From positions 26,365 through 90,364 of the forward strand of contig CAYXXU010000002.1 of assembly GCA_964469155.1 (NCBI GenBank): a stretch of DNA of 64,000 nucleotides. Direction: 5' to 3'. Shown in pieces: positions 1 through 64,000 of the stretch; the stretch's first letter is position 1, and each line of letters begins with the position of its first letter. Origin of the DNA: an uncultured Bacteroidales bacterium. GTDB taxonomy: Bacteria > Bacteroidota > Bacteroidia > Bacteroidales > CAIWKO01. The notes below the pieces were generated by a model. That model was not told where the DNA came from and did no database searches. It saw only the letters and a list, made by a program, of their open reading frames with translations. The position numbers and the translations under genes were made by a program.

Positions 1-1184
1 TATATACCGAATCGTGGCGGCAGATGCGCGATTTCTTTTACGATCCCAATATGCATGGTGTTGACTGGAAGAGTATCTATAAAAAGTACGAACCCCTGTT
101 GCCCTATGTAAACCATCGTGCCGATCTTACTTACATTATTGGCGAAATGATAGGTGAACTTAGTGTGGGGCATGCTTATACCGGCGGAGGTGAAAAGCCC
201 GAGGTGACGAGAATAAAAATGGGAATGCTGGGAGCTGATATCACCAGAGATAATAGCGGATATTTCCGCATCAATAAGATAATGCCGGGCGAGAACTGGA
301 CCGAAGATACCCGCTCGCCGCTGACAGAAGTAGGGGTGGATGTGAAAGAAGGCGACTTTATTATTGCTGTGAATGGCAAATCGGTGAAGGAGGTGGGCAA
401 TATTTACGAATTGCTTATCAATTCAGCCGGGAAGCAGGTAGAACTCACCGTCAATTCAACTGCTACTGACCAGGGAGCGCGAAAAGTGATAGTAGTGCCC
501 ATTGATGATGAAGCCGGTTTGTATTATTATAACTGGGTCCAGAATAACATTGCCAAAGTGAGTAAAGCCACTGATGGCAAGGTAGGCTACATCCACATCC
601 CCAATATGGGTGTGGAAGGTTTGAACGAGTTTGTGAAGCACTTTTATCCCCAGTTGAGCAAGAGCGCGCTTATTATCGACGACCGCGGCAACGGGGGTGG
701 AAATGTTTCACCCATGATCATTGAGCGACTGAACCGTGAACTGGTTTATATGAAAATGTCGCGCAACACCAGTCAGAGTATAGCCGGAGAACAACAGCAA
801 TACGGCCCAAAGATATGCCTTATTGATCAGTATTCTGCTTCTGATGGCGACCTGTTCCCTTATCAGTTCCGCGAACTGAAGATAGGCAAACTGGTTGGCC
901 AGCGCACCTGGGGCGGAGTGGTCGGAATACGCGGTTCTTTGCCTTTGATCGACGGAGGTTTTTTGAACAAACCCGAATTTGCGCATTACGATGCCCAGGG
1001 CAAGAAATGGATCATCGAAGGCCATGGGGTTGACCCCGATGTGGAGGTGGTCAACGATCCCGCCAAAGAATATGCGGGCCAGGACGAGCAACTGAACAAA
1101 GCCATAGAGCTGATATTGGAAGAATTGAAAACCATAAATACCAGGTTGCCGGAAATACCGACTTTCCCGGATAAGTCCAAGTAG
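1..1184 (+). CDS. Tricorn-type / S41-family peptidase, C-terminal portion (5' end outside window)
   Basis: The frame is open from the window edge; residues ESWRQ precede the first Met at 24. The visible 386 aa show an S41 C-terminal catalytic-domain pattern (GGNV...DQYSASDGDLFPY...TWGG) typical of tricorn protease homologues. Family recognised from memory. Confidence 0.8.
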   Translation, partial: YTESWRQMRDFFYDPNMHGVDWKSIYKKYEPLLPYVNHRADLTYIIGEMIGELSVGHAYTGGGEKPEVTRIKMGMLGADITRDNSGYFRINKIMPGENWTEDTRSPLTEVGVDVKEGDFIIAVNGKSVKEVGNIYELLINSAGKQVELTVNSTATDQGARKVIVVPIDDEAGLYYYNWVQNNIAKVSKATDGKVGYIHIPNMGVEGLNEFVKHFYPQLSKSALIIDDRGNGGGNVSPMIIERLNRELVYMKMSRNTSQSIAGEQQQYGPKICLIDQYSASDGDLFPYQFRELKIGKLVGQRTWGGVVGIRGSLPLIDGGFLNKPEFAHYDAQGKKWIIEGHGVDPDVEVVNDPAKEYAGQDEQLNKAIELILEELKTINTRLPEIPTFPDKSK

Positions 1185-1281
1185 GAGGCAGTTCGTTGCC
1201 TGGAGTTGGGAGTTGAAGATTTACCGCAGAGTCGCGGAGAACGCAGAGTGAAAAAAAAACCTCTATTAGGAGCGAAATTTT

Positions 1282-1347
1282 GATGGATCGCAACCCTGAA
1301 TGGTTGTATGCAAACCCTTGACGGATGATGCATTTCCCTAGCGTTTC
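1282..1347 (-). repeat. Solo (2-unit) copy of the 21-bp repeat element that is expanded at 51088-51297
   Basis: The reverse complement of 1290-1333 is identical over 44 nt to 51079-51122 (atgcatcatccgtcaagggtttgcatacaaccattcagggttgc). A further ~14 nt of the head are similar. The copy lies between convergent genes. Confidence 0.8.
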
Positions 1348-1406
1348 CCAGCCCATCCGTCCGGTCATGGGAAGTGGTAACGGGCTATTACTCCTTAAAT
1401 CAAGAT

Positions 1407-2171
1407 TTATTTGAACTCTAAAGGATTATGAGCTAAATGACATTCTACACAATTCATTCCATCGTTATGCTCTTTCAAATCGATCTGCTTAATTTTACCG
1501 GAAGGTTTAGCTGTGGCGTGACATTTTCCGCAAGATTCGCGGCTTTGAGGTTTATTTATATTTTTTGGTGATGGAGACAGCACATGTTCGGTACCTTGTC
1601 CGTGGCAACTCTGGCAGCCAATAGATTTATGACTTCCCTGCAACCTGGTTTTATTAATATTCTGATGACAAATGGTGCAGGTTTCGCCCGACACTTGTTT
1701 GGTGTCGCCAAATTTTGAAATGGCTGCAGTCATTAAGGGTGAGTGCGGATTATGGCAGGTGATGCAATAAGTACTGTTTGGGTTATGTTTCAACGAATCT
1801 ATCTGTTTTTTTGGTCTTGATGAGGCTACATTGCTAATATCATGACATTTTAAGCAAAACGCTTTAGAGGAATTTGTATTCAGTACAAATTTTTTAGGAT
1901 TGCGTGTATGCTTAAAAGCCGGACCATGACACATTTGACAACTGAGCGTGGCGTGAGTGCCCGTTATTTTAATGGAATCAATTTTAATGTGACATTTTTT
2001 ACACCAAACGGCCTCAATATTATCCGGGCCCATATCCTGTTCAGATGTAACTGCAGGCTGTTGATTATTGTTTTCCGGTAAATGATTCGGCTTTAACAGG
2101 TAAAATAATACTGCTCCTATGCATAAAATTACCAGAAGGGTGGTTAAAATTATTTTTATTTTTTTTGACAT
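1407..2171 (-). CDS. Membrane-anchored octaheme c-type cytochrome
   Basis: 254 aa with an N-terminal hydrophobic anchor (ILTTLLVILCIGAVLFYLL). Eight CxxCH haem-binding motifs: CKKCH, CQMCH, CLKCH, CITCH, CTICH, CQSCH, CGKCH, CVECH. Confidence 0.85.
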   Translation of the reverse strand: MSKKIKIILTTLLVILCIGAVLFYLLKPNHLPENNNQQPAVTSEQDMGPDNIEAVWCKKCHIKIDSIKITGTHATLSCQMCHGPAFKHTRNPKKFVLNTNSSKAFCLKCHDISNVASSRPKKQIDSLKHNPNSTYCITCHNPHSPLMTAAISKFGDTKQVSGETCTICHQNINKTRLQGSHKSIGCQSCHGQGTEHVLSPSPKNINKPQSRESCGKCHATAKPSGKIKQIDLKEHNDGMNCVECHLAHNPLEFK

Positions 2172-2478
2172 GCTTCCAAATTTAAATTAGCGAAAAACAT
2201 TCTGCGATTCATTGGTGATCCAATGTCTGATGTACTACTTAAAAAGTTGACAACTATTTATTAATACAGCAAATATCAAACTTTTTCTTTAATTACAGCA
2301 TGAGTTTTCTTTTAACTTGCATCTTCTTAATAGGTTTGGACCAAAATTAAGATTTGAAGTCTGTATTGCTGATGTCAAATAATCACTCGTAGAGATAGGT
2401 AGCTCTTTCTTATTGATTCGAATGATATTTCACCATTTGTATCTTGATATTTATTCCAGTGAATGAAAACAACAAAAA

Positions 2479-2501
2479 AACCGAAAGCATAGCCTCCGGT
2501 T
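2479..2501 (-). terminator. Hairpin plus U-tract after the Rh-type transporter gene
   Basis: The stem is aaccg/cggtt. On the minus strand it is followed by a T-run (plus-strand A-run 2472-2480), 28 nt after the stop at 2529. Confidence 0.45.
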
Positions 2502-2528
2502 TCCTGTAATAATGAAAATGTGTTTCGA

Positions 2529-3761
2529 TTAATTCGGTCTGACTGCTTCTTCCTTTTTAAATTCCGGGATTCTGGGTTTAATTTCTTCTACTTCTACATC
2601 GAGGAATTCTTCGGCATCGTCGTAAGCTTCTTCCTTTCGGCCTAAAACCGGTAATATTTTACCTACAATAAATCCGGTAGCAAAGGCAAGCACTATGGTT
2701 ATCAACATTCCTAGTAACTGGTTGCCGATATTCAATCCTTTGACCAAAGGTATTACGGCCAAACCTCCCATCAAACCAGGGATACCATGCAGGTTGGTTA
2801 CACCGCAGGTGTCAATGATTTTCATCCACGATTGCTGACGCGACTGTATGAGTGCAAAACCCATGGTGGAAATACCTCCTGCCATGATACCTATGATAGC
2901 GGCCATGGTATGACTGGCCACCACACAGGACGAACCAATCGCAACTCCTCCGGCCAGGGCTGCATTGGCAATGTCGGCTATGCTGACTTTTTTTCGTAAG
3001 GATATAGAAAAGATATAAGTGGCCAGGGTAGATCCGCAAAGGGCCATGATGACATTTACAACGGTATGTGGCATTTCGGCAGGGGTGACCAAAGCTGCAC
3101 AGAAGCTAGGCCAGAATATCCAAAGGGCCATACTTCCGAGCATGGAATAGCGGTCGGAGGTGGCATCTGATTCGATGGTCTTTTCCATTTCCTGTTTGGT
3201 AGTCATAGTAAGAGCAACACCCAAACCGAAAATAGCACCAAAAGCATGTATCACAATGGAGCCTCCCACATCAACCACGCTGCCCGGACCAATAAGTCCG
3301 AGGCCTCCCCCCAGAACAATCCATTCGTTAAAAGCATAAGCAGGAACAAATAAAATTCCAAGAAGAATGTATTGCGGCATTTTTAAACGGCCCAACACAG
3401 CACCAGCAGCTATCAACAGACTGGCAGCACCAAATTCGGCCAGAATGAGTTTTTGTACTTCGCCGTTCTCAATACCGGTGATACCTGTATTTTTTATCAG
3501 GAAATACAAGGGAAGGGCAGTACTAACCAGGAGGAAAGTGGCTGTTAAGGCAGATCGACCATACTTGCGGACAAATACCATTAGAAATCCAAAACCGATC
3601 AGTAACATGACCATGATATGTATGGCCCGGTTGTAGCGCTGGTCATTGATGACGGCATAGTCGAGATCGTTTGTTACAGCTTCCTGTGCAAACGAAACCA
3701 TCGATATTATTACCAAGAATAATGTCGCTGAAAATTTTTTGAGAATATCTGAAAAGTTCAT
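2529..3761 (-). CDS. Rh-type (Rh50-like) ammonium/ammonia channel
   Basis: 410 aa, polytopic, with a signal-like N-terminus. It has the motif VDVGGSIVIHAFGAIFGLG, which resembles the Rh family (D-x-GGS-x-x-IH-x-FGA-x-FGL), rather than the Amt signature DFAGG-x-VVH. Confidence 0.75.
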   Translation of the reverse strand: MNFSDILKKFSATLFLVIISMVSFAQEAVTNDLDYAVINDQRYNRAIHIMVMLLIGFGFLMVFVRKYGRSALTATFLLVSTALPLYFLIKNTGITGIENGEVQKLILAEFGAASLLIAAGAVLGRLKMPQYILLGILFVPAYAFNEWIVLGGGLGLIGPGSVVDVGGSIVIHAFGAIFGLGVALTMTTKQEMEKTIESDATSDRYSMLGSMALWIFWPSFCAALVTPAEMPHTVVNVIMALCGSTLATYIFSISLRKKVSIADIANAALAGGVAIGSSCVVASHTMAAIIGIMAGGISTMGFALIQSRQQSWMKIIDTCGVTNLHGIPGLMGGLAVIPLVKGLNIGNQLLGMLITIVLAFATGFIVGKILPVLGRKEEAYDDAEEFLDVEVEEIKPRIPEFKKEEAVRPN

Positions 3762-3798
3762 TGTAAGATATTAAGTGGTTAAATTGATTTTTACGCGG

Positions 3799-3806
3799 CA
3801 AAAATA
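3799..3806 (-). promoter_or_regulatory. Bacteroidota -7 box (TAnnTTTG on minus strand)
   Basis: Plus strand reads caaaaata, which is TAtttTTG in reverse complement. It lies 38 nt upstream of the ATG at 3761. Confidence 0.4.
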
Positions 3807-3930
3807 TCCTTTTAAACAATAAAAAAAATAATTCTGCAATTTTCGGTAATATACTTTAAAGGATATACCGAAAATATATCAAAAGAACACTTAATATTCC
3901 TGTTATACGGTAGTGACTATTCAATGAAAC

Positions 3931-3963
3931 ACGAAAACCCCGATTATGATGCGGGGTTTTCGT
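3931..3963 (-). terminator. Strong hairpin after amtB
   Basis: Perfect 12-bp stem acgaaaaccccg / cggggttttcgt with a 9-nt loop, 18 nt after the amtB stop. This implies the downstream Rh gene is a separate transcription unit. Confidence 0.65.
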
Positions 3964-3980
3964 TGTGAAATATATAGGTT

Positions 3981-5195
3981 CTACAAAGCTCCTTCGTCGT
4001 AAGCCTTTTCGCCGTGTTGGGAATAATCCAGCCCTATAATTTCGGAATCTTTTGAAACTCTGACCGGAGTGATCAGGTTTATTAATATCAGCATAATATA
4101 AGTAAAGATGAAAGCATAGGCTGAAGCAAGCACAACTGCTATGGTTTCTTTCATGAAGAAATTTGAACCGCCAAACAGAATTCCATCGGCTCCGGCCGGA
4201 TTAATAGCCTTTGATGCGAACACACCGAGCAGTATGCATCCTAAAAATCCACCCACACCGTGCACTCCCCAAACATCGAGGGCATCGTCCCATTTCCATT
4301 TATTTTTGAATTGAACGGCCAGATAGCATACACCTCCTGCTGCGATACCAACCAGTGGTGAGGCCCACAAAGGTATGAAACCCGCGCAGGGAGTTATGGT
4401 CGCTAATCCTGCAATGGATCCGGTAAGCAAACCAATGAATTTTGGTTTCTTCTGGTGTATCCATTCGATAATAACCCAGGTGACCGTTGCAAAAGATGCT
4501 GCAATATCGGTATTAATAAAGGCCAATGAAGTAATATGGTCTACAGCGACTTCGCTACCGGCATTGAAACCATACCATCCGAACCATAAAAGACCGCTTC
4601 CGATGGCTACTAAAGGAATACTATTGGGAGTATTGTTTTTTTCTACACGGGCACCCACATAAAATACTGAGGCCAGCGCTGCAAAACCTGCCGTTGCATG
4701 AACAACGATACCACCTGCAAAATCGATAACACCCCATTCGGCTAACAGACCACCGCCCCATATCATGTGGACAAACGGATAGTAAACCAGTATCTGCCAG
4801 AAAGTAAGGAAGATCATGTAAGCTTTGAAATTAACGCGGTTAGCGAACGCTCCGGTTATCAAAGCAGGGGTGATGATGGCAAACATCATCTGGTAAGCAA
4901 TAAAAACGAATTCAGGAATTTTTCCGTTGGTATACATGGAATCCATGCCGACTCCGTAAAGAAATGCTTTATCAAAGTTTCCAATGATACCTCCTGCACC
5001 GCCACTGAAACACAAAGAATATCCGAAGATCACCCACAAAACCGTTGTCCATCCCAGCGAAGCAAAACTTTGAATCATAATACCAAGAATGTTTCTCTTG
5101 GTCGCCAGGCCTCCGTAAAAGAACGCGAGTCCGGGCGTCATTAACATAACCAGGCTGCATGCAAGCAGCATAAAACCTGTTGAACCAGTATCCAT
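3981..5195 (-). CDS. amtB: Ammonium transporter, Amt family
   Basis: 404 aa. Canonical Amt motifs are present: LMTPGLAFFYGGL near the N-terminus and IDFAGGIVVHATAGF. Confidence 0.93.
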   Translation of the reverse strand: MDTGSTGFMLLACSLVMLMTPGLAFFYGGLATKRNILGIMIQSFASLGWTTVLWVIFGYSLCFSGGAGGIIGNFDKAFLYGVGMDSMYTNGKIPEFVFIAYQMMFAIITPALITGAFANRVNFKAYMIFLTFWQILVYYPFVHMIWGGGLLAEWGVIDFAGGIVVHATAGFAALASVFYVGARVEKNNTPNSIPLVAIGSGLLWFGWYGFNAGSEVAVDHITSLAFINTDIAASFATVTWVIIEWIHQKKPKFIGLLTGSIAGLATITPCAGFIPLWASPLVGIAAGGVCYLAVQFKNKWKWDDALDVWGVHGVGGFLGCILLGVFASKAINPAGADGILFGGSNFFMKETIAVVLASAYAFIFTYIMLILINLITPVRVSKDSEIIGLDYSQHGEKAYDEGAL

Positions 5196-5227
5196 AATTT
5201 TCTCCTTTTTTAAGTGATTAATATTAA

Positions 5228-6055
5228 TTAAAATGTAAGTCCGAAAACAAAGTGAAAGCTCGATGCCTGCGGGTTGAAAATGACAGATGCTTTCAACGGC
5301 AGATCGAAATGTTCAGTAATTTTTATTTTTCTATATCCTGTAATACCCATATTCACCACAGCGAAACCACCGTCGTAAGCAGGTGTGCTGTATACACTGG
5401 AAAAAGGCGTAGCACCCACAAATGCGTCGAAGTTGAATTCCTTGATGGCAAATGAATACCCTAATTCGATGTAAGTGGAATAGCGGTTTTTAAATTTTAA
5501 GGACTGAAGCTTTCTGGTAGCAGTAAAAATACTGTCACCGGAAGTTTTATCATTTCCAAATACATAGGTACCCACCAATACGCTGATAGGAAATTTTTCG
5601 GGTCCTTTATATTGCAAAGTAGCCTCTATGGAATGTGAAGTGTATTTTGTCAGATTTACACCTGAAGTGGTGTCAAATTCAATTTCGGAAGGTGATTTGC
5701 AGTAGGAATAACGTGTGTCGTTCAGATCGGTTGCCAGTGCTGGAATATAATAATCAGTTACGGTGAGTGAAAACCCTTTTAGGGAGTATTTCAGATAGAG
5801 ATCGGATTCGACATAATTGTTGGTTAGAGCAATGGCTCCCCAGTAGCCCAGTTCGAAGTTTCCCAGACCAAATGATAGAGTCGGTTGTATGCTGGGTGAA
5901 CTGCCATAATCCATCCCTCGCCATACATAACGACTCATCAGATCGGCTCCAACATTTAGTTTAAAAGGGAATTTGCATTTTTTTTCCTGGGCTGTTACAT
6001 TAACAGTTGCAGAAAGGGCGAGCAACAAAAAACATAATGGTAAAAATCTTTTCAT
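5228..6055 (-). CDS. Putative outer-membrane beta-barrel porin co-transcribed with amtB
   Basis: 275 aa with a signal peptide (LLLALSATVNVTAQ), alternating beta-strand pattern, aromatic-rich sequence and a C-terminal F. The gap to amtB is 32 nt. Confidence 0.6.
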   Translation of the reverse strand: MKRFLPLCFLLLALSATVNVTAQEKKCKFPFKLNVGADLMSRYVWRGMDYGSSPSIQPTLSFGLGNFELGYWGAIALTNNYVESDLYLKYSLKGFSLTVTDYYIPALATDLNDTRYSYCKSPSEIEFDTTSGVNLTKYTSHSIEATLQYKGPEKFPISVLVGTYVFGNDKTSGDSIFTATRKLQSLKFKNRYSTYIELGYSFAIKEFNFDAFVGATPFSSVYSTPAYDGGFAVVNMGITGYRKIKITEHFDLPLKASVIFNPQASSFHFVFGLTF

Positions 6056-6187
6056 AATCTTAAGTTTTTTTACGGGGTAAAAGTATTGATTGCCTGAATA
6101 CCGGCAAATAATAGATTTTGCGTAATTTACACTACAGATTATACCTATGAATAGGTATTTTACCTAGATTTCAGTAAGGGTTGAAAT

Positions 6188-6853
6188 TTATTCGGGAATT
6201 TCGATGATCTTATTCTTTATGCCATAGATGATGAGTTCAGCGCCCGATTTGATCTTTAGCTTTCTCATGATATTATTTTTATGACAGTCGACGGTTCTGA
6301 CGCTAATAAACAATTTTTCGGCAATTTCTTTATTGGACAGTCCGGCCCCGAGTTTTTCGATGATCTCTTTTTCGCGTTGGGTAAGGGATTCATCTTTATC
6401 CATCCGGTCGAATCCAGTTCGTGATTTCTTGATATAACTGCGTAAAATGTTCGACGAAATAAGTTTGCCCAGATATTCTTCTCCATCAGCAATGGTGTTG
6501 ATTGCTTCCAGAAGTTCTTTTCTGGAGGTATCTTTGGGTAGATACCCTTTGGCTCCATTCATCATGGCACCGACCACAAAATCTTCATTCTTGTGCATTG
6601 ATAAGATGAGGATATTCACATCAGGATACTGCCCGGTGATGATCTTTGCCAGTTCTATTCCTGAGGTTTTGGGCATGGTGATGTCGAGGATCAGGATATC
6701 CGGTTTGTTTACCTTAAGTAAACTCAACAGTTCATCGCCATTTGATGCTTCGGCAATCACTTCGAGGTTTTCTTCGTCCGAGAGCAGTGATTTGATGCCA
6801 TCGCGAAATATCTGATGATCATCGGCGAGGATTATTTTTATTTTTTTTACCAT
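6188..6853 (-). CDS. NarL/LuxR-family response regulator
   Basis: Receiver domain (ILADDH..., phospho-acceptor context ILILDITMP). C-terminal LuxR HTH (LTQREKEIIEKLGAGLSNKEIAEKLFISVRTVDCHKNNIMRKL). Confidence 0.92.
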   Translation of the reverse strand: MVKKIKIILADDHQIFRDGIKSLLSDEENLEVIAEASNGDELLSLLKVNKPDILILDITMPKTSGIELAKIITGQYPDVNILILSMHKNEDFVVGAMMNGAKGYLPKDTSRKELLEAINTIADGEEYLGKLISSNILRSYIKKSRTGFDRMDKDESLTQREKEIIEKLGAGLSNKEIAEKLFISVRTVDCHKNNIMRKLKIKSGAELIIYGIKNKIIEIPE

Positions 6854-6951
6854 GATTTATAATTGTCAATTGCGTTATAAATTTTTAACATGCCCTGAAA
6901 AAACTCATTTAATTGGTTTATGCCTTATTCTATTCGATTATGCGGAATTAC

Positions 6952-7584
6952 TGCCCTGAAAGGGCTTAAGCAATAGCATAGGACAACGTCCTATGCTATT
7001 TAAGAATGAAGAATCTTCGCCCTGTAAGGGCATCAGCCTAATCCCATACATATCTCTCATCATATTCGACGTTGTATTTCTTAAGAAAAGCCCTGAATTC
7101 TTCCTGAAAACTCTTGATTTTATGATGTTTGTATTGGTTAATAATATAATCAACGACTTTATCTGTTTCAGCAGGATTAACTGAAAAGATTCCATATCCG
7201 TCCTGCCAATAAAACTGAGAATATTTTTCGTCTTTCGTTTTTATCCATTTGGATGATTGTTTTTTTATTTCTTCTACCAATTTCATCTGTGCTACTTTAC
7301 GTGATAAAAGGTACAAAATGTGAACATGATCTTTATGTCCTCCAATTCTAACAGGATTACATTCCAATCCTTTACAAATGCCCCCCATATATTCATACAA
7401 TGAGTATCCAATGTTTTCATCGATGAGGGGTTTCCTGCTTTTTGTACTGAACGTTATGTGAACATAAACCTTTGATAATGATTGTGACATTTTTTTTTGC
7501 TTTCGCCCTTACAGGGCTTATAAATATCATTTACTATGGCTCAAAGGTCGATGCCCTTTGCTTCTGCTACTGCCCTTACAGGGC
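6952..7584 (-). mobile_element. RAYT gene with flanking REP-like hairpins
   Basis: There are four copies of a 13-nt hairpin. gccctgaaagggc (6952-6964) and gccctgtaagggc (7018-7030) lie 3' of the gene. The reverse-complement form gcccttacagggc (7505-7517 and 7572-7584) lies 5' of it. A perfect 13-bp-stem hairpin is at 6971-6999 (aatagcataggac-aac-gtcctatgctatt). Confidence 0.75.
7038..7490 (-). CDS. IS200/IS605-like Y1 (HUH) transposase, RAYT type
   Basis: 150 aa. HUH motif in KDHVHILY, catalytic Tyr context WQDGYGIFSV, and an N-terminus SKVYVHITFSTKSRKP typical of Y1_Tnp proteins. Confidence 0.88.
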   Translation of the reverse strand: MSQSLSKVYVHITFSTKSRKPLIDENIGYSLYEYMGGICKGLECNPVRIGGHKDHVHILYLLSRKVAQMKLVEEIKKQSSKWIKTKDEKYSQFYWQDGYGIFSVNPAETDKVVDYIINQYKHHKIKSFQEEFRAFLKKYNVEYDERYVWD

Positions 7585-7650
7585 CTTAATAATTCTAATC
7601 ATAATCTTTCCTAAGCAATTCACTACACAAAAATACGAAGGTTTATCCAG

Positions 7651-9450
7651 CTATGAATGAATCCTTAACTTTACTTCTATCCGGGTTCCCTTGCCTGCAG
7701 CAGAAATAATCTGGAAGGTTCCACCCAGAATTTCTGCCCTATCGTGCATATTATAGATACCGTTCCCGCTTTTTCTTTTTTGTTCAGCATCAAAGCCTTT
7801 GCCGTTGTCTTCAATACTAAGGTGGATTGTTTCATTCTCATACAAAAAGTTTATATCCACTTTGGTTGCTTCCGAGTGTTTTACAATATTGTTAAGGGCT
7901 TCCTGAATAATACGGTAGAGGTAGATCTTAATATTGTTTTCGCATTTCTCAGGGAGTTCATTATAATGGAAAGTAATACGGATGTCATTATTGGAACGTA
8001 TCTCTTCGCAAAGGTTCTCAATGGCACTGATCAGCCCGAATTGGGTTAGCACCGGCGGCATAAGGTTTTCAGACATGCTGACTACTTCCCTTGAGGCAGT
8101 AGTGAGGAGGTTCTTGGCTTCGTCTATAATCTGTTGTTTCAATTCCGGACTGGCATTTTCGGCTCTTTCGAGCTTCATTTTAATAGCAAGAATGTGTTGC
8201 CCCAACCCGTCATGCAACTCGCGCGAAAGGCGCTGTCTTTCCTGTTCCTGACCGTCAATGACTGACGTGATACGTTTTGAACGCTCTTCCTGCAGTTCTT
8301 CTGTCTGCATTTTTATTTTTCCCGACATTTTGTTGAATGCGCTTGTCAGGTCGCCTATCTCATCGGTAGAGTTGTTTTCGAGTTTAGTATCATAATCTCC
8401 TCTTGAAATTGAATCTGCAGCCAGTTTCAGTTTTACTATGGGTGAGGAAATCCTTTTTGAAATGATAAAAACAATGCCGAAAATAATGATCGAAATGATG
8501 AGACTCAGAATAATGATGCTGTTTCGTAAGGTATAGATAGGTATCATGGCTTCTTCCACGTCTATCTCTACCAATATCACCCAGTTCAATCCGGGGATAT
8601 TAATTTTGCAGTAAGAGCCCAGAACCGTAATATTTCGATAATCCTTGTATTCTCCTGTCCCGTTGAGATTCTGAAAGGCTTTTTCTACGGCAAGTGTCTT
8701 TACCAATTGCTTGTTCACTGAATTACTTTTAAACCTGGATGAAGTGCGCATAATACGGTCAGAACCCACTACATAGGCTTCTCCGGTCTTTCCAAGTCCA
8801 TTCAGTACGTTGGTGTTGAACATAATGGAATTGATAGAAGCCATATCCATCTCGAACAATAATAATCCTGTTTTTTCGTTGGTGTTATTGTTTTTAAGAC
8901 TAGCCCCCAGGTAGATCTTTTTATTGACGAGGTCTTCCACAATTGATACCCGGTTCGATTCATTTATCTTTTTCAGGTATGCTATGATATCATCCCCGAA
9001 CTTTTCAGATAAAAATGTAATCCCTTTTTGATAAGGATTTGGCAGTTGGATGAAACAATTGAGGTGATGGGTTTGAAGGATAATGTTTTTAAAATCCAAT
9101 TTTTCGCTGAAATTCTTTGCAATTTTTTCTTTGAATTCAGAATCAATAAAGCGTAAATAATCACCGCTTCTTATTTTGCCCGATTTATAATCAGGCGCTT
9201 TTTTTATGATTCCTTCCCAGTTCTCGAAACGGCTGATCTGGCTCACTTCGTCCATCCTTTCCATAAGGTAGTTCTCAATATTCCTCTCTTTTTCGAATTT
9301 CACCGAGTTTAGTTGGTCGTAGGTGCGTGAGATAAGAGCATTTTTGGAGGTAAAGTAGGAGTAAAGGCTGAGAATGAAAATAGTGACCAGGCTCAGTGCG
9401 AAATAATAACCGAATAGTTTTTGAACCAATGTTGTTTTATTCCTTTTCAT
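7651..9450 (-). CDS. Sensor histidine kinase (NarX/LiaS-type, HisKA_3)
   Basis: 599 aa. N-terminal TM segment, extracytoplasmic sensor region, second TM segment and HAMP. H-box RLSRELHDGLGQHILAIK. ATPase motifs DNGKGF and GNGIYNMHDRAEILGG. Confidence 0.9.
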   Translation of the reverse strand: MKRNKTTLVQKLFGYYFALSLVTIFILSLYSYFTSKNALISRTYDQLNSVKFEKERNIENYLMERMDEVSQISRFENWEGIIKKAPDYKSGKIRSGDYLRFIDSEFKEKIAKNFSEKLDFKNIILQTHHLNCFIQLPNPYQKGITFLSEKFGDDIIAYLKKINESNRVSIVEDLVNKKIYLGASLKNNNTNEKTGLLLFEMDMASINSIMFNTNVLNGLGKTGEAYVVGSDRIMRTSSRFKSNSVNKQLVKTLAVEKAFQNLNGTGEYKDYRNITVLGSYCKINIPGLNWVILVEIDVEEAMIPIYTLRNSIIILSLIISIIIFGIVFIISKRISSPIVKLKLAADSISRGDYDTKLENNSTDEIGDLTSAFNKMSGKIKMQTEELQEERSKRITSVIDGQEQERQRLSRELHDGLGQHILAIKMKLERAENASPELKQQIIDEAKNLLTTASREVVSMSENLMPPVLTQFGLISAIENLCEEIRSNNDIRITFHYNELPEKCENNIKIYLYRIIQEALNNIVKHSEATKVDINFLYENETIHLSIEDNGKGFDAEQKRKSGNGIYNMHDRAEILGGTFQIISAAGKGTRIEVKLRIHS

Positions 9451-9473
9451 TTTTTGCTTTAGGAATGTAGAGC

Positions 9474-9481
9474 CAAAAGTA
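9474..9481 (-). promoter_or_regulatory. Bacteroidota -7 box for the kinase gene
   Basis: Plus strand reads caaaagta, which is TActTTTG in reverse complement. It lies 24 nt upstream of the ATG at 9450. Confidence 0.4.
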
Positions 9482-9658
9482 GGGTATTTTTTATTTCGAT
9501 GGTAAAAAGGAAGTTTTTAGTGGTGGAAAACAGTTTTGGATAGGCGATAGATAGGTTTTTAAATTATTCTTTGAAAAAATTACGCAAATTTGAAGCAAAA
9601 CTCAATTTTGTCCTGCTTTGAAAAAAATAATTGAACAACATCATCTCAAAAATTAACT

Positions 9659-9666
9659 TATATTTG
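9659..9666 (+). promoter_or_regulatory. Bacteroidota -7 box (TAnnTTTG) upstream of the WYL gene
   Basis: tatatttg matches TAnnTTTG, 33 nt upstream of the ATG at 9699. No clean -33 TTTG was seen. Confidence 0.45.
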
Positions 9667-9698
9667 TGCATACAAACCATAATTAATGTCCCGTTATT

Positions 9699-10700
9699 AT
9701 GTCAATTAACAAAAAAGCCCTGATACGGTATTATACCATTGACAGATGCCTTAATAATCCGGGAAGGAAATACTTTGTAGAAGATCTTTTAGAGGCAGTA
9801 AATTTTGCTTTAGAGGAAGAGGGTATAAAGGAAGGCATTAAACGCCGGCAATTGTTTGATGATCTGAATTTCATGGAGCTGAACTGGAGTGCGCCCATTG
9901 AAAGATATCCTGATGGCAAAAGAAAGTTTTACAGGTACGAAGATTTAAATTTTTCCATTAACAATCAGCCACTGAATCAGGCTGAAATAAATAAACTTAA
10001 AGATGCTATTGCAATAATTGCCCGATTTAAGGGAATGCCACAGTTTACCTGGGTAGAAGAAATTCTAACAAAGATTAATTATGGTTTAGGAGTTAATGGC
10101 CCTTCACAGGCAATCATCAGTTTTGATAGCAACGAGTATTTGAAAGGAATTGAACATTTGGGAACCCTTTTCGATGCAATAATTTATAAAAAAGTGCTTA
10201 ACATTGACTACCAACCCTACAATACCGAAAAGCCTTTAACATTATCCCTTCATCCGTATTTCTTGAAACAATATAATAATCGCTGGTTTTTGTTTGGGTT
10301 GAACGATGAGTATAATAAGATTACAAATTTAGCTCTGGATAGAATCCAAAGTATTCAGGAGATGAAAGGTAAATACAATGACGAACAAATGCCTGACTTT
10401 AATGAATATTTCGAAGACATAATTGGTGTTACCAAACCTGATGATGGAGTGATTGAGAAAATTGAAATTAAGGTTTCTACTTTACGCTCATCCTATGTAA
10501 AGTCAAAACCCATACATGGTTCCCAGAAAAAAATAAAAGAGGATGAAACCGGATATTATTTTTCAATTGAAATAATTCCAAACAAAGAATTTTACCAGCA
10601 GGTCTTATCATTTGGGTCTGATTTGGAGATCATAAGGCCTGATAAAATAAGAGGCATTATTAAAAACATGCTTAATGAGAATCTAAAAAACTATAAATAA
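9699..10700 (+). CDS. WYL-domain transcriptional regulator
   Basis: 333 aa. N-terminal wHTH-like segment (ALIRYYTIDRCLNN...). Central WYL-type motif YNNRWFLFGLND followed by a C-terminal WCX-like region. Confidence 0.8.
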   Translation: MSINKKALIRYYTIDRCLNNPGRKYFVEDLLEAVNFALEEEGIKEGIKRRQLFDDLNFMELNWSAPIERYPDGKRKFYRYEDLNFSINNQPLNQAEINKLKDAIAIIARFKGMPQFTWVEEILTKINYGLGVNGPSQAIISFDSNEYLKGIEHLGTLFDAIIYKKVLNIDYQPYNTEKPLTLSLHPYFLKQYNNRWFLFGLNDEYNKITNLALDRIQSIQEMKGKYNDEQMPDFNEYFEDIIGVTKPDDGVIEKIEIKVSTLRSSYVKSKPIHGSQKKIKEDETGYYFSIEIIPNKEFYQQVLSFGSDLEIIRPDKIRGIIKNMLNENLKNYK

Positions 10701-10766
10701 TTATGCTGTGCAGGTTGAGTGCACAGTTGCTGTTTTACTTTGCATCATCAAAAAAATAGAAGTATT

Positions 10767-12305
10767 ATGATAAATAAATTTAGCATCGAAAATTTTAAGG
10801 TTTTTAATGAGAAAACAGAATTTGAGTTTGCCCCAATAACCATATTGACCGGACCTAATAATTCAGGAAAAAGTTCGTTGACTAAAAGTGTAGCAGCATT
10901 ACTCAATTCGCAAAAAGATGATGTTTTCAAGGGAATTGATTTGCATTCTCCTATTATACCACTTGGAGATTTTAAATCAATAAAAAACAGAGAAAATCCT
11001 GATTCTCATATAAAAATGACATTACAATTGTCTGATAATGATCCTTGGGAATTTCGTTTTTATTATTGTTGTAGTTATCGTGTGCCTTTTTGGGGAGATA
11101 TTACTGAATTGGATATATATGCAGAATTGGATAAATTAGAAATTACCCAAGAGGGTATGGTTTTATTAGAATTTGAGAATACGATAGGGGATGGTCGATT
11201 ATTTTATACTAATATAAATTTTGATAATTCTTTGGAATACTTTAGAAAAAAAGGATGTCCTAATGCAAACAAATTATACAAATTAATCCAAAAACATGAG
11301 ATAAAAATTAAGCTGCCAGGTTGCGAGTTCGATCGAACTAAAACCAAGGGGTTTGTCACTCATTTTACAGATCGGGTTATTGAACATTTATTAAGCTATG
11401 ATCCTGAACCAAAGTCTAAAAAAGTCAAATGCGAAATAGATAAGACAGTATTTTCACAATTTGTTGAACCCTACCAGAACAAAATTAATAATCAAAAGGA
11501 TTATGATCAAATTATCTCTTCAATGGAGAAATTGTATCGTAAAACTATGAAAATTGCTGGTAAATGTATAGAGGATATCCGTTATAATGCAAATGAATTA
11601 AGATATTTACCAATAAACAGGGGCAGTACGAAAAGAAACTTTAACTTCAATTCAGATGAGACCTTAATTGAGAGAATAATTTATTATTTATCTATTTCTT
11701 CTGCTTCAGAAAATTGCAAATTAAATATTTCAGAAATCTTTAATGGCACTAAAAATAAGTTTAATGAAAAGTGGCTTGATTATTTTTTAATCGGGAAAGA
11801 AATTATTATTAAACAAACTGATTCGCCAAATTATAATATATTTATAAAAAATTATAAAGATGAATTGACGCCAATATTTGATGTAGGGCATGGATTGGCG
11901 GGGCTTATTACTTTATTATTTGGGCTTCGGGAATTGGAATTTGGTGGTTTTTGTATAATTGAAGAACCGGAAACCAATTTGCATCCTGCATTCCAATCAA
12001 AACTTGCAGATTTGTTTACTGCTGTTACAAAGAAAATAAAACACCAACTATTGATAGAAACACATAGCGAGTATCTTATCCGTAAGTTTCAGTATTTGGT
12101 TGCGCAAGGAGAAATGAAACCGGAAGAAATTGTGATTTATTATTTTAATGACCCCAGCAATATTCCGGAAGGGGAAGAACATGTGAAGAAGATTATGATA
12201 GAAAAGGATGGAAGTCTTTCTGATAATTTTGGGGCAGGTTTTTTTGATGAAGCCACTAACTTAAAATTTGATTTACTTAAACAAAAAAGGCCTAATAATA
12301 ATTAA
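10767..12305 (+). CDS. ABC/OLD-type ATPase (AAA_21-like, DUF3696-like tail)
   Basis: The start is taken at MINKFSIENFKVF (an in-frame ATG at 10719 is less likely). Walker A GPNNSGKSS lies at residues ~30-38. After a long insert come Walker B/D-loop CIIEEPETNLHP and H-loop IETHSEYLIRKFQ. The tail is VIYYF...DGSLSDNFGAGFFDEA. Confidence 0.85.
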   Translation: MINKFSIENFKVFNEKTEFEFAPITILTGPNNSGKSSLTKSVAALLNSQKDDVFKGIDLHSPIIPLGDFKSIKNRENPDSHIKMTLQLSDNDPWEFRFYYCCSYRVPFWGDITELDIYAELDKLEITQEGMVLLEFENTIGDGRLFYTNINFDNSLEYFRKKGCPNANKLYKLIQKHEIKIKLPGCEFDRTKTKGFVTHFTDRVIEHLLSYDPEPKSKKVKCEIDKTVFSQFVEPYQNKINNQKDYDQIISSMEKLYRKTMKIAGKCIEDIRYNANELRYLPINRGSTKRNFNFNSDETLIERIIYYLSISSASENCKLNISEIFNGTKNKFNEKWLDYFLIGKEIIIKQTDSPNYNIFIKNYKDELTPIFDVGHGLAGLITLLFGLRELEFGGFCIIEEPETNLHPAFQSKLADLFTAVTKKIKHQLLIETHSEYLIRKFQYLVAQGEMKPEEIVIYYFNDPSNIPEGEEHVKKIMIEKDGSLSDNFGAGFFDEATNLKFDLLKQKRPNNN

Positions 12306-12313
12306 GTTCTACT

Positions 12314-13330
12314 ATGCTCGACATTATTTTAGATAAAGACTTTCTAACGGCTTTCCCTGTTGGCTCGGATAATATTTATTGCCTTGATTTTATTAAGTTT
12401 TTAAAAAAGATCAGGAAATACAGGCTTATCACGAATTTTTCTTCGGTTAATGAGATGAAAATGTCTGCTTGCTTGCCCTTAATTGAATATTTAATTGACG
12501 GCAAGCCACCAGAAATTATTAAATTCTGTGAAATTGACAAGTATATAAATGATGAGGTTATTAATGGAATTGACAAAACATATCCGTTTAAACTTTTTTT
12601 AGTCGAGATGGATTATTCACAACAACGTATTGATTATGGGTTTGAATTTATTAATAGTTCAAATTTACCAGAGCGATGGAAAATATATTACAGTGAAAGA
12701 GAGGATAAAAAGCGTAAAGTAACAAATAGTGAAATAGATGAAATCGTAAAATTTGATTCCTGGAGCAAGTTAAAAGAATACGATCATCCATTTAATAGTC
12801 TTATTATTTTTGATCTATATTTACTTGGCGATAAAGATGGACAAAAAATCAATGATAATCTGTTCCCTTTATTAGAAAATCTTTTAGAGGGGAAAAATCT
12901 TAAAAGTGAATTGCATATTACTATAATTACTGAATATTTTAAAGATAAAATAGAATTAATACATAATCGTATTTCAGAATTTGTTAGTAAAATTAATGGC
13001 GTTAAGAAATTCAATCTTAACATTATCAAGCATGATAAAAGGTTTTATCCAAGAAATTTTCAAGATCTAAAATTCAGAAGGATCTATACGAATTATTTGG
13101 TTATTGAAGAGGAGAAAGGGTTTAATTGTTTTAAGAAAAAAAATGAAACAGGTCTCATTCATAATATTGGGTTTAGCTACATAACTGATCCATTTACTAA
13201 TTGCACACTAAAAACAGAAATTGATCTTATAAAAAGATATGTTGAAAAGGTACAAAATAGGCCTGTTTCACAATATCTTAGTGAAGAAATTAATTTTTTT
13301 AATAATAAAAACAATCGTCTTTTAAATTAA
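12314..13330 (+). CDS. Orphan 338-aa partner protein of the ATPase (function unknown)
   Basis: It starts 8 nt after the ATPase stop on the same strand. There is no signal peptide or TM segment. Only weak motif resemblances were seen (LFLVEMD ... LLGDKDG; KHDKRF...RRIYTNY). Confidence 0.7.
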   Translation: MLDIILDKDFLTAFPVGSDNIYCLDFIKFLKKIRKYRLITNFSSVNEMKMSACLPLIEYLIDGKPPEIIKFCEIDKYINDEVINGIDKTYPFKLFLVEMDYSQQRIDYGFEFINSSNLPERWKIYYSEREDKKRKVTNSEIDEIVKFDSWSKLKEYDHPFNSLIIFDLYLLGDKDGQKINDNLFPLLENLLEGKNLKSELHITIITEYFKDKIELIHNRISEFVSKINGVKKFNLNIIKHDKRFYPRNFQDLKFRRIYTNYLVIEEEKGFNCFKKKNETGLIHNIGFSYITDPFTNCTLKTEIDLIKRYVEKVQNRPVSQYLSEEINFFNNKNNRLLN

Positions 13331-13441
13331 TTTTCATCTTAATGGCTGTTTATAAAGTCATTTCCAGTTTTATTTTTTACACGGCTCATTAATTGCAAGC
13401 ATCGGTAATATTTTCGTACTTTAAATAAAAAACAAATTCTT

Positions 13442-13636
13442 ATGAGCAGTTTTAGCGATATGATGTTTGATGATGGATTTTCTGATCCACAAGAATATAT
13501 GGATTATCTTGAAGAAAAGGCATTAGGGCGTGACTATTCATCAGGTTGTCGCCATTTTTATAGGTCTAATGATAACTATGATTTCGAAGCTGGTGATTAC
13601 TCTGACGATCATGATGATATGGATGATGAGTTTTAA
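13442..13636 (+). CDS. Very acidic 64-aa protein (hypothetical)
   Basis: 20 of 64 residues are D/E against 4 K/R, with a C-terminal DYSDDHDDMDDEF. The ORF is short and no RBS or promoter evidence was seen. Confidence 0.4.
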   Translation: MSSFSDMMFDDGFSDPQEYMDYLEEKALGRDYSSGCRHFYRSNDNYDFEAGDYSDDHDDMDDEF

Positions 13637-13835
13637 AAACTCATAGTTTAGTCAAAATTCCAACCTTGTTCCTCCAATTCTTTCATTCTGATTAATCTAC
13701 TAGGTACTGGTTCAGATATTTTTTAGCATGGCTGAAGCAACTCCTTAGATGACAAAAAATATTTTCACTGAATCGAAAAAATACCTTTCCGTTTTGAAAA
13801 TGTTTCTTACCGATGCAGACAAACAAGTCATTTGC

Positions 13836-14118
13836 GTGTGAAATTTTTCTGCTCAGTTGAGGAAATGTCCTGCATAGTTGCAAGAATTTTCTACTGAGAT
13901 GCAGTAATGTTTTACTGCGTTGCAAGAATTTGCTGCTCAGTTGCAAGAATTTACTGCTCAGTTGCAAGAATGTACTGCACAGTTGCAAGAATGTACTGCT
14001 CAGTTGCAAGAATGTACTGCTCAGTTGTAAGAATTTACTGCTCAGTTGCAAGAATTTACTGCTCAGTTGTAAGAATTTTCTGCTCAGTTGTAAGAATTTA
14101 CTGCTCAGTTGCAAGAAT
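13836..14118. repeat. 21-bp tandem array A (about 13.5 units)
   Basis: Units are in exact 21-nt register from 13836. Consensus is ttgcaagaatttactgctcag. The first four units are degenerate and the central ones near-identical. All reading frames are open across it. Confidence 0.95.
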
Positions 14119-14232
14119 GAACACCTACTTTTCAATGCTTAAAAGTCTGTTAATGTGTTTATTCAGTTGCATTTTGTACTAAAGTCCAAAAATGGGGTTT
14201 CAACCGGCCTCGGCCATAAACTTCAACAACGC

Positions 14233-14527
14233 TTAGTTACCCTGGCGGAGTTGATAATACACTTTCTTTGAGTACTGAGTCATTGCGGTGTCTTTTCTTT
14301 ACTCTTAAATGCCTTAAGCCTATAACCTAAACCACAACCTTCACCCTTATCCCTTCCGAATGTGCAGAGAACTCGTTTACAAACACGTGGCACGTGAGTC
14401 CGGATGAAAAATTACCTACTGAGTATAAGGTGTGGTTGTTTGGGGGAGCATCTGGGCTCTATAAAACTTACCTTATCGGTTACCCTGCCGATAAAAAACT
14501 TTGGTTCATGGTGCGCCTGGTAACTAA
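14233..14527. ncRNA. Candidate structured non-coding RNA (class and strand unknown)
   Basis: ORF-poor region with nested complementarity. 14233-14241 ttagttacc pairs with 14519-14527 ggtaactaa, and 14244-14247 ggcg with 14514-14517 cgcc. Inner pairings are 14326-14332 cctaaac with 14438-14444 gtttggg, and a local hairpin at 14473-14494. Confidence 0.25.
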
Positions 14528-14624
14528 AGGAAGTTTGATGCACGAGAGCTATCCTCACATTTTATTTGTTTTCAGATAATCAAAAACTGAACAATGGATA
14601 TTAAGAAACCACGCCTCTGCGAGG

Positions 14625-14665
14625 TGTAATAATAATAAAAAAGGCCGGACAAATTGCCCGACCTT
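14625..14665 (-). terminator. Intrinsic terminator of the sod-DUF2892 unit
   Basis: The minus-strand RNA ggucgggc-aauuu-guccggcc forms an 8-bp stem (two G-U pairs) followed by UUUUUUAUUAUU. On the plus strand the same pairs would be A-C mismatches, so the element is strand-specific. Confidence 0.7.
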
Positions 14666-14687
14666 TTAACCAAAAAAACCAAATCAA

Positions 14688-14927
14688 TTATTTTTCCAAA
14701 ACTTCTTTTGATTCGCAACTTTTGCAATTCTGGCAACAGGTTGTAAAACCAAATGGAAGATATAAGGGACAAAAACTTAAAATGCTTGTCAGCAGAAAAA
14801 TACCTGCAAATACCAGCATTACTATACCCCAGGTGCCGCTTACGACCCCGGTAGCATAAAGGATTATAAAAGCGATTGCGGCTAATGATCTGACAAGTCT
14901 GTCGACTCCGCCCATATTCTTTTTCAT
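14688..14927 (-). CDS. DUF2892 (YgaP-like) small membrane protein
   Basis: Start taken at MKKNMGGVDRLVRSLAAIAFIIL. Two TM helices, and a CPLY motif typical of DUF2892. The longer ORF start would overlap sod. Confidence 0.75.
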   Translation of the reverse strand: MKKNMGGVDRLVRSLAAIAFIILYATGVVSGTWGIVMLVFAGIFLLTSILSFCPLYLPFGFTTCCQNCKSCESKEVLEK

Positions 14928-14937
14928 AATGTATTGT

Positions 14938-15714
14938 TTATTTGTGGTTAATAGCTGTATTATATCTCTCTTCAACTACCTGCCAGTTGATAATATTCCA
15001 GAAAGCACTGATGTAATCAACTCTTTTATTCTGGTATTTCAGGTAGTAAGCATGTTCCCAAACATCCATAGCCAGCAGGGGAGTGCCTCTTTTTTCTGCA
15101 ACATCCATCAGAGGGTTATCCTGATTAGGGGTAGAACTGATGAAGAGTTCCCCGTCTCCATCAACACTCAGCCATGCCCAGCCGCTTCCAAAACGTGTTA
15201 TGCCGGCATTGGCGAAATCTTCTTTAAATTTTTCAAGAGAACCGAATTTTTTAGTAAGCAGATTCATGAAACCTGTCGACATAGCTACCCCGTTGGGTGC
15301 CATATTGTCCCAATAAAGTTCATGGTTATAGTATCCACCACCATTATTTCTTACTCCGGCAGGATATTTACTGATTTCTGAGAATATCTCCGGCAGGGTT
15401 TTTTCTTCCAGAGGTGTGCCACTGACGGCTTTGACAAAATTATCAAAATAAGCTTTGTGATGGCGTGAATAGTGTATCTCCATTGTCATTTTGTCAATGT
15501 AAGGTTCCAATGCATCGTATGCATAGGGTAGGGGTTTAAATTCGAATTTGCCCTGAGGCATGTTTTCCTGTGTGTTCATGATTTTATTGTTTTTTAAATT
15601 AATAGATTGCTGATACGAGCTGTTAAATGAGGTTGGCTGCATCAAGGTGAAGAGCCAAAAACTGATAAAAATATTGATCATTTTAGTTCTATTTAGATTT
15701 TTTCTAAATAGCAA
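14938..15714 (-). CDS. Fe/Mn superoxide dismutase (start uncertain: 15714, 15681 or 15579)
   Basis: The core from FEFKPLPYAYDALEPYIDKMTMEIHYSRHHKAY through DVWEHAYYLKYQNKR is canonical Fe/Mn SOD. A 45-aa upstream in-frame extension contains a hydrophobic stretch. Confidence 0.92.
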   Translation of the reverse strand: MLFRKNLNRTKMINIFISFWLFTLMQPTSFNSSYQQSINLKNNKIMNTQENMPQGKFEFKPLPYAYDALEPYIDKMTMEIHYSRHHKAYFDNFVKAVSGTPLEEKTLPEIFSEISKYPAGVRNNGGGYYNHELYWDNMAPNGVAMSTGFMNLLTKKFGSLEKFKEDFANAGITRFGSGWAWLSVDGDGELFISSTPNQDNPLMDVAEKRGTPLLAMDVWEHAYYLKYQNKRVDYISAFWNIINWQVVEERYNTAINHK

Positions 15715-15934
15715 TTATTATACCACAGCGGCATTAATGAGATTTGTCATTGATTTTGAAGTAAAACAATGACAAACTGAATTATTTATCGGAAATTATG
15801 GCAGAGTTTGGCAAGTTTTATTGTGTAGGCAAATTCTTAACAGGAAGATGTTTGTTTTGGTTGCCTTAGATTTGCCAATAGTAATTTGACTGAGTAAATA
15901 TAAAACGCAAAGTTTAGATATAAAACTTCTTCTC

Positions 15935-17746
15935 CTAGCTTGTCCGGTAAATTTTTATCTGAATATCCTTCACCAGGAAAATATCCAGGCTTTGGTTCCA
16001 GATATAGAATTTCAAGGTGAAATCCTTTTGTTGTATTTTGGGCAGTATAATAGTGTAAGTCATTTCGTGCCAGTGGCTGGAAGGTTGGTGGGCATAGTAT
16101 TCCAGCGGGAAGGTTTTGAACCATGCCAGTTTCTTATCATTGTAAGTAAGTGCTGCCACGAAGAGATTCTTATGAAACTGTGTAGGGTGGAGGTCCATTT
16201 TTTTAAGTTGTATCAGTGCATAGCTTTTATTGGCCCGAAACAATTCGTCAGCATTTTTAACCGAATCCACAAAATTAGTTTCAAAACGGTCGTCGTAGCA
16301 GTAGGCCTTGCCGGTTTCGCCTCGCTGATATACAATATTGGCACTGTCGGGTGTGGAATCATTTGGCATCAGAGGGGTTTGGAGAATGAGATGCTGCTCA
16401 AACCGATTGTATGGTAGCAGATCGTCAGCGCCTCCGAAGCAATTTACAAATGAATCTGATGTTTTCAGGAAAACATTCTGATATCGTTGGCGGTTCATAT
16501 ACTCGGAATGGATGATTCCCTTATGATACTGGTAATTTTGAAGCAGATTCAGACCAAGCGGGAACATTGATAAAACAACAAGACCCCACTTTGCCCAAAC
16601 CCTTACATTATGCAACAGCAATGCAAACAACAGAATAAAGACGACATAGAAATCAATGAAAGGGCGCATACCGAAGCCGTCAGAATAGCTCCAGCACCAC
16701 CATGCCGATAATAAATACGTTATGATTATCAGAAAGCTTATCGCAATAAGGAAGCGGACTTTGTTTTTCCATAAAAGTACCATTAATCCAAGCAGGCTGA
16801 TGCCAATCAGGGGGGTATAAACAAACAAACCTTTTCGAAATCCGAACAATACCCTGAAAAACTCGGGATGGGTGAAATAAAATCCTTCATGGCTATAGGG
16901 CCATAAAAAAAATTCGCGACACTGAATGAACCATAAAATGTTCTGAATACTTATGGTAAGGAAAAACAAGAGCATGGATACCAACAATGTTCTGGCATGC
17001 TTCTTCAAAATGGCCAAGGCTGATCCCCAATCATCTATAAAGAACCACAGAAAAGCAACGATCGCAATATTGAAGGGGCGTATCAGGTAAATCAACCCCA
17101 GCGTAACCGCACTTAGCAGCAGGTATCTCTTGTTTCGGCTGATCAGAAAACTATTGAAAAGCCAAAGAAACAAACTTACCGCAAAAAATGAATACACATG
17201 CGACATGGTCGGATGGATGACCGTGTAGGTGAGCAAATTGCTGCCAAACAAGAATAAGGCAAGGGTAAGGAGAGTGTTGAACAATGAAATTTTGAACTGT
17301 TGCAATAGTTTGGCAGCGAAGAACAAACCCAGTAACAGGTAAAAAATGCCCGCCAGACTGATTACCTTTTGAAATAGCTCCGAGTAGGCATCCAGGGGTA
17401 AATGTCCTATCGAAGCAATGGCATACGAAACCAGAAAGAATGGTGATATCAACAAAGCTGTTCCACTGTAATATTTAATAACACTATGACCGTTTACGGT
17501 ATTGATCTGCTCGTAATTCACCGTGGCGTGGCCAAAATCGTGGGTAATTAAAATCTGTTCGAGGTAAGCATAATAACCTTTTGCATCGCCGTCAATGATG
17601 GATATCCAGTCCCGGCCTGAATTTCCCTGCCAGCGAAACACTATGGTCAGTAAGACCAGCATGATCATAACACTGGTATAGAAAACTGTATAGGCTCTTT
17701 TTGCAGAAAGCATTCGCTGATAAAATTTATACAAAGATAGAATCAA
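15935..17746 (-). CDS. Polytopic membrane protein, possible GT-C-type glycosyltransferase
   Basis: 603 aa with more than 10 predicted TM helices, followed by a ~190-aa soluble C-terminal domain. The first loop carries DGDAKGYYAYL, reminiscent of GT-C enzymes. The family assignment is tentative. Confidence 0.55.
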   Translation of the reverse strand: MILSLYKFYQRMLSAKRAYTVFYTSVMIMLVLLTIVFRWQGNSGRDWISIIDGDAKGYYAYLEQILITHDFGHATVNYEQINTVNGHSVIKYYSGTALLISPFFLVSYAIASIGHLPLDAYSELFQKVISLAGIFYLLLGLFFAAKLLQQFKISLFNTLLTLALFLFGSNLLTYTVIHPTMSHVYSFFAVSLFLWLFNSFLISRNKRYLLLSAVTLGLIYLIRPFNIAIVAFLWFFIDDWGSALAILKKHARTLLVSMLLFFLTISIQNILWFIQCREFFLWPYSHEGFYFTHPEFFRVLFGFRKGLFVYTPLIGISLLGLMVLLWKNKVRFLIAISFLIIITYLLSAWWCWSYSDGFGMRPFIDFYVVFILLFALLLHNVRVWAKWGLVVLSMFPLGLNLLQNYQYHKGIIHSEYMNRQRYQNVFLKTSDSFVNCFGGADDLLPYNRFEQHLILQTPLMPNDSTPDSANIVYQRGETGKAYCYDDRFETNFVDSVKNADELFRANKSYALIQLKKMDLHPTQFHKNLFVAALTYNDKKLAWFKTFPLEYYAHQPSSHWHEMTYTIILPKIQQKDFTLKFYIWNQSLDIFLVKDIQIKIYRTS

Positions 17747-17945
17747 AAGGAAATGTAAGGGCAGAAAATCTTCTGCCCGGATAATGAAATGCGAGGGAAA
17801 GACGGATAAATGGAAAGATGAAAGGATTGAATTGTTAGATGGTTATATTGTTCTATGGTTAAATTATTAAATGTGGTCTTGGTTCATGGCTTGCGGCTTT
17901 TGGCTAATGGTCATTTCTTAGTATCTTTACAGAAAAATTCCCCCA

Positions 17946-19499
17946 ATGCAAAAAGAAATTCAGATTCAGATATTTCCCGAACTTATTAATAATAATGGGG
18001 AAATAAAAAGGCTGAGTGCGCGAAAAGGAGGGTTTCGCGAATCGGATATCAGGCATGTGGAATTATTGAAACAGTCGGTTGATGCGCGCCAAAAGATAAT
18101 TAAGCTCAATCTTTCGTTGCGGGTATACATTAATGAAGATTTCGAAGAAATTGAAGTATTCTTGCCAGATTATAAAGAGGTGACGAATGCTCCCCATATA
18201 ATTATTGTCGGTGCAGGTCCTGCGGGGCTGTTTGCTGCGTTGCGCTGTCTTGAGGCAGGCATAAAGCCAATCATTCTTGAACGCGGAAAAGATGTGCATG
18301 CAAGAGTGGCCGACCTAAAATCGATCAACATCGATCATATTGTGAACGAAGATTCCAATTATTGTTTTGGGGAAGGGGGCGCCGGCACCTATTCCGACGG
18401 AAAATTATTTACCCGTTCGAAAAAAAGGGGTGATGTGGAGAAAATAATTCAATTGTTGGTGGCATTTGGAGCAGATAAAAAGATCATGGTCGATGCCCAT
18501 CCTCATATAGGAACCAATAAACTGCCCGGAATTATAGCCAATATCAGGGAATGTATTCTTTCGCATGGTGGAGAAGTACATTTCAATTCAAGGGTGAAGG
18601 ATATCCTGGTTAAAAACAATTCGATTGCAGGAGTAACCACCATAGCAGGAGATCATTTTGAAAGCAATAAACTGATCTTAGCCACCGGACATTCGGCCCG
18701 AGATATTTACGAGATACTATATAAAAACGGGATACTGATTGAATTGAAGCCTTTTGCTTTGGGTGTAAGGGTGGAACATCAGCAAAGTTTGATTGACCTT
18801 ATTCAATATAAGCGAAAAGACAGGGGTGAGTTTCTGCCCCCTGCAGCATATAGCATTGTGAGGCAGGTGAACGGGCGCGGGGTGTATTCCTTTTGCATGT
18901 GCCCGGGCGGGGTTATTGCCCCTTGTGCAACCAGTCCCGGCGAAGTGGTCACCAATGGATGGTCGCCATCGCGGCGGGATTTTCCTACGGCCAATTCAGG
19001 GATCGTGGTTGAATTAAGACCGGAAGATTTTACCGGATTTGCTGAGTTTGGACCTTTGGCAGCCATGGAATTTCAACGGTCGGTTGAAAAGAAAGCCTGG
19101 GAAGAAGCCGGGCGTTCCCAAAAAGTACCTGCTCAGCGGTTGATGGATTTTGTGAACGGACAACCTTCGGCTGATCTGCCTGCTACCTCTTACAAACCTG
19201 GTGTTGAGCCGGTAGAATTAAGATCAGTATTCCCTGATTTCATCTATGCTGCCTTGCAATCAGGATTCAGACAGTTTGGGGAAGCAATGAAAGGTTTTCT
19301 TACCAACGATGCCGTAGTTCATGCCCCCGAATCAAGAACATCGTCGCCGGTTCGTATACCACGCGATACTGAAACTATGCAACATGTTGCCATTAAAGGT
19401 TTATATCCCTGCGGAGAAGGAGCCGGATATGCCGGCGGTATTGTTTCGGCAGCTATTGATGGTGAAAGATCAGCAGGAAAATGTGTAGAGAGTTTATGA
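17946..19499 (+). CDS. FAD-dependent oxidoreductase (COG2509-like)
   Basis: 517 aa. Dinucleotide-binding motif IIIVGAGPAGLFAAL, and a C-terminal GEGAGYAGGI motif typical of this family. Confidence 0.85.
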   Translation: MQKEIQIQIFPELINNNGEIKRLSARKGGFRESDIRHVELLKQSVDARQKIIKLNLSLRVYINEDFEEIEVFLPDYKEVTNAPHIIIVGAGPAGLFAALRCLEAGIKPIILERGKDVHARVADLKSINIDHIVNEDSNYCFGEGGAGTYSDGKLFTRSKKRGDVEKIIQLLVAFGADKKIMVDAHPHIGTNKLPGIIANIRECILSHGGEVHFNSRVKDILVKNNSIAGVTTIAGDHFESNKLILATGHSARDIYEILYKNGILIELKPFALGVRVEHQQSLIDLIQYKRKDRGEFLPPAAYSIVRQVNGRGVYSFCMCPGGVIAPCATSPGEVVTNGWSPSRRDFPTANSGIVVELRPEDFTGFAEFGPLAAMEFQRSVEKKAWEEAGRSQKVPAQRLMDFVNGQPSADLPATSYKPGVEPVELRSVFPDFIYAALQSGFRQFGEAMKGFLTNDAVVHAPESRTSSPVRIPRDTETMQHVAIKGLYPCGEGAGYAGGIVSAAIDGERSAGKCVESL

Positions 19500-19559
19500 T
19501 GAATTATAAATTTCATTTATTTTGTAGGTACGTATTTTTTTATACTTAAATCCTCCTTT

Positions 19560-21203
19560 ATGAAAAGATCTTATAAAGTTGTTCCGGTAAGCATATTCAT
19601 TTTAATAATTACGATTTTTTCTGCAACCAAATGCCTGGTAGCTCAAACATTGGTGCCTGTATTGCAGTGGGAACGATTTGTTGATGGACAGATAGGATAC
19701 AACGGAATGGATGCTGCCCTGTGCATTTCGACCGATAATTCGGGCAATGCCTATGTTTCGGGTTATACACGCGGTGACCTGACGGGACTCGATTTTTTAA
19801 ATATAAAATACAATCCGCAGGGCGATACCTTATGGACAAGAAAATTCATTGCTGATAATTTTGATAACCTTCCTATTTCGCACTGCCTTGATGATAACGG
19901 GAACCTTTATGTGCTGGGGTATAGTTTACCAGTTCCGGGAGTTGGATATTATTTGCTGCTGAAGTATAGCAGCAGTGGTCAGTTGCTGTGGCATACCAAA
20001 TTCAACAAATTGCAACCCGGCAATAATAATGTTCCGGTTAACTCCTTGGCGGTTGATTCTTCCGGGAATAGCTATTTTACTGCAAAGACATTTGCCTCCA
20101 ACGCTGATTTGGCTGTAATTAAAGTAAGTCCGGCGGGAGACTCATTATGGAGCCGTTATTATAACGGAACAGGCAATGCAACCGAAAATGCCACCTCCCT
20201 GGTATTAAGCGATTCCGGCAACATTTATGTTACAGGCATGTCGTGGAACGGCACTTCGTATGACTATTGCACTTTGAAATTCGACTCAGCCGGGAATCAG
20301 AAGTGGGTATCAAATTTCGACGGAACTGTTAATGGAACAGATTATGCGTATTCGATTGATGTCGACAATTCAGGAAATGTGTATGTCGCCGGTGAATCAT
20401 ACAATGGCTCTACCTCTACTTGTTTCGCAACGGTTAAATACAATTCTCAAGGCGTGCAGCAATGGGTTCGTTATTACACTTCGGATAGTTTGTCTGACAA
20501 AGCCCAGGTGGTTAAAATCCGAAATACAAATGAAATCTACGTGGCAGGGTCGAGCTATGGAGGCCATTATACTATGGGTGGAACCCATACCGACCTGTGT
20601 GTGGTAAAATATAACAGCAGCGGACAACAGCAATGGGTAGGAAGATATACAAGCCCCGGCGCAGGTGAAGATTATCTGAATGATATGACCTTCGATAACA
20701 ACAATAATGTGATCCTTGCCGGATTAACCAATTCGGATATATTTTGGAAAAATATTGCGGTTTGTTGTTTTTCTCCTTCTGGAAATCAATTGTGGAACAT
20801 CGATTATGATAGGGACAGCTTGTCGCAGACAGCCTGGTCGGTGGCCGTCGATGCTCTTGGTTCATTAATTATTGCCGGTGAAAGCAACTATGATTTCTGT
20901 ACATTAAAGTATAATTTTGTGACCGGGATCAATTCGTCTGATCAGAAAAATAGCGTCAGGCTTTTTCCCAATCCCTGCAACAACGAGCTTGGCATTTCAT
21001 TAACCGGCGTTGGGAATGCTGTCAGAAACATTGAAATTTACAATATTGAAGGTATGCTTTGTAGAAATATTTCAATGAACTGCCTGACTTCATCAGGAAA
21101 TGAATGTATGATCGACGTGCACGACCTGGTTTCAGGAACCTATTTTGTTGTGGTTAATACCCCCGTCCGTGCATTCCATGCAAAACTTATGATTATACAA
21201 TAA
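19560..21203 (+). CDS. Secreted SBBP/beta-propeller repeat protein with T9SS C-terminal sorting domain
   Basis: Signal peptide. Repeated D-x-SGN-x-YV(T/A)G units. C-terminal ~80 aa are LFPNPCNNELGISL...GTYFVVV...KLMIIQ. Confidence 0.85.
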   Translation: MKRSYKVVPVSIFILIITIFSATKCLVAQTLVPVLQWERFVDGQIGYNGMDAALCISTDNSGNAYVSGYTRGDLTGLDFLNIKYNPQGDTLWTRKFIADNFDNLPISHCLDDNGNLYVLGYSLPVPGVGYYLLLKYSSSGQLLWHTKFNKLQPGNNNVPVNSLAVDSSGNSYFTAKTFASNADLAVIKVSPAGDSLWSRYYNGTGNATENATSLVLSDSGNIYVTGMSWNGTSYDYCTLKFDSAGNQKWVSNFDGTVNGTDYAYSIDVDNSGNVYVAGESYNGSTSTCFATVKYNSQGVQQWVRYYTSDSLSDKAQVVKIRNTNEIYVAGSSYGGHYTMGGTHTDLCVVKYNSSGQQQWVGRYTSPGAGEDYLNDMTFDNNNNVILAGLTNSDIFWKNIAVCCFSPSGNQLWNIDYDRDSLSQTAWSVAVDALGSLIIAGESNYDFCTLKYNFVTGINSSDQKNSVRLFPNPCNNELGISLTGVGNAVRNIEIYNIEGMLCRNISMNCLTSSGNECMIDVHDLVSGTYFVVVNTPVRAFHAKLMIIQ

Positions 21204-21331
21204 ATAGCCGGAAACCATTTAATACATAGAATTGACCATTTCGCTGATTAAAACGGGCATTTTGTAAAATTCTTTTTGCTATAAAACGAATATTGTATAA
21301 TATTGACCCCAAATAATAAAATAAAAGGATA

Positions 21332-24301
21332 ATGAAAAAACTATTATTAATTTTAACCGTAAGCATTTTTTACTTTTCAACATTTATGGCAACTGCTCAA
21401 ACTACTCATGGATTTAAACTGATCGAAAAACGATTTGTAAAAGAAGTTAATGCCGACTGCTATTACTACGAACATATTAAGAGCGGTGCCCGTTTGCTGA
21501 AAATTGCCTCGGCTGATGAAAACAAAACTTTTGGAATAGCCTTCCAAACCGTTCCCAATTCCGACAACGGTGTAGCTCATATCATGGAACATTCGGTGCT
21601 GAACGGCTCCGATCATTTCCCGGTAAAAAGTCCTTTTGATGTGCTGATGAAAGGCTCCTTAAAAACCTATATTAATGCATTTACCTCAAAGGATTATACC
21701 ATGTATCCTTTGGCCAGCATGAACGAAAAAGATTATTTTAACCTGATGCACGTATATATGGATGCTGTTTTTCATCCGCTGATATATAAAGATCAACGCA
21801 TTCTCAAACAGGAAGGCTGGCATTACGAACTTACCGACAAAGATGCCCCTATCACCTATAAAGGGGTTGTTTACAATGAAATGAAAGGCGCTTATTCCAA
21901 CCCTTCCCGCGAATTGTCGTACCAGATTTATAAAAATCTGTTTCCAAACAGCCCTTATGGATTTGAATCGGGTGGATATCCTGCTGCAATTCCTTCACTT
22001 ACGTATGAGCAATTCCTGCAGTTTCATCAGAAATATTATTCCCCCGAAAACTCTTATATAATGCTTTATGGCAACGCCGATGCTGATAAAGAACTTGAAT
22101 TTCTCGATAAGGAATATTTATCTAATTATACCAAATCGGGCAACAAAGCAGTGATTGAAGATCAGAGACCTTTCACGGCACTGAAAGATGTTTCTGAGTT
22201 CTATCCGGTGATGGAGGGCGCTGAAACGGAAGATCAGACCTATTTATCACTCGACCTGGTTGCCGGACAAAATACAGATTATGTGCTGGGATTGGGACTC
22301 GATATTATTTGCGAGGTGTTGTTCAACCAGGATAATGCCCCGGTGAGGTTGGCCCTGCAAAAAGACGGTATCGGAAAGGATGTAAATGCCAACACATCCA
22401 ACTACAAGCAAAATGTCATTACCATTGTGGTACAAAATGCCAATGCCGCTGATAAAAAGAAATTTTACGATATTATTATCCATACCCTCAAAGAGGCTGT
22501 GGCCAAAGGTATTGATAAACAGGAAGTGGAAGGCGTGTTGAACCGTTACGAATTCCAGTTGCGCGAAGGCAACGATGCTCAAAAAGGAATCGGAATTATA
22601 TCCCGTATTCAGGCAGGATGGTTTTTTGCCGACGATCCTTTTATGGGCATTGAGTACGAAAAAACACTGGCCAGCCTCAGAGAGTCGCTGAAAACTAATT
22701 ACCTCGAAAACATTGTCGACAAATATTTTATTAACAATCCACATGCCCTGCTGATATCACTGGAACCAAAACCCGGTCTGGACATGGAGAAAAATGCCAA
22801 ACAGGATGCTGAGCTCAAGTCCTATAAGTCAAAACTTTCGGCTACCGATGTCGATAATTTAGTTAATGAAACCAACGAACTCATCGCTTTTCAGAAGAGG
22901 GAAGATACACCCGAAGCCCTGGCAACTATTCCATTGCTTAAACTCAGCGACGTCAATCCCAAAGGAGTGTGGTATGGTTGTGAAGAAAAACAGGCCAACG
23001 GCATTAAGGTTCTTTTTCACGAGGAGTTCACCAACAACATTGTGTATGCCGACATCTATTTCGATCTCCATGTTTTGCCCAAAGAACTGCTACCCTATGC
23101 TTCTCTGCTATCGAACATTCTTACCTCCCTCGATACAAAAAAATACTCTTACGGCGATCTCAACCGCGGGTTGAATATTAACCTGGGAGGGTTCAATACT
23201 GGTCTCGACAATTATTTCGAAAATCAGGACGACAACAAAATGGTAGCCAAATTCGCAGTGGCCTCAAAGGTTATGAAAGAAAAAACCGATAAAATGTTCG
23301 AACTTACCGCCGAAATTCTTATCAACACAATTTTCTCCGATACGGCGCGCCTCAAATCGGTGCTGATTCGCCACCAGTCGCAGTTAGATGCCTCGGTCAA
23401 GCGCGATGGAAGGGGAGTTGCCTCCAGCCGCCTGGCTTCCTATTTCAGCAACCGCGGGGTGTTCAACGAGTTGGTCAACGGTCTCGACTATTTTTGGTTT
23501 GTAAGCCAATTGGTGCGCGATTTCGATAAAAATTCCGATCAGATCGTCAAACAGTTGCAAAAAACTGCCGCACTCCTGTTCACCAAAGATAATATGATGG
23601 TGGCTACCACCTGCAGCAAAACCGATCTCGACAGTTTCCTTAAATCCACCGCTGCCTTCAGCAAGGCATTGCCATCCGTCAAACCGCAATATCTCACCTG
23701 GCAATTAAATCCCGAAAAAAAGAACGAAGGCATACTTACCGCTTCCAAAGTGCAATATGTCATCCAGGGCTACGATTTTAAAAAGCTCGGCTACACCTGG
23801 AGCGGAAAAATGCGCGTGCTCAACCAGATTGTTTCCCGCGAATGGCTCACCAACCAGGTGCGCGTCATCGGAGGCGCTTATGGCGGCTATTCGGGCATTT
23901 CACCCAACGGCACCATGACATTCAATTCCTATCGCGACCCCAACCTCAAAACCACCATCGAAAACTATAATGCCACCTACCAATATCTCGCCAACTTCAA
24001 AGCCGACGACAATGCCATGACCCGCTTTATTCTCGGAACCATTTCCGGTATCGATGTCCCCATGACTCCTTCACAAAAAGGCGACAATGCCGTCAGCCTC
24101 TATTTTGCCAAACGCACCCTCGCCGACGTACAAACCGACCGCGACGACATACTCGCCACCAAAGCTGCTGATATTGTTGCCTTTGCCAAAATGGTTAAAG
24201 ATATCCTCGATCAGAAATACATTTGCGTCTACGGCAACAAAGACAAAGTCACTGCCGAAAAAGACACCTTCATCAGCCTCATAAAACTCGAGCAGAAATA
24301 G
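21332..24301 (+). CDS. M16-family (PreP/insulinase-like) zinc metallopeptidase
   Basis: 989 aa. Signal peptide and inverted zinc motif HIMEH (HxxEH). The length is typical of M16C. Confidence 0.9.
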   Translation: MKKLLLILTVSIFYFSTFMATAQTTHGFKLIEKRFVKEVNADCYYYEHIKSGARLLKIASADENKTFGIAFQTVPNSDNGVAHIMEHSVLNGSDHFPVKSPFDVLMKGSLKTYINAFTSKDYTMYPLASMNEKDYFNLMHVYMDAVFHPLIYKDQRILKQEGWHYELTDKDAPITYKGVVYNEMKGAYSNPSRELSYQIYKNLFPNSPYGFESGGYPAAIPSLTYEQFLQFHQKYYSPENSYIMLYGNADADKELEFLDKEYLSNYTKSGNKAVIEDQRPFTALKDVSEFYPVMEGAETEDQTYLSLDLVAGQNTDYVLGLGLDIICEVLFNQDNAPVRLALQKDGIGKDVNANTSNYKQNVITIVVQNANAADKKKFYDIIIHTLKEAVAKGIDKQEVEGVLNRYEFQLREGNDAQKGIGIISRIQAGWFFADDPFMGIEYEKTLASLRESLKTNYLENIVDKYFINNPHALLISLEPKPGLDMEKNAKQDAELKSYKSKLSATDVDNLVNETNELIAFQKREDTPEALATIPLLKLSDVNPKGVWYGCEEKQANGIKVLFHEEFTNNIVYADIYFDLHVLPKELLPYASLLSNILTSLDTKKYSYGDLNRGLNINLGGFNTGLDNYFENQDDNKMVAKFAVASKVMKEKTDKMFELTAEILINTIFSDTARLKSVLIRHQSQLDASVKRDGRGVASSRLASYFSNRGVFNELVNGLDYFWFVSQLVRDFDKNSDQIVKQLQKTAALLFTKDNMMVATTCSKTDLDSFLKSTAAFSKALPSVKPQYLTWQLNPEKKNEGILTASKVQYVIQGYDFKKLGYTWSGKMRVLNQIVSREWLTNQVRVIGGAYGGYSGISPNGTMTFNSYRDPNLKTTIENYNATYQYLANFKADDNAMTRFILGTISGIDVPMTPSQKGDNAVSLYFAKRTLADVQTDRDDILATKAADIVAFAKMVKDILDQKYICVYGNKDKVTAEKDTFISLIKLEQK

Positions 24302-24329
24302 TCCCTTTACCTTTAACCATCAAAACAGG

Positions 24330-24361
24330 GGGAATCCGTTCGCGGGTTCCCTTTTTTTTTG
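24330..24361 (+). terminator. Intrinsic terminator after the M16 peptidase gene
   Basis: gggaatccg-ttcg-cgggttccc forms a 9-bp stem (one G-U pair) with a TTCG tetraloop, followed by a run of about 10 T. Confidence 0.85.
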
Positions 24362-24411
24362 TGTTAAACAATTCTTACTTAATCGACTTAATAAACTTAT
24401 TTTTTTTATTA

Positions 24412-24524
24412 GGGCGCCCCCTCCTGCGTCGGGCCGGGCTATACACTACAAGTCCTCATTCCGCTGCGCTCCATTCCGGGCTTTCCGTTCCTATCCCTGG
24501 CGCGGGGGGCAAGCAGCCGTCCTC
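24412..24524. other. Isolated GC-rich intergenic element
   Basis: About 110 nt of GC-rich sequence (gggcgccccctcctgcgtcgggccgggc...ccctggcgcggggggcaagcagccgtcc) embedded in AT-rich spacer. The ends are complementary: gccccc at 24416-24421 with gggggc at 24505-24510. Confidence 0.5.
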
Positions 24525-24613
24525 TTAAAAAACGTCACATCGCCCATCATTCATTCTAATTCTACATTCAAAAACTCTTTCATTTTTGAATTAAAACTTA
24601 ACCAATATTAATG

Positions 24614-24621
24614 TAAATTTG
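24614..24621 (+). promoter_or_regulatory. Bacteroidota -7 box upstream of the methyltransferase
   Basis: taaatttg matches TAnnTTTG, 19 nt upstream of the ATG at 24640. Confidence 0.5.
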
Positions 24622-24639
24622 TGGCAGCGGAAATCATAA

Positions 24640-25518
24640 ATGGAAATTAAGACTGATATACTATTTGGCGATAGCAAAGAACAATTAAAATCAATTCCTG
24701 ACAATACAGTAGACCTAATTGTCACATCACCCCCATATGCTGACCAACGCAAGAATACTTATGGTGGAATTCGCCACGATAATTATGTTGAATGGTTTTT
24801 ACCAATTTCAGCACAACTTTTAAGAGTTTTAAAACCAACCGGAACATTCATTTTAAACATTAAGGAAAAGGTAGTTGAGGGGGAGCGGAGCACTTATGTT
24901 ATGGAATTAATATTAGCCATGCGAAAACAAGGATGGTTATGGACCGAAGAATTTATTTGGCATAAAAAAAATAGTTACCCCGGAAAATGGCCAAATCGTT
25001 TTCGTGATTCTTGGGAAAGACTTCTCCAATTTAACAAAGACCGTAAATTTCACATGTATCAGGAGGAAGTTATGGTTCCAATGGGTGATTGGGCAAAAAA
25101 CAGACTCAAAAACTTATCTGATACTGATAAAATTCGGGATAATTCAAAAGTGGGCAGTGGGTTTGGTAAAAATATTTCAAATTGGTTAGACAGAGACAAA
25201 GCATATCCTACCAATGTTTTGCATTTGGCAACCGAATGTAATAATAAAAATCATAGTGCAGCATTTCCCGAAGAATTGCCGGAATGGTTTATCAAACTAT
25301 TTACAAAAGAAAACGACACAGTACTTGACCCATTCATGGGTTCAGGAACAACTTTGGTTGTTTCAAACCGAATGAAACGAAATTCCATTGGTATTGATAT
25401 TATGCCGGAATATTACGAAATGGTTAAAACCCTTCTCAACCCTGTTGAACTTTATTTATTAGAACCAAAACCAAAATATGAAAAAGCTAAAGTTGGCAGA
25501 CGTAACAAAATACGTTGA
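24640..25518 (+). CDS. Beta-class N4-cytosine/N6-adenine DNA methyltransferase
   Basis: 292 aa. Motif IV DLIVTSPPY lies near the N-terminus and motif I DPFMGSGTT near the C-terminus (beta permutation). SPPY favours N4-cytosine specificity. Confidence 0.9.
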   Translation: MEIKTDILFGDSKEQLKSIPDNTVDLIVTSPPYADQRKNTYGGIRHDNYVEWFLPISAQLLRVLKPTGTFILNIKEKVVEGERSTYVMELILAMRKQGWLWTEEFIWHKKNSYPGKWPNRFRDSWERLLQFNKDRKFHMYQEEVMVPMGDWAKNRLKNLSDTDKIRDNSKVGSGFGKNISNWLDRDKAYPTNVLHLATECNNKNHSAAFPEELPEWFIKLFTKENDTVLDPFMGSGTTLVVSNRMKRNSIGIDIMPEYYEMVKTLLNPVELYLLEPKPKYEKAKVGRRNKIR

Positions 25519-26212
25519 AGAAAACATTGGAATATTTCATCAAAAGCGAATCCAAAGTCTTGATGGTTTAAAACTTTCAAGTGTTCTAAAACGCAAAAAT
25601 CCTTATTTATTTAAAGCCAAATATGTATTAACAGCAGAACAAATAATTCGTGGAATTGTTGATGCTCATATTTCCTCAAACGAGGAAACCATTTTTGGTG
25701 ATTGGCTGGAAGGTCTTGCAATTTTTATAAATGGTAAAGTTTATGGTGGTTATAAATCTGGCATTATTGGCATCGACCTTGAATTCGATAATGACGGAAA
25801 AAGATATATTGTAACAATAAAATCAGGTCCAAATTGGGGAAACAGTTCGCAAATTGCAAAAATTTCCTCAGACTTTAAAACAGCAAAAAAAACATTAAGA
25901 ACCAGCAACTCCCAAATGAATATTGTCGCAGTTAATGGTTGTTGCTATGGAAGAGATAACAACCCCGACAAAGGGGACTATTATAAATATTGTGGACAAA
26001 AATTCTGGGAATTTATTTCAGGTGATACCAACCTTTACACAGATATTGTAGAACCTCTTGGACATAAAGCCAAAGAAAAAAATGATGATTTTATCAAATC
26101 ATATTCTCAAATGATAAACAAATTCACAAAAGAATTTACAACAGAATATTGTAAAGAAAATGGTGAAATTGATTGGGAAAAATTAGTTAAGTTTAATTCA
26201 TCCTCAACTTAG
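25478..26212 (+). CDS. Probable type II restriction endonuclease
   Basis: 244 aa. It overlaps the methyltransferase 3' end by 41 nt on the same strand. A possible PD-(D/E)xK-like core is GIDLEF...YIVTIKSG. The family was not recognised with certainty. Confidence 0.6.
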   Translation: MKKLKLADVTKYVEENIGIFHQKRIQSLDGLKLSSVLKRKNPYLFKAKYVLTAEQIIRGIVDAHISSNEETIFGDWLEGLAIFINGKVYGGYKSGIIGIDLEFDNDGKRYIVTIKSGPNWGNSSQIAKISSDFKTAKKTLRTSNSQMNIVAVNGCCYGRDNNPDKGDYYKYCGQKFWEFISGDTNLYTDIVEPLGHKAKEKNDDFIKSYSQMINKFTKEFTTEYCKENGEIDWEKLVKFNSSST

Positions 26213-26234
26213 AAATTAATAAATTAATAAAAAA

Positions 26235-26489
26235 ATGGCGCAGTGTATAATTCAAAATTGTCAAAATGATGCTCAGCATAATTTAGGCATACGTTTAAGA
26301 AGACCTGACACATCCGCAATCTGGGCACCTAATTGCGATGCTTTTATGTGCGATGAACATGCCGAACAAGGCTGTATTATTGAAATTAATGTAGTACCGA
26401 ATATGCATGGTACGATAACAACAAATGTATCAGGTGGCGGGAATGTATTTACAAGGACAACTACAATCAATCATGATGCGATAGAATAA
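26235..26489 (+). CDS. Small Cys-containing hypothetical protein
   Basis: 84 aa, starting 22 nt after the endonuclease stop. Two Cys pairs (C-x4-C at residues 4/9 and C-x4-C at residues 34/39) suggest a small zinc-binding fold. Confidence 0.4.
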   Translation: MAQCIIQNCQNDAQHNLGIRLRRPDTSAIWAPNCDAFMCDEHAEQGCIIEINVVPNMHGTITTNVSGGGNVFTRTTTINHDAIE

Positions 26490-26581
26490 GATTTAAACAG
26501 TTCAATAGTTTAAATATCCCCTGATCGCGGTGTTTTATAATCACTGTGTTTCAATCATTTGTTTTTTAATAAGAAAAGACA

Positions 26582-26600
26582 AACGGATTGCAAATCCGTT
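26582..26600 (-). terminator. Hairpin terminating the minus-strand cassette
   Basis: aacggatt-gca-aatccgtt forms an 8-bp stem. On the minus strand it is followed by tgtcttttcttatt. It lies 46 nt after the stop at 26646, between convergent units. Confidence 0.55.
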
Positions 26601-26645
26601 CGAGCGGGGTAAAATAATATCTCCAATGAAGTTTAAAAAAGCATA

Positions 26646-27224
26646 TCACTCATACTTATGAAGAGGGATATAAAGAGTGTCAGTGTATTTTTTTATTGTA
26701 TCATTATTTAATGTTGAGTGTCGGATAATCTCTATGCAATTCTTATGATTTTCATTTTGTTTATTAGACAAGGAATTTATTCCATAAATTACAGTTATAA
26801 ATATCGCAAAAAGAAATGATATTGCTTGAAGAATTGAAAATAACCTAATGTTACCTTTATTAATATTTATTTCGCAACACTCATCATTATTTATTTCAGG
26901 TTTTTGAACTTCAGCAGGTTCGACAGATTTTTGCTTGTCTTTGTGATTTTTCTCTTTTTTGTTGGTTTGCTTATTTTGTTTATTCCATTCACTTAATGGT
27001 TGTAAGGTTCCTGTTAGAGCCATTAACGTAAAAACCCCAAAAATTATTGAAAATAAAAATAAACCCCAAGCTACCATTAAAAGAATTTTGGTAGAAGTAT
27101 CCGCTCCTCCAATAATTTCTTTTGAGAATGTTACTGTAATGGTAATTATTGCAGTTGAAATTGTGATAAGTTGTTTTGTCGTTTCAGATGCAAAATCAAA
27201 TGCTTTTTTTTGATTTTCTTTCAT
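26646..27224 (-). CDS. Hypothetical membrane protein (3 TM segments, Lys-rich loop)
   Basis: 192 aa. Two N-terminal hydrophobic helices are followed by a K/N/Q-rich linker and then a C-terminal helix (LFSILQAISFLFAIFITVIYGI). Confidence 0.65.
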   Translation of the reverse strand: MKENQKKAFDFASETTKQLITISTAIITITVTFSKEIIGGADTSTKILLMVAWGLFLFSIIFGVFTLMALTGTLQPLSEWNKQNKQTNKKEKNHKDKQKSVEPAEVQKPEINNDECCEININKGNIRLFSILQAISFLFAIFITVIYGINSLSNKQNENHKNCIEIIRHSTLNNDTIKKYTDTLYIPLHKYE

Positions 27225-27241
27225 TTTTATCAGCTAACAAT

Positions 27242-27544
27242 TTAACAAAATGGCCATAATGGGCATAGGCTAAATCTAGCATCTGAAAAAGTTTTTGAAT
27301 CTAGGCTTTCAGTCAGACTTCTTTTTATTCCTTCTTTTGCCATAGCATCAATTAATTTTACTAAATTAATTTCAGCAAGACTTTTTCTATTGGCATCGGC
27401 TAAATCTGAATCACTCATTTTATCAACTCCACTATCAATAAATGCCTTTAAATTGATTGAAGTTAAAGAATTGAAATTAAAATTTTGTTGTTTAATCCTT
27501 TTTTCAGCAGCATCATAGAGATGTTTTTTAAAAATTTCTTTCAT
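27242..27544 (-). CDS. Hypothetical 100-aa protein ending in CPLWPFC
   Basis: The gap to the downstream membrane-protein gene is 17 nt. It is predicted helical, with no recognisable family. Confidence 0.55.
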   Translation of the reverse strand: MKEIFKKHLYDAAEKRIKQQNFNFNSLTSINLKAFIDSGVDKMSDSDLADANRKSLAEINLVKLIDAMAKEGIKRSLTESLDSKTFSDARFSLCPLWPFC

Positions 27545-27727
27545 TTTATTTTAGTTTTAGGTTAATATCCGTTTTTTCCAGTGGTATCTGGTCTCCACTT
27601 TATTTTACATCAAAAATAATATATTTCTAATTCAATCAAAAAAAATTAACATAAAAAAAAAACTCCCGCCGCCCACCAACTAGCAACGGAAGTTTTTCCA
27701 TTTTTTACCTTGAGCGTAGTCGAAGGG

Positions 27728-27862
27728 TCAATTTTTCTTCTTCTTAATCTTCTCCATAACCCCCGAATATTTTTTCATTTCCCTCCAAACCTCATCTCTT
27801 GCTATCACAGCCTTAACCCAATCTCCCATCGCCTTCTCAACATTCTTCAATTCCGTCTTCAT
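27728..27862 (-). CDS. Possible 44-aa ORF (below ORF-track cutoff)
   Basis: My own translation gives MKTELKNVEKAMGDWVKAVIARDEVWREMKKYSGVMEKIKKKKN. It has the same orientation as the cassette. No other support. Confidence 0.25.
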   Translation of the reverse strand: MKTELKNVEKAMGDWVKAVIARDEVWREMKKYSGVMEKIKKKKN

Positions 27863-27998
27863 AATTCTGACTTCTTAATTCTTCATTCCTATAACTATAG
27901 GCACTCCCAACTTCCTCCTCTATGTGTCCTTATGTCGTCTTTTTTCTATGTTTCTATGTGTCTATGTGGTGAATTTTCAACTCCAAACTCCAAACTTC

Positions 27999-28757
27999 CT
28001 ACTTCTTCGGCGTTGTAAACTTTATCTTTGCTGCAGCATGAAATTCCACACTATCTCCTCCAAATATCGATTTAAATGAATTACGTATTTTACTGGCCAA
28101 TTCATTACCTCCCTTGTCAACTTCATACATAGATTTATTTCTTGCATTTCTTTTAACATCCATCACAGGCTTCTGCAAATTCACATCATCGTTTTTCTTT
28201 TTCAGGTCTATCAGCCAAAGTTTTAAATTCGCTACTTTCAGCACATCAATTTGTGTAGTATAATTTGGCTCATTTTCCAACATACCTATCAACTCACCTA
28301 AATGCCCCAGTTTATCATCTATTCCTGTCTGAGCTGCCGATATTTGTTCTATACTATCTTCAGTCGGAACACCTTCTGGCACTCCTGGCTCTGCAACTAA
28401 TGTTTTTAATTTAGGGGTAGCCCTCACACCTTGAATATTCTTAACTCTCGACTTTACGTCTGCTTTAAATTCAGGAGTAACATTACAAGCCTGAACTTCA
28501 TTATTTACTCTTGTCAACAGCGGATTCACAGCCTTCATGGCATTTCCTCTGAAATTTACCAGGGCAGCCCACTTCACTGCCTCATCAAAGAATTTTCCAA
28601 TCGCTGCATCTATTTCATCATGCTTCACTAAAATATTGGCAGCAGTCAAACTGCTGTCTGCAGGTGTCCAGGCTGCTCCTTGAGCCAATATCATTCCATA
28701 AAGCTTAAATAATCCTTCACAATTCTGTAAATAACCTGTTTGATAAATTTTTCCCAT
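27999..28757 (-). CDS. Hypothetical protein, paralogue of 28861-29607
   Basis: 252 aa. It shares length and a central block (...AAQTGIDDKLGHLGELIGMLENEPNYTTQIDVLKVANLKLWL...) with the upstream gene (...SQAGFVNKVSNLEVLVKLYTNDGNYATNEDILKLTSLATLI...). Confidence 0.7.
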   Translation of the reverse strand: MGKIYQTGYLQNCEGLFKLYGMILAQGAAWTPADSSLTAANILVKHDEIDAAIGKFFDEAVKWAALVNFRGNAMKAVNPLLTRVNNEVQACNVTPEFKADVKSRVKNIQGVRATPKLKTLVAEPGVPEGVPTEDSIEQISAAQTGIDDKLGHLGELIGMLENEPNYTTQIDVLKVANLKLWLIDLKKKNDDVNLQKPVMDVKRNARNKSMYEVDKGGNELASKIRNSFKSIFGGDSVEFHAAAKIKFTTPKK

Positions 28758-28794
28758 GGCTAATAGTTTTTAAATTAATAATATTTTTTCCTAC

Positions 28795-28864
28795 TTTGAA
28801 CTTTAAACTTTAAACTTTAAACTTTGAACTCCAAACTCCGAACTCCACACTCCAAACTTCCTAC
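28795..28864. repeat. 7-nt-period 'morphing' tandem tract (10 units)
   Basis: tttgaac tttaaac tttaaac tttaaac tttgaac tccaaac tccgaac tccacac tccaaac ttcctac. The last unit overlaps the stop codon of the upstream gene. Confidence 0.9.
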
Positions 28865-29607
28865 AGCGTTTCCTGCGCCTTCTTCATTCTCATAATTCTC
28901 TTCATCGGAACTCCAACAATATATTTCGCTTCTGTCGATCTCGCTCCGTAAACGGATTTCACATATTCTTTACAGGCCAGCGAAATATCAATAATCCCGT
29001 TTTCTTCTTCGTACAAAGCATAATTTCTCAACTGTCTTTTCTTTATCGTTTCCGAATTCGATATTTCTACAGCCTTATTGGCATTTTTCAAATTTGCAAT
29101 TAAGGTTGCCAGGCTCGTTAGTTTCAAAATATCCTCATTAGTCGCATAATTTCCGTCATTCGTATACAACTTCACCAAAACCTCCAGATTGCTAACCTTA
29201 TTCACAAAACCAGCCTGACTTTGACTCACATGATTCGGATCCGGCAATCCGTTTTCCATTGTCTTTATTTTTTTTACTTTCCCTCTGATTTTATTAACTA
29301 AACTTTTTGCATCTTTTATCGCATTCTTGCTTGCCTTGGAAGCTTTAAAAGCGCTAATGGTTCTGCTAACAATCAAACTCATTTGCTTAAACAAAACCTC
29401 CCTCGTATTAATCAAGGTCCTGGTAGCCTCTAAGCTATTCACAAAATCACTTTGTAAGGTAGTAACAGCATTAAATTGATCTGTCATTTTCGCCAAAGTA
29501 ATTTCTAACAATATTGGATTATAATTCGTCCCGAATTCTCCGCATCGGGTTATAATGATAAAGTAATTTGCTATCGTATTTTCTATTGTATTTTCTGTTG
29601 ATCCCAT
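28861..29607 (-). CDS. Hypothetical protein, paralogue of 27999-28757
   Basis: 248 aa and first gene of the minus-strand cassette. A -7 box lies 22 nt upstream. Confidence 0.7.
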   Translation of the reverse strand: MGSTENTIENTIANYFIIITRCGEFGTNYNPILLEITLAKMTDQFNAVTTLQSDFVNSLEATRTLINTREVLFKQMSLIVSRTISAFKASKASKNAIKDAKSLVNKIRGKVKKIKTMENGLPDPNHVSQSQAGFVNKVSNLEVLVKLYTNDGNYATNEDILKLTSLATLIANLKNANKAVEISNSETIKKRQLRNYALYEEENGIIDISLACKEYVKSVYGARSTEAKYIVGVPMKRIMRMKKAQETL

Positions 29608-29629
29608 AATGTTAAAATATTTAATGGCT

Positions 29630-29637
29630 CAAAGATA
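29630..29637 (-). promoter_or_regulatory. Bacteroidota -7 box for the minus-strand cassette
   Basis: Plus strand reads caaagata, which is TAtcTTTG in reverse complement. It lies 22 nt upstream of the ATG at 29607. Confidence 0.5.
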
Positions 29638-30085
29638 TTAAACTTTATTAACAAAAAAACTTTTTCATAAAAAAAATTATATTTTTTCTAAAATAATAAC
29701 CCTTAGGCATATTAAACCTTATATCGCCAATGAAAAATAATTTTAAACGTAAGAATCAAAAAAATTATACCACAATTTAAATTCGCATCTCAAACACTAT
29801 ATTTTAGACATACTACAACAAATATTTTATACTTTTTATTATTTTTAGTCGATATAAAAAAGCAAATTATTTCCTCATTTTCTGAAAAATTTCACACTTT
29901 TTCAGATTTATTATAGAATTAATCGCCAATATTCCTGCTAAAATCAAATAAATTCATCAAAAAATCAATTAAAGCCACCAAATAAACAAATTAAGCCATT
30001 AATAAAATACTTTTCTCTCTCCATTGATTACTTTTTAACAACATAAAAACACATTTTCTGAAAAAAAAAATTATTTTAGGGTTTC

Positions 30086-30400
30086 GTGGGTTGTGATATG
30101 CTTCTTGCGGAGTGGAATATGCCATTAGCGGAGTGGAATACGCTTCTTGCGGAGTGGAATTCGCCCTTTGCGGGGTGGAATTCTCCCTTTGCGGGGTGGA
30201 ATTCTCCCTTTGCGGAGTAGAATTCTCCCTTTGCGGAGTGGAATTCGTCATTTGCGGAATGGAATTTTCCATTTGCGGAATGGAATATGTTCCTTGCGGA
30301 GTGGTATATTCCATTTGCGGAGTGGAATATGTCTCTTGCGGGCTCTGTTTTACCTCTTGCGGGTTCGCTTTTATCTTTTTCCGCTTAGGTTACACCTTTT
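30086..30400. repeat. 21-bp tandem array B (about 15 units)
   Basis: Units are in exact register from 30086. Consensus is gcggagtggaattctcccttt. The terminal units are degenerate. The array begins about 40 nt downstream of the SUI1 stop (minus strand). Confidence 0.95.
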
Positions 30401-30440
30401 TCAGAAACTGCTATAACGTTTTTTATTGTAAATAAAGATC

Positions 30441-30782
30441 TTATCCCCCTGCCTTCTTGGCTTTATAACCTTTTTCCAGCAATATTTGCAATATCTTATC
30501 CCGCCAATCCCCCTGTACAATAATCTCCCCATCCTTAGCCGAACCGCCCGTACCGCATTTTGTTTTCAGCAGCCGGCCCAGGGCTTCCAGATCCTCCTGC
30601 TTCCCCACAAAGCCCTTTATTACACAGGCAGTCTTCCCGCCCCGGTGCTTCTTCTCCAAAAATATCCTCAACTCCTGTTGTGGCGGAGGCACGGTTTCAG
30701 TTTCCACCTGGTGTGGATCGGTATAATTAAAATCGGGATTCGTCGAATACACTATCCCGCCGGTATTTTTATTTTTCGCCAT
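30441..30782 (-). CDS. yciH: SUI1/YciH-family translation initiation factor
   Basis: Start taken at MAKNKNTGGIVYSTNPDF. The sequence ...RIFLEKKHRGGKTACVIKGF...KCGTGGSAKDGEIIVQGDWR is canonical SUI1. Confidence 0.88.
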   Translation of the reverse strand: MAKNKNTGGIVYSTNPDFNYTDPHQVETETVPPPQQELRIFLEKKHRGGKTACVIKGFVGKQEDLEALGRLLKTKCGTGGSAKDGEIIVQGDWRDKILQILLEKGYKAKKAGG

Positions 30783-30893
30783 CTCTAATAAGCAATGTAA
30801 GCAATTCAACAATTTAGCAATGCAACAATCTAACAATCCAACATAATACTTAAGGCACTCAAGGCACTTAAGGCACTCAAGGCACTTCTTCCC

Positions 30894-32270
30894 TCAAAGT
30901 TTCCTCACCTTCTTCCAGGTGGCTTTCTCTTGCGGGAAACCAATATCGCTTTCCTTCAGATCCTTGTACCACAACTTCAGTTTAGTGCGAAACGCAACAG
31001 CCCCGTCGCCCGTGTACCATTCTTCTATTTTCGATCTGAAAACCTCAACCGCCAACGCTGTCTTATCAAGCGACCACAACATAAATCCCTTGCTCAGATA
31101 AAGGTTCAGCATTTCATTTTTCGAAGGATTCTTTTGGGCAAGCTTGTCTAAATACAACAAACCCTTTTCGGTAACATCGGGCTGCTGCAGTTTCAGACAA
31201 TAAAAAGTCAGGTGCTGCTGATACCATTCCGGACTTAAGGGTTTATCAGCATAATCTATCTTCTGAAATATCAGCTTCAGGGCATCTGAGCGGCTGCTCC
31301 CGGTCCAGCGCCATTCTATATCGTTTTCGGTAATTCGGTTCGCCAGCAAGGTGATATTGACCCCGGCTGAATCTCTGAAAACAGCGGTCGAACTGTTATT
31401 GATAAAGCCTTCGTAAGCTTCAATGGTATTTTGTTTCGCTGCTACAATGAAATTCACACTATCGGCCTTAAACATTTTGATCTCCTGTATGCGGCTCAGG
31501 GCTCTTTCGGCCAGTACATCGCCCGGAAACTTCTTCACAAAAGCCTGGTAAGCTTCTATGGTGTTGCATTTATTGAAAATATTTTCCCTGGCTGAGGCCA
31601 ACAGGGGTTCGTTCGGGTATCGTTTTTCCAGTTCGTCGTAAGTGTAATAATCTTTGCAGGCAGTAAACAACCGGGTCATCTCTTCATGAATTTGTTCTCT
31701 CTGTATCTGATAGGCCTTATCCACAGTAATTTTATTAAACAAAAAACCATAATAAATATCCACCGGGGCAACACTATCGGGGGCAAAGGAATCCTCCCTA
31801 CCGTGTTTTTCCAGCCACCATCTTAATTTTGCCGGTGTTACATAAGGTTCTATTGAATTTCTCAGCAATTGCACCTGAAGTTCGTTATTGAAAAACGAAC
31901 TGATCTTTAAAAACGAATAATTCTCGCCCATGTCTATATTCAGGTACCTGTCTTCGTTTATAATACTCATGTGGGCATCCACTTTCACATCTTCCAGATC
32001 AAGCTCCACAGCCAAAAAGGTCAGTTGGTAAGTAAAATCATCTTTTTTCGAAATGATCACCGGCAGCGAATTGTAAACATATCCGCCCAACAACTGCATA
32101 TCGACAGCAATATTTTTTTTGCTTAAAGGTTCTTTCGATTTATAACCATATTTTTCAATGGCTTTAAAAAAATCTCTTATTTCTTTTCCGCACGAGCTTG
32201 TCAGTGCAAAAACAATCAGGCTTGCAACCAATATACCCGAAAATCTGAATATTTTCTTGTTTACTACCAT
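30894..32270 (-). CDS. Hypothetical lipoprotein
   Basis: 458 aa. Signal peptide with lipobox LTSSC. No enzymatic motif was recognised. Confidence 0.65.
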   Translation of the reverse strand: MVVNKKIFRFSGILVASLIVFALTSSCGKEIRDFFKAIEKYGYKSKEPLSKKNIAVDMQLLGGYVYNSLPVIISKKDDFTYQLTFLAVELDLEDVKVDAHMSIINEDRYLNIDMGENYSFLKISSFFNNELQVQLLRNSIEPYVTPAKLRWWLEKHGREDSFAPDSVAPVDIYYGFLFNKITVDKAYQIQREQIHEEMTRLFTACKDYYTYDELEKRYPNEPLLASARENIFNKCNTIEAYQAFVKKFPGDVLAERALSRIQEIKMFKADSVNFIVAAKQNTIEAYEGFINNSSTAVFRDSAGVNITLLANRITENDIEWRWTGSSRSDALKLIFQKIDYADKPLSPEWYQQHLTFYCLKLQQPDVTEKGLLYLDKLAQKNPSKNEMLNLYLSKGFMLWSLDKTALAVEVFRSKIEEWYTGDGAVAFRTKLKLWYKDLKESDIGFPQEKATWKKVRKL

Positions 32271-32360
32271 GGCAAAGCAATTTTATGGGTATAAAAATAA
32301 GATTAATTGAATAATGCCATAATGCTTATTCAAAAATATTTCTATTTAAAAGCCTAAGTC

Positions 32361-32741
32361 CTAATGTTTCGAAATATCCGTTATCACGGCAGGAATGCCA
32401 TGCGAACAACCTTCGGGGTTTTTAATTCTTGAAAGAGTGTAATTAAAAAAGATGGTTAGCCCGTCCTTATCAAATTCTTCAGGTATTGTACTTATCGGAA
32501 TTAATACCAGTGGGTTGGCTGCATCTTCGGTTTTCACCACCACCACGGTATTGCAACCGGTGGCTCTGTATTCGTGCGATACTTTTCCCTGTGATTTCGC
32601 AGGAACCTTCGTCGAACCACTCCAGGTATCCACCGTCTCGGTGGGGGGGGTTGTGGCTGTTTGCGCCTGAGTTTTTGATTTGGTTTTGCATGAAGTTACT
32701 GCCAGCAGCAATAAGGCCAGGAAGATTACAAGATTTTTCAT
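32361..32741 (-). CDS. Small hypothetical lipoprotein
   Basis: Start taken at MKNLVIFLALLLLAVTSC (lipobox). Confidence 0.6.
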   Translation of the reverse strand: MKNLVIFLALLLLAVTSCKTKSKTQAQTATTPPTETVDTWSGSTKVPAKSQGKVSHEYRATGCNTVVVVKTEDAANPLVLIPISTIPEEFDKDGLTIFFNYTLSRIKNPEGCSHGIPAVITDISKH

Positions 32742-32758
32742 AATATTAAGATAAAAAA

Positions 32759-32803
32759 AAACACTCAAACCTTTTTCATTCATCCGAATGGATTTGAGTG
32801 TTT
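32759..32803 (-). terminator. Hairpin with flanking A/T tracts after the 637-aa T9SS cargo gene
   Basis: 11-bp stem aaacactcaaa / tttgagtgttt, with a T-run on the minus strand (plus-strand A-run 32752-32760). Confidence 0.6.
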
Positions 32804-32828
32804 TTTAATGAACAAATTTTATGCCTGA

Positions 32829-34691
32829 TTATTCAATCACCACTTTGGTAACTTTCTGGAAACTGGTATTGGGCTCACCCACTCTCACCAGGTAGGTTCC
32901 TGCTGCCAGCCCGGTAACATTAAATGAAGTTTCAAACCCGTTAGCAACCGGAACAATGTTTTTGCCATTAACTTTTTGTCCGTTAATGTCAAAAAGGTCA
33001 ACCACCATTTGATTGTTCGAAGGCAGATGACTGGCATTAACATTGAGATCAAAACCTGATTTATAAACAACAACACCCGGAGCATTCTGAGCTTTTTCTT
33101 CTTCTATGCCAACGTATAAAGGAATCTGAAAAGAAAAGATCCATGTGCCATAAGCACCGCTTCCTGCACCGTATTCACCGGTATGCCAGAATGTAATACC
33201 ATCTGAAGGGTCGAGGGAAGTATGGGTATAATCACCAAAGCGCATCGAACATGCAGAAATTGCTCCTGTTCCAAGTTTAGCTGTTGTTTCTGCAAACGAC
33301 ATAGATCCCAGAGGTGTATCAACAGGCCTGCGACCGGTATAACGAATACTTGGGTATACATTTCCACCAGTACCTCCAGTCCCTGTAACTGCGTAAGCCA
33401 TCCCTATTGAGCCATTATCGTCCATAGCAATACTGCCACACCAGCGACTCAATCCATCGCTTGGAGCATAAGTGCCTTCCTGATATAGACTCCAAACTCC
33501 GGCTGTTTGTCTGAGTTCTGCCCATTTAATTCCTCTTAAGGTCCCAACTTTAACACTCCAGCAAAGGACAACTGAATTATAGCCTGTCCAAACCCTGTAT
33601 GGAGCCCTGAAAGTGAGAACACCACCAATAGCATCTAATTTTTGTGAGCTGCCATATTGTGTGATATCAAGCCAGCTCCCATTATATGATGCATCAAATG
33701 CCTGAGTTGCCAAAAAGGTTGGCCCGGTAAATGTAGCTGCTGGTGTGGTTCCCCATGTTGTAGCTAAACTGTACACGTTTATCCCATCCTGAAGTGAGGT
33801 ATATCCTGACCAGTTATTATCCTGATAAGCAAAAATAGGCATGGGAGTTCCGGTTGCCGGCAATTGTCCATCTGCATCCGCAGGTAAGGGGCAGAGAAAT
33901 CCACTGGTAGGAAGTGTGCTGGTGAAATTTTTTGTAATCATTCTTGCAGCTTGATTACCTAATAACATTTGTGCCCTTTCGAAGATTAAAACTTTTTGGG
34001 TGGATTGGTTCGATGTCATATAATAACCATCATGCCAGATGGAAAATTTTCCATAGTCGGGCATTTGAGATGAGGTAAAAGTAAAACAATAATACGATCC
34101 TGTTGGATCATTGGTCTGTGATACGGCAATATATACTTTATAGGAACTGCTAAATTTGAATTGAGCGATAAACCATCTGTCAGCAAATTTGTCATAAAGA
34201 ACTATTGGATCACCATCATTACTTACTGCTGGAGACCAGAGGTTGCCAAGTTGACGAACCGTTCCTACCTGAGCTCCGGTGGTTTTATTGAATATTTTAA
34301 AAGGGGTTGCATTTACAGCCTGAACATAATAATTGGTTCCTACTGCACCGGAAGGATCAGGTGGACAACTGCCATCAGATTGCCCTGCCCAGCCAACCAG
34401 TATTTTTGCCAGAAAATTACCCGGCTCAGTTTGAACATCGGTTAATACATCATTGTTTTCAACAAAGGCTTGTGGAATTCTGTTTTCATGATCTTTAGAT
34501 TCTTTCATCCCATTTGGTAATTCGATGAAATTAGTACTGGGAACATTTTCTTCAAACAGATCTTTTAAGGGTTTTGAAATGCTAAAATGTTCGCAGGTAA
34601 CTACTTCAACTTTACCTTCATCTTTTGATGTTTGTGCTGAAATTCCTGAAACGGTTAAAATAGCCGAAAAAAGTAAAATAAATTTTTTCAT
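32829..34691 (-). CDS. Secreted protein with T9SS C-terminal sorting domain
   Basis: Start taken at MKKFILLFSAILTVSGISAQ. The C-terminal ~80 aa are ...VVDLFDINGQKV...GTYLVRVGE...KVVIE. The function of the body is unknown. Confidence 0.75.
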   Translation of the reverse strand: MKKFILLFSAILTVSGISAQTSKDEGKVEVVTCEHFSISKPLKDLFEENVPSTNFIELPNGMKESKDHENRIPQAFVENNDVLTDVQTEPGNFLAKILVGWAGQSDGSCPPDPSGAVGTNYYVQAVNATPFKIFNKTTGAQVGTVRQLGNLWSPAVSNDGDPIVLYDKFADRWFIAQFKFSSSYKVYIAVSQTNDPTGSYYCFTFTSSQMPDYGKFSIWHDGYYMTSNQSTQKVLIFERAQMLLGNQAARMITKNFTSTLPTSGFLCPLPADADGQLPATGTPMPIFAYQDNNWSGYTSLQDGINVYSLATTWGTTPAATFTGPTFLATQAFDASYNGSWLDITQYGSSQKLDAIGGVLTFRAPYRVWTGYNSVVLCWSVKVGTLRGIKWAELRQTAGVWSLYQEGTYAPSDGLSRWCGSIAMDDNGSIGMAYAVTGTGGTGGNVYPSIRYTGRRPVDTPLGSMSFAETTAKLGTGAISACSMRFGDYTHTSLDPSDGITFWHTGEYGAGSGAYGTWIFSFQIPLYVGIEEEKAQNAPGVVVYKSGFDLNVNASHLPSNNQMVVDLFDINGQKVNGKNIVPVANGFETSFNVTGLAAGTYLVRVGEPNTSFQKVTKVVIE

Positions 34692-34850
34692 ATTGGTTGG
34701 AATAAATTTAGGAATGGTGTGTTTTTTGCAAAAATAAAACAAAAAATTTTAGGCAATTGTTATTTTGTCGTTAATTATTAACAGCTTGTAGCGATATTTT
34801 GCCCGCCTGTCTTTCTAAAAGATTTAGCTGCTTTTTAAATGCACTAACTT

Positions 34851-35252
34851 TTATTTTGTGTGCATGCTGAGAGCAGGTATTAAATATATTGGAATAATAG
34901 CCAATAAAACCCCTCCGAATACTATTGAATTTCCCGGATAAGCGAACTCGATAAGCGCTCGTATCAGGAAGAAGCCCGAAGAAATCATCAATATAGAACG
35001 GCCTAATTTCGAATTCACAACCCTTGAATTGTATCCCAACAGCATAAAACTGAACGAGAACATAAAGAAGCTGCATACAATATTAAGCATCTGCATGTTA
35101 TTACTATTGATTTGATTGAGTTTAAACAATTCAGATTGCCAGTCGAATAATATCCAGAATGAAAGATGAAACACTCCCATTACAATGTAAATTACACCTC
35201 CGATAATAACAAATGTTCTGCGAAACTGTTCAAATTTAGAGAGGCTGGCCAT
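34851..35252 (-). CDS. Hypothetical 4-TM membrane protein
   Basis: Start taken at MASLSKFEQFRR. Four hydrophobic helices. Confidence 0.55.
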   Translation of the reverse strand: MASLSKFEQFRRTFVIIGGVIYIVMGVFHLSFWILFDWQSELFKLNQINSNNMQMLNIVCSFFMFSFSFMLLGYNSRVVNSKLGRSILMISSGFFLIRALIEFAYPGNSIVFGGVLLAIIPIYLIPALSMHTK

Positions 35253-35410
35253 TATATTCTCTGTTAAAGTTAGTAAGTAAATTTGAAAGAGCAAAAATAC
35301 ATTTTCTTTTATTACCAGGCGAAATAATACCACTTATTAGTCCTATCGCTAAAATATCCAGCTTTGTAAATGTTTATTAAAATAATTCTCTGCAAGGTTT
35401 TCTAAATGCT

Positions 35411-35418
35411 TAAATTTG
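35411..35418 (+). promoter_or_regulatory. Bacteroidota -7 box upstream of fhs
   Basis: taaatttg matches TAnnTTTG, 17 nt upstream of the ATG. Confidence 0.55.
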
Positions 35419-35434
35419 TAAAACAAAAATTTTT

Positions 35435-37105
35435 ATGAAAACTGATATTGAAATAGCCCGCCAGGCAAAAGTAAAACACATTCGCGAAATAGGTGCTATG
35501 CTCGGCATAGAGGAAGATGATCTGCAATATTATGGCAAGTACAAAGCCAAATTGCCTTTAAAACTTATAGACAAGGAACTGGCCGCCAAACACAAACTTA
35601 TTTTAGTTTCAGCCATTTCGCCAACACCTGCCGGAGAAGGAAAAACTACGGTATCTATTGGATTATCTCAGGGTTTAAATCGTATTGGAAAAAAAACCAC
35701 GGTTGTATTGCGTGAACCTTCCCTGGGACCTGTATTTGGAATTAAAGGAGGAGCAGCAGGCGGTGGCTTTTCACAAGTATTGCCCATGGAGGATATCAAT
35801 CTGCATTTTACAGGCGATTTTGCTGCTATCGAAAAAGCAAACAATTTATTGGCTGCACTTATTGATAATAATATTCAAAACAAAAAAAATTATTTGGGAA
35901 TCGATCCTCGAACGGTTTCATGGCGACGTGTTATGGATATGAACGACCGTTCGCTCCGTAAAATAATTGTTGGATTAGGCGGTACCATGTCAGGAGTTCC
36001 CCGCGAAACAGGTTTCGATATTGTTGCAGCATCCGAGATCATGGCAATACTTTGTCTTGCTGACGACCTGAGCCATTTGAAAGAAAAAATGGGCAATATT
36101 TTTATTGGGTTTACCTACGATAAGAAACCAGTGTTTGCTCATGATCTGAATGCCAATGGCGCCATGGCTGCCTTACTGAAAGATGCCATTATGCCGAATT
36201 TAGTTCAAACCATAGAAAATACACCGGCCATAATACACGGAGGGCCTTTTGCCAATATTGCCCAGGGTACGAATTCGGTGATTGCCACCCGCATGGGACT
36301 CACCTTATCCGACTATGTGGTTACCGAAGCCGGGTTCGGGTTTGATCTGGGTGCTGAAAAATTTCTGGATATCAAATGCCGTTATGCAGGACTAGAGCCC
36401 AGTGCAGTTGTTCTGGTTGCCACAGTAAGGGCCTTGAAGTATCATGGTGGGGCCAACATTAAAAATCTTAAAGATCCCAATTTGGAAGCCTTAAGAAAAG
36501 GCCTCCCCAATCTTGAAAAGCACATCGAAAATATGAGTCTGTTTAATATCTGCCCTGTGGTTGCCATTAACAGATTTGACACCGACACCGATGAGGAACT
36601 GGAAATGGTTAAGACCCGTTGCAAGGAACTGGGGATCCCGGTGAGCATTGCTAACGTATGGGCCGAAGGCGGAGGTGGTGCATTAGAACTTGCCGAAACG
36701 GTTGCCAAAGTTGCCGAGCACTGTGTGTCTCAATTCAAACCGCTTTACGAATTAGATTGGTCGGTAGAGCAGAAAATTGAAACCATAGCAAAAAAAATAT
36801 ACGGAGCCGAACATGTTGATTGCACCACTAAAGCAAAAAAGGATCTCCAGAAAGTTTACAGCCTGGGGTTCGATAAACTGGCTATTTGTATGGCAAAAAC
36901 TCAAAAATCACTTTCTGATAATCCTGAATTACTCGGACGGCCTAAAGATTTTGTGGTCACGGTTCGTGAAATTGAGATTGCGGCGGGAGCAGGTTTTATC
37001 ATACCCATAACGGGTGAGATCATGCGTATGCCCGGTTTACCAGAAGTGCCGGCTGCCGAGCATATTGATATTGATTACGATGGTAATATAATTGGATTGT
37101 CCTAA
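35435..37105 (+). CDS. fhs: Formate--tetrahydrofolate ligase
   Basis: 556 aa. Contains PTPAGEGKTT and is collinear with FTHFS over the full length. Confidence 0.95.
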   Translation: MKTDIEIARQAKVKHIREIGAMLGIEEDDLQYYGKYKAKLPLKLIDKELAAKHKLILVSAISPTPAGEGKTTVSIGLSQGLNRIGKKTTVVLREPSLGPVFGIKGGAAGGGFSQVLPMEDINLHFTGDFAAIEKANNLLAALIDNNIQNKKNYLGIDPRTVSWRRVMDMNDRSLRKIIVGLGGTMSGVPRETGFDIVAASEIMAILCLADDLSHLKEKMGNIFIGFTYDKKPVFAHDLNANGAMAALLKDAIMPNLVQTIENTPAIIHGGPFANIAQGTNSVIATRMGLTLSDYVVTEAGFGFDLGAEKFLDIKCRYAGLEPSAVVLVATVRALKYHGGANIKNLKDPNLEALRKGLPNLEKHIENMSLFNICPVVAINRFDTDTDEELEMVKTRCKELGIPVSIANVWAEGGGGALELAETVAKVAEHCVSQFKPLYELDWSVEQKIETIAKKIYGAEHVDCTTKAKKDLQKVYSLGFDKLAICMAKTQKSLSDNPELLGRPKDFVVTVREIEIAAGAGFIIPITGEIMRMPGLPEVPAAEHIDIDYDGNIIGLS

Positions 37106-37341
37106 CCTTGACAAGCCAGAACCCTGCCTCGCCGGCAGGCAGGCAAAAAGGTAAAATCTCAAAAAACAAAAAACAAAAAGCAAATAAATCTCAAAAAACA
37201 ATGAAAACAATCCGCCAACCGACGGACCAAACAGTTTGAAATTTTTGAAATTTTGATATTGTAATTTATTTGTTATTTGATGTTTGAGCATTGTTATTTA
37301 AAATATTTTGCCAAAAAAACACGAATATTATCAATTAGATA

Positions 37342-37788
37342 CTAAGTATTATCTTTTGCAAACCATTCGGCATATGAAGTTACCGTTTCACAAAGTTTTA
37401 AACTGTAAAGACTGATGTGAGGTGGTAATTTTTTTTGAATCCGGAAAGCGAAATCTGCAATTAGATTTTCGCATGTAGGCTGATAAGGCGTAAGCATAAG
37501 ATTGTAATGAGTCTTCAACGAATCAATGATTGATGTTGGCGTTTTATCGTAAAGTGCCAGGGCGTGATCCACCTTGTCAACAATTTCTGTTACAACTATC
37601 TTTTTCAGATCTCCAAAATCCATCACCATACCATTGAGCGGTGAGGCATCATCATGAAGAATATTACCTGCAATGGTTACATACAGATAATACGAATGAC
37701 CATGTATGTTTTTGCATGGACCATCATATCCGAGCAGGGCATGGGCCATCTCGAATTTAAACTCTTTCGTAAGCCTGATCTTTGACAT
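37342..37788 (-). CDS. queD: 6-carboxytetrahydropterin synthase
   Basis: 148 aa. CKNIHGHSY motif and PTPS fold signature. Confidence 0.88.
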   Translation of the reverse strand: MSKIRLTKEFKFEMAHALLGYDGPCKNIHGHSYYLYVTIAGNILHDDASPLNGMVMDFGDLKKIVVTEIVDKVDHALALYDKTPTSIIDSLKTHYNLMLTPYQPTCENLIADFAFRIQKKLPPHISLYSLKLCETVTSYAEWFAKDNT

Positions 37789-37876
37789 GGTAAAGATTTA
37801 TTGTGAAATTTATTTTGTTTTTACGGGTTTGAATTTACTGATATTCGTAGTTTGAGATTAATTTATTATCTGAAAT

Positions 37877-38434
37877 TTAAACAGTCAGATGTTCAATCAA
37901 AATTTTCGTTCCTATCCCTATCAATACAAGCCCTCCCACAAGTTCAGCCCTTCTGCCGAAAACCGATCCCAGACTTTTACCCATCCTGAATCCGACCATC
38001 GAAATAAAAAGTGTGATGCAACCAATAATGACCACCGTTTTTAAAATACTTACATCCAGGAAAGCAAAGCTGACACCTATCATTAGTGCATCAATGCTTG
38101 TGGCGACAGAAAGGCTTAATATCAGCCACATGTCGGTCAATTTTATTTCCTTTTTATTGGTTGTTTTGAAAGATTCAATAACCATCTTTAACCCGATAAT
38201 ACCAAGTATACCAAAAGCTATCCAATGATCAAAGGCCAATATATAATTTTTAAACGATAAGCCCAGCAGCCATCCTATAACAGGCATTATGCCCTGAAAA
38301 AACCCGAAAAAAATTCCTATCTTAAGTGCCTCCGGAAACCTGATCTCTTTTTTAATGACACTGCACGAAATTGATACTGCCAGGCAATCCATTGCCAGCC
38401 CGATACTAATCAATATAATTTCAAGTAAACTCAA
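37877..38434 (-). CDS. mntP: Manganese efflux pump MntP
   Basis: 185 aa. Duplicated DUF204 halves with MDCLAVS and IDALMIGVS motifs. Confidence 0.88.
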   Translation of the reverse strand: MSLLEIILISIGLAMDCLAVSISCSVIKKEIRFPEALKIGIFFGFFQGIMPVIGWLLGLSFKNYILAFDHWIAFGILGIIGLKMVIESFKTTNKKEIKLTDMWLILSLSVATSIDALMIGVSFAFLDVSILKTVVIIGCITLFISMVGFRMGKSLGSVFGRRAELVGGLVLIGIGTKILIEHLTV

Positions 38435-38540
38435 CAGCTGATTTTGAATAAAAATTTAATGAAATATTTTAGGGACAAGTCTGATCGATATTACAAAAAA
38501 CAGTGAAGCAGATAATACCGGGCAGTCAAATGCCTGAATA

Positions 38541-39923
38541 TTATCCTTCCACTTTTTCAAGTTCTATGGTAAAGTGGCGCATGATGGGCGCTTCATATTT
38601 AATAGAATATCCATGTTGAATTTCATTCCGGCGCTCAAATACATTGTTAAGTGCCACAGCAATGTAATCCATATGATTATTGGTATAAACCCTTCTCGGG
38701 ATTGCCAGACGCAAAAATTCAAGAGATGGATAACGGTTAACGCGTGAAACCGGATCACGATCGGCAAGCAAAGTACCAATTTCAACCCCCCTTACGCCGC
38801 CTTCCACGTATAGTTCAACGGCCAGGGTTTGTGCCTGGTATTCTTCGCGCGGAATATGTCCCATAAATTTTTTTGCATCTACAAAAATAGCGTGTCCGCC
38901 AAAAGGTTCTTGTAAAGGAATGCCAAAACTTTTTAATCGCCCGCCTAAATAAGCTACCTGCTTAATACGCGTGTCCAGATAGTCAAAATCTGTTCCTTCA
39001 AACAGGCCCTGGGCCACAGCATTCATATCACGCCCTGACATGCCTCCGTAAGTGATATAACCTTCAAAAATAATATTAAAGACCGAGGCTTGCCTGAACA
39101 ATTCTTCATCATGCATTGCAATAAAACCGCCCATATTTACGATAGCATCTTTCTTGCTGCTCATGGTCATGCCATCTGCATAACTGAACATTTCCTTTAC
39201 AATCTCTTTAATGCTTTTATTTTCGTAACCTTTTTCCCTGATCTTAATAAAATAGGCGTTCTCAGCAAAACGGGCAGAATCAAAGATTACCTTAACTCCA
39301 TATTTCTTCGACAAAGCACGAACTTCCCTCAGATTTTCCATCGAAACGGGTTGCCCGCCCGAACTGTTACAGGTAATAGTAACAATTATCATTGAGATAT
39401 TTTCCTTGGGATTGTTTTGTAACAAATTCTCCAGTTTGTTCAGGTCGATATTCCCTTTAAAGGGGTGATTAATGGTAGTGTCAAATGCTTCATCGATAGT
39501 GCAATCTATAGCTGTTGCTTTACGAAACTCAATATGCCCCTTGGTTGTATCGAAATGCGAATTTCCCGGCACCAGGTTTCCTTCTTTGACCATTACCGAA
39601 AACAACACATTTTCAGCAGCCCTGCCTTGATGAGTTGGTAAAAAATACTCAAAACCGGTAATATCTGTAATGGCATTTTTTAGCTTAAAATAGGAAGTGG
39701 CTCCGGCGTAGCTTTCATCGCCCAGCATCATTTCCGCCCATTGTTTATCACTCATAGCGCCTGTTCCCGAATCCGTAAGCAGGTCAATAAACACTTGTTC
39801 GCTTCGTAAATTGAACAAATTATATTTAGCTTCCTTGATCCATTGTTTTCTTTGATCTTTCGTGCTGCGATGCATAGCTTCGACCATTTTTATTTTATAC
39901 GATTCGGCAAACGGTAATTCCAT
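38541..39923 (-). CDS. tnaA: Tryptophanase / tyrosine phenol-lyase family beta-eliminating lyase
   Basis: Start taken at MELPFAESYKIKMVE. The PLP-lysine context is MSSKKDAIVNMGG. Trp versus Tyr specificity is not resolved. Confidence 0.88.
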   Translation of the reverse strand: MELPFAESYKIKMVEAMHRSTKDQRKQWIKEAKYNLFNLRSEQVFIDLLTDSGTGAMSDKQWAEMMLGDESYAGATSYFKLKNAITDITGFEYFLPTHQGRAAENVLFSVMVKEGNLVPGNSHFDTTKGHIEFRKATAIDCTIDEAFDTTINHPFKGNIDLNKLENLLQNNPKENISMIIVTITCNSSGGQPVSMENLREVRALSKKYGVKVIFDSARFAENAYFIKIREKGYENKSIKEIVKEMFSYADGMTMSSKKDAIVNMGGFIAMHDEELFRQASVFNIIFEGYITYGGMSGRDMNAVAQGLFEGTDFDYLDTRIKQVAYLGGRLKSFGIPLQEPFGGHAIFVDAKKFMGHIPREEYQAQTLAVELYVEGGVRGVEIGTLLADRDPVSRVNRYPSLEFLRLAIPRRVYTNNHMDYIAVALNNVFERRNEIQHGYSIKYEAPIMRHFTIELEKVEG

Positions 39924-40084
39924 ATCTTTTTTTTTATGATTTTCAAATATAAACAATGTTCTCTATCACTTTCAATATTCGGGCAAAATTATTTGTTTTT
40001 CACAACTTTTTGTTTGTATTTTTTTATTTATTTAAAGTTTAGGCTGTTTTTTTCGTTTAGGTTTGTGGCTTAATTGGTTTTAAT

Positions 40085-41443
40085 ATGAAAATACATTTCA
40101 TTGCCATAGGCGGAAGTGTTATGCACAATATGGCTCTGGCCATGAACAATGCTGGTCATACAGTGAGTGGGTCCGACGACGAAATATTCGAACCTGCCAA
40201 AAGCCGGCTCAGCGCCAAAGGAATTCTGCCCGCAGAAACGGGATGGTTTGCCGAAAAAATTCATACCGGCCTGGATGCCATTATACTCGGGATGCATGCC
40301 CGCGAAGACAATCCCGAACTTATTCGCGCCAAAGAAGTGGGCCTGAAGATTTATTCCTTTCCCGAATACATTTACGAACAATCGCGCAACAAAACCCGCG
40401 TTGTGATTGGTGGCAGCCACGGAAAAACCACCATCACCGCCATGATCATGCACGTGTTGCATACTTTAGGCCGCGATTTCGACTACATGGTAGGGGCACA
40501 GTTGGAAGGTTTCGAAACCATGTTCCGCATTTCCGATGCACCTGTTATTATCCTCGAAGGCGACGAATACCTTACTTCCACCCTCGACCGCCGCCCCAAA
40601 TTCCATCTCTACAAACCCAACATAGCTTTGCTCACCGGTATAGCCTGGGATCACATCAATGTATTTCCCACTTTCGAAATCTATATTGAACAGTTTCGCA
40701 AATTCATTGAACTTATAGAACCCAACGGTAGCCTTATCTATTGCGAAACCGATCCCATTTTGAACGATATTTGTTCCCAAGCCCGTTACGGTATTAAATT
40801 GTTTCCTTACGCCACCCCTCAGCATACTATTAAAAATGGTATCACCACTGTTACATTCGGCGAACTTCATTCCGATATTCAGGTGTTTGGAAAACACAAC
40901 CTGGCCAACCTAAACGGCGCCCGGTTGGTATGCGAAAACCTCGGGATTTCCGCGGCTGAATTTCTCGAAGCCATAAAAACCTTCAAAGGAGCAGCCAAAC
41001 GTCTCGAACTGGTTGGTAAAAATTCCGGCGCTGCTTTTTATAAGGATTTTGCCCATTCGCCCTCCAAACTCAAAGCAAGCCTCGATGCGGTCAGCGAACA
41101 ATTTCCTGAGCGAAAGCTGGTGGCCTGTATGGAACTTCACACGTATAGCAGCCTGAACAGCGATTTCTTACAAGAATATCATGCTGCCATGGATAAGGCC
41201 GATGTCGCTATAGTGTATTACAGCGCTCATGCCCTGGAGATAAAGAAAATGCCTCCTCTTTCGCAGGAATTGATCAAACGGTCATTTGGCCGCAACGACC
41301 TGTTGATATTTACTGATAGGGACCAACTCACCGCTTTTCTGAAAACCCAAACCTGGAAAAATCAAAACCTGCTGATGATGAGTTCGGGCGGGTATGATGG
41401 GTTGGATTTTGCGGGTTTATCGCAGCAGTTGCAAATCAGCTGA
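40085..41443 (+). CDS. mpl: UDP-N-acetylmuramate:L-Ala-gamma-D-Glu-meso-DAP ligase
   Basis: 452 aa. N-terminus MKIHFIAIGGSVMHNMA and ATP site GGSHGKTT, giving Mur ligase architecture. Confidence 0.9.
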   Translation: MKIHFIAIGGSVMHNMALAMNNAGHTVSGSDDEIFEPAKSRLSAKGILPAETGWFAEKIHTGLDAIILGMHAREDNPELIRAKEVGLKIYSFPEYIYEQSRNKTRVVIGGSHGKTTITAMIMHVLHTLGRDFDYMVGAQLEGFETMFRISDAPVIILEGDEYLTSTLDRRPKFHLYKPNIALLTGIAWDHINVFPTFEIYIEQFRKFIELIEPNGSLIYCETDPILNDICSQARYGIKLFPYATPQHTIKNGITTVTFGELHSDIQVFGKHNLANLNGARLVCENLGISAAEFLEAIKTFKGAAKRLELVGKNSGAAFYKDFAHSPSKLKASLDAVSEQFPERKLVACMELHTYSSLNSDFLQEYHAAMDKADVAIVYYSAHALEIKKMPPLSQELIKRSFGRNDLLIFTDRDQLTAFLKTQTWKNQNLLMMSSGGYDGLDFAGLSQQLQIS

Positions 41444-41534
41444 AGTCAATACTATATCACCTAACATCAAACCCGCGAGCTGAGAAATCATATCCCCAAG
41501 CTGATGCAAATCAACTGAGAACACAAATAAACCC

Positions 41535-41828
41535 CTGTTCAAAGGCACGCTGTTTACATCCAATGACATGCTGTTAACATCCTATAGCACGCTGTTGACA
41601 TCCTATGACACGACGTTAACATCCTATGACACGACGTTAACATCCTATGATACGACGTTAACATCCTATGATACGACGTTAACATCCTATGGCACGACGT
41701 TAACATCCAATGATACGCTGTTAACATCCAATGGCACGCTGTTAACATCCTATGACTCGATGTTAACATCCAATGATACGCTGTTAACATCCAATGATAC
41801 GCTGTTAACATCCAATGGCACGACGTTA
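41535..41828. repeat. 21-bp tandem array C (14 units)
   Basis: Units are in exact register. Consensus is acatcc(t/a)atga(c/t)acg(a/c)cgtta. The first unit (41535-41555) is degenerate. A GTTAAC palindrome sits at every unit junction. Confidence 0.95.
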
Positions 41829-41834
41829 ACAAAA

Positions 41835-41863
41835 AGAGTGCAACCGAAATTGCACTCTTTTTT
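41835..41863. terminator. Bidirectional intrinsic terminator between mpl and the tRNA methyltransferase gene
   Basis: agagtgcaa-ccgaaa-ttgcactct forms a 9-bp stem, flanked by an A-run (41831-41834) and a T-run (41859-41863). Confidence 0.85.
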
Positions 41864-41916
41864 CATTAAGGAATCATTAACTGACACGTATTATTGGGTT
41901 CAATTGTAGAGAAATT

Positions 41917-42624
41917 CTACAAATAGAAATCTTTTGTCAATTCAATATAGGCTGCGGTATATTCATTGTCTTCGCCCCGTATCACCAATTCATCCCACTC
42001 TGCAGTCATAACCATCTGCTTTTGCAGACAAAAAATAAGCCTGACAGGTGGTTTATCTGCTTTATCAAAGATAGTCAGCATTTTCCTGCAGAATAGGCTG
42101 TGTGCTAAAGCAGCGTTTAAAAAACCAATCTTTTCTGAAACCGGCATAATCACCCAAAACGTCCCCGATTCATACAATAGTTGGACAACACATTTGCATA
42201 ATTCAGTAAAGCTTAGTTCTTCGGAATGTTTCGACTGCCGGGTGGCAGCCTCTGCACTTTTCAGTTGTTCATGAAAATAGGGAGGGTTGCTGATGATGAA
42301 ATTGTATTTACCCTGACTTTGGTAGGTAAATTCCTGAACGGGCACATGGTAAACCTTTAAGCGCAAAGCCCAGGGGCTGTTTTCGAAATTCTGCTGAGCC
42401 TGGCAGGCGGCAGCTTTATTAATTTCAACGGAATCAATCGTCGCCTGTCGGCTTTGTTGTGCCATCATTAGGGCTAATATGCCGCATCCGCATCCTATAT
42501 CAAGTATTCTTCCCGATGCAGGGGGGTTGGCATAAGCTCCCAGCAATATAGCATCCGTACTCAGTTTCTGGCCGCAATCAGCATCCGAAACCGAAAATTC
42601 TTTACATTGAAATGTGGGGATCAT
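41917..42624 (-). CDS. yfiC: tRNA1(Val) (adenine37-N6)-methyltransferase-like SAM methyltransferase
   Basis: 235 aa. SAM site ILDIGCGCGILAL and catalytic NPPY (IISNPPYF). Confidence 0.8.
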   Translation of the reverse strand: MIPTFQCKEFSVSDADCGQKLSTDAILLGAYANPPASGRILDIGCGCGILALMMAQQSRQATIDSVEINKAAACQAQQNFENSPWALRLKVYHVPVQEFTYQSQGKYNFIISNPPYFHEQLKSAEAATRQSKHSEELSFTELCKCVVQLLYESGTFWVIMPVSEKIGFLNAALAHSLFCRKMLTIFDKADKPPVRLIFCLQKQMVMTAEWDELVIRGEDNEYTAAYIELTKDFYL

Positions 42625-43148
42625 TGCTGATAAAATTCAATCAGTCCGTCAGGTGCGGCTATCAGCATAGTTTTCTTTTTTAAGTCGATTTTTCTGATAA
42701 AATCTTCATTCAGGGGTATCAGAATTTCTTTTTTACCCTGGAATATCTGCATAATGCTTTGTTGCGGAAGTTCCATTATCTGGCTTATCTCGCCAATATA
42801 ACCGGCTGCAACATCGGTAACTTTAAATCCCAACAATTCATCCAGGTTCAATTCTTCAACCTCAGCTTGTTTCTTTTCTGTTTCCGTAATATAGACCTGG
42901 CAGCCAAGTAGTTTCTGAGCTTCCTCCTGACTATCGATGTCTTCGAATTTTAACGCAACCGCATTCTTAAATTGCAGGCTGAATTCTGTAATAAAAAAAG
43001 GAACCCGTTCGTGTTTTATTTCAACAAAAACGGATTCCAGTTTTTCGTATTTCTCAGGAGTACCGGTATTGGTAATAACAATAACCTGACCTTTATAACC
43101 AAATGTTTTCGAAATTTTACCCAGACAGAAAAAACTAACTTTATCCAT
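42621..43148 (-). CDS. rimM: 16S rRNA processing protein RimM
   Basis: 175 aa. Located downstream of rpsP, with RimM N-domain plus PRC-barrel pattern. Confidence 0.85.
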   Translation of the reverse strand: MDKVSFFCLGKISKTFGYKGQVIVITNTGTPEKYEKLESVFVEIKHERVPFFITEFSLQFKNAVALKFEDIDSQEEAQKLLGCQVYITETEKKQAEVEELNLDELLGFKVTDVAAGYIGEISQIMELPQQSIMQIFQGKKEILIPLNEDFIRKIDLKKKTMLIAAPDGLIEFYQQ

Positions 43149-43165
43149 CCTCTGAGGGTTAAAAT

Positions 43166-43840
43166 TTATTCGGGTTTTTCTTCGGTGGTTTCTTCAGTAG
43201 CAGTTGTTTCTTCAGGGGCTGTTTCAGGAGTAACATCCGCAATTACTTCAGGAGTTACTTCAGCAACTACTTCTTCAGTAGCTTCAGGAGTCACTTCAGC
43301 TACAGTTTCTTCAACGGCATCTTCCAACTCAGTTTCAGCTTCAGCAGGAGTTTCTTCCAAAGCTAATTCCTTAGCCAGTTCTTTGGCTTTTTTCTTTGCA
43401 ACTTCCTGGGCTTTGGCTAAATTAGCTTTAGTTTCAGCTTCATGACGTTTCTTTTGTTTTTCTTTTTTCGTCAAAACAAGCTCGTTTTTCTTTGCCGAGA
43501 TCTTTGCTTCTTTTTCCTGCAACCAAACCTGGAATTTTGCTTCGGCTTGCTCAAGGGTTAATGCTCCTTTTGAAACACCCTTCAATAAGTGGTTTTTGTA
43601 CAAAACACCTTTGTACATTAAAATTGCTTTAGCGGTATCGGTGGGCTTTGCGCCTTTGTTTAACCAATCCAAAGCTTTATCGAAATCGAGGTTGATTTCG
43701 GCTGGAATTGCAAGTGGGTTGTAGGTGCCAATTCTTTCAATGAACTTTCCATCACGTGGTGCACGACCATCTGCAATTACAATGTGGTAAAAAGGCATCC
43801 CTTTTTTTCCATGACGTTGTAATCTGATTTTTGCTGGCAT
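43166..43840 (-). CDS. rpsP: 30S ribosomal protein S16 with long charged C-terminal extension
   Basis: The N-terminal ~85 aa are [42 protein letters not shown]. They are followed by ~135 aa of K/E/A/T-rich sequence. Confidence 0.93.
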
Positions 43841-43955
43841 GTTTGTTTAATTTTTAATTGTTTAGAACGATTTTTTTAATTTGGGGTGCAAAGATGCGAC
43901 TTTTTTTCGGAATACGAAAATATTTTAGGCTTTTTAAATGAATAATTAATGAAAA

Positions 43956-44768
43956 TCAGATGATATCCTTCTTTTCTTTACCGTATCCATTACGCTTATA
44001 ACCCTTCATAATTCCACGGTTTGAATTAACAATAAAAGAAATGATCTCGTCGCGTTCGGGGGTAGCAGGTATTTCTGCTTCAATATACTCTAAAGCTTGA
44101 CTGACATTATATTTTTGTAGGAAAATGATGCGATAGATTTCCTGAATTTCCTTTATCTTTTCAGATGAAAAACCCCGACGACGCAAACCAATAGAATTTA
44201 TTCCTGCATAAGCCAAAGGATCGCGGGCTGCCTTACAATAAGGAGGAACATCTTTCCCAACCAATCCCCCGCCCGATATAAAAGAATGGGTTCCGATATT
44301 AACGAATTGATGAACTGCCACCATTCCGCCAACTATTGCCCAGTCGTCAATCTTAATGTGTCCGGCCAAAGCTGCCGAATTGGCAATGATCACATGGTTG
44401 CCGATAATACAATCATGAGCAATATGGACATAGGCCATTAATAAACAATTATCGCCCACTATGGTTTCAAAATTTGCTTTAGTTCCGCGGTTAATGGTGA
44501 CAAATTCACGAATGGTAACATTATTGCCAATCTTTACAATAGATTCTTCTCCTGCAAATTTCAGGTCCTGGGGTATAGCTGAAATTACGGCCCCCGGAAA
44601 TATCTTGCAGTTCTTTCCGATACGGGCGCCTTCCTGAATAGTTACATTAGGTCCTATCCAGGAACCCTCACCAATTTCTACATTTTTATCAATGGTAACA
44701 AAGGGTTCGATTACAACATTAGCAGCAATTTTTGCCTGAGGATGCACATAAGCTAAAGGTTGATTCAT
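43956..44768 (-). CDS. lpxA: Acyl-ACP--UDP-GlcNAc O-acyltransferase
   Basis: 270 aa. Hexapeptide repeats and an LpxA C-terminal helical domain. It overlaps lpxC-fabZ by 4 nt. Confidence 0.92.
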   Translation of the reverse strand: MNQPLAYVHPQAKIAANVVIEPFVTIDKNVEIGEGSWIGPNVTIQEGARIGKNCKIFPGAVISAIPQDLKFAGEESIVKIGNNVTIREFVTINRGTKANFETIVGDNCLLMAYVHIAHDCIIGNHVIIANSAALAGHIKIDDWAIVGGMVAVHQFVNIGTHSFISGGGLVGKDVPPYCKAARDPLAYAGINSIGLRRRGFSSEKIKEIQEIYRIIFLQKYNVSQALEYIEAEIPATPERDEIISFIVNSNRGIMKGYKRNGYGKEKKDII

Positions 44769-46171
44769 TTAGTCTTCTTTTTTACAATTTGAGCCAAAAG
44801 CTCAGCTTCCATTACAATCTGGTTGTTTACGTAAGCATGGCCTATCATCTGACAGATACCTCTGCGAATTGGAGCTAATAATTTTATTTTAAACACAATG
44901 GTATCGCCGGGAACTACTTTGTTTTTGAAACGTGCCTGTTCAATTTTCAGAAACAGTGTCAGGTAATTTTCAGGATCAGCAACAGTACTCAAAGCAAAAA
45001 TTCCGCCACATTGGGCCATAGCTTCAATCTGCAATACTCCAGGCATGATGGGTTCATCAGGAAAATGCCCGACAAAAAAACTTTCATTCATCGTAACATT
45101 TTTCAAACCGATAATACCCTGATCATCCATTTGAAGTATTTTATCAATAAGCAAAAATGGCGGACGATGTGGAATAATCTTTTGTATCTGATTGATATCG
45201 TAAAGAGCTGGCTTGGTCAGATCAAAAACTTCAGCAGGCACTTTTTTATTTGATTTTGGTTGAAACGGGTATTGTTCGGCAATTTTTTTTGCAAAATTTA
45301 CATTAGACAGATGTCCCGGCCGCTTGGTAATAATATGAGCCTTTAGAGTCCCTCCCAATAATGCCAGATCTCCGATAACATCCAACAACTTATGACGGGC
45401 AGGTTCGTTCGGAAAATGAAGTTCCAGGTTATTTAAGATACCTTCCTTTAAAACGCTAACTTTTGGTTTATTAAATACAACGGCAAGCCGGTCGAGCTCT
45501 TCCTGCGAAATGATACGGTTCACAAAAACTATGGCATTATTCATGTCACCACCTTTGATAAGATCCTTATCAAGAAGGTATTCCAGCTCATGTAAAAAGA
45601 CGAATGTCCTGCAGGGAGAAATTTCAGCATGAAAATCTTCGATACGATCAAGATTAGCGAATTGGGTTCCCAACACGTTGGTATCATAATCAATCATAGT
45701 GGTAATCCTGAATTCGTTGCAGGGAATGGCAATCATTTCAACCTTAAGATCGGCATCAAAATATTCAATATTTGATTTCAGCTCAATAAAAACTTTGGGG
45801 GCATCCTGTTCCACAATTTCAGCCTGCATTAAAGCTTCAATAAATTTGACAGAACTTCCATCCAGAATTGGGGTTTCAGCGCTATCCAGTTCAATCAGTA
45901 TATTGTCGAGCGATAATCCTGCCAGAGCGGCCAGGGTATGTTCAACAGTGCATATCCTTACGCCGTTTTCTTCCAGGGTAGTTCCCCGCGAGGTATCGAC
46001 AACATTTTTTAAATTAGCATGAACCAGAGGTTGATTTTCAATGTCGACTCTCTTAAATACAAAACCATGATTTTCAGGGGCGGGTTTAAACGTAAGAGTG
46101 ACGATCTCGCCGGTATGTAACCCTTTTCCGGCAACACTTACCGGCATACTAATCGTGCGTTGTTTAATCAT
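44765..46171 (-). CDS. lpxC-fabZ: Bifunctional UDP-3-O-acyl-GlcNAc deacetylase / 3-hydroxyacyl-ACP dehydratase
   Basis: 468 aa. N-terminal LpxC (TVEHTLAAL) fused to C-terminal FabZ (FFVGHFPDEPIMPGVL). This is the fusion typical of Bacteroidota. Confidence 0.93.
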   Translation of the reverse strand: MIKQRTISMPVSVAGKGLHTGEIVTLTFKPAPENHGFVFKRVDIENQPLVHANLKNVVDTSRGTTLEENGVRICTVEHTLAALAGLSLDNILIELDSAETPILDGSSVKFIEALMQAEIVEQDAPKVFIELKSNIEYFDADLKVEMIAIPCNEFRITTMIDYDTNVLGTQFANLDRIEDFHAEISPCRTFVFLHELEYLLDKDLIKGGDMNNAIVFVNRIISQEELDRLAVVFNKPKVSVLKEGILNNLELHFPNEPARHKLLDVIGDLALLGGTLKAHIITKRPGHLSNVNFAKKIAEQYPFQPKSNKKVPAEVFDLTKPALYDINQIQKIIPHRPPFLLIDKILQMDDQGIIGLKNVTMNESFFVGHFPDEPIMPGVLQIEAMAQCGGIFALSTVADPENYLTLFLKIEQARFKNKVVPGDTIVFKIKLLAPIRRGICQMIGHAYVNNQIVMEAELLAQIVKKKTK

Positions 46172-46289
46172 AGGGCGGCAAAGTTAATAAAATCTTTATT
46201 CTCAGCAATAAAAATAAAATTTTATCTCCCACCTAATGAACACTTGTGCACTTGATGAGAAAAATGTTGAAAGTTAATTAAGTAAAGGA

Positions 46290-47510
46290 TCAATGATACG
46301 GGAACATAAGCAGGTCAATATCCTGACATGAAATATTGAACAGGTCGCTGATATATTTATTGGTAAGAATACCATTGTAAAGATAGGTCCCGTTCCTGAA
46401 ACCGGAATCGGTTTTCAGATAGTTGGTTATGCCCCCTTCGTCAGCAATTTTTAGTAAAACGGTAGCGAAGTAATTACTCAATGCATACGAGGCAGTGTGT
46501 GGTACCTTTGATAAAATATTAGGCACACAGTAATGTGTTATTCCATGTTTTTTGAATACCGGGTGGGTATGGTTTGTAATGCGGGAAGTCTCGAAGCACC
46601 CTCCATTATCTATACTAATATCAATAATGATCGATCCCTGCTGCATTTGCCTGACCATATCCTCACTCACTACTAAGGATGTTTCTCCGATAACAGCATG
46701 TAAGGCCCCAATCACTACATCAGCGGTTTCTAATGCTTTCGAAAGCACATTTTGTTGCATAATTGAGGTAAAAAGCCTTTGATGGATGTTGTTTTGCAAA
46801 TTGCGCAATTTATAAACCGAGTTGTCGAATATTTTAACTTCAGCTCCCATGCCTATAGCAGCTCTTGTAGCAAATTCACCCACAGTACCTGCTCCCAGAA
46901 TAACTACCTTGGCTGGAGGGATACCTGAGAAACCACCCAGACTTTTTGCTTTACCGTAATCGCTGCTGCACAGATATTCGGCTGCTATATAAATGGCTGT
47001 ATTTCCTACGATCTCACTTAGCGAGCGAATCACAGGATATGAATGGGTTCTGTCCTTTATATGCTCGTACGAGATGGCCGTGGTTTTTTTTAACATCAGC
47101 CGTTTAAAATATTCATCAGTTTGACCGGGAAGGTTTAAAGCCGAAAATAAGGTCGTCCTGTTTTTTATTTTGTCAATTTCTGAGGGTAAAGGGGGGGCAA
47201 CCTTGATGATGAAATCCGATTGGTATACCTCGGCGGCTGAATAAACTATTTGTGCTCCGGCCTCACTATACTCATGATCTGAAAAATGAGCTGATTTGCC
47301 TGCATTGGTTTCTATAGATACTGTATGCCCGTTATTCACAAGCATAGCCACGGCTTCAGGAACCAAACCTATACGTGTTTCCTGAAAGGCAATTTCTTTC
47401 GGAACGCCTATACGTAACAGAGATTTTTGCCTTTTTAATTCCAGCGTTTCTGGTTGAGTAATAAATTGCTCTGAGCGCGAAAAATTAACGAAGTTGTTTT
47501 TAGGGTCCAT
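46290..47510 (-). CDS. Alanine dehydrogenase / PNT-family NAD-dependent dehydrogenase
   Basis: 406 aa. AlaDH-PNT N-domain and Rossmann motif VVILGAGTVG. Confidence 0.8.
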   Translation of the reverse strand: MDPKNNFVNFSRSEQFITQPETLELKRQKSLLRIGVPKEIAFQETRIGLVPEAVAMLVNNGHTVSIETNAGKSAHFSDHEYSEAGAQIVYSAAEVYQSDFIIKVAPPLPSEIDKIKNRTTLFSALNLPGQTDEYFKRLMLKKTTAISYEHIKDRTHSYPVIRSLSEIVGNTAIYIAAEYLCSSDYGKAKSLGGFSGIPPAKVVILGAGTVGEFATRAAIGMGAEVKIFDNSVYKLRNLQNNIHQRLFTSIMQQNVLSKALETADVVIGALHAVIGETSLVVSEDMVRQMQQGSIIIDISIDNGGCFETSRITNHTHPVFKKHGITHYCVPNILSKVPHTASYALSNYFATVLLKIADEGGITNYLKTDSGFRNGTYLYNGILTNKYISDLFNISCQDIDLLMFPYH

Positions 47511-47549
47511 AACAAAATATTATAGCATAAAATTACGAAAAAAATGAAT

Positions 47550-47984
47550 TTAAGTAATTTTTTTTGTGATTGAAATGGAACGCGAATTGTTTTGAAGGCT
47601 CCACATGATCTTAATTTCTACATAATTTCGCGGAAGAATATCTTCTATAAGTTCCGGCCATTCAATGAAGCAGTAATTTCCACTAAAAAAATATTCTTCG
47701 TACCCTATATCAAAAACTTCTTCAAGTTTTTTTATGCGGTAAAAATCAAAATGATACAATTTTGATCCGGTTGCGGTATTATATTCATTTACCAGGGCAA
47801 ACGAAGGACTGTTGGTTGGGTCGCTAACCTGCAATTGTCTGCAAATTTCTTTTATCAGGGTAGTTTTACCTGCGCCCAGTTCGCCTCTGAAAATTAAGAT
47901 CCGTTCTTCAGGATAAAGACTCAGAATTTTTCCCGCAATCAGGGGCAATTCATCCAAATGTTCACAGTTAAACGCTGTAGACAT
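47550..47984 (-). CDS. tsaE: tRNA t6A biosynthesis ATPase TsaE
   Basis: 144 aa. P-loop GELGAGKTT and HFDFYR motif. Confidence 0.9.
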   Translation of the reverse strand: MSTAFNCEHLDELPLIAGKILSLYPEERILIFRGELGAGKTTLIKEICRQLQVSDPTNSPSFALVNEYNTATGSKLYHFDFYRIKKLEEVFDIGYEEYFFSGNYCFIEWPELIEDILPRNYVEIKIMWSLQNNSRSISITKKIT

Positions 47985-47985
47985 T

Positions 47986-49539
47986 TTATTTAGGACTTAA
48001 ATGAATTATCGGGATTAGAATTTCCTCCATCGAAATGCCGCCATGCTGGAAAGTATTTTTGTAATGGTTAACGTAATAATTGTAGTTGTTCGGGTAGGCG
48101 AAAAAATCGTATGAGCGGCAGAATGCATAAATGCTGCTCACATTAAGCCTTGGCAGAAAGACATCCTGGGGATTTTTTATTTCAAAAACCTGTTTCCTGT
48201 CATAGTTTAGGGCTTTACCCACTTTATATCTCAGGTTGGTGTTGGTGGCTTTGTCGCCCATGATCTTTACCGGATTTGTAACCTTCACGCTTCCATGGTC
48301 AGTGGTAATAATAAGGTCGACTTTTTGTTCCGAAATATACTTGATCACTTCAAGCAAGGGTGAGTGTTTAAACCACGACAAGGTTATTGAACGGTAAGCT
48401 GACTCGTCGTCGGCCAATTCGCGTATAACCTCCATCTCGGTGTACGCATGTGATAACATGTCCACAAAGTTGTAAACCAGAATATTCATTCTGTTTACCA
48501 TCAGGTTGGGCAGGTTTTCAACGTACTTTTTCCCGGCATTGAGGTTCGTTATTTTAGTATAGTTGTATTTAATATTTTTCCCGTTCCGTTTCAGTTGTTC
48601 AGTTAAAAGTTCGCTTTCAAACTGGTTTTTGGTGCCTTCTTCGTCTTCCTGAACCCAGTAATTCGGATATTTCTTTTCAATTTCGGATGGCAGCAAACCG
48701 CTAAAGATCGAATTTCTTGAATATTGTGTAGCAGAAGGCAATATGCTGTAAAACAAGTCGTCCTCCATCACATAGTAATATTCTTCGATAATCGGTTGCA
48801 GGGTTTTCCACTGATCATAACGCAGGTTGTCGATCACAATAACAAATACAGGATTCTCATTGGTCAGTTCGGGGAAAAGCTTTTCTCTGAATAGCGTATG
48901 CGATAAAATGGGCGTTTCGTCGCTAACCCCGTTCAACCAATTCAGGTAGTTGTTTTCGTAATATTTGGTAAAAAAAGCATTGGCTTCCGATTTCTGGGTC
49001 AGCAATACTTCATTCATCGATTCGTCGTTCGATTTCTCGAGTTCAAGTTCCCAATACACCATTTTTTTGTAAACATCTTTCCATTCTTCGAACGACAGCC
49101 GGTTCGAAAATTCCAACCCTATGCTGCGGAACTGCTGTTGATAAGCCTGGGTGGTTTTTTCGCTTACCAGGCGTTTGTTTTCGAGGTTTTTTTTCAGACA
49201 CAATAAAATCTGGTGCGGATTCACGGGTTTTATCAGGTAATCAGAAATGTTCGAGCCTATGGCGCCTTCCATGGTGTGTTCCTGGTCGTTCTTGGTAATC
49301 ATCACCACGGGCAGGTTAGGATATTCGTTGCGTATGCGCGAAAGTGTTTCCAACCCGGAGATGCCCGGCATGTTCTCATCAAGAAAAATAATGTCGAATA
49401 TATTTTCGTCTATCAGGTCGAGGCCTTCGTCACCATTGTTTGAAGTAACTACATCATAGCCTTTCTCCTGCAAAAACATGATATGCGGTTTCAGCAAATC
49501 AATTTCATCATCAACCCATAAAATCTTTACTTTACTCAT
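47986..49539 (-). CDS. porX: PorX-type response regulator (receiver + PglZ/alkaline-phosphatase domain)
   Basis: 517 aa. CheY-like receiver (ILWVDDE..., IIFLDENMPG) followed by a PglZ-like domain. Size and architecture match the T9SS regulator PorX. Confidence 0.82.
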   Translation of the reverse strand: MSKVKILWVDDEIDLLKPHIMFLQEKGYDVVTSNNGDEGLDLIDENIFDIIFLDENMPGISGLETLSRIRNEYPNLPVVMITKNDQEHTMEGAIGSNISDYLIKPVNPHQILLCLKKNLENKRLVSEKTTQAYQQQFRSIGLEFSNRLSFEEWKDVYKKMVYWELELEKSNDESMNEVLLTQKSEANAFFTKYYENNYLNWLNGVSDETPILSHTLFREKLFPELTNENPVFVIVIDNLRYDQWKTLQPIIEEYYYVMEDDLFYSILPSATQYSRNSIFSGLLPSEIEKKYPNYWVQEDEEGTKNQFESELLTEQLKRNGKNIKYNYTKITNLNAGKKYVENLPNLMVNRMNILVYNFVDMLSHAYTEMEVIRELADDESAYRSITLSWFKHSPLLEVIKYISEQKVDLIITTDHGSVKVTNPVKIMGDKATNTNLRYKVGKALNYDRKQVFEIKNPQDVFLPRLNVSSIYAFCRSYDFFAYPNNYNYYVNHYKNTFQHGGISMEEILIPIIHLSPK

Positions 49540-49587
49540 TTTATCAGCGTATTTTAATTAGTAGTGTTTCTTTTTTTAATTTTTAAT

Positions 49588-49706
49588 CATCAGCCATCAG
49601 CCACGAGCCATTAGCCGGTAGTTAAACAATATAACAATATAACAATTTAACCATTCCATTCCCTCCATCCTTCCAATTTTCCATCCTCCCATCCATCCAT
49701 TCTTCA
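49588..49706. repeat. Composite short-period (7-8 nt) morphing tracts in a divergent promoter region
   Basis: The first part is catcagc catcagc cacgagc cattagc. This is followed by caatataa caatataa caatttaa and then ccattcc attccct ccatcct ... Confidence 0.8.
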
Positions 49707-49769
49707 AATCTTTTTTGTAATATTGAACTCAAATTACTATACAAAGGTACGCATAAAACAGCCAGGCTT

Positions 49770-51008
49770 GTGATCCATAACAAAAGAAAAATCATTAACG
49801 ACCCGGTGCATGGTTTCATTACCATCCCCAACGATCTGATATTCGATATCATCGAACACCCTTATTTTCAACGCCTGCGCTATATCAAACAGCTTGGGCT
49901 GACCTACCTGGTCTATCCCGGGGCCATTCATACACGCTTTCAGCATGCCCTGGGGGCCATGCACCTGATGTCGCAGGCCGTGGAGATGCTTAAGATAAAA
50001 GATCAGGACATTACGGCAGAGGAACAACAGGGCCTTTTGCTGGCCATTCTGCTGCACGATATCGGTCACGGGCCCTTTTCCCATGCGTTGGAACATGCCC
50101 TGGTGGAAAATATTTCGCACGAAACCCTTTCCAACTATTTTATCGAAAGCCTCAATAAACAGCAAGGGGGAGAGCTTGAGCTGGCCAGGCATATCTTCAC
50201 CGATCAATATCATAAGAAGTTTCTGCATCAGTTGGTTTCCAGCCAACTCGATGTCGACAGGCTCGACTACCTGATGCGCGACAGTTTTTTTACTGGCGTT
50301 TCTGAAGGCGTGATCAGCACCGACCGCATCATCAAAATGCTGAATGTGCATGACGACGAACTGGTGGTCGACAGCAAGGGCATCTATTCTGTCGAAAAAT
50401 TCATTGTGGCCCGCCGCCTGATGTATTGGCAGGTGTATCTCCACAAAACCGTGCTTTCGGCCGAAAACCTGCTGATCCATATCCTGCGCCGGGCCAAATA
50501 CCTGGCCGAACAAGGCGAAGCCATATTTGCCGGGTCTGCTTTGGCAACTTTCCTGAAGAAGTGCTATACCTGTCAGGATTTCGTAGCTAACCCACAATTG
50601 CTCGACATTTTTGCCCAACTCGACGACACTGATATTTTTTATAGCATTAAAATGTGGACGAATTCGGCTGATAAGGTTTTGGCCCTGCTGAGCCGCAACC
50701 TGGTGAACCGCCATCTTCCGAAGATTGAGATACAAAACACTCCGTTCGATGAAGCCTATGTCGATGGCATTATGAAGCGGACCAGAGAAAAATATCAACT
50801 GACCGAAGCCGAAACCGCCTATTTTGTGTTTACCGACGAGGTGGCCAACAATGCCTACAACCCGGCTTTCGATAAAATAGGGATGTTATATCACAACGGC
50901 ACCGTAACCGATATTACCAAAAGCTCCGACCAGATTAATACAGAACTCTTGTCCCGAACCATCAGGAAGTATTTTTTGTGTTATCCGAAGGAGTTGTTGG
51001 AGAGGTAG
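49770..51008 (+). CDS. HD-domain phosphohydrolase (dNTPase-like)
   Basis: 412 aa. HD signature LLHDIGHGPFSH and downstream DVDRLDYLMRD. Confidence 0.88.
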   Translation: MIHNKRKIINDPVHGFITIPNDLIFDIIEHPYFQRLRYIKQLGLTYLVYPGAIHTRFQHALGAMHLMSQAVEMLKIKDQDITAEEQQGLLLAILLHDIGHGPFSHALEHALVENISHETLSNYFIESLNKQQGGELELARHIFTDQYHKKFLHQLVSSQLDVDRLDYLMRDSFFTGVSEGVISTDRIIKMLNVHDDELVVDSKGIYSVEKFIVARRLMYWQVYLHKTVLSAENLLIHILRRAKYLAEQGEAIFAGSALATFLKKCYTCQDFVANPQLLDIFAQLDDTDIFYSIKMWTNSADKVLALLSRNLVNRHLPKIEIQNTPFDEAYVDGIMKRTREKYQLTEAETAYFVFTDEVANNAYNPAFDKIGMLYHNGTVTDITKSSDQINTELLSRTIRKYFLCYPKELLER

Positions 51009-51087
51009 TTAGGGGGATTAGCTGCAGGTGAGCCAAGTGGGACCTCAACTATAGTGAATCTTCTGGAATGCTAGCGAGATGCATCAT

Positions 51088-51297
51088 CCGTCAAGGGTTT
51101 GCATACAACCATTCAGGGTTGCTCCCCAACCGTTCAGGGTTGCTATCCAACCGTTCAGGGTTGCTATCCAACCATTCAGGGTTGCTCCCCAACCATTCAG
51201 GGTTGCTATCCAACCGTTCAGGGTTGCTATCCAACCGTTCAGGGTTGCTATCCAACCATTCAGGGTTGCTCCCCAACCGTTCAAGGTTGCGAATCAA
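51088..51297. repeat. 21-bp tandem array D (10 units)
   Basis: Units are in exact register. Two alternating variants occur: ccattcagggttgctccccaa and ccgttcagggttgctatccaa. Each contains the inverted repeat caacc-n6-ggttg across the unit junction. Confidence 0.95.
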
Positions 51298-51652
51298 CCA
51301 ATTTTTGATGAATAAAATAAGTTTTGGATTTTTTTTCGAAAAATCTTTGTACCCTACCATATCTATATTTTTGTTTGTTCGTTTACGAATATAAGTATTT
51401 AATGTGAATTTAGCCCTTGCTCAGTTACCGCGTAAGGAGCAAGGGGTTGGATTTCTTGGTGATTCTTGGTGTTTTGGAGTCTTGGTGGCATTCCTTTGGA
51501 TTTATTGGAGAGGTGGGATGATTGTATGAATGAGTAGGACACAAATTTTTTTGCCCTTACGTAATAACCCTGTTAATAAATATTTCCCTCAGCCGTCGCA
51601 AATACCGAAGTTTTTATAAATTTTGTCGACTGATAAATAAGGAGGCACGAAC

Positions 51653-52693
51653 ATGAAATTTACAGCGCAACAACTGGCCGATGTGCTTGGGGGAACCATC
51701 GAAGGAAATGCAGAGGCCTGCGTATCCAAACTCTCCAAAATTGAAGAAGGCGACGCCGATTCCCTCACATTTCTCGCCAACCCGGCCTACACCCAATACA
51801 TCTACCAGTCGAAAGCTGCCATAGCCATCGTCAACCGCGATTTTGTGCCCGAACAACCCATTGCCATGACACTGATACGCGTCGATAATGCTTACACCGC
51901 CTTTGCCACCCTGCTCGAAATGTATAACCAGATAAAACTCAACAAAACCGACATATCCGAAAAAGCAGTCGTATCCGCATCAGCCAAAACCGGCAATAAT
52001 GTATATATAGGTGCCCTGGCCTTCGTGGGCGAAAACGTGGTGATAGGCAACAATGTTAAGATATACCCTCTATGCTTCATTGGCGATAATGTGCACATTG
52101 GCGACAACACCACGCTCTATGCCTCTGTAACCGTATATTCCGATTGCGTCATCGGCAGTAACTGCATCTTGCATTCCGGTGTAGTACTGGGCGCCGATGG
52201 TTTCGGCTTCACCCAGCAGCCCGACCTCAGTCATAAAAAAATAGCACAGATCGGCAATGTGGTAATAGAAGACGATGTGGAAATAGGAGCCAACACCACC
52301 ATCGATCGAGCCACCCTGGGTTCAACCATAATCCGCCGCGGCTGCAAACTCGATAACCTGATCATGATAGCTCATAATGTGGAAGTCGGCGAATATAGCC
52401 TCATCGTTTCTCAGACAGGCATTGCCGGCTCAACCAGGATTGGCCGCAATTGTGTGATAGGCGGACAAGTGGGCATTGTGGGACACATAACCATTGCTGA
52501 TAATGTGAAAATACAGGCACAATCGGGCATACCCGCCAGCATCACCCGCGACGGTGCCATTGTGCAGGGGGCACCTGCCTTTAATATCAAAGAGTACCTG
52601 AGATCATACGTACATTTTAAAAACCTCCCGAAACTCTCCTCGCGTATTGATGAATTGGAGAAGGAATTGAAAGCATTAAAGGAAGGGAAATAG
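51653..52693 (+). CDS. lpxD: UDP-3-O-acylglucosamine N-acyltransferase
   Basis: 346 aa. N-terminal LpxD domain (FTAQQLADVLGG), hexapeptide repeats and a C-terminal coiled tail. Confidence 0.93.
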   Translation: MKFTAQQLADVLGGTIEGNAEACVSKLSKIEEGDADSLTFLANPAYTQYIYQSKAAIAIVNRDFVPEQPIAMTLIRVDNAYTAFATLLEMYNQIKLNKTDISEKAVVSASAKTGNNVYIGALAFVGENVVIGNNVKIYPLCFIGDNVHIGDNTTLYASVTVYSDCVIGSNCILHSGVVLGADGFGFTQQPDLSHKKIAQIGNVVIEDDVEIGANTTIDRATLGSTIIRRGCKLDNLIMIAHNVEVGEYSLIVSQTGIAGSTRIGRNCVIGGQVGIVGHITIADNVKIQAQSGIPASITRDGAIVQGAPAFNIKEYLRSYVHFKNLPKLSSRIDELEKELKALKEGK

Positions 52694-52840
52694 GAAGTTA
52701 GAAGACCGGAGTCCGAAGAGAAGGATTAAGTTGAATAAGTGTATTAAGTAAGATCAGACATATTTGGTGTAATTTAGTGTTTTTGTGTTTTGGTGGCGGA
52801 ATTCCTAAAATGTTAAATGGTTGAATGGCTCATGGCTATC

Positions 52841-53437
52841 TCAATCCAACAGCCAATAGAAATATCCCGGGAGCAGGTAATGAATTCCCAAAGTCAGCAA
52901 AGAATAAAATAGTATCAGGAAATTGTTGATGCCGGGTTCTTCGCGTCGAATTACGACAATGATGAAACGGATGAGGCTGAACAATAAGTAGAGAAAAATT
53001 AAAGGATAGAGCATCAATATTGGCAATCGCCAGAATTCTCCCATAAGGGTCATAGGAAGCAAGGCCTTGGGATCGAACATAGCTGAAGTTTCGTTACGGA
53101 ATACAGGGTAGAGGCCGCTGATCCAGTAAGGAAAACTCATCCAACCGACAGAAAATACAAAGGCAAAAATGCTAAAATATAAAAGTTTGCCGGAAGCAGA
53201 AATATTCCTGATAAACAGTCCTGTGATGGAAATAACTAAAGTCAGAACCGTAAGGCCAAGCCCTGCGAAAATGATAATGAAACGATACCAAAAATCGGGA
53301 TCGGACGAAGGGATGGTGTTCCAGGTACTATTTTCAGGAGGAAACGTCCAGGAAGCGGGCAGATATAAAAAGATCAAAGGCACGGATGCCAAAACCAATA
53401 GTGATATTACCAGTAGTGTCTTTGTAATTGTTTTCAT
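52841..53437 (-). CDS. Hypothetical polytopic membrane protein
   Basis: Start taken at MKTITKTLLVISLL, which avoids overlap with rfbD. It has 5-6 TM helices. Confidence 0.55.
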   Translation of the reverse strand: MKTITKTLLVISLLVLASVPLIFLYLPASWTFPPENSTWNTIPSSDPDFWYRFIIIFAGLGLTVLTLVISITGLFIRNISASGKLLYFSIFAFVFSVGWMSFPYWISGLYPVFRNETSAMFDPKALLPMTLMGEFWRLPILMLYPLIFLYLLFSLIRFIIVVIRREEPGINNFLILFYSLLTLGIHYLLPGYFYWLLD

Positions 53438-53469
53438 TCCGAAAATTATTCCGAAAAAAATTAGGTATT

Positions 53470-54336
53470 TTATTGGTTCTGTAATAAAATTTTCAGGCAA
53501 TCCTTCAGGCTGTCTTTCCAAAAAGGTATGCTGATACCAAAGTCACCTTTGATCTTATCAAGGCAAAATAAACTATTGGCGGGGCGGGGAGCAGGCAGGG
53601 GGTAATCAATCGCCGGTATAGGATGCACCGGGGTCTTACTGCCGGAAATTGTAAGGATGGCAACGGCAAAATCGTACCACGATATCTTGCCCTCGTTGGC
53701 AAAATGGTAGATCTCAGGTTTCTGGGGTAGCTTTCCCGAAGAAATCATTTGCAGAATGGCTTGAGCAAGGTCGCGGGCATAGGTAGGTGCACCGGTCTGA
53801 TCAGAAATGACATTGAGATAGGTTTTCTCGTGTGAAAGTCGCAGAATAGTCTTCACAAAATTGTTCCCAAAGGAAGAATATAGCCATGAGGTGCGGATAA
53901 TGAAGGAAGGCAACTGATGTTGCAGAATAATTTCCTCACCTTTACACTTGGTATTGCCATATACCGAGGCCGGTTTGGTGATATCGGTTTCGTGGTAGCA
54001 GCCTTTTTTTAGCCCATCGAAAACATAATCGGTCGACACATGTACGAGAAAAATCTTGTAGATTTGAGCCACCTCACATAGATTTCCTACAGCCTCTGCA
54101 TTCAGTTTAAAGGCAGATCGTTGTTCCTGTTCGGCTTTATCCACAGCGGTATAAGCAGCACAATTGATGATAAGTTGGACCTGGTTTTTACAAACCAAGG
54201 CTTCGATGGCAGTTTTATCGCAGATATCCAACTGGGCAAGGTCGGTAAAGAGAAAGGAATGTTCCGGATATTGAGCGGATAACAGCTTGAGCTCACTTCC
54301 CAACTGACCATTGCTGCCTGTTACCAGAATGTTCAT
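53470..54336 (-). CDS. rfbD: dTDP-4-dehydrorhamnose reductase
   Basis: 288 aa. NAD site ILVTGSNGQLG and STDYVFDG motif. Confidence 0.9.
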   Translation of the reverse strand: MNILVTGSNGQLGSELKLLSAQYPEHSFLFTDLAQLDICDKTAIEALVCKNQVQLIINCAAYTAVDKAEQEQRSAFKLNAEAVGNLCEVAQIYKIFLVHVSTDYVFDGLKKGCYHETDITKPASVYGNTKCKGEEIILQHQLPSFIIRTSWLYSSFGNNFVKTILRLSHEKTYLNVISDQTGAPTYARDLAQAILQMISSGKLPQKPEIYHFANEGKISWYDFAVAILTISGSKTPVHPIPAIDYPLPAPRPANSLFCLDKIKGDFGISIPFWKDSLKDCLKILLQNQ

Positions 54337-54337
54337 T

Positions 54338-54386
54338 TTTGATTTTTGATTTTAGATTGCAGATTGCCGATTGAAGACTGCCGACT
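54338..54386. repeat. 7-nt-period morphing tract (7 units)
   Basis: tttgatt tttgatt ttagatt gcagatt gccgatt gaagact gccgact. It lies between the uxs stop and the rfbD start. Confidence 0.9.
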
Positions 54387-54397
54387 TGTGCCCAAGG

Positions 54398-55327
54398 TTA
54401 CTTACTAAAATATTCAATGGTTTTCTGCAAACCTTCGCGAAGCTGAACTTTAGGTTCCCATTGCAGTTCTTTCTTTGCTAAGGTGATGTCGGGTTTGCGC
54501 TGCAAAGGATCGTCCGACGGTAAAGGCTTATAAATGATCTTCGATTTGGAAGCCGTCAGGTCAATTACCTGTTGAGCCAGTTCCAGTATGGTGAATTCAA
54601 CAGGGTTTCCGATATTCACCGGGCCGATGAATCCGTTCGGGGTATTCATCATACGGATCATACCTTCAACGGTGTCGTCAACGAAACTGAAACTTCGTGT
54701 TTGCGATCCGTCTCCATAAATCGTAATATCTTCGCTCCTTAATGCCTGGTTAATAAAATTCGAAACCACGCGACCATCGTTGGGATGCATACGTGGCCCG
54801 TAAGTATTGAAAATACGTATGATCTTGATGGTAACATTGTTCTGACGGTGATAATTCATAAACAGCGCTTCGGCACAACGTTTTCCTTCGTCGTAGCAGG
54901 CACGGTAACCAATGGGATTTACATTTCCCCAATACGATTCTGTCTGGGGATGTTCCTTTGGGTCACCATACACTTCGCTGGTAGAGGCCTGAAGGATTTT
55001 TGCATTGATGCGTTTTGCCAGCCCCAGCATATTGATAGCCCCCATCACTGAAGTTTTGATGGTCTTGATGGGATTGTACTGATAATGGATGGGAGAAGCC
55101 GGACAGGCCAGGTTGTATATTTCGTCTACTTCAATAAAGAAAGGCATGGTAATATCATGCCTGATCAATTCGAAATAGGGATTATCCATCAAATGAACAA
55201 TGTTCTGTTTTTGTCCAGTGAAATAATTGTCGACACAAACTACTTCATTCCCTTCGCTTAAGAGTCGCTCACAAAGATGTGATCCAAGAAATCCGGCACC
55301 ACCGGTTACCAATATTTTTTTTCTCAT
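54398..55327 (-). CDS. uxs: UDP-glucuronate decarboxylase (UDP-xylose synthase)
   Basis: 309 aa. GGAGFLGSH, catalytic YDEGKR and SDR-extended fold. Confidence 0.9.
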
Positions 55328-55330
55328 GAT

Positions 55331-56656
55331 TTATTTTGAAGTATCAATGCCAATGCAGAAATAGTCAAAACCTTCTGCCTTCATTGCTGCCAAATCGTAT
55401 ATATTTCTGCCATCGAAAATAACGTGCTTTTTCAATAATTTCTTTATGTTGTCGAGATTGGGAGCACGGAATTCGGTCCATTCGGTAACAATAAGCAGAC
55501 AATCGGCGTTGATAAGGGCTTCGTACTGTTCTTTGGCATATTCTATCCTGTCACCCAGACGGCGTTTGGCTTCTTCCATGGCTTCAGGGTCGTAAGCTTT
55601 CACTTTGGCTCCAACAGCGAGGAATTTTTCGATCAGAACCAGTGCCGGAGCTTCACGCATATCGTCAGTTTCAGGTTTGAATGAAAGTCCCCAAATGGCA
55701 ATAGTCTTATCTTTCAACTGGTGGTTGAAATATTTCGAAACCTTGTTGAACAAAACACTCTTCTGGTCGTCGTTCACTTCTTCTACTGATTTCAATACAC
55801 GCAGGTTGTAACCGTTTTCGTCGGCAGTTTTTATCAATGCCTTTACATCTTTTGGGAAACAGGAACCTCCGTAGCCTATGCCAGGATAGATGAACTTGTT
55901 GCCGATACGGGTATCGCTGCCTATTCCCTTACGAACGTGGTTTACATTAGCTCCCATTATTTCGCACAGATTAGCAATGTCGTTCATAAAGCTAATTTTG
56001 GTTGCCAACATGGCGTTGGCAGCATATTTTGTCATTTCAGCACTGGGGATATCCATAAAGATGACCGGATGTCCGTTCAAGGTAAATGGTTTGTAAAGCT
56101 GCTGCATGAGTTTTTCGGCCCGGTCAGATTCCAAACCCACTACAATACGGTCGGGACGCATGAAATCGTCAATTGCTGCACCTTCTTTCAGGAATTCAGG
56201 ATTGGAAGCCACATCAAAAGGAATGTTGGCGCCGCGTGCATTTAGCTCGGTGGTTATTGCCTTTTTAACTTTTACAGCTGTTCCGACCGGCACGGTACTT
56301 TTTGTTACCACAAGGGTATAATCTTCGATATATTTACCCACTTCGGCTGCAACAGCCAATACGTGCTTCAGATCGGCACTGCCGTCTTCATCGGGAGGCG
56401 TTCCCACGGCAATGAAAACCACTTCGGCATCGGGCAATACCGATTTAAGATCGGTCGAAAAATGCAAACGGTTCTTTTCTACGTTTCGGTGGATCATGGC
56501 ATCCAGACCCGGTTCGTATATAGGCAGGATTCCTTTCTTAAGATTTTCGATTTTGGTAATATCAATGTCAACACAAACGGTGTCAATACCTACTTCTGCA
56601 AAACAAGTACCGGTAACCAGACCTACATAACCGGTTCCAACAACAACAATTTTCAT
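55331..56656 (-). CDS. ugd: UDP-glucose 6-dehydrogenase
   Basis: 441 aa. VVGTGYVGLV and catalytic GGSCFPKD. Confidence 0.94.
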   Translation of the reverse strand: MKIVVVGTGYVGLVTGTCFAEVGIDTVCVDIDITKIENLKKGILPIYEPGLDAMIHRNVEKNRLHFSTDLKSVLPDAEVVFIAVGTPPDEDGSADLKHVLAVAAEVGKYIEDYTLVVTKSTVPVGTAVKVKKAITTELNARGANIPFDVASNPEFLKEGAAIDDFMRPDRIVVGLESDRAEKLMQQLYKPFTLNGHPVIFMDIPSAEMTKYAANAMLATKISFMNDIANLCEIMGANVNHVRKGIGSDTRIGNKFIYPGIGYGGSCFPKDVKALIKTADENGYNLRVLKSVEEVNDDQKSVLFNKVSKYFNHQLKDKTIAIWGLSFKPETDDMREAPALVLIEKFLAVGAKVKAYDPEAMEEAKRRLGDRIEYAKEQYEALINADCLLIVTEWTEFRAPNLDNIKKLLKKHVIFDGRNIYDLAAMKAEGFDYFCIGIDTSK

Positions 56657-56693
56657 GAAATATTAAGTTTAATGAGTTAGTTTAAATTTCGAC

Positions 56694-56701
56694 AAAAATA
56701 C
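56694..56701 (-). promoter_or_regulatory. Bacteroidota -7 box upstream of ugd
   Basis: Plus strand reads caaaaata, which is TAttTTTG in reverse complement. It lies 38 nt upstream of the ATG. Confidence 0.4.
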
Positions 56702-56743
56702 ACATAAAGATGAATTTTTGACACAACTTTACGATTTTAAATA

Positions 56744-57406
56744 CTACTGATTTGCCGACATAATATTCTTTCCACGTGTGCCTTTGAATCTTTGACTGAA
56801 TGCTTCCCTTTCTTTTAAAGGGATAAAATCATCCTTCAGGGCTTTCGTTGCATCTATTTCCGGATCAGTCATCTGGTTATCCATTTTTCTCAAAATATCA
56901 TAAACAATGGGCAGCGAAATGATTTTCCCGCTTACATATTTACGGACGTATTTTCGCAATAACTTTGATTGAAAAGGATCGGAAGCAAGGGCTATGGTTG
57001 AAAATCCCATGTGATGAGCAAGTTGGTATGAGAAAAAAACATTCTCGGTGCTGTGTTCGGCTTTTTCTTCCGTGAGAATATGGGAGGGTGGGATACCGAT
57101 GGCTTCAGCGTATAAGGCCATAATCCTGCTTTCTACCCATTGCGAGTGCACTGCAGCACCTGAGAAGATTATGTTCTTAGCTATTCCTTTATCGAATAAA
57201 AATTTTGCCCAGTAAATACGTCCTTTCATGATCATGTCCCACTGCTTGCCATTAAAAGGTATTCCGGGAACAATAACTGCATCAAATTGCTTGTCTCTGT
57301 TTTGTTTTAAAAAGTCTTTACATTGACGGGAAGAAAAGGAGAGCCCCAGAACAGCCAGAAAGAAGCCCAGCATATCATAAATCCTTTGTACAAGATATTT
57401 TTTCAC
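56744..57406 (-). CDS. YdcF/DUF218-family protein
   Basis: 220 aa. N-terminal TM segment and a DUF218 pattern (VVPGIPFNG...IIFSGAAVHS). Confidence 0.75.
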   Translation of the reverse strand: MKKYLVQRIYDMLGFFLAVLGLSFSSRQCKDFLKQNRDKQFDAVIVPGIPFNGKQWDMIMKGRIYWAKFLFDKGIAKNIIFSGAAVHSQWVESRIMALYAEAIGIPPSHILTEEKAEHSTENVFFSYQLAHHMGFSTIALASDPFQSKLLRKYVRKYVSGKIISLPIVYDILRKMDNQMTDPEIDATKALKDDFIPLKEREAFSQRFKGTRGKNIMSANQ

Positions 57407-57425
57407 TTAGAAGGGGTTAGCCAGA

Positions 57426-57746
57426 TCAATGAGAGAGTTTTAATCCTATAACCCCCATTATGATGAGGGTTACCGATGCAATTCTTAATAAAGTGGCTGT
57501 ATCTTTGAAATACATTACTCCTATTATGAAGGTTCCGGCGGCACCGATGCCAGTCCACACAGCATAAGCCGTTCCGATGGGAATTTCCTTTTGTGCCATC
57601 CATAGGAATAAACCACTCAAAGCCATGGAGGCAGCAGCCATAACAATCCAGCATATTTTCTGGTTATCATGGGTTTGCGACAACTTAAATCCAAGTGGCC
57701 AGCCTATTTCGAATATTGCTGCCAGCAGCAGATACAACCATGCCAT
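57426..57746 (-). CDS. sugE: SMR-family exporter (SugE/Gdx-like)
   Basis: 106 aa, 4 TM segments, with the conserved Glu in MAWLYLLLAAIFEIGWP. Confidence 0.9.
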   Translation of the reverse strand: MAWLYLLLAAIFEIGWPLGFKLSQTHDNQKICWIVMAAASMALSGLFLWMAQKEIPIGTAYAVWTGIGAAGTFIIGVMYFKDTATLLRIASVTLIIMGVIGLKLSH

Positions 57747-57771
57747 AAATTCATCTCTTTTTAATTTAATA

Positions 57772-58209
57772 CTACTCCGGTTTCAGTTTTACATTAAATA
57801 CCTTCTCGGTTTCACCTTTGTACCATTCGCCATCTCCATTTGTATAAACCGGGTCGGTAAAAACCACCACCGTATCCAGATCTTTGAATTGTCCGTTATT
57901 TGCGCCGTCTGTGTCCTTAAACCGCACTGCATAGGTTTTATCGCCCGCAATGTCCTGTATGCCGGGAAACTGGAAATTCCCGTTGACATCAGTAACTATG
58001 GAATCCTGGTTTAATATGATTCTGATATTTTGGATGGGTGAGTTATCCTGGGCCGATTCAACCTTACCCTTCACAATGAAACTGGCCGAAGGAATTCCGT
58101 ATTTCATTTGAGGATCGTTTTTACAGGAAGAAGCAAATCCTAACAAAGCCAGTAATGCTCCTATCATGGCGCTTTGGTTTTTCCAGACCTGAATTTTTGC
58201 TTTCTTCAC
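57772..58209 (-). CDS. Small lipoprotein with carboxypeptidase-regulatory-like beta-sandwich
   Basis: Lipobox LGFASSC. The VKGKV...TDVNGNFQF pattern is typical of CarboxypepD_reg-like domains. Confidence 0.6.
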   Translation of the reverse strand: MKKAKIQVWKNQSAMIGALLALLGFASSCKNDPQMKYGIPSASFIVKGKVESAQDNSPIQNIRIILNQDSIVTDVNGNFQFPGIQDIAGDKTYAVRFKDTDGANNGQFKDLDTVVVFTDPVYTNGDGEWYKGETEKVFNVKLKPE

Positions 58210-58220
58210 CTTCTGTAATT

Positions 58221-59066
58221 TTATTCAATCACCTTTAGGAGGTTATCGACCAAACGGCTGGCTCCAATGCGAAACAGATGTTTGTTGAGCCATTCTTTTC
58301 CTAAGATTTCCTCAACAATATAATAATAACGCACGGCCACATCAGGTTCGGAAATTCCGCCAGCAGGTTTAAAGCCTATGCGGGTGCCGGTTTTTTGATA
58401 ATATTCCAGAATGGTTTCGCACATAATAATCGCGGCAAGTTCGGTAGCGGCAGGTTGAATTTTGCCTGTGGAGGTCTTGATAAAATCGGCACCGGCCAGG
58501 ATGGCTATTTCGCTTGCTTTACGAATGTTCTCAGGCGTCAGCAGTTCGCCGGTTTCGAGAATTACCTTCAGATGTGCCTGTTTGCAAACCTCTTTGATGG
58601 CTGCAATCTCCTGATAGACTTCTTCAAATTTCCCTTCCAGAAATTTCCCCCTCGAAATGACCATGTCAATTTCGTCGGCCCCTTCGCTAACAGCAAATTT
58701 TATTTCTTCAAGTTTCACCGGCAAAGGCGACTGCCCTGACGGAAAGGCACCTGCAACAGAGGCAACATTAATTTCTTTGCCGTGTAGTTCCGATTTGCAT
58801 TGCCTGACAAAGGGCGGATAAACACAAACCGCTGCAACATTCGGAATGTTTCTTTCGGAATCTTCAATGCTGAAGGATTTTGTGCAAAGTTTGCTGACTC
58901 TTTCACAAGTGTCAGAGCCTTCCAGGGTAGTCAGGTCTACGAAAGAGAGTATCTCGCGGTAAACCTGCTGCAGTGTTTTTGCGTTGTGTTTTTTTTCGGA
59001 AATGAGTTTGATTTTTTTAATCCACTCCTTCTCAGTGAGGTTGGGGTATTCAGAAAAGATGTTCAT
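58221..59066 (-). CDS. deoC: Deoxyribose-phosphate aldolase
   Basis: Start taken at MNIFSEYPNL, which avoids overlap with the upstream gene. Schiff-base lysine context ADFIKTSTGK. Confidence 0.88.
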   Translation of the reverse strand: MNIFSEYPNLTEKEWIKKIKLISEKKHNAKTLQQVYREILSFVDLTTLEGSDTCERVSKLCTKSFSIEDSERNIPNVAAVCVYPPFVRQCKSELHGKEINVASVAGAFPSGQSPLPVKLEEIKFAVSEGADEIDMVISRGKFLEGKFEEVYQEIAAIKEVCKQAHLKVILETGELLTPENIRKASEIAILAGADFIKTSTGKIQPAATELAAIIMCETILEYYQKTGTRIGFKPAGGISEPDVAVRYYYIVEEILGKEWLNKHLFRIGASRLVDNLLKVIE

Positions 59067-59070
59067 ACGG

Positions 59071-60996
59071 TTAGTTTTCGATAAGGATTCTTGATACAAA
59101 TGTACTATTATTTCCCTGTATGGAAATGGTATATAAACCCGCTGCGAGCCTTCCTGTATTCAACTGTACATGGTGATCTCCAACGGAATTTATTTTGAAA
59201 CTTTTATTGAGTACTATTTTTCCACAGAAATCAGTAAGACAGGCATTGAAATCATCTCTCCCTTCTACGGGAATTGATATATTAATGATGTCTTTTGCCG
59301 GGTTGGGAAAAACCCTGATCTGTTTTGCATCGAAGGTGCTTTCCTCCACGTTTATGAAGAAACCGTTCAGGGGCAGTTGTAAATAGGAGGCATGGTCGGA
59401 ACCCACAAATACCTTGTTCGCAGCAACCAAGGTATCACCTGCTGAATACATTGTGAGACCGTTATTCAGATTGCAATCGAAATGGGGATAATTCGATGAT
59501 GTTACATCTACGCGGAGCTTATGGCCTGCCGGAAAGGTAAGAGCAACATTAGGAAGATCAATAATCGCTTCGTACACCTGCCCGCTAACCATGGAGGAGG
59601 TATCAGCGGCTGTGAATCCGTCGCGGAAACGCATACGGCGAATGCCATCCGATACCAGCATGGATTTTCCGTCGGGGTAAACATCGGTTAGCCGAACGGC
59701 AAAATCGCTGTCCTTGCGATCGGATGATACAAAAAGATGTACGCTGCCTTTGCCTTTCATCACTACATCTGATGCAAATGCGGCAGAGGTAAAGACCAGC
59801 ACATCGCTGCGGTTTTCGACCTGCAGGGCCTGGTCGTAAGGGCCCTGTAAGAGGTCGGACCTGAGGGTGGAGCCTCCTATGGTAGGCGAAGGATTATGGG
59901 GATCGTATGGGAGCGTTTTGTAAAGGCCTGAAGCGGCGGGAAGTGAAGTTGTGATGCTGCCGTCGTCCTGCAAATAGAGGGTTTGGTTGCTTACACCGGC
60001 AGGGGGCCAACTGGCGGTGTTTTGCCAGGTGTTTTCTCCCATCTGAAAATACTGAATGAAAGGCGTAGATTCCCATCCGTTGCTTACCGAACGCAGATAA
60101 TGATCGAAATGCACTAAAGTCAGGGAATCGCTCCAGCCAACGGCCTCATTATAGGTGAGAGCTCCCTGCTGGGGTGCGCCAATGCCTGCTGTACCGTGTC
60201 CGCCATGGGTCCAGGGGCCCATGAGCAGGCGGTGTTTGTTGCGTACGCCGGCAAAAGATGTTTGCCTGAGTCCTGCAAAGAAATCAAGCATGACTTCAGT
60301 GTTGTGATCGTACCAGCCACCTATCATCAGCATGGGAACATTGATGGAATCGGGATAATTGGAATTAAATTCAGATATGGTCCAGCCCACATCAAATACC
60401 GTGTGGCTCATAACCACCGACGAAATACCAAAACCCAGGGCATCGAGTTGTTGCACATATTCGGTGCGCAGGTCGCCGCCGGGAAAATATTCGCGATAGA
60501 GTGTCTGCGGCCCGGCAACCAGGGGCACACAGCATAGCAAATGGGGCGGACGTTTGCGGGCGGTTTGATATTGAATGCCTCCCAAAGCTGAGGGTCCCCA
60601 GGTGCCCACTTTCCCGTCAGACCAGCTTTGCGTAGCTATCCATTCCACGAGGTCGTAGCCGTCTTTGGCGCGGTCGTAGTTGCCTGCACAGGCAGCCGCT
60701 GAACCGTAGAAGCAGCGCCAATCGGCTATCACCATCGCATAGTTGGCGGTGGCTATGTTATTTCCGAAAAGGGGCAGGCCCAGGTTGCGAAAATGCAGTC
60801 GGTTGTATGGCGTTTGTATCAAGATCACAGGGTAGGCGTTGCCGGCACCGTTGTCGGGGATGTAGATATCCACGGCAAGCTTTTTACCGTCGCGCATGGT
60901 CACACTGTCGACAAAAGTCGGAGTGATGAGGGCTTGTGCCTGAGATTCAAAAGCAAATAAAGCGAAAAAAAGAAGGTATAGAATTAATTTTTTCAT
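59071..60996 (-). CDS. CocE/NonD (S15) family hydrolase with T9SS C-terminal sorting domain
   Basis: Start taken at MKKLILYLLFFALFAFESQAQ. X-Pro dipeptidyl-peptidase-like alpha/beta domain. The C-terminal sorting domain reads RVFPNPAKDIINI...GLYTISI...ILIEN. Confidence 0.85.
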   Translation of the reverse strand: MKKLILYLLFFALFAFESQAQALITPTFVDSVTMRDGKKLAVDIYIPDNGAGNAYPVILIQTPYNRLHFRNLGLPLFGNNIATANYAMVIADWRCFYGSAAACAGNYDRAKDGYDLVEWIATQSWSDGKVGTWGPSALGGIQYQTARKRPPHLLCCVPLVAGPQTLYREYFPGGDLRTEYVQQLDALGFGISSVVMSHTVFDVGWTISEFNSNYPDSINVPMLMIGGWYDHNTEVMLDFFAGLRQTSFAGVRNKHRLLMGPWTHGGHGTAGIGAPQQGALTYNEAVGWSDSLTLVHFDHYLRSVSNGWESTPFIQYFQMGENTWQNTASWPPAGVSNQTLYLQDDGSITTSLPAASGLYKTLPYDPHNPSPTIGGSTLRSDLLQGPYDQALQVENRSDVLVFTSAAFASDVVMKGKGSVHLFVSSDRKDSDFAVRLTDVYPDGKSMLVSDGIRRMRFRDGFTAADTSSMVSGQVYEAIIDLPNVALTFPAGHKLRVDVTSSNYPHFDCNLNNGLTMYSAGDTLVAANKVFVGSDHASYLQLPLNGFFINVEESTFDAKQIRVFPNPAKDIINISIPVEGRDDFNACLTDFCGKIVLNKSFKINSVGDHHVQLNTGRLAAGLYTISIQGNNSTFVSRILIEN

Positions 60997-61044
60997 AATT
61001 TCGGGCATTAATCCAGCTAACAAATTTAATACATTCGCGGTAAT

Positions 61045-61812
61045 ATGGACAGAAAAAAGAGTTTATTGATTTGGCTCTCGCTGGGATTGAATGTGGCTAT
61101 TATTTTGGTCTTGCTTGTGGCAAAATTTATGGCAGAGAATAGGCTGGAAAAGGTTTCGGGTATGCTGAACCGCCTGGGCGATTCGGAGATAGTGTATATG
61201 GTGCATGTGGAAGATACACTCGACATCGCTACCGCCTTTCTCATTGAGGAGACTGTGCCGGTGAGGGTGAAGATGGATGTGGATTACGACCTGGATTTTA
61301 TAGCCAATATTCCCATAGATCAGCAAATCATGACTCCTATAAACCTGGTGGTGAATCAAAATATTAAGGTCGATACAGGTTTTTTGTTTAAAGAAAAGAT
61401 CGTGGTGCCTTTAAACGAAGTAATACATGTTGACCAGAAGTTTTTGGTTGCGTTGAACGGCGACAGGACCAAAGGCATACGTGTGCCTATTGTAGCCGAT
61501 ATTCCCCTGAAACAAAATATTTCGCTCGATATAAAGAACCCCATCCCGGTGATGGCCGACATCCCCATAAAGATACCCATTTCGCAGATCATTCCGGTAC
61601 AGATCACCATGACCCTGCCCGTTGACCTGAAAATTCCGCTGCATATCCCGGTTAATGCCAAAGCATTGATCACCTTCCCGCAAACTCTGCCCGTAAAGGG
61701 GAGAATACCGCTCAACTTGGATATACCTGTGAAGATACCCCTAAGTGCGACGCCTATTAAGGAAAAGGCAGACAGCATTGCCTTTGAACTGAATCATCTG
61801 TTGAAACCCTGA
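61045..61812 (+). CDS. Membrane-anchored hypothetical protein with I-P-rich short repeats
   Basis: 255 aa. One N-terminal TM segment. The C-terminal half carries reiterated IP(I/V/L)-type motifs (ADIPLKQ, ADIPIKIPISQIIPVQ, KIPLHIPV, RIPLNLDIPVKIPL). Confidence 0.65.
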   Translation: MDRKKSLLIWLSLGLNVAIILVLLVAKFMAENRLEKVSGMLNRLGDSEIVYMVHVEDTLDIATAFLIEETVPVRVKMDVDYDLDFIANIPIDQQIMTPINLVVNQNIKVDTGFLFKEKIVVPLNEVIHVDQKFLVALNGDRTKGIRVPIVADIPLKQNISLDIKNPIPVMADIPIKIPISQIIPVQITMTLPVDLKIPLHIPVNAKALITFPQTLPVKGRIPLNLDIPVKIPLSATPIKEKADSIAFELNHLLKP

Positions 61813-61852
61813 TGCAGTAAGCTCTGCAGATAACTTTTTTCTGAACACTCCC

Positions 61853-62167
61853 GTGACATTCCCTTTAAGGAAGGTGACAATCACTTTAAGGAAAATGACA
61901 TCCCCTTTAAGGAAGGTGGCAATCCCTTTAAGGAAAGTGACATCCCCTTTAAGGAAGGTGACAATCCCTTTAAGGAAAGTGACAATCCCTGTAAGGAATG
62001 TGACAATCCCTTTAAGGAAAGTGATATTCCCTTTAAGAAAGGTGGAAACCCCTGCAAGGAAAGTGACAATCCCTTTAAGGAAGGTGACTTTCCCTATAAG
62101 GAAAGAGATATTCCCTTGAAGGAAGGCGGCATTCCCATAAGGTAGGGTGGAAACTTTGAAGTGGGTA
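61853..62167. repeat. 21-bp tandem array E (about 15 units, 42-bp higher-order period)
   Basis: Units are in exact register. Consensus is gtgacaatccctttaaggaa(a/g). The last base alternates g/a in successive units over most of the array. The last 3 units are degenerate. Confidence 0.95.
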
Positions 62168-62423
62168 AATGTTTTGGCATCAAAGGGAGCGCCCTGTTAG
62201 AATAGAAAGATTGAGGTTTGAATCCTTGACAAACGGTAAACAAATGGTGGGATTTTTTTTGATTCTTTGTGTTTTGGAGTCTTAGTGGCTTTCTTTTTTA
62301 TATTATGATTACTGACGGGGTGAGCCACCGTGCATGAAAACTACGCACATTCAACCTGTCAGAAGGATAGAGCGAATGGTGGGCGATTGACCCTGATAAT
62401 TGAGAATTCAGAAGTCAGAATGC

Positions 62424-63758
62424 CTAATATCTCAACCACTTCCACAATTCGCGGTAGCTGATCTTTTTGCCGTACATCAGAATGCCAGTGCGGTAAATTT
62501 TGGCGGCCATCCAGGCAACCCCCAGAAATCCGAGGATGAGCAGACCCATAGACAGCAGCAGTTCAGACAAGGGAACGCCAAAAGGAAGTCTTATCATCAT
62601 GACGATAGGCGAGGTGAGGGGTATGATGGAAAGCCAGAAGGAGATAGGCCCCTGAGGGTCTTCGATGATAGATTGCGCCATGACGAAAGAGAGAATGAGG
62701 GGAATGGTGATGGGAAGCATGAACTGCTGGGTGTCGGCTTCGCTGTCGACCGCCGCACCAATGGCCGCAAACAGGCCTCCATAAATGAGGTAGCCAAAAA
62801 GGAAATAAAAGAAGAACAAAGCTATGATGGCGACAAAATCGAAGCCGGCTATGGATTTCATGACCGCATTGAAGATTTCGCCGCTATCGTCCTGAGGCTT
62901 GGCCTGGGTGGTGTTTTCGGGAAAGAGGGTGTTGTTTTGAGGGGTGAATTCCTGCTGAGTGGAGGTGGTGCTTTTTATAGGTGTTTTCATAATCGAAGCC
63001 TGAAACACGGTGACTATGCCTAATGTGAGCACTATCCAGAGCAGAAACTGGGTTAAGCCCACCAATCCTATTCCGGTGATCTTGCCAACCAGCAATTGAA
63101 AGGGTTTTACCGAAGAAACAATGATCTCGACAATGCGGCTGGTCTTTTCCTCAATAACCCCCCTCATCACCTGCGAACCAAACATAAAAATCGAAAAATA
63201 GATCAATATTCCTCCAAACAATCCAATAAAAGTACTGAGCAAAGGCGAAGCATTTTCGCCGGTCTGAATGTTTTCGGTCTGCAAATTGATGGAGGTTTTG
63301 ATAGATTCGAGGTCTTTTTTATCAATGCCAAACTGATCGTTGAGGGTTTTGTTTTCGAGCACGTATTTCATCTTCTCCTCAATGTAACTGGTAACTCCAA
63401 TACCGGGCTGCTTGTTTGCGTATAGCAGCAAAGCATAGTTGGGTTTGGTGAGGGAAGGTTTGGGAATATAGAGCAGGCATGCGTGTTCTGATTTCTGAAA
63501 ATCCTGTCTGGCGGTAATAATATCGGTGGCGAGATAGCGGAATTGAATGGTTTTGTTGCTGTTGAGTTTTCCGAAATACAGCCCGGTTTCGTCGACCACA
63601 TCGACCGTTTTAACATCTTCGCCCATCTGGGAGACAAAAAAGGGCACAATCATAAGTGATGCCATCAGAATGGGGCCGAGAATGGTCATGATGATGAACG
63701 AACGTTTCTTTACCCTGGAAAGATACTCGCGTTTTATGATAATGAAAGTCTTTTTCAT
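62424..63758 (-). CDS. ABC-2 type transporter permease (NatB-like)
   Basis: 444 aa. An N-terminal TM segment, a large extracytoplasmic loop and then 5-6 C-terminal TM segments. Located immediately downstream of an ABC ATPase gene. Confidence 0.82.
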   Translation of the reverse strand: MKKTFIIIKREYLSRVKKRSFIIMTILGPILMASLMIVPFFVSQMGEDVKTVDVVDETGLYFGKLNSNKTIQFRYLATDIITARQDFQKSEHACLLYIPKPSLTKPNYALLLYANKQPGIGVTSYIEEKMKYVLENKTLNDQFGIDKKDLESIKTSINLQTENIQTGENASPLLSTFIGLFGGILIYFSIFMFGSQVMRGVIEEKTSRIVEIIVSSVKPFQLLVGKITGIGLVGLTQFLLWIVLTLGIVTVFQASIMKTPIKSTTSTQQEFTPQNNTLFPENTTQAKPQDDSGEIFNAVMKSIAGFDFVAIIALFFFYFLFGYLIYGGLFAAIGAAVDSEADTQQFMLPITIPLILSFVMAQSIIEDPQGPISFWLSIIPLTSPIVMMIRLPFGVPLSELLLSMGLLILGFLGVAWMAAKIYRTGILMYGKKISYRELWKWLRY

Positions 63759-63765
63759 CGGCTGA

Positions 63766-64000
63766 TTATTCCGTTAAATTTGAAGTGGTATTATAGTTTA
63801 TTGCATCGTCGTTGACGTTGGCAATAAAAATGTCGTTCATGGTGGGGATGATCTCGCTTATGGCATGTATATTCCCAAACTGCATCAGGGTGGAAAGCAT
63901 TTCGTTGGTGCTTTTGTTGTTGAGGATTTTGATACGGGCATGGAGCACTTCGTTGTCGTGATGTTCATCGGTCACTTCGTAATCGTGATTCAGATTATCT
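63766..64000 (-). CDS. ABC transporter ATP-binding protein, C-terminal end only (5' end outside window)
   Basis: The visible tail (...FGNIHAISEIIPTMNDIFIANV) resembles the C-terminal accessory domain of NatA-like ABC ATPases. The stop lies 7 nt before the permease start. Confidence 0.6.
   Translation of the reverse strand, partial: DNLNHDYEVTDEHHDNEVLHARIKILNNKSTNEMLSTLMQFGNIHAISEIIPTMNDIFIANVNDDAINYNTTSNLTE

Follow-up and report, generated by a model that had tools for sequence, protein, structure and literature searches.

A WYL-associated ABC ATPase and PLD/MIT_C-like partner module, most likely related to Menshen and HEC-03, in an uncultured Bacteroidales bacterium

Three co-directional genes in the window, as we call the whole 64-kb stretch of DNA analysed here, form a real conserved module in which an ABC ATPase gene and a partner gene are strictly adjacent. 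The module does not figure in today's catalogues of defence genes; most likely, it is a relative of Menshen and HEC-03. On balance, we favour the reading that it is a horizontally acquired conflict system, most likely anti-phage and of the abortive-infection type, which resembles an NsnB-NsnC core or HEC-03 while lacking the NsnA sensor. Gene architecture and domain folds are as follows (window coordinates):

9661-9668, + strand: TATATTTG, read from the sequence as TAnnTTTG, a putative Bacteroidota-type -7 promoter box, 31 nt before the WYL ATG
9699-10700, + strand: WYL-WCX regulator gene (333 aa)
10706-10726, no strand assigned: palindrome CTGTGCA-N7-TGCACAG, candidate WYL operator, conserved non-coding site before the ATPase gene
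10736-10742, + strand: TACTTTG box, putative -7 element of an internal promoter, 25 nt ahead of the ATPase ATG
10767-12305, + strand: NsnB-like OLD/ABC-type ATPase gene with DUF3696 tail (512 aa from ATG)
12207-12302, + strand: ATPase C-terminal tail DGSLSDNFGAGFFDEATNLKFDLLKQKRPNNN (aa 481-512), proposed docking element for the partner N-domain
12314-13330, + strand: partner gene (338 aa), third gene of the module
12314-12733, + strand: partner N-terminal alpha/beta domain of type A, starting MLDIILDKDF (aa 1 to about 140; AF2 model)
12734-13330, + strand: partner C-terminal PLD/MIT_C-like domain (aa about 141-338; Foldseek, BFVD and MIT_C matches)
12812, + strand: invariant D167 of the partner (alignment column 109/109)
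13070-13096, + strand: partner motif K253-F-R255(x)4N260, the window version of HxR(x)4N
13442-13636, + strand: acidic 64-aa ORF (20 D/E, 4 K/R) with homologues in related loci

The three genes and the gaps of 66 nt and 8 nt between them had been described in a first-pass annotation and were confirmed by a sequence check. The block had also been called AT-rich, and indeed the module has a GC content of 30.4%, while the remainder of the window has 41.1%. No other 3.6-kb stretch of the 64 kb is as low in GC, which we count in favour of a foreign origin. Upstream, the module is flanked by genes for a histidine kinase and a LuxR-type response regulator, downstream by the gene for a Fe/Mn superoxide dismutase (sodA). 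With a two-component system and sodA as flanks, the window does not qualify as a classic defence island, a point against our preferred explanation. The earlier statement that no integrase or tRNA is nearby stands for tRNAs, none of which was found anywhere in the 64-kb window. However, a Pfam search revealed an IS200-like Y1 transposase gene at 7038-7490, 2.2 kb upstream of the module, and thus the absence of mobility genes holds for integrases only.

The ATPase carries the motifs that had been assigned to it by eye: Walker A GPNNSGKSS (aa 29-37), Walker B IIEEPETNLHP (aa 397-407) and H-loop ETHSEYL (aa 431-437), which leaves about 360 aa between Walker A and Walker B. Further motifs are LPINR (aa 281-285) and GHGLAG (aa 374-379). 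Pfam matches comprise AAA_15 (1.4e-30), AAA_21 (8e-18) and DUF3696 (1.7e-7, aa 451-503), and the last of these bears out the DUF3696-like tail suggested earlier. A start at the upstream GTG 10719 (528 aa) is less likely, since homologues begin with MI(N/K)KFSIENF, which supports the ATG start of the 512-aa protein. The ATPase had previously been compared with PARIS, AbiL, Septu and Gabija. Instead of AriA, AbiLi, PtuA or GajA, however, its best PADLOC model is Menshen NsnB (3.7e-49, model positions 1-342 of 345), followed by the lower-ranked PDC-M55A (3.4e-34), AriA (2.9e-31), AbiLi (1.5e-18) and GajA (about 1e-14). The closest characterised ATPases in this ranking are all defence proteins, which speaks in favour of the defence reading.

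The linkage of partner and ATPase turned out to be complete: the partner gene lies directly downstream (0-60 nt) of a DUF3696-type ABC ATPase homologue in 17 out of 17 distinct loci and in 19 out of 19 pairs. The partner family comprises about 980 clusters or representatives (50% identity; E<=1e-3), the distribution of the module is patchy, and the pairs are tandemly duplicated in loci L004 and L022. Type I restriction-modification (R-M) genes adjoin the module in L002, L022 and L025, while ParE, HepT/MNT and PIN toxin-antitoxin (TA) genes are found near it in L001 and L021. A PLDc_2-domain gene (a faint Pfam match) and IS elements are located nearby in L003 and L004.

Menshen (NsnA-NsnB-NsnC) was reportedly introduced by Millman and colleagues in 2022. 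Besides the combination of AAA_15 with a DUF3696 tail and NsnB as best model, the window ATPase shares two features described for NsnB: its Q-loop position is occupied by R, and GxG replaces the SGG signature. Directly downstream, the partner gene encodes a variable N-terminal alpha/beta domain and a C-terminal MIT_C/PLD-like domain with D...HxR motifs, and in both systems the N-domains are polymorphic and shuffled. NsnC effectors with such a two-domain layout, termed 'inPIN + PB-PLD1', have been described (Li et al., 2025, PMC12065111). The idea that the effector may be outside known partner families was therefore given up. In contrast to Menshen, the window ATPase comprises EE in its Walker B motif instead of the EN reported for NsnB and exceeds the PADLOC NsnB model in length by about 170 aa, its partner matches no PADLOC NsnC model, the motif His of the PLD-like domain is replaced by K, and in place of NsnA (ParB-DUF262 + ParBDB) a WYL-WCX regulator is encoded upstream in one clade.

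The trio might be an ordinary Menshen system (NsnABC) whose NsnA was lost or is encoded elsewhere, in which case it would belong to a named system, in eroded or trans-complemented form, and would not be a distinct variant. Such a reading fits the NsnB match, the partner layout and the domain loss reported in Menshen loci (PMC12065111). However, neither the window nor any one of the 17 related loci has a DUF262/NsnA gene, and the DUF262 motif DGxQR is absent from ORFs of at least 150 aa in the window and of at least 120 aa in 278 kb of related loci. Furthermore, the NsnA-less arrangement is found in relatives as close as 39% identity and as distant as a profile E of 2.7e-21, which indicates a stable architecture rather than sporadic erosion. 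Given also the missing match to NsnC models, we consider this reading unlikely. Thus no named system accommodates the trio cleanly, in line with its first description as uncharacterised: NsnA is lacking and the partner has no PADLOC model.

HEC-03 consists of an ABC ATPase and a PIN-domain protein, both of which are required for phage defence; it does without a separate sensor gene, is often found beside type I R-M-like (Hma) systems and is toxic upon induction (Payne et al., 2024, bioRxiv 10.1101/2024.01.29.577857). The window module is likewise sensor-less and built around two genes, and its ATPase matches the HEC-03 ATPase model at aa 351-495 (6.5e-29). That a related two-gene ABC ATPase system provides demonstrated phage defence is a further point in favour of a defence function. 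However, the ATPase match is partial and weaker than that to NsnB, no WYL regulator has been described for HEC-03, and the HEC-03 partner is VapC-like, presumably an active PIN RNase without PLD domain, while the window partner matches no HEC-03 model. Similarly, the PADLOC candidate PDC-M55 combines a DUF3696 ATPase with a partner, and aa 341-495 of the window ATPase account for the PDC-M55A match. A true PDC-M55 pair in L026 (a Bacillus plasmid, adjoining AbiGi/AbiGii) is a distant relative of the window ATPase. Its partner matches PDC-M55B (2.5e-26) and is not of the PLD family, whereas the window partner has no PDC-M55B match. PARIS (AriA/AriB), Septu (PtuA/PtuB), Gabija (GajA/GajB) and AbiL follow the principle proposed here as well: an OLD/ABC-type ATPase oligomer keeps a nuclease partner bound or under control and sets it free or switches it on when phage is sensed. 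Yet their ATPase models score at least 18 orders of magnitude worse than NsnB, and they employ Toprim or HNH nucleases as effectors instead of PLD-like proteins.

The partner had been described as a protein of no recognised family. This remains correct insofar as it has no match in Pfam, PADLOC or NCBIfam and the whole family is without any model in these collections; however, it is not foldless. An AF2 model built from a 109-sequence alignment (pLDDT 95.5, pTM 0.93) displays two domains, of which the C-terminal one is common to all family members and PLD/MIT_C-like, while the N-terminal one is swapped among partner types A, B and others. A Foldseek search against the PDB delivered MITD1 (2ymb, prob 0.99, TM 0.63 on target; 4a5z, prob 0.97), followed by PLD3/PLD4, a Streptomyces PLD and Tdp1. 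The top BFVD match is a viral PLD phosphodiesterase (E 6.7e-5), Pfam MIT_C matches 5 of the 109 family members (best 5.2e-5), and an alignment of the family profile with MITD1 covers the HDR motif (E 0.038). In eukaryotes MITD1, the closest solved fold, binds membranes and ESCRT-III and has no known enzymatic activity, which we count against our preferred explanation. Its MIT_C domain and the HKD-like domain at the C-terminus of BrxL share the PLD-like fold and HDR-type motif with the partner C-domain; in contrast to MITD1, the window domain is fused to a putative adaptor domain and tied to an ABC ATPase. The MIT_C/HKD-like domain of BrxL has been reported for BREX (PMC12065111; PMC12839542).

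In the model, the N-domain follows the order b-a-a-b-a-a-b-a-b-a-b. It might be taken as PIN-like from this secondary-structure order alone, and we count this against our preferred explanation: sequence profiles of the N-domain matched neither PIN nor any other family, and Foldseek with the full-length model gave no PIN match in the PDB. Across the 109 family sequences, D167 and R255 are invariant (109/109 each), while N182, N260 and H253 are present in 106, 105 and 96, respectively. The window partner retains D167, N182, R255 and N260 but has K253 in place of the near-invariant His, so that canonical PLD phospho-histidine chemistry is unavailable to this copy and its catalytic competence appears uncertain. 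The same loss is found in 13 of the 109 members, among them three of the six closest, all with intact partner ATPases. Thus either hydrolysis is not the function of the domain, or not its sole function, or the His-less copies lack activity.

Another feature concerns the ATPase tail, whose type equals the N-domain type of the partner in all pairs examined. A-type tails (FFDEAxNLKFELLKLKN) pair only with A-type N-domains (11 pairs) and B-type tails (FFDETDRLLNGLITGE) only with B-type N-domains (3 pairs), in a sample that is small and phylogenetically structured. The window ATPase itself is a mosaic with a B-group body, an A-type tail and an A-type partner: conserved blocks of aa 1-480 share 66-88% identity with B-partnered ATPases versus 30-62% with the A-group, whereas aa 481-497 share 71-88% with the A-group versus 65% with the B group, and aa 498-512 share 27-60% versus 13-20%. 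Co-variation and mosaic together support a putative docking of the tail to the N-domain. This agrees with an AF3 prediction of an NsnC N-domain held in a clamp of paired DUF3696 domains from NsnB (PMC12065111) and fits the DUF3696-inPIN interface predicted for Menshen.

The TAnnTTTG box noted earlier ahead of the three genes was confirmed as TATATTTG and, by analogy with the known Bacteroidota consensus, may act as promoter of the WYL gene. The WYL protein matches Pfam WYL (3.2e-13), WCX (1e-7) and PADLOC WYL models (2.6e-26). While the WYL core with YNNRWFLFG at aa 192 was correctly recognised in the first-pass annotation, the proposed N-terminal wHTH was detected by no profile. With HTH-WYL-WCX regulators such as BrxR, CapW, PafBC and DriD the protein shares the WYL and WCX architecture, a size of about 330 aa, a position directly upstream of and co-directional with a defence-type operon and a palindrome at the candidate regulated promoter. 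However, it is only distantly similar to them, and the HTH of these regulators has no profile-supported counterpart. Among solved structures, it comes closest to the PafBC-type regulator 7p5x (E 2.8e-4; BrxR 7qfz, E 0.56). The WYL gene shares 66-76% identity with those of L004, L006 and L029, and the order WYL-ATPase-partner recurs in L004, L006/7, L008 and even L025, a Prevotella plasmid with 34% WYL identity. However, the gene is conserved in one clade only and most ATPase-partner pairs lack it, so the WYL regulator, formerly taken as controlling the module, is an accessory and not a constant part.

The non-coding site between the WYL and ATPase genes is conserved. The 72-nt spacer, which contains the palindrome, is 82% conserved over four loci whose ATPases are just 46-57% identical. 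The palindrome occurs once in the 64-kb window versus 0.03 times expected and precedes the acidic gene in L008, L006 and L029; it was not found in 24 other loci examined. L025 carries a similar site (ATGCAG-N6-TGCACA), the architecture being kept despite the divergent WYL protein. The WYL protein may act via this palindrome, possibly as a repressor, although a terminator-like hairpin followed by a T-rich tail would fit the site by score as well, which counts against an operator. The TACTTTG box is a putative promoter element and in the window one base short of the TAnnTTTG consensus; relatives have TAATTTG or TAATTTTG (conserved block TA(c/a)TTTGCA in alignment A5), and L025 has the canonical TAATTTTG at the matching position. 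Homologues of the acidic ORF are present in L008 (56% identity), L006 (truncated) and L029/L030. In L029 the acidic gene directly follows the WYL gene, and in L008, L006 and L029 palindrome and TAnnTTTG box precede it intact, while the corresponding window site (13383-13399, GGCTCATTAATTGCAAG) is decayed. The acidic ORF is possibly a further member of the same WYL regulon.

This arrangement allows another reading, a WYL-controlled stress or DNA-damage regulon, in which WYL is a PafBC/DriD-like ligand-activated activator, ATPase and PLD-like protein form an SMC/RecF-like repair or processing pair, and the acidic protein is another member. The PafBC-type nearest relative would fit, as would the operator ahead of cargo of an unrelated kind (the acidic gene and a DESGS-motif gene of L029, where no ATPase is present), the processing of DNA ends by the PLD-fold proteins Tdp1 and PLD3/4 and the housekeeping flanks of the window. 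In contrast, patchy distribution, low GC and tandem duplications argue against it, as do cassette swapping, fast-evolving inserts and frequent R-M, TA and IS neighbours, which are hallmarks of conflict systems. As the closest characterised ATPases are furthermore all defence proteins, we give this regulon little credence.

For the favoured conflict system, defence function and nuclease chemistry are inferred, and the following mechanism can be envisioned. The ABC ATPase (10767-12305) would oligomerise and hold the two-domain effector (12314-13330), with the DUF3696 helix and tail (aa about 481-512) docking to the alpha/beta adaptor domain at the effector's N-terminus. Sensing of the trigger would most likely fall to the large insert that separates Walker A from Walker B and evolves fast. 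ATP binding or hydrolysis might then release or activate the PLD/MIT_C-like domain, which could then attack phosphodiesters, nucleic acid being the most likely substrate. The palindrome at 10706-10726, which overlaps the candidate internal promoter before the ATPase gene, would be bound by the WYL-WCX protein (9699-10700), so that control of the toxic pair would depend on a ligand; the small acidic protein gene of relatives might be governed by this operator too.

Alternatively, the pair might be a toxin-antitoxin-like addiction cassette that stabilises an islet or mobile element and does not sense phage, with a PLD-like toxin stoichiometrically neutralised by the AbiEii/AAA_21-annotated ATPase. 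The ATPase indeed matches Pfam AAA_21 'AbiEii toxin', the tight gene spacing (8 nt or overlapping) suggests translational coupling, TA, IS or Y1 transposase genes are neighbours, and HEC-03 is toxic when induced. However, an ATPase of about 500 aa whose Walker A, Walker B and H-loop are all intact and which carries a variable insert of 360 aa exceeds the needs of a stoichiometric antitoxin. Furthermore, tblastn with the partner found no member on 72,556 plasmids and 50,697 phages, more divergent members being reached via the ATPase in L024 and L025; for the favoured conflict system, too, this lack of matches is a point against. While TA function does not preclude abortive-infection defence, a pure addiction cassette seems quite improbable to us.

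Finally, that the window copy is a decaying, non-functional remnant is very unlikely: K253, the degraded operator and -7 box before the acidic gene and decayed relatives (ATPase split in L010, fragmented in L024) would fit, but all three ORFs are full length, the ATPase motifs are intact, the effector keeps its other four conserved residues, the His-less state with intact ATPases recurs among family members, and the identical trio was seen in three independent sequencing runs.

The WYL-ATPase-partner module represents an uncatalogued family, but no new principle. We consider it moderately likely that it is a WYL-gated system of the abortive-infection type, in which an NsnB-like ATPase holds a PLD-like effector docked to its tail. 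The NsnB-like ABC ATPase would sense a trigger via its variable insert, and ATP binding or hydrolysis would then release or activate the tail-docked effector. The three open reading frames named by the first-pass annotation were recovered, with spacers of 66 and 8 nt, and are arranged together with the neighbouring elements as follows:

7038-7490, minus strand: IS200-like Y1 transposase gene (Pfam Y1_Tnp, 3.4e-23)
9661-9668: TATATTTG box ahead of the WYL gene
9699-10700, plus strand: WYL gene, 333 aa
10706-10726: palindrome CTGTGCA-N7-TGCACAG in the WYL-ATPase spacer (one copy in the window, 0.03 expected)
10736-10742: TA(c/a)TTTGCA box, 25 nt before the ATPase ATG
10767-12305, plus strand: ATPase gene, 512 aa counted from the ATG
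12314-13330, plus strand: partner gene, 338 aa
13442-13636, plus strand: acidic ORF of 64 aa just downstream of the module (20 D/E, 4 K/R, no family)

An alternative in-frame GTG upstream of the ATPase ATG lies at 10719, within the conserved non-coding palindrome, and ATPase homologues start with MI(N/K)KFSIENF. Both the AT-richness and the absence of tRNA genes noted in the annotation were confirmed: the module has a GC content of 30.4% against 41.1% in the remaining window, of which it is the lowest-GC stretch of 3.6 kb, and no tRNA was found in the whole window. It is flanked by a histidine kinase and a LuxR-type regulator on one side and by an Fe/Mn SOD on the other. The surroundings of the islet showed neither flanking direct repeats nor insertion scars, and window 9000-15000 gave no Rfam family. 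Three of the four loci of the WYL clade carry a Y1 transposase gene at a distance of 1-3 kb from the WYL-ATPase-partner module; the homologues (L006 6487-6951 and L008 3590-4054, both on the minus strand) share 34-36% mutual identity, window copy included.

The ATPase matches AAA_15 (1.4e-30), AAA_21 and, at aa 451-503, DUF3696 (1.7e-7) in Pfam, and NCBIfam gave matches at P-loop level only. Among the PADLOC models, NsnB ranked first (3.7e-49, model positions 1-342 of 345), followed by PDC-M55A (3.4e-34, partial, aa 341-495), AriA (2.9e-31, 18 orders of magnitude behind NsnB) and the HEC-03 ATPase (6.5e-29, partial, aa 351-495, again weaker than NsnB), with AbiLi, GajA and Old far below the others. 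The motifs of the protein are:

aa 29-37: Walker A
aa 281-285: LPINR
aa 374-379: GHGLAG
from aa 396: Walker B, CIIEEPE
from aa 431: H-loop, ETHS

For NsnB, a component of the Menshen system, three motif variants are described, namely Q to R in the Q-loop, SGG to GxG in the signature and DE to EN in Walker B (Li et al., PMC12065111). By inspection, LPINR and GHGLAG fit the first two, whereas Walker B of the window ATPase reads EE.

Like NsnB, the window ATPase is of the AAA_15/OLD type with a C-terminal DUF3696 helix, and the two-domain layout of the partner would fit that described for NsnC, in which a polymorphic inactive-PIN-like N-domain is followed by an effector domain (Li et al., 2025, PMC12065111). 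PB-PLD1, one of these effector domains, has an MIT_C-like fold, with a D/E following beta-2 and an HDR preceding beta-5 (PMC12065111), a description that the C-domain of the partner resembles. However, a WYL+WCX gene is found upstream of the ATPase instead of NsnA, which combines ParB-DUF262 (motifs QRxxxW, DGxQR and FxxxN) with ParBDB. No DUF262/NsnA gene was detected in any of 17 related loci and no DUF262 Pfam match among the called genes of L001-L008, L021-L023 and L027 (L numbers denote related loci from genomes, metagenomes and plasmids), while the DGxQR motif was absent from window ORFs of at least 150 aa and from ORFs of at least 120 aa in 30 related loci (278 kb). Thus, without NsnA, the module falls outside Menshen. 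An eroded Menshen, i.e. a decayed form of that system, is the less favoured reading, since the whole family stably shows the arrangement without NsnA.

HEC-03, PDC-M55 and PARIS differ in the partner. HEC-03 is a validated two-gene system of ABC ATPase and VapC-like PIN protein (10.1101/2024.01.29.577857), whereas the window partner matches no HEC-03 model and the ATPase match is partial. The PDC-M55B model gave no match in the window partner and four other PLD-type partners. As a positive control served L026, a locus of a distant Firmicute relative, in which a true PDC-M55 pair (PDC-M55A 8e-80, PDC-M55B 2.5e-26) adjoins AbiGi/AbiGii; its PADLOC-recognised partner is not PLD-like. The PADLOC library consequently detects partners known to it, and such ATPases carry polymorphic effectors. 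AriB of PARIS is a Toprim protein (DUF4435), while the window partner is PLD-like and without an AriB match. The module is therefore placed outside all three systems on account of its partner. Assignments to AriA/PARIS, AbiL, Septu and Gabija were rejected based on model scores and partner fold, NsnB being the best model and the partner PLD-like. The suspicion that the trio is uncharacterised held, as it maps cleanly to no named system: Menshen fails on NsnA, the other three on the partner. A literature search found no description of a trio of WYL protein, DUF3696 ATPase and PLD-like protein. The module nevertheless resembles the NsnB-NsnC core of Menshen, HEC-03 and the general theme of an OLD-ABC protein plus an alternative nuclease.

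The partner had been taken for an orphan. This holds for family models, as it found no match in Pfam, NCBIfam or PADLOC (the latter at E<=0.1), but its fold is recognisable and its C-terminal half is PLD/MIT_C-like by AlphaFold2 and Foldseek. A word-indexed homologue search delivered six relatives only (a family of 7), which is a sensitivity artefact: when 1.84 billion cluster representatives were scanned in full with an HMM, 980 reached E<=1e-3 and 94 of these even E<=1e-30. Thus the partner family is sizeable and un-named, with about 980 clusters at 50% identity. We thereby define an NsnA-less, Menshen-like two-gene family whose partners current defence finders would miss.

An AlphaFold2 model from 7 sequences (pLDDT 48) was discarded, and an alignment of 109 sequences remedied this, resulting in a two-domain model with pLDDT 95.5 and pTM 0.93. 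In a Foldseek search of the PDB, the model, PLD-like from aa ~141 to 338, retrieved MITD1 first (2ymb, probability 0.99, target TM 0.63; 4a5z, probability 0.97), besides PLD3/PLD4, Streptomyces PLD and Tdp1, while the best BFVD match was a PLD phosphodiesterase (E 6.7e-5). Five of the 109 members matched Pfam MIT_C, the strongest at 5.2e-5, and the family profile aligned with MITD1 at the HDR motif (E 0.038). The family motif H253-x-R255-x4-N260 has the spacing of the PLD motif HxK(x)4D; N182 is near-invariant, D167 invariant, and H253, D254 and R255 are present in 96, 55 and all of the 109 sequences, respectively. Despite this likeness to the PLD (HKD) superfamily, the window partner reads K253-F-R255 (KFR) and lacks the PLD-type catalytic His. 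The motif His is missing in 13/109 members, three of the six closest homologues of the window partner among them, and this recurrent loss raises the question whether immune MIT_C-like domains such as NsnC PB-PLD1 and the BrxL C-terminus are enzymes. A rival reading takes the window module for a decaying copy. Since the nearest solved fold is MITD1, a membrane binder not known as an enzyme, and the window copy is without the motif His, effector chemistry is the weakest link of our explanation.

The N-terminal half of the partner (aa 1 to ~140) is Rossmann-like alpha/beta in the model, and its order b-a-a-b-a-a-b-a-b-a-b is compatible with a predicted PIN-like topology. Foldseek with the full-length model gave no PIN match, and a profile of the N-domain had chance-level matches only in PDB and Pfam, none of them PIN. 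Candidate acidic positions in this domain are not conserved (D7 in 65/109).

The proposed co-occurrence of ATPase and partner was borne out. From partner relatives, ATPase relatives, plasmid records and metagenome scans, 17 distinct related loci with 19 ATPase-partner pairs were obtained, and both genes are adjacent in all of them: in 19/19 pairs, a gene of the partner family follows an AAA_15/DUF3696 ATPase gene at a distance of 0-60 nt or overlaps it, and this includes a partner whose match to the family profile reaches no more than E 2.7e-21. An alignment-based locus scan delivered 2 genome and 7 metagenome loci and, in viral sequences, none, and tblastn with the window partner against plasmids and phages gave no match. 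Neighbours of the pairs in related loci are often defence or mobile genes:

L002, L022, L025: type I restriction-modification
L001, L021: ParE, HepT/MNT and PIN toxin-antitoxin genes
L003: PLDc_2-domain gene (faint Pfam match) and DDE transposase
L004: IS21

A toxin-antitoxin-like addiction cassette is another rival reading of the module. Pairs also occur in tandem. In L004 (2137-8567) two pairs stand behind a single WYL gene and differ in the N-domain type of their partners, and in L022 (362-7647) three ATPases and two partners come after a type I HsdR gene. L025 is the Prevotella sp. E2-28 plasmid pE2-28 (NZ_CP091789.1 122215-132544), with an annotated, isolate-derived trio that could serve experiments. 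Its order is HTH, GIY-YIG nuclease, WYL, an 85-aa ORF, the ATPase (588 aa) and the partner (334 aa), with hsdM, hsdS and hsdR directly behind; in this partner a third type of N-domain is joined to the PLD C-domain. Two further loci hold decayed modules. L010 6041-8957 comes from a Bacteroidota MAG; its ATPase is divided between ORFs of 457 and 127 aa, and the tail is frameshifted. In L024 3392-6366, on a Persicobacter plasmid, the ATPase is broken into three ORFs, with the partner ORF still present.

All partner types share the PLD-like C-domain, and their N-domains are unrelated:

Type A, start ..IILDKDF..: window, L001-L003, L004 pair 2, L009, L014, L017, L021-L023
Type B, start MNHFFCTFTDF..: L004 pair 1, L006, L008
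Further N-domain types: L025, L024, L022 pair 1

In this small sample (11 type A, 3 type B, few others), co-variation between the far C-terminal end of the ATPase and the partner type is perfect. It reads FFDEAxN(L/W)KFELL(K/R)LKN with type A partners and FFDETD(R/K)LLNGLI(T/S)G with type B partners, and other types go with other tails. We infer from this pattern that the tail binds the N-domain, in agreement with an AF3 prediction in which the paired DUF3696 tails of NsnB clamp the NsnC N-domain (PMC12065111). The co-variation thus supports the predicted interface between ATPase tail and effector N-domain from sequence, independently of structure. Over aa 1-480 the window ATPase is closest to ATPases associated with type B, with 77-88% identity of its N-terminus to the two closest ones (L008: 70%) and, in the region of Walker B and H-loop, 66-78%. 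In contrast, aa 481-497 and 498-512 are 71-88% and 27-60% identical to ATPases of the A-group, but 65% and 13-20% to those of the B-group. The window pair hence consists of a B-like ATPase body, an A-pattern tail and a type A partner. This mosaic breaks the phylogenetic confound of the co-variation and makes the docking interface directly testable via tail swaps. Given the switch from body to tail together with the type A partner, the exchangeable unit would comprise roughly the last 30 ATPase codons and the partner gene.

The WYL assignment proved correct (Pfam WYL 3.2e-13, WCX 1e-7; PADLOC WYL 2.6e-26), while none of the HTH profiles gave a match in aa 1-150. WYL-WCX genes 66-76% identical to that of the window precede the ATPase in L004 and L006/7, L008 holds a WYL fragment at the contig edge, and in L029 a gene of the same identity range occurs with the ATPase absent. 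A 34%-identical WYL protein stands ahead of the pair in L025, beside type I restriction-modification. Since the remaining pairs are without WYL, it is by gene content a clade-specific accessory. The WYL-ATPase-effector trio put forward earlier recurs in relatives, while WYL is not a constant part but the accessory of one clade.

The WYL protein is conserved more than the proteins accompanying it. The 72-nt WYL-ATPase spacer is 82% identical over four loci whose ATPases share only 46-57%, and L025 has the same spacer architecture, ATGCAG-N6-TGCACA followed by TAATTTTG. The palindrome recurs 5' of the acidic gene in L008, L006 and L029 and has no further occurrence in the 28 loci. By score, the window copy is terminator-like as well, but a pure RNA terminator is less likely: the arms diverge without compensation in L006/L004, and in L006/L008 the site is part of a divergent promoter region. 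On these grounds a protein operator fits the candidate palindrome better, and we infer a WYL-controlled internal promoter before the ATPase gene. A sigma-70 promoter scan stayed at shuffle level, the model being uninformative for Bacteroidota. By analogy, repression as with BrxR or CapW would be the simpler reading and activation of the PafBC or DriD type the alternative. The nearest solved WYL relative is PafBC-like (7p5x, E 2.8e-4), and a WYL stress or DNA-damage regulon is a rival to the defence reading. The palindrome offers a concrete operator candidate for a WYL regulator associated with defence in Bacteroidota, a phylum in which this kind of control has received little attention.

Homologues of the acidic gene are 80-87% identical in DNA over the first ~70 nt:

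L008 4241-4435
L006 7137-7229
L029 2384-2566
L030 900-1082

In L008, L006 and L029 the gene has the palindrome and a TAnnTTTG box upstream, as has the ATPase gene; in L006/L008 a Y1 transposase gene is divergent from it with the palindrome between. The upstream site of the window ORF (13383-13399) is decayed. In L029 the acidic gene directly follows the WYL gene, with no ATPase or partner between. From this adjacency and the palindrome at the acidic gene, WYL gene, operator and acidic gene may form a backbone that receives ATPase-effector cassettes.

One might speculate further and join three parts, a WYL/operator socket, a docking code in the ATPase tail and a non-catalytic effector, although we regard this joint reading as rather improbable. 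WYL gene and palindromic operator would be fixed, with interchangeable ATPase-effector cassettes inserted, one or two pairs per site or none as in L029. The last ~30 ATPase residues would specify which effector N-domain is held, and recombination within the 3'-terminal stretch of the ATPase gene would exchange cassettes. In the window subclade, the His-less PLD/MIT_C-like effector would act non-catalytically, e.g., as a binder of nucleic acid or of membrane, the latter in the manner of MITD1; if true, ABC-ATPase defence systems would have an effector mode that has not been described for them so far.

Downstream of the WYL and acidic genes in L029 (2602-3285) and L030 (1118-1801), a 227-aa protein with an N-terminal DESGS motif is encoded, which by eye resembles a vWA MIDAS motif and has no Pfam match. 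A 160-aa protein follows in both loci, i.e., different cargo at the same putatively WYL-controlled site. Between acidic ORF and sodA, the window contains a tandem array of 13 units of 21 nt (13845-14118, TTTACTGCTCAGTTGCAAGAA, 85% matches), a period of two helical turns. Every unit holds CTGC(T/A)CAG, which is similar to the operator half-site CTGTGCAG/GTGCACAG, a resemblance that may be due to chance. L008 also carries a 21-nt array, of 8 units (5220-5396), which is unrelated to that of the window.

Follow-up and report, generated by a model that had tools for sequence, protein, structure and literature searches.

Intergenic tandem arrays with a common 21-bp register and unrelated unit sequences in an uncultured Bacteroidales lineage

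To our knowledge, the bacterial intergenic repeats described to date (REP, BOX, MIRU, STRR, BrickBuilt and iterons) are defined by sequence. The nearest precedent for one period carried by several sequences is found among heptamer repeats. The STRR heptamers of heterocystous cyanobacteria were reportedly described by Mazel et al. in 1990. TAACTGA heptamer arrays occur in Beggiatoaceae, cyanobacteria and Bacteroidetes (PMC4679880). Like the arrays described here, which lie in a 64-kb stretch of DNA analysed as a whole (the window), STRR and TAACTGA heptamers are intergenic, stand head to tail, show several sequence families at one period per genome, are lineage-restricted and lack a known function. 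However, the unit here is 21 bp long with no 7-nt sub-periodicity, and each array has its own unit, whereas STRR repeats form a few genome-wide families. Moreover, the arrays here follow stop codons, whereas the Beggiatoa heptamers precede start codons.

A second group of relevant elements is modular. The pneumococcal BOX element has the structure boxA-(boxB)n-boxC. BrickBuilt of Porphyromonas gingivalis is a MITE with an internal 23-nt minisatellite, which is always intergenic, lies 49-591 nt from genes and varies in unit number (PMC4596501). BrickBuilt resembles the arrays here in its occurrence in Bacteroidota and in its spacer-less tandem units of ~21-23 nt. BrickBuilt and BOX each form a single family whose many copies agree in unit, leader, tail and inverted ends. 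The five arrays within 64 kb, by contrast, carry unrelated units and do not have a leader, tail or inverted ends in common.

The 22-bp iterons, the 20-bp parC repeats and the 43-bp sopC repeats are plasmid replication or partition repeats. They are direct repeats approximately two helical turns apart, a spacing also found here (21 bp; modelled twist 712-726 degrees), their bound proteins sit on one face, and their sequences are replicon-specific. However, they lie beside rep or par genes in 4-12 copies and are bound by a cognate protein, whereas the present arrays are chromosomal, several unrelated ones lie within 64 kb, and no rep, par or cognate binding-protein gene was found beside them, the flanks being housekeeping genes. 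REP/BIME sequences, which have been proposed to act structurally or topologically, for example by binding gyrase or IHF, are likewise extragenic and cluster at the 3' ends of genes and in convergent intergenic regions, but they are palindromes of alternating orientation from one sequence family. A REP/BIME identity was rejected, since the arrays consist of direct repeats that lack a general dyad and the REPs of the window are confined to the flanks of a RAYT gene.

Outside bacteria, eukaryotic satellite DNA ('library' model), in which unit length is tied to a protein footprint, also keeps its period while sequences turn over between species, and it shows higher-order repeats, homogeneous cores and degenerate edges as the arrays here do. 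The differences are the organism and the scale, which is ~0.3 kb here and kb to Mb there, and we know of no chromatin particle of 21 bp in bacteria. Literature searches found no description of such 21-bp arrays. Family tests and literature searches thus agree with the original prediction that no described class matches, with BOX, BrickBuilt and STRR as partial precedents; what is conserved here is unit length and genomic site, with the sequence free.

Arrays of the 64-kb window

Tandem Repeats Finder (TRF) placed period-21 arrays at five positions of the window (scores 195-343; 9.4-13.6 copies), and no further array of similar length was found by TRF in the 64 kb. The features are as follows.

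1290..1351, minus strand: solo D-family member, consisting of a leader, one degenerate unit and one unit
13836..14118, unstranded: array A, 13.5 units of TTGCAAGAATTTACTGCTCAG; four left units degenerate, right end sharp
30086..30400, unstranded: array B, 15 units of GCGGAGTGGAATTCTCCCTTT; 42/63-bp higher-order blocks
41535..41831, plus strand: array C, 14 units of ACATCCTATGACACGACGTTA; its start lies 91 nt past the stop of the Mur-ligase gene 40085..41443
41831..41862, unstranded: bidirectional intrinsic terminator, a perfect hairpin with 13-nt arms, AAAAAGAGTGCAA/TTGCACTCTTTTT, with an A-run and a T-run
51063..51087, plus strand: D-family leader, CTGGAATGCTAGCGAGATGCATCAT, also present in the solo copy
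51088..51297, plus strand: array D, 10 units of CCGTTCAGGGTTGCTATCCAA; 63-bp higher-order blocks
61853..62167, unstranded: array E, 15 units of GTGACAATCCCTTTAAGGAAA; 42-bp higher-order period, sharp left end and degenerate right end

The individual TRF calls covered 13845-14118 for A (13.0 copies, 85% matches), 30096-30341 and 30333-30373 for B (~15 units in register), 41546-41831 for C (13.6 copies), 51094-51290 for D (9.4 copies) and 61853-62124 for E (13.0 copies). Printed in 21-nt lines from their originally assigned starts, A-E kept a strict head-to-tail 21-nt register. Autocorrelation at lag 21 was 0.74-0.86 in the window arrays, compared with 0.12-0.41 at the other lags from 18 to 24, and no local window within the arrays preferred a lag other than 21. 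The originally predicted five arrays in one strict register are thereby confirmed. In 11 arrays tested (~130 units), there were no register slips, and neighbouring units were mismatched at 7-49% of positions.

The units themselves have nothing in common. The best circular match between A-E consensus units on either strand reached 9-11 of 21 positions, against a shuffled mean of 10.1, which bears out the claim that they are mutually unrelated; an all-against-all circular and gapped comparison likewise found common sequence only at chance level. A decomposition of the 21-mer into three heptamers was rejected (circular autocorrelation at shift 7, 12 units, z = -0.12). As had been noted and as the 21-nt printing showed, a homogeneous core is bordered by degenerate edge units in each array, and 42- or 63-bp higher-order blocks were present in B, D and E. 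Such edges and blocks are expected under slipped-strand or unequal exchange. Array length is narrow, at 170-320 bp. The arrays are not CRISPR arrays, as already stated in the original prediction: the units abut head to tail, the period equals the unit length (21), and there are no unique spacers. No MITE ends were found around the arrays.

The arrays lie shortly after genes. The distance past the stop codon is 40 nt for B (minus strand, after a SUI1 gene), 91 nt for C, 79 nt for D and 40 nt for E, in agreement with the predicted intergenic position ~40-200 nt past a stop. For A, the corresponding 199 nt counts from a doubtful 64-aa ORF, and the nearest solid gene is 505 nt away. Among 14 arrays of the window and its relatives with both flanks known, seven lie between convergent genes, seven between tandem genes and none between divergent genes, and the tandem cases are mostly nearer a 3' end. 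The flanking genes are housekeeping genes (Mur ligase, HD-domain protein, lpxD, SUI1/YciH, ABC-2 permease, Fe/Mn SOD and FTHFS). The context is chromosomal, with FTHFS, DnaJ and GrpE nearby, and several T9SS-tailed proteins are also encoded around the arrays.

Specifically, the degenerate end of array B points toward the SUI1/YciH-like gene 30441..30836 (minus strand), the stop of which is 40 nt away. A degenerate 21-23-bp fossil repeat at 41466-41514 lies ahead of array C, whose distal end abuts the terminator hairpin, with a convergent methyltransferase gene beyond. Because C sits between the Mur-ligase stop and this hairpin, we infer that it would be transcribed as the Mur-ligase 3' UTR. 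Array D begins past the stop of the HD-domain gene 49770..51008, and lpxD lies 355 nt beyond its end. Array E is located between the convergent genes 61045..61812 (plus strand) and 62424..63758 (minus strand). Array A is located inside a 5.4-kb segment (~9.5-14.9 kb) that is missing from the relatives L186 and L188, indicating that period-21 arrays occur in recently acquired DNA too.

The sixth locus of the original prediction, a two-unit solo copy, is present at ~1290-1351 on the minus strand and belongs to the D family. Compared with 51063-51122, it is identical at 57 of 60 aligned bases, covering the 18-25-nt leader, a degenerate first unit and a portion of the second, and its tail resembles the last unit of array D. 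It lies 61 nt past the stop of the cytochrome-c gene 1407..2171 (minus strand). Array D and the solo copy are thus 50 kb apart, in opposite orientation, and both are 60-80 nt past a stop codon. The D family fits the pattern of BrickBuilt and BOX, namely leader, unit and tail repeated across loci, at two loci (51063-51297 and 1290-1351). Because the solo copy has its leader in common with array D, leader-unit-tail modules can apparently be copied between loci. A second copy is known for the D family only, in the 64-kb window and 2.2 Mb of relatives; a search for further D-family copies that used the protein database as a proxy gave no matches. There is no leader, unit or tail common to the A, B, C, D and E families, and no convincing terminal inverted repeats or target-site duplication flank the arrays or the solo copy.

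Relatives, period census and independent assemblies

Activated sludge and digesters are the sources of the closest genomes, MAGs of uncultured 'Bacteroidales' or Bacteroidota whose Mur ligases reach at most 85% identity. In the loci analysed, relatives at 60-88% protein identity carry non-coding 21- or 42-bp arrays (TRF). The relative with 85% Mur-ligase identity, L005, is syntenic with 30.4-51 kb of the window and has arrays at three orthologous sites.

1986-2214 of L005: array at the B site, after the SUI1 gene
11391-11560 of L005: array at the C site, 31 nt past the Mur ligase
20644-20776 of L005: array at the D site, ~30 nt past the HD gene; the contig stops within the array

Additionally, the C site of L085 (80%) is occupied by a 21-bp x 11.8 array, and L091, L013 and L020 have 21-bp arrays at other sites. 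L011 carries a 22-bp array and L012 a 41-bp array (4102-4497, x9.7, 93% matches). L186, from the MAG of L005, has a 42-bp x 6.4 array (18934-19202) 24 nt past the cytochrome-c stop, at the site orthologous to the D-type solo copy of the window. A homologous array (42-bp x 3.6) is found at 10365-10514 of L188, with ~72-94% identity by segment to that of L186, and the genes flanking the two arrays are 83-91% identical. The 42- and 41-bp periods of the relatives are approximately twice 21 bp.

No residual homology was detected between the window arrays and the orthologous arrays of the L005 genome, which ranked like non-orthologous pairs. The solo copy showed no similarity to the L186 unit, and leaders and tails of the Mur-ligase site, aligned across three species, had nothing in common. 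At all four comparable sites, the unit differs from that of the closest relative genome, and the site and the 21/42-bp register are kept, in species with ~73-84% nucleotide identity. Site and register are thus conserved and the unit is not. From the sequences compared, the cytochrome-c site looks like a case of array replacement, not slow drift. At the site orthologous to E in an 87% relative, 7-, 14- and 4/8-bp repeats take the place of the 21-bp array.

Repeat periods were counted for arrays with four or more copies outside long ORFs, in non-redundant loci totalling 2.29 Mb. The sample comprises the 64 kb and loci picked via three marker genes, mostly from short-read assemblies that are prone to breaking at such arrays. 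Non-coding periods were 7 (12 arrays), 8 (four), 10 (three), 11, 15, 20, 21 (13 arrays), 22 and 41. Among arrays of at least 100 bp, the period was exactly 21 in 13 of 20 cases, and three more had periods of 20, 22 and 41. Coding arrays showed the usual multiples of three. Repeat finding thus recovered, within these 2.29 Mb of loci, the over-representation of period 21 that the original prediction implied. The second favoured non-coding period was 7.

Logan short-read contigs of the same species were recovered from several runs by exact-protein look-up. Four Logan assemblies, each from a different sequencing run, matched array E and both of its flanks at 100% identity. The Mur-ligase contigs all end at window position 41627, four units into array C, and the lpxD contigs begin at 51254, two units before the end of array D. 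The arrays are not an assembly artefact; full-length independent confirmation covers E, and the copy numbers of A-D are those of the source contig. An artefact might take the form of k-mer loops produced by a de Bruijn step with k = 21, an idea suggested by the fact that 21 is a common minimum k of metagenome assemblers and that most of the loci come from short-read MAGs. It is hardly credible, given the identity of E in four assemblies, the variant-rich units and higher-order blocks inside long contigs, which are not expected of a k = 21 loop, the recurrence of period 21 in assemblies by different groups and tools, and the breaking of contigs at array edges with 2-4 units read in. Short-read assemblies break at these arrays at many gene ends in this lineage, so the arrays are probably under-reported in MAG collections.

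Structural tests and competing readings

Four-unit tandems of each consensus were folded and compared with shuffled-unit tandems. No consistent RNA or DNA hairpin was found across the units (z from -2.3 to +1.2), so the short dyad said to be frequent in the arrays is not general. Clear self-complementarity was seen only in the units of L005b and L013, and the units of L085 and L091 were almost structureless. No array matched Rfam at the gathering threshold, nothing was found in or beside the arrays at E <= 0.5, and no tRNA or Rfam family overlapped them. Curvature was modelled with a dinucleotide wedge model. In this model, the twist per unit was 712-726 degrees (720 +/- 8), so the unit bends would add coherently, in phase. 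The bend per unit was 9-43 degrees, against a shuffled mean of ~19, and the fraction of shuffles reaching the observed value was spread roughly uniformly from 0.006 to 0.88. Selection of the units for curvature was rejected, as their bend in the wedge model was not above that of shuffled units. Since the units are no more bent than shuffled ones, curvature would come from phasing alone.

Taken together, the arrays very probably form a real, non-coding, lineage-wide class in which site and register are conserved. Both the 7-49% mismatch without a slip and the 21-bp period of new arrays argue for a constrained unit length, imposed by selection or by the array-making mechanism, and a constraint on the 21-bp register itself is probable. 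The original proposal of a shared mechanism or constraint on the period was strengthened by the orthologous sites, the zero slips and the census. The only two sequence-independent properties that mark 21 from neighbouring lengths are that it equals two helical turns and that it is a multiple of 3 and 7. Two helical turns is the only such property that fits 20, 21, 22, 41 and 42. The deviant periods 20, 22 and 41 lie close to whole helical turns, and none is divisible by 3 or 7. However, these deviant periods are equally expected from single-base indels in an inherited 21/42-bp unit, and the favoured period 7, which is not a helical multiple, counts against the helical reading, as do the 7-, 14- and 4/8-bp repeats found in place of array E in the 87% relative.

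With low confidence, we favour a putative register-dependent structural DNA role at transcription-unit ends. As 21 bp corresponds to two B-DNA turns, each unit would show the same face, and small intrinsic bends would sum in one plane. At transcription-unit ends, the arrays may thus serve as sequence-independent structural DNA, for which candidate roles are a loading platform for a nucleoid-associated protein or a barrier to supercoils or transcription; they would be transcribed passively as 3' UTR. The helical-phase structural function taken by itself is a tentative suggestion. The explanation as a whole, namely a lineage-specific minisatellite class with a constrained register and a putative structural DNA role, is given a probability of about 0.35.

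The main rival is a functionless modular element, followed in order by RNA-level, ruler-enzyme, coding and artefact readings. Selfish or neutral elements comparable to BOX and BrickBuilt might have merely inherited their 21-bp length from an ancestral element; a leader-(unit)n-tail module would spread to insertion-tolerant gene 3' ends and expand by slippage, and its units would drift or be replaced. The leader, units and tail that D and the solo copy have in common speak for this, as do the degenerate edges with higher-order blocks, the lack of a common motif, structure or optimised bend, the D-type module at a cytochrome-c site that holds a different 42-bp array in L186 and L188, and the position of A within an acquired island. 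However, A-E share no leader or tail and lack terminal inverted repeats or target duplications, only one family has a second copy in 64 kb and 2.2 Mb of relatives, and the arrays persist at four of four comparable sites at ~73-84% nucleotide identity. The narrow size range and the combination of 7-49% mismatch with zero slips are also hard to square with unconstrained drift, and we regard this rival as possible but doubtful. In a ruler mechanism, 21-bp duplications would be made de novo from local gene-end sequence, either by slippage over a two-turn protein footprint or by a templated repeat-adding enzyme. One period with unrelated sequences, even in the newly acquired DNA around A, would be accounted for, and short 21-23-bp fossil repeats of other sequences lie beside B, C, L005a and L085; moreover, A, B and C are polar, with one end sharp and the other degenerate. 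This polarity is absent in L085, L091 and L013, though, no candidate enzyme is encoded beside any array among the housekeeping flanks, and the sole transposase of the window is RAYT-like with REPs unrelated to the arrays, leaving a ruler improbable.

The RNA-level reading takes the arrays as long 3' UTRs that serve as stability elements, protein sponges or small-RNA precursors. All arrays come after stop codons, C is enclosed by the Mur-ligase stop and a strong terminator hairpin, T-runs follow several arrays, and the heptamer arrays of the lineage likewise begin right past stop codons. Position thus favours the 3'-UTR RNA scaffold of the original prediction, whereas folding and Rfam do not: structure is inconsistent and almost absent from the L085 and L091 units, there is no common motif, and no Rfam match emerged at permissive thresholds. 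RNA also has no obvious reason to favour 21 nt, and for E, which has a gene on either side, orientation relative to the two is ambiguous; this reading is unlikely, if a little less so than a ruler. Small proteins of 7-residue repeats would follow from 21 nt being seven codons, and each array does have at least one largely open frame. In D, an ATG in the conserved leader and a stop just past the array delimit 78 aa of (PFRVAIQ)n. However, the statement that all six frames stay open did not survive inspection: most frames have 1-22 stops, three are open only in D, and B has none that is fully open, so open frames in all six directions do not explain the repeat-derived ORFs. Most 21-mers are expected to have an open frame by chance, the ORF of the solo copy continues into the neighbouring gene with a different C-terminus, no gene was called in array E in four assemblies, and a search of 5.8 billion proteins yielded no homologue of the D ORF. 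A coding role is therefore very improbable.

Conservation of unit length and site, with sequence left free, is characteristic of a constraint that acts either on the geometry of the DNA or on the mechanism generating the arrays. It is conceivable, if unlikely, that the lineage has machinery that actively makes and keeps 21-bp-register arrays at transcription-unit ends, whatever their sequence; candidates for this putative machinery are a DNA-binding protein whose footprint spans two turns and an enzyme that adds or copies repeats. If so, the arrays would represent a bacterial equivalent of satellite DNA, with period, not sequence, carrying function, and they might organise the nucleoid or insulate supercoils between genes. 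If confirmed genome-wide, they would offer a tractable bacterial system for the birth, homogenisation and replacement of tandem arrays, as well as a test of function for helical repeat phasing at gene ends.

Other repeats and elements in the window

Short tandem repeats at gene ends are common in this genome generally. Heptamer (and 14-mer) arrays were found directly past stop codons at 27979-27996, 28793-28858, 54335-54384 and 62398-62421. (GGAGTTT)n follows the paralogous genes 27999..28757 and 28861..29607, both on the minus strand, and a matching heptamer, (AGTTTGG)5.6, is located past the ABC-2 permease stop in an 87% relative (L176, 2394-2483). In L179 (459-627), adjacent (AATAGCC)11 and (TGGCTCA)12 arrays lie upstream of a PadR gene; they are approximately reverse complementary and could form a hairpin of ~80 bp. 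A cluster of 8/16/24-bp and 9/18-bp tandem repeats, including (ACTCAAGGC)4.3, covers 30789-30887, where the 3' end of gene 30894..32270 meets the start of the SUI1 gene.

A gene for a RAYT-like Y1 (IS200-like, PF01797) transposase, 7038..7490 (minus strand), lies within 6953-7584, and in the same place in L186. The REP-like hairpin GCCCTGWAAGGGC occurs at 6953 and 7019 (plus strand) and at 7505 and 7572 (minus strand), which are the only four matches, with 0.11 expected by chance; no REP was found near the 21-bp arrays in the window. A 53-bp stretch with the core TGATTCTTKGTGTTTTGGAGTCTTRGTGGC is shared between 51445-51497 and 62246-62297 (85% identical, same strand), 85-150 bp downstream of D and E. 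It has no third copy in the window, and no other sequence common to the array flanks was found.

The insertion at ~9.5-14.9 kb is defence-island-like and lies between the SOD and histidine-kinase genes. Its genes at 9699-13330 encode a WYL-domain regulator, an AAA_15/AAA_21/DUF3696 ATPase and a 338-aa protein without a Pfam match, and a YgaP-like gene shares the segment with array A. Additionally, a type II restriction-modification pair (24640-26212; N6_N4 DNA methylase and EcoO109I-like endonuclease) is located in a ~6-kb segment (~24.4-30.4 kb) that is missing from the syntenic L005 and has array B at its right edge. Two sub-threshold Rfam matches were also recorded, a DUF805 RNA at 27544-27603 (minus strand; 35 bits, gathering threshold 51, E = 0.012), upstream of 27242..27544, and a Flavo-1 sRNA at 24428-24515 (minus strand; 29 bits, gathering threshold 42, E = 0.044).

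What the first reader, a model, noticed from the sequence alone, without database searches (positions are those of the whole stretch)
51061..51310. Array D and a solo copy at 1282-1347 share a 44-nt identical head: a copy-number-variable element family
Positions 51079-51122 are identical, by my base-by-base comparison, to the reverse complement of 1290-1333 (atgcatcatccgtcaagggtttgcatacaaccattcagggttgc). A further ~14 nt upstream are similar: ggaatgctagcgag versus gaaacgctagggaa.

At 51.1 kb the head is followed by 10 units in total. At 1.3 kb only 2 units are present, followed by a related tail. The same element therefore exists in an expanded and an unexpanded state at two loci about 50 kb apart and in opposite orientation. 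This implies either dispersal of a small element or expansion in place from a dispersed seed.

Each unit carries the inverted repeat caacc-n6-ggttg. Array D also sits between the HD-hydrolase gene and lpxD, which are contiguous in many Bacteroidota as far as I recall.
Basis: seen in the sequence. Interest (0 to 1): 0.62.

Follow-up and report, generated by a model that had tools for sequence, protein, structure and literature searches.

The report
Two-locus 21-bp minisatellite, variable copy number
The 44-base identity is real, but it marks only two related sites of one non-coding 21-base tandem repeat, each gaining and losing whole units between strains, not a mobile element family; its value is that it shows how the unexplained 21-base repeat arrays of this wastewater Bacteroidota group are born, copied and collapsed.

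Summary
Observation confirmed. 51079-51122 (+) equals 1290-1333 (-) exactly; the match extends to 56 nt at 95%. Array D has 10 units in 21-bp register and the 1.3-kb copy has 2.

The "head" is a decayed edge unit plus a variant first unit, not a separate module. The solo copy's second unit and array D's last unit share GGTTGCGA, which no interior unit has. The solo copy therefore looks like array D's outer shell without its interior.

In public wastewater assemblies the head joins only two upstream and two downstream contexts, and its depth is the sum of the two flanks. That gives two copies per genome, with no terminal inverted repeats or target-site duplications.

Copy number varies at both sites. 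One sludge run has array D lacking exactly 147 bp (7 units). Another strain carries at least 4.7 units at the "solo" site, including a unit type found only there.

Relatives at 87% and 83% identity hold unrelated arrays of about 20-21 bp after the HD gene. More distant relatives have a 54-nt median HD-lpxD gap.

Verdict: a two-locus bacterial minisatellite produced by one ectopic copying event and changed by slippage.

The parts
51067..51093 (+). Left edge of array D. Weakly similar pre-head, then a decayed unit -1 (51073-51093, AGCGAGATGCATCATCCGTCA).
   Evidence: Register scan: 9/21 matches to the unit consensus here and 10/21 in the solo copy, which starts with AGGG like a true unit. The null mean is 5.2 and P(>=10) is 0.02. 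This stretch lies inside the 56-nt, 95% inverted repeat I1.
51079..51122 (+). The 44-nt block identical to the reverse complement of 1290-1333. It comprises the end of unit -1, the variant unit 1 (AGGGTTTGCATACAACCATTC) and the first 8 nt of the next unit.
   Evidence: Exact match; 2 hits in the window against 0 expected. It is a separate 44-nt unitig at depth 20.8 in X1, against flank depths of 10.4 and 10.8.
51094..51282 (+). Nine full 21-bp units of array D, in the order 1-a-b-c-d-b-b-c-a. The types differ at GCTCCCC/GCTATCC and at CCG/CCA.
   Evidence: Unitig multiplicities in X1 and X5 fit this order. The number of interior units varies between runs.
51283..51309 (+). Decayed last unit (AAGGTTGCGAATCAACCAATT). 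Its hairpin plus T-run scores as terminator-like.
   Evidence: 14/21 matches to the consensus. The only terminator-like hit in 50900-51700 is GGTTGCGAATCAACC followed by AATTTTTGAT (0.8 hits expected in shuffles, so this is weak).
1290..1345 (-). 'Solo' copy (locus D'): pre-head, decayed unit -1, unit 1 and the start of unit 2.
   Evidence: A 204-nt contig in X14 spans it unchanged apart from one G>T at 1341.
1277..1297 (-). Decayed second unit of the solo copy (AGGGTTGCGATCCATCAAAAT). It shares GGTTGCGA with array D's last unit.
   Evidence: 14/21 matches to the consensus and 15/21 to array D's last unit (read by eye from the two unit sequences printed). In X23 the same GCGATCC unit is intact and repeated (AGGGTTGCGATCCAACCATCC).
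1251..1259 (-). T9 run just after the solo copy, preceded by a weak CCT..AGG hairpin. Possibly a weak bidirectional terminator between the convergent genes.
   Evidence: Read from the sequence. The consensus terminator scan did not call it.
49770..51008 (+). HD-domain phosphohydrolase gene. Array D's shared segment begins 59 nt after its stop codon.
   Evidence: Pfam HD and HD_assoc_2.
51653..52693 (+). lpxD, 348 nt downstream of array D.
   Evidence: Pfam LpxD and Hexapep. About 58 nt just upstream (about 51570-51626) is 81% conserved with the 87% relative L097; nothing else in the gap is conserved.
1407..2171 (-). Multihaem cytochrome c gene. The solo copy begins 57 nt after its stop codon, in the same orientation.
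   Evidence: Pfam Cytochrome_C7 and Paired_CXXCH; ORF distances.
24..1184 (+). 3' part of a tricorn/S41 protease gene, convergent on the solo copy.
   Evidence: Pfam PDZ_Tricorn, Peptidase_S41 and Tricorn_C1.

Best explanation
Array D and the 1.3-kb copy are the only two loci (D and D') of one lineage of non-coding 21-bp minisatellite.

**Position.** Each lies in the spacer 57-59 nt after a stop codon, in the orientation of the upstream gene. In this narrow Bacteroidota clade such spacers habitually hold arrays with a period of about 21 bp.

**What the 'head' is.** It is not a separate module. It is the decayed outer unit plus a variant first unit. These are the edge units that escape the homogenisation acting on interior units.

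**Origin (inferred).** One ectopic copying event placed the same short seed (unit -1, unit 1, GCGA-type unit) at both sites. This was a segmental duplication or a short non-allelic gene-conversion or template-switch tract.

**Dynamics (shown).** Each locus has since changed independently, in steps of whole units.

**Mechanism of change (inferred).** The steps come from replication slippage or unequal recombination between units. In this genome D holds 9 full units plus a decayed last one. D' holds the minimal shell of two unlike units, which offers no perfect direct repeat for slippage. That would explain why D' is the same in six of the runs examined.

**The 44-nt identity (inferred).** It reflects either a recent copying event or continuing conversion between the loci.

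**Function.** No function is shown. Alleles with only two units plus a tail occur naturally at both sites, so array length is dispensable, at least in the short term.
For: **Two copies per genome**
- In X1 the 44-nt unitig has depth 20.8, against 10.4 for the D flank plus 10.8 for the D' flank.
- In X4 it has depth 16.7, against 9.75 plus 5.9.
- X1, X2 and X4 each show exactly two upstream and two downstream continuations.

**The head is decayed units**
- Register scan.
- The last unit of D and the second unit of D' share GGTTGCGA, which no interior unit has.

**Whole-unit variation at D**
- A 202-nt contig in X19 runs from the D upstream flank to 88 nt past the array and skips 147 nt, which is 7 x 21.
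- X6 shows the same path, unit 1 to unit a to tail.
- X4 has an unbranched 93-nt contig reading 1-a-b-c-a.
- Interior unitigs are depleted in X2 relative to X1 and X5.

**Variation at D'**
- A 195-nt contig in X23 has a cytochrome-side flank about 97% identical to the window. It reads head, unit 1, AGGGTTGCGATCCAACCATCC, AGGGTTGCTATCCAACCATTC, unit 1 again, then AGGGTTGCGATCCA.
- The GCGATCC unit exists only at D', so this contig is not a chimera with D.
- The solo form is intact in X1-X4 and X14.

**Array-prone sites whose content turns over**
- The 87% relative L097 has ACCTAAAAAAGGAGAGTCCGC x 7.7 after the HD gene.
- The 83% relatives L009 and L094 have a degenerate A-rich array of period about 20-21 bp.
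- Relatives at 76% identity or less have no array there.
- A 78% relative of the cytochrome gene has four degenerate repeats at 41-48-bp spacing at the D' site.
- Apart from about 58 nt before lpxD, nothing in the gap aligns between the window and L097.
Against: - The count of two rests on de Bruijn unitig depth and branch contexts.
- **A possible third context.** X3 has an extra high-depth short contig that overlaps about 51080-51109 and then diverges. It may be a third context in another strain or organism.
- **Weak population evidence.** It comes from k=31 Logan contigs at 2-12x depth, not from reads. Low-depth paths through repeats can be wrong. The X10 contig in particular could be a chimera or an inversion recombinant.
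- **Uneven similarity.** 44 nt are perfect while the flanks are 65-75% similar. A single old duplication does not explain this without adding conversion or selection.
- **Direction unknown.** It is not resolved whether D copied to D', or the reverse, or whether D' collapsed or never expanded.
- **The period is unexplained.** Slippage alone does not explain why every array in this clade has a 21-bp period.
Confidence: 0.6

Rival explanations
1. Functional cis-element. The 44-nt block, which contains the dyad ATGCA-N16-TGCAT, and the phased CAACC/GGTTG dyads would be binding sites for a protein, or a 3'-UTR RNA module. Examples are an mRNA 3'-end stabiliser or an attenuator between the HD gene and lpxD. 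It would be kept identical at two genes by selection, with unit number tuning the dose.
For: - The 44 nt are perfectly conserved while the flanks diverge. They are also unchanged in the more distant strains X10 and X23.
- Both copies lie after a stop codon in the sense orientation and are followed by T-runs.
- The last unit scores as terminator-like.
- The 21-bp period equals two helical turns.
- The whole-array fold has z = -2.0.
Against: - The head folds no better than shuffles (z = -0.3 and -0.8).
- There is no Rfam hit.
- No RNA runs hold the locus, so transcription is untested.
- Relatives at 87% and 83% identity have entirely different units at the same site.
- Natural alleles with only 2 units exist at both sites.
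- The two upstream genes, an HD hydrolase and a cytochrome c, have no evident functional link.
Confidence: 0.14
2. Mobile modular element of the BOX or MITE type. A head-units-tail cassette would be moved in trans by a transposase, for example the RAYT at 6.9-7.6 kb, with the unit number changing after insertion.
For: - The architecture of head, n tandem units and tail matches boxA-boxB(n)-boxC of pneumococcal BOX elements (PMC3049150).
- There are two copies in opposite orientation 50 kb apart.
- Units carry small hairpins.
Against: - There are only two contexts per genome.
- No terminal inverted repeats or target-site duplications are visible at either copy (read).
- The head 20-mer and the array sequence found nothing in the other collections searched.
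- The head and tail are decayed units, not distinct modules.
Confidence: 0.08
3. Chromosomal rearrangement. D and D' would have begun as an array plus an adjacent inverted decayed copy within one spacer, as seen in the relative L097. An inversion or translocation would then have separated them by 50 kb. The two 44-nt inverted copies may still mediate inversion of the 49.7-kb segment between them.
For: - In L097 the forward array is followed within 300 nt by several decayed inverted copies of its own unit.
- D and D' are inverted relative to each other.
- The X10 contig joins the D' flank to D-type units, as an inversion recombinant would.
Against: - D' sits at the same distance and orientation from its upstream gene as other arrays do.
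- The 78% relative already has a degenerate repeat at that site. This suggests the site was array-bearing before any rearrangement.
- X23's D' array uses its own unit type.
- No recombinant junction is seen in the well-covered runs X1, X2 and X4. A k of 31 cannot phase across 44 nt in any case.
Confidence: 0.1
4. Small repetitive protein. The identity block begins at an ATG. The frame from that ATG reads MHHPSRVCIQ(PFRVAxQ)n...DE*, 78 aa at D. The 21-bp period would then equal 7 codons.
For: - The exact identity starts at the ATG.
- This frame has the best ratio of synonymous to non-synonymous codon differences of the six frames, 6 to 4.
- The edge units differ from the consensus mostly at third codon positions.
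Against: - No homologue was found among 5.8 billion proteins.
- None of the ORFs over either copy is a called gene in the collection.
- At the solo copy the frame runs 115 aa into the antisense of the protease gene.
- The variable sites amount to only 2-3 independent events.
- Of the other four arrays only A shows a significant 3-base periodicity (p = 0.006), and none shows a clearly conservative coding frame.
- Relatives have unrelated units at the same site.
Confidence: 0.04

Closest known systems
Bacterial minisatellites / VNTR loci, in particular MIRU-VNTR of Mycobacterium tuberculosis (the MIRU comparison is from my own knowledge)
   Same: - Non-coding intergenic tandem units of tens of bp.
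- The same unit family occurs at more than one locus.
- Whole-unit copy-number differences between strains.
- Decayed edge units around homogenised interior units.
   Different: - There are only two loci, against about 40 for MIRU.
- The unit is 21 bp, against 40-100 bp.
- This unit is one of many sequence-unrelated arrays in the same genome that all share exactly a 21-bp period.
- The unit sequence at a given site is replaced outright between species at 83-87% protein identity. It does not diverge gradually.
BOX elements of Streptococcus pneumoniae (boxA-boxB(n)-boxC; Croucher et al. 2011, PMC3049150)
   Same: - Architecture of head, variable number of tandem units, and tail.
- Longer arrays vary more between strains. 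The paper reports a positive correlation between mean size and size range.
- Intergenic position.
- Units able to form stem-loops.
   Different: - BOX is a dispersed repeat family (over 100 copies per genome, from my own knowledge) with terminal inverted repeats resembling an IS element, and is thought to be mobilised as a MITE.
- Here there are 2 copies, no terminal inverted repeats and no target-site duplications.
- Here the 'head' and 'tail' are decayed units, not separate modules.
The 21-bp post-gene arrays noted elsewhere in this scan for the same uncultured Bacteroidota clade (notes e1-3620145, e1-1120620, e1-4802666; AI notes, not published)
   Same: Array D is one of five such arrays in this window. 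It has a 21-bp period, lies 40-100 nt after a stop codon, has about 10-13 units, and occupies a site that is kept in near relatives while the unit is not.
   Different: Those notes stress that every site has its own unit. D and D' are a case of two sites sharing a unit. This report also adds direct evidence of whole-unit gain and loss in natural populations.
Tandem repeats of Borg extrachromosomal elements
   Same: Many sequence-unrelated, near-perfect tandem arrays in one genome, with rapid turnover.
   Different: - Borg repeats have no fixed unit length and are often inside genes.
- They occur in archaeal extrachromosomal elements.

Membership tests
Bacterial minisatellite / VNTR | Head-to-tail repeats of a 10-100-bp unit in non-coding DNA | tested here: met
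   TRF gives period 21, 9.4 copies and 89% matches. The array is intergenic between the HD gene and lpxD. No protein homologue exists for the ORF over it.
Bacterial minisatellite / VNTR | Copy number differs between strains by whole units | tested here: met
   X19 skips 147 nt, which is 7 units, at D. X23 has at least 4.7 units at D', against 2 here. The caveat is that these are Logan contigs at 2-3x depth, not reads.
BOX-type or MITE mobile repeat | Many dispersed copies per genome | tested here: not met
   Two contexts per genome, from unitig depth and branch counts in X1, X2 and X4. There are two hits in the 64-kb window. A direct whole-genome scan was not possible.
BOX-type or MITE mobile repeat | Terminal inverted repeats and target-site duplication | tested here: not met
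   Neither is visible at the boundaries of either copy (sequence). The boundaries fade rather than end sharply.
BOX-type or MITE mobile repeat | Distinct head and tail modules unrelated to the internal unit | tested here: not met
   Head unit -1 matches the consensus at 9-10 of 21 positions and the tail unit at 14 of 21, in register. They are decayed units.
REP/BIME (REPIN) mobilised by RAYT | Units are the REP hairpins recognised by a cognate RAYT | not tested
By eye that sequence is unrelated to CAACC/GGTTG.
CRISPR array | Repeats separated by unique spacers of similar length | tested here: not met
   Units abut with no spacers, at exactly 21-bp spacing.
21-bp post-gene arrays of this Bacteroidota clade (scan-internal class) | Exact 21-bp (or 42/63-bp) period, position shortly after a stop codon, and a site that is kept in near relatives while the unit is replaced | tested here: met
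   The window has five arrays of period 21, 41-103 nt after stop codons for B to E. At the HD site, L097 has an unrelated 21-bp unit and L094/L009 have an unrelated degenerate array that TRF scores at period 20-21.
Structured non-coding RNA (any Rfam family) | Match to a covariance model, or a fold more stable than shuffles | tested here: not met
   No Rfam match at gathering score anywhere in the window. The head folds give z = -0.31 and -0.82.

The most novel reading that the evidence does not exclude
The D/D' pair may be a case, caught in the act, of an active repeat-seeding process in this clade.

- Post-gene spacers would be 'array-competent' sites whose content is periodically overwritten by a short seed copied from another array. 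The copy is often inverted, as in L097, where decayed inverted copies lie beside the array. The seed is then amplified in exact 21-bp steps.
- This would explain three things: why sites persist while units are replaced outright between species at 83-87% identity; why all arrays share one period; and why two sites here share one unit.
- It implies dedicated machinery with a two-helical-turn ruler, or a particular repair pathway, not passive slippage.
Probability: 0.15. Interest if true: 0.8.

Novelty: new variant of a known kind. Interest (0 to 1): 0.45.

Why it matters
Earlier notes in this scan describe the 21-bp arrays of this uncultured Bacteroidota clade as unexplained. They report every site as having its own unit sequence. 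This pair adds three things.

1. Two sites share a unit, so array sequence can be copied between sites.
2. Both sites change by whole units in natural wastewater and sludge populations, down to a two-unit shell. Array length is therefore not strictly required.
3. At a fixed site (HD to lpxD) the array content is completely different in relatives at 87% and 83% protein identity. Turnover is by replacement.

Together these give a concrete, testable system: two loci, known alleles and public samples. It could be used to measure rates of expansion, collapse and copying, and to ask what sets the 21-bp ruler. As a stand-alone object it is an ordinary VNTR-like repeat with two paralogous loci.

Tried and rejected
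- **Whole-genome count of the head.** I used Logan unitig depth and branch contexts instead.
- **Head 20-mer in public collections.** There were 0 hits in genome contigs, metagenome contigs and viral contigs. The window's own genome is evidently not in these collections, so these zeros say nothing about its other contigs.
- **Other sequence searches.** The unit pattern gave 0 hits in viral contigs. blastn of the array against plasmids and phages found nothing.
- **RNA evidence.** No RNA run holds the locus, so transcription is untested.
- **JGI metagenome scan with the cytochrome protein.** It returned only one 37% hit.
- **Exact-protein look-ups of flanking genes.** They returned only Logan contigs that break at the repeat.
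- **Structured RNA.** There is no Rfam match and the folds are not better than shuffles.
- **Coding hypothesis.** The ORFs are not in the protein collection and have no homologues. The codon-phase test gave only a weak signal for D and no consistent signal across arrays.
- **Ancestral remnant.** A 12-mer, TTTGCATACAAC, is shared with the L094 spacer (E = 0.03-0.06). This is too weak to infer the direction of copying.
- **Repeat at the D' site in L092.** TRF finds nothing. The repeat finder shows only four degenerate copies at 41-48-bp spacing, so the 'array at the D' site in a relative' is weak evidence.
- **Earlier scan notes.** Look-ups by sequence for the head and for the TTCTTGGTG element gave nothing new.

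Full report
**1. The observation**

The 44-mer ATGCATCATCCGTCAAGGGTTTGCATACAACCATTCAGGGTTGC occurs exactly twice in the window. One copy is at 51079-51122 (+) and the other at 1290-1333 (-). Shuffles give no expected matches even with 3 mismatches allowed. The repeat finder extends the pair to 56 nt at 95%. Beyond that the flanks do not align.

TRF finds five arrays of period 21 in the window, starting at 13845, 30096, 41546, 51094 and 61853. Their units are unrelated. Only array D has a second copy in the window, allowing up to 4 mismatches per unit.

A scan in 21-bp register gives ten units at D:
- eight interior units matching the consensus at 18-21 of 21 positions;
- a first unit at 16 of 21;
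- a last unit at 14 of 21.

The 1.3-kb copy has two units, at 16 and 14 of 21. Each unit carries the dyad CAACC-N6-GGTTG.

**2. What the "head" is**

The 21 nt before the first unit match the unit consensus at 9 of 21 positions in D. In the solo copy they match at 10 of 21, and there they start with AGGG like a true unit. The null mean is 5.2 and P(>=10) is 0.02. The head is therefore a decayed outer unit followed by a variant first unit (AGGGTTTGCATACAACCATTC).

At the other end, D's last unit is AAGGTTGCGAATCAACCAATT. The solo copy's second unit is AGGGTTGCGATCCATCAAAAT. They agree at 15 of 21 positions (counted by eye from the unit sequences printed). Both have GGTTGCGA, where every interior unit has GGTTGCT. 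The solo copy thus equals the outer shell of array D without its interior. Decayed edges around homogenised interiors are the usual signature of tandem arrays that evolve by slippage or unequal exchange (established knowledge).

**3. How many copies**

The head 20-mer has no match in the species-representative genomes or the JGI contigs. This shows only that the window's genome is not in those collections.

I therefore used Logan assemblies of public wastewater runs that hold the locus.
- In X1 the 44 nt form their own unitig at depth 20.8, against 10.4 for the D flank and 10.8 for the cytochrome flank.
- In X4 the figures are 16.7 against 9.75 plus 5.9.
- In X1, X2 and X4 the summed depth over the head is fully accounted for by these three contigs.
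- In those runs only two upstream and two downstream continuations exist.

This gives two copies per genome. One caveat remains. X3 has an additional high-depth short contig that overlaps about 51080-51109 and then diverges. I could not resolve it.

**4. Context**

D lies 59 nt after the stop codon of an HD-domain hydrolase gene and 348 nt before lpxD. The solo copy lies 57 nt after the stop codon of a multihaem cytochrome c gene, in that gene's orientation, and faces a convergent tricorn/S41 protease gene.

HD and lpxD are adjacent on the same strand in 42 of 83 Bacteroidota loci. The median gap is 54 nt, against 645 nt here.

**5. Relatives**

At the HD site:
- The 87% relative L097 has an unrelated 21-bp array, ACCTAAAAAAGGAGAGTCCGC x 7.7, in a 774-nt gap.
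- Another 87% relative has a 579-nt gap with a called 65-aa ORF. No DNA was available for it.
- The 83% relatives L009 and L094 have a long, degenerate, A-rich array that TRF scores at period 20-21, which breaks their contigs.
- Relatives at 76%, 74% and 62% or less have no array at that site.
- Between the window and L097, only about 58 nt just before lpxD align, at 81%.

At the cytochrome site:
- A 78% relative shares the first 45 nt or so after the stop codon. It then has four degenerate repeats at 41-48-bp spacing. TRF does not score them.
- 70-71% relatives have different neighbours.

The head is therefore not a conserved gene-terminal sequence. Both sites are places where this clade keeps arrays, while the array sequence is replaced.

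**6. Copy-number variation**

All of this evidence comes from k=31 contigs, mostly at low depth, so it is indicative and not final.

*At D:*
- A 202-nt contig in X19 runs from the upstream flank to 88 nt past the array. It skips exactly 147 nt, which is 7 units (also seen).
- X6 shows the same path from unit 1 to unit a to the tail.
- X4 has an unbranched 93-nt contig reading 1-a-b-c-a. It lacks the b-to-b and c-to-d junctions of the reference.
- In X1 and X5 the unitig depths fit the reference multiplicities. In X2 the interior junctions are depleted 3- to 10-fold.

*At the solo site:*
- The two-unit form is spanned intact by a 204-nt contig in X14. Its tail junction is present in X1-X4.
- A 195-nt contig in X23 has a flank about 97% identical to the window. 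It reads head, unit 1, AGGGTTGCGATCCAACCATCC, AGGGTTGCTATCCAACCATTC, unit 1 again, then AGGGTTGCGATCCA.
- That is a 63-bp higher-order repeat of at least 4.7 units. The GCGATCC unit is specific to this locus, so the contig cannot be a chimera with D.
- X10 also joins the cytochrome flank to further units. That contig could be a chimera or an inversion recombinant.

**7. Mechanism**

*Shown:*
- There are two loci.
- The edges are decayed units.
- Length differences come in whole units at both loci.
- Expansion in place uses a locus-specific unit.
- Array content is replaced at a fixed site between near relatives.

*Inferred:*
- One ectopic copying event placed the same seed at two array-prone spacers. 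It was a duplication, or a short conversion or template-switch tract.
- Slippage or unequal recombination then changed each locus independently.
- The two-unit shell is stable because its units are too unlike each other to misalign.
- The perfect 44 nt reflect a recent event or continuing conversion.

No hallmark of transposition is present. Function is open:
- The last unit plus its T-run is the only terminator-like hit. The expectation of 0.8 hits in shuffles makes this weak.
- The solo copy is followed by a T9 run that the scan did not call.
- Folds are not significant, apart from z = -2.0 for the whole array.
- There is no Rfam match.
- No RNA run holds the locus.

**8. The coding rival**

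The identity block starts at an ATG, and that frame reads (PFRVAxQ)n. It has the best ratio of synonymous to non-synonymous codon differences of the six frames, 6 to 4. The evidence against coding is stronger:
- The ORFs are not called genes in the collection.
- They have no homologue among 5.8 billion proteins.
- At the solo copy the frame runs on into the antisense of the protease gene.
- The other arrays show no consistent coding signal.

I give this rival about 4%.

**9. Comparison with known systems**

The head-units-tail architecture, and the rule that longer arrays vary more, match pneumococcal BOX elements (PMC3049150). Membership fails on copy number, on terminal inverted repeats and target-site duplications, and on distinct head and tail modules.

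The object fits the definition of a bacterial minisatellite or VNTR with two paralogous loci, similar to a two-locus MIRU. A full-text search found no description of 21-bp intergenic arrays in Bacteroidota.

Earlier notes of this scan describe the wider 21-bp phenomenon in this genome and its relatives. For two sites I re-derived their claim that sites are kept while units differ. I add that units can be shared between sites.

**10. Verdict**

This is a two-locus, copy-number-variable 21-bp minisatellite, not a dispersed element family. As an object it is of moderate interest. Its main value is as a handle on the still unexplained 21-bp arrays of this clade.

Noticed in passing
window 51448-51497 and 62248-62297: There is a second, unrelated dispersed element, TGGATTTCTTGGTGATTCTTGGTGTTTTGGAGTCTTGGTGGC, with the two copies 82% alike. 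It lies 130-160 nt downstream of both array D and array E. In the Logan contigs of X1, X3, X6 and X9 it joins at least four further flanking contexts. Its depth is 3-13 times that of the flanks, so it is a genuinely multi-copy element. No Rfam match.
   Followed up: partly
L097 1919-2296: In the 87% relative, the forward 21-bp array after the HD gene is followed within 300 nt by several decayed inverted copies of its own unit. The arms are 72-87% complementary. Arrays may commonly shed inverted copies. In the window, the inverted copy of D is 50 kb away.
   Followed up: partly
window 51079-51315 (+) and 986-1333 (-): The exact identity block starts at an ATG. The frame from it is open through the array, giving 78 aa of (PFRVAxQ)n, and most unit differences in it are synonymous. 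No protein homologue exists.
   Followed up: yes
window about 51570-51626, and L097 about 2392-2448: This is the only part of the HD-lpxD spacer conserved with the 87% relative. It is 58 nt at 81%, just upstream of lpxD, and is probably the lpxD promoter or 5' UTR.
   Followed up: no
L094 about 4045-4075: The spacer of the 83% relative contains TTTGCATACAAC-GC-AAATGCAT. The 12-mer of D's variant first unit and the AAATGCAT of the head both occur there, in the reverse order (E = 0.03-0.06 for the 12-mer). This may be an ancestral remnant or may be chance.
   Followed up: partly
window 51080-51109, as seen in run X3: An extra high-depth short contig matches this part of the head and then continues as GGATCAATCGATAAAGTTGAGGAGTTTGTT. 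It adds about 90x depth over the known contigs. It may be a third context in another organism or strain.
   Followed up: no
window 1290-1345 and 51067-51122: The two copies are 44-56-nt inverted repeats 49.7 kb apart. They could in principle mediate inversion of the segment between them. The X10 contig, which joins the D' flank to D-type units, is compatible with that.
   Followed up: no
window 13845-14118 (array A): Substitutions among array A's units show a 3-base periodicity, with phase sums of 18, 8 and 4 (p = 0.006). None of the other four arrays shows this. The minus-strand frame 0 is open throughout (FLQLSSK).
   Followed up: no
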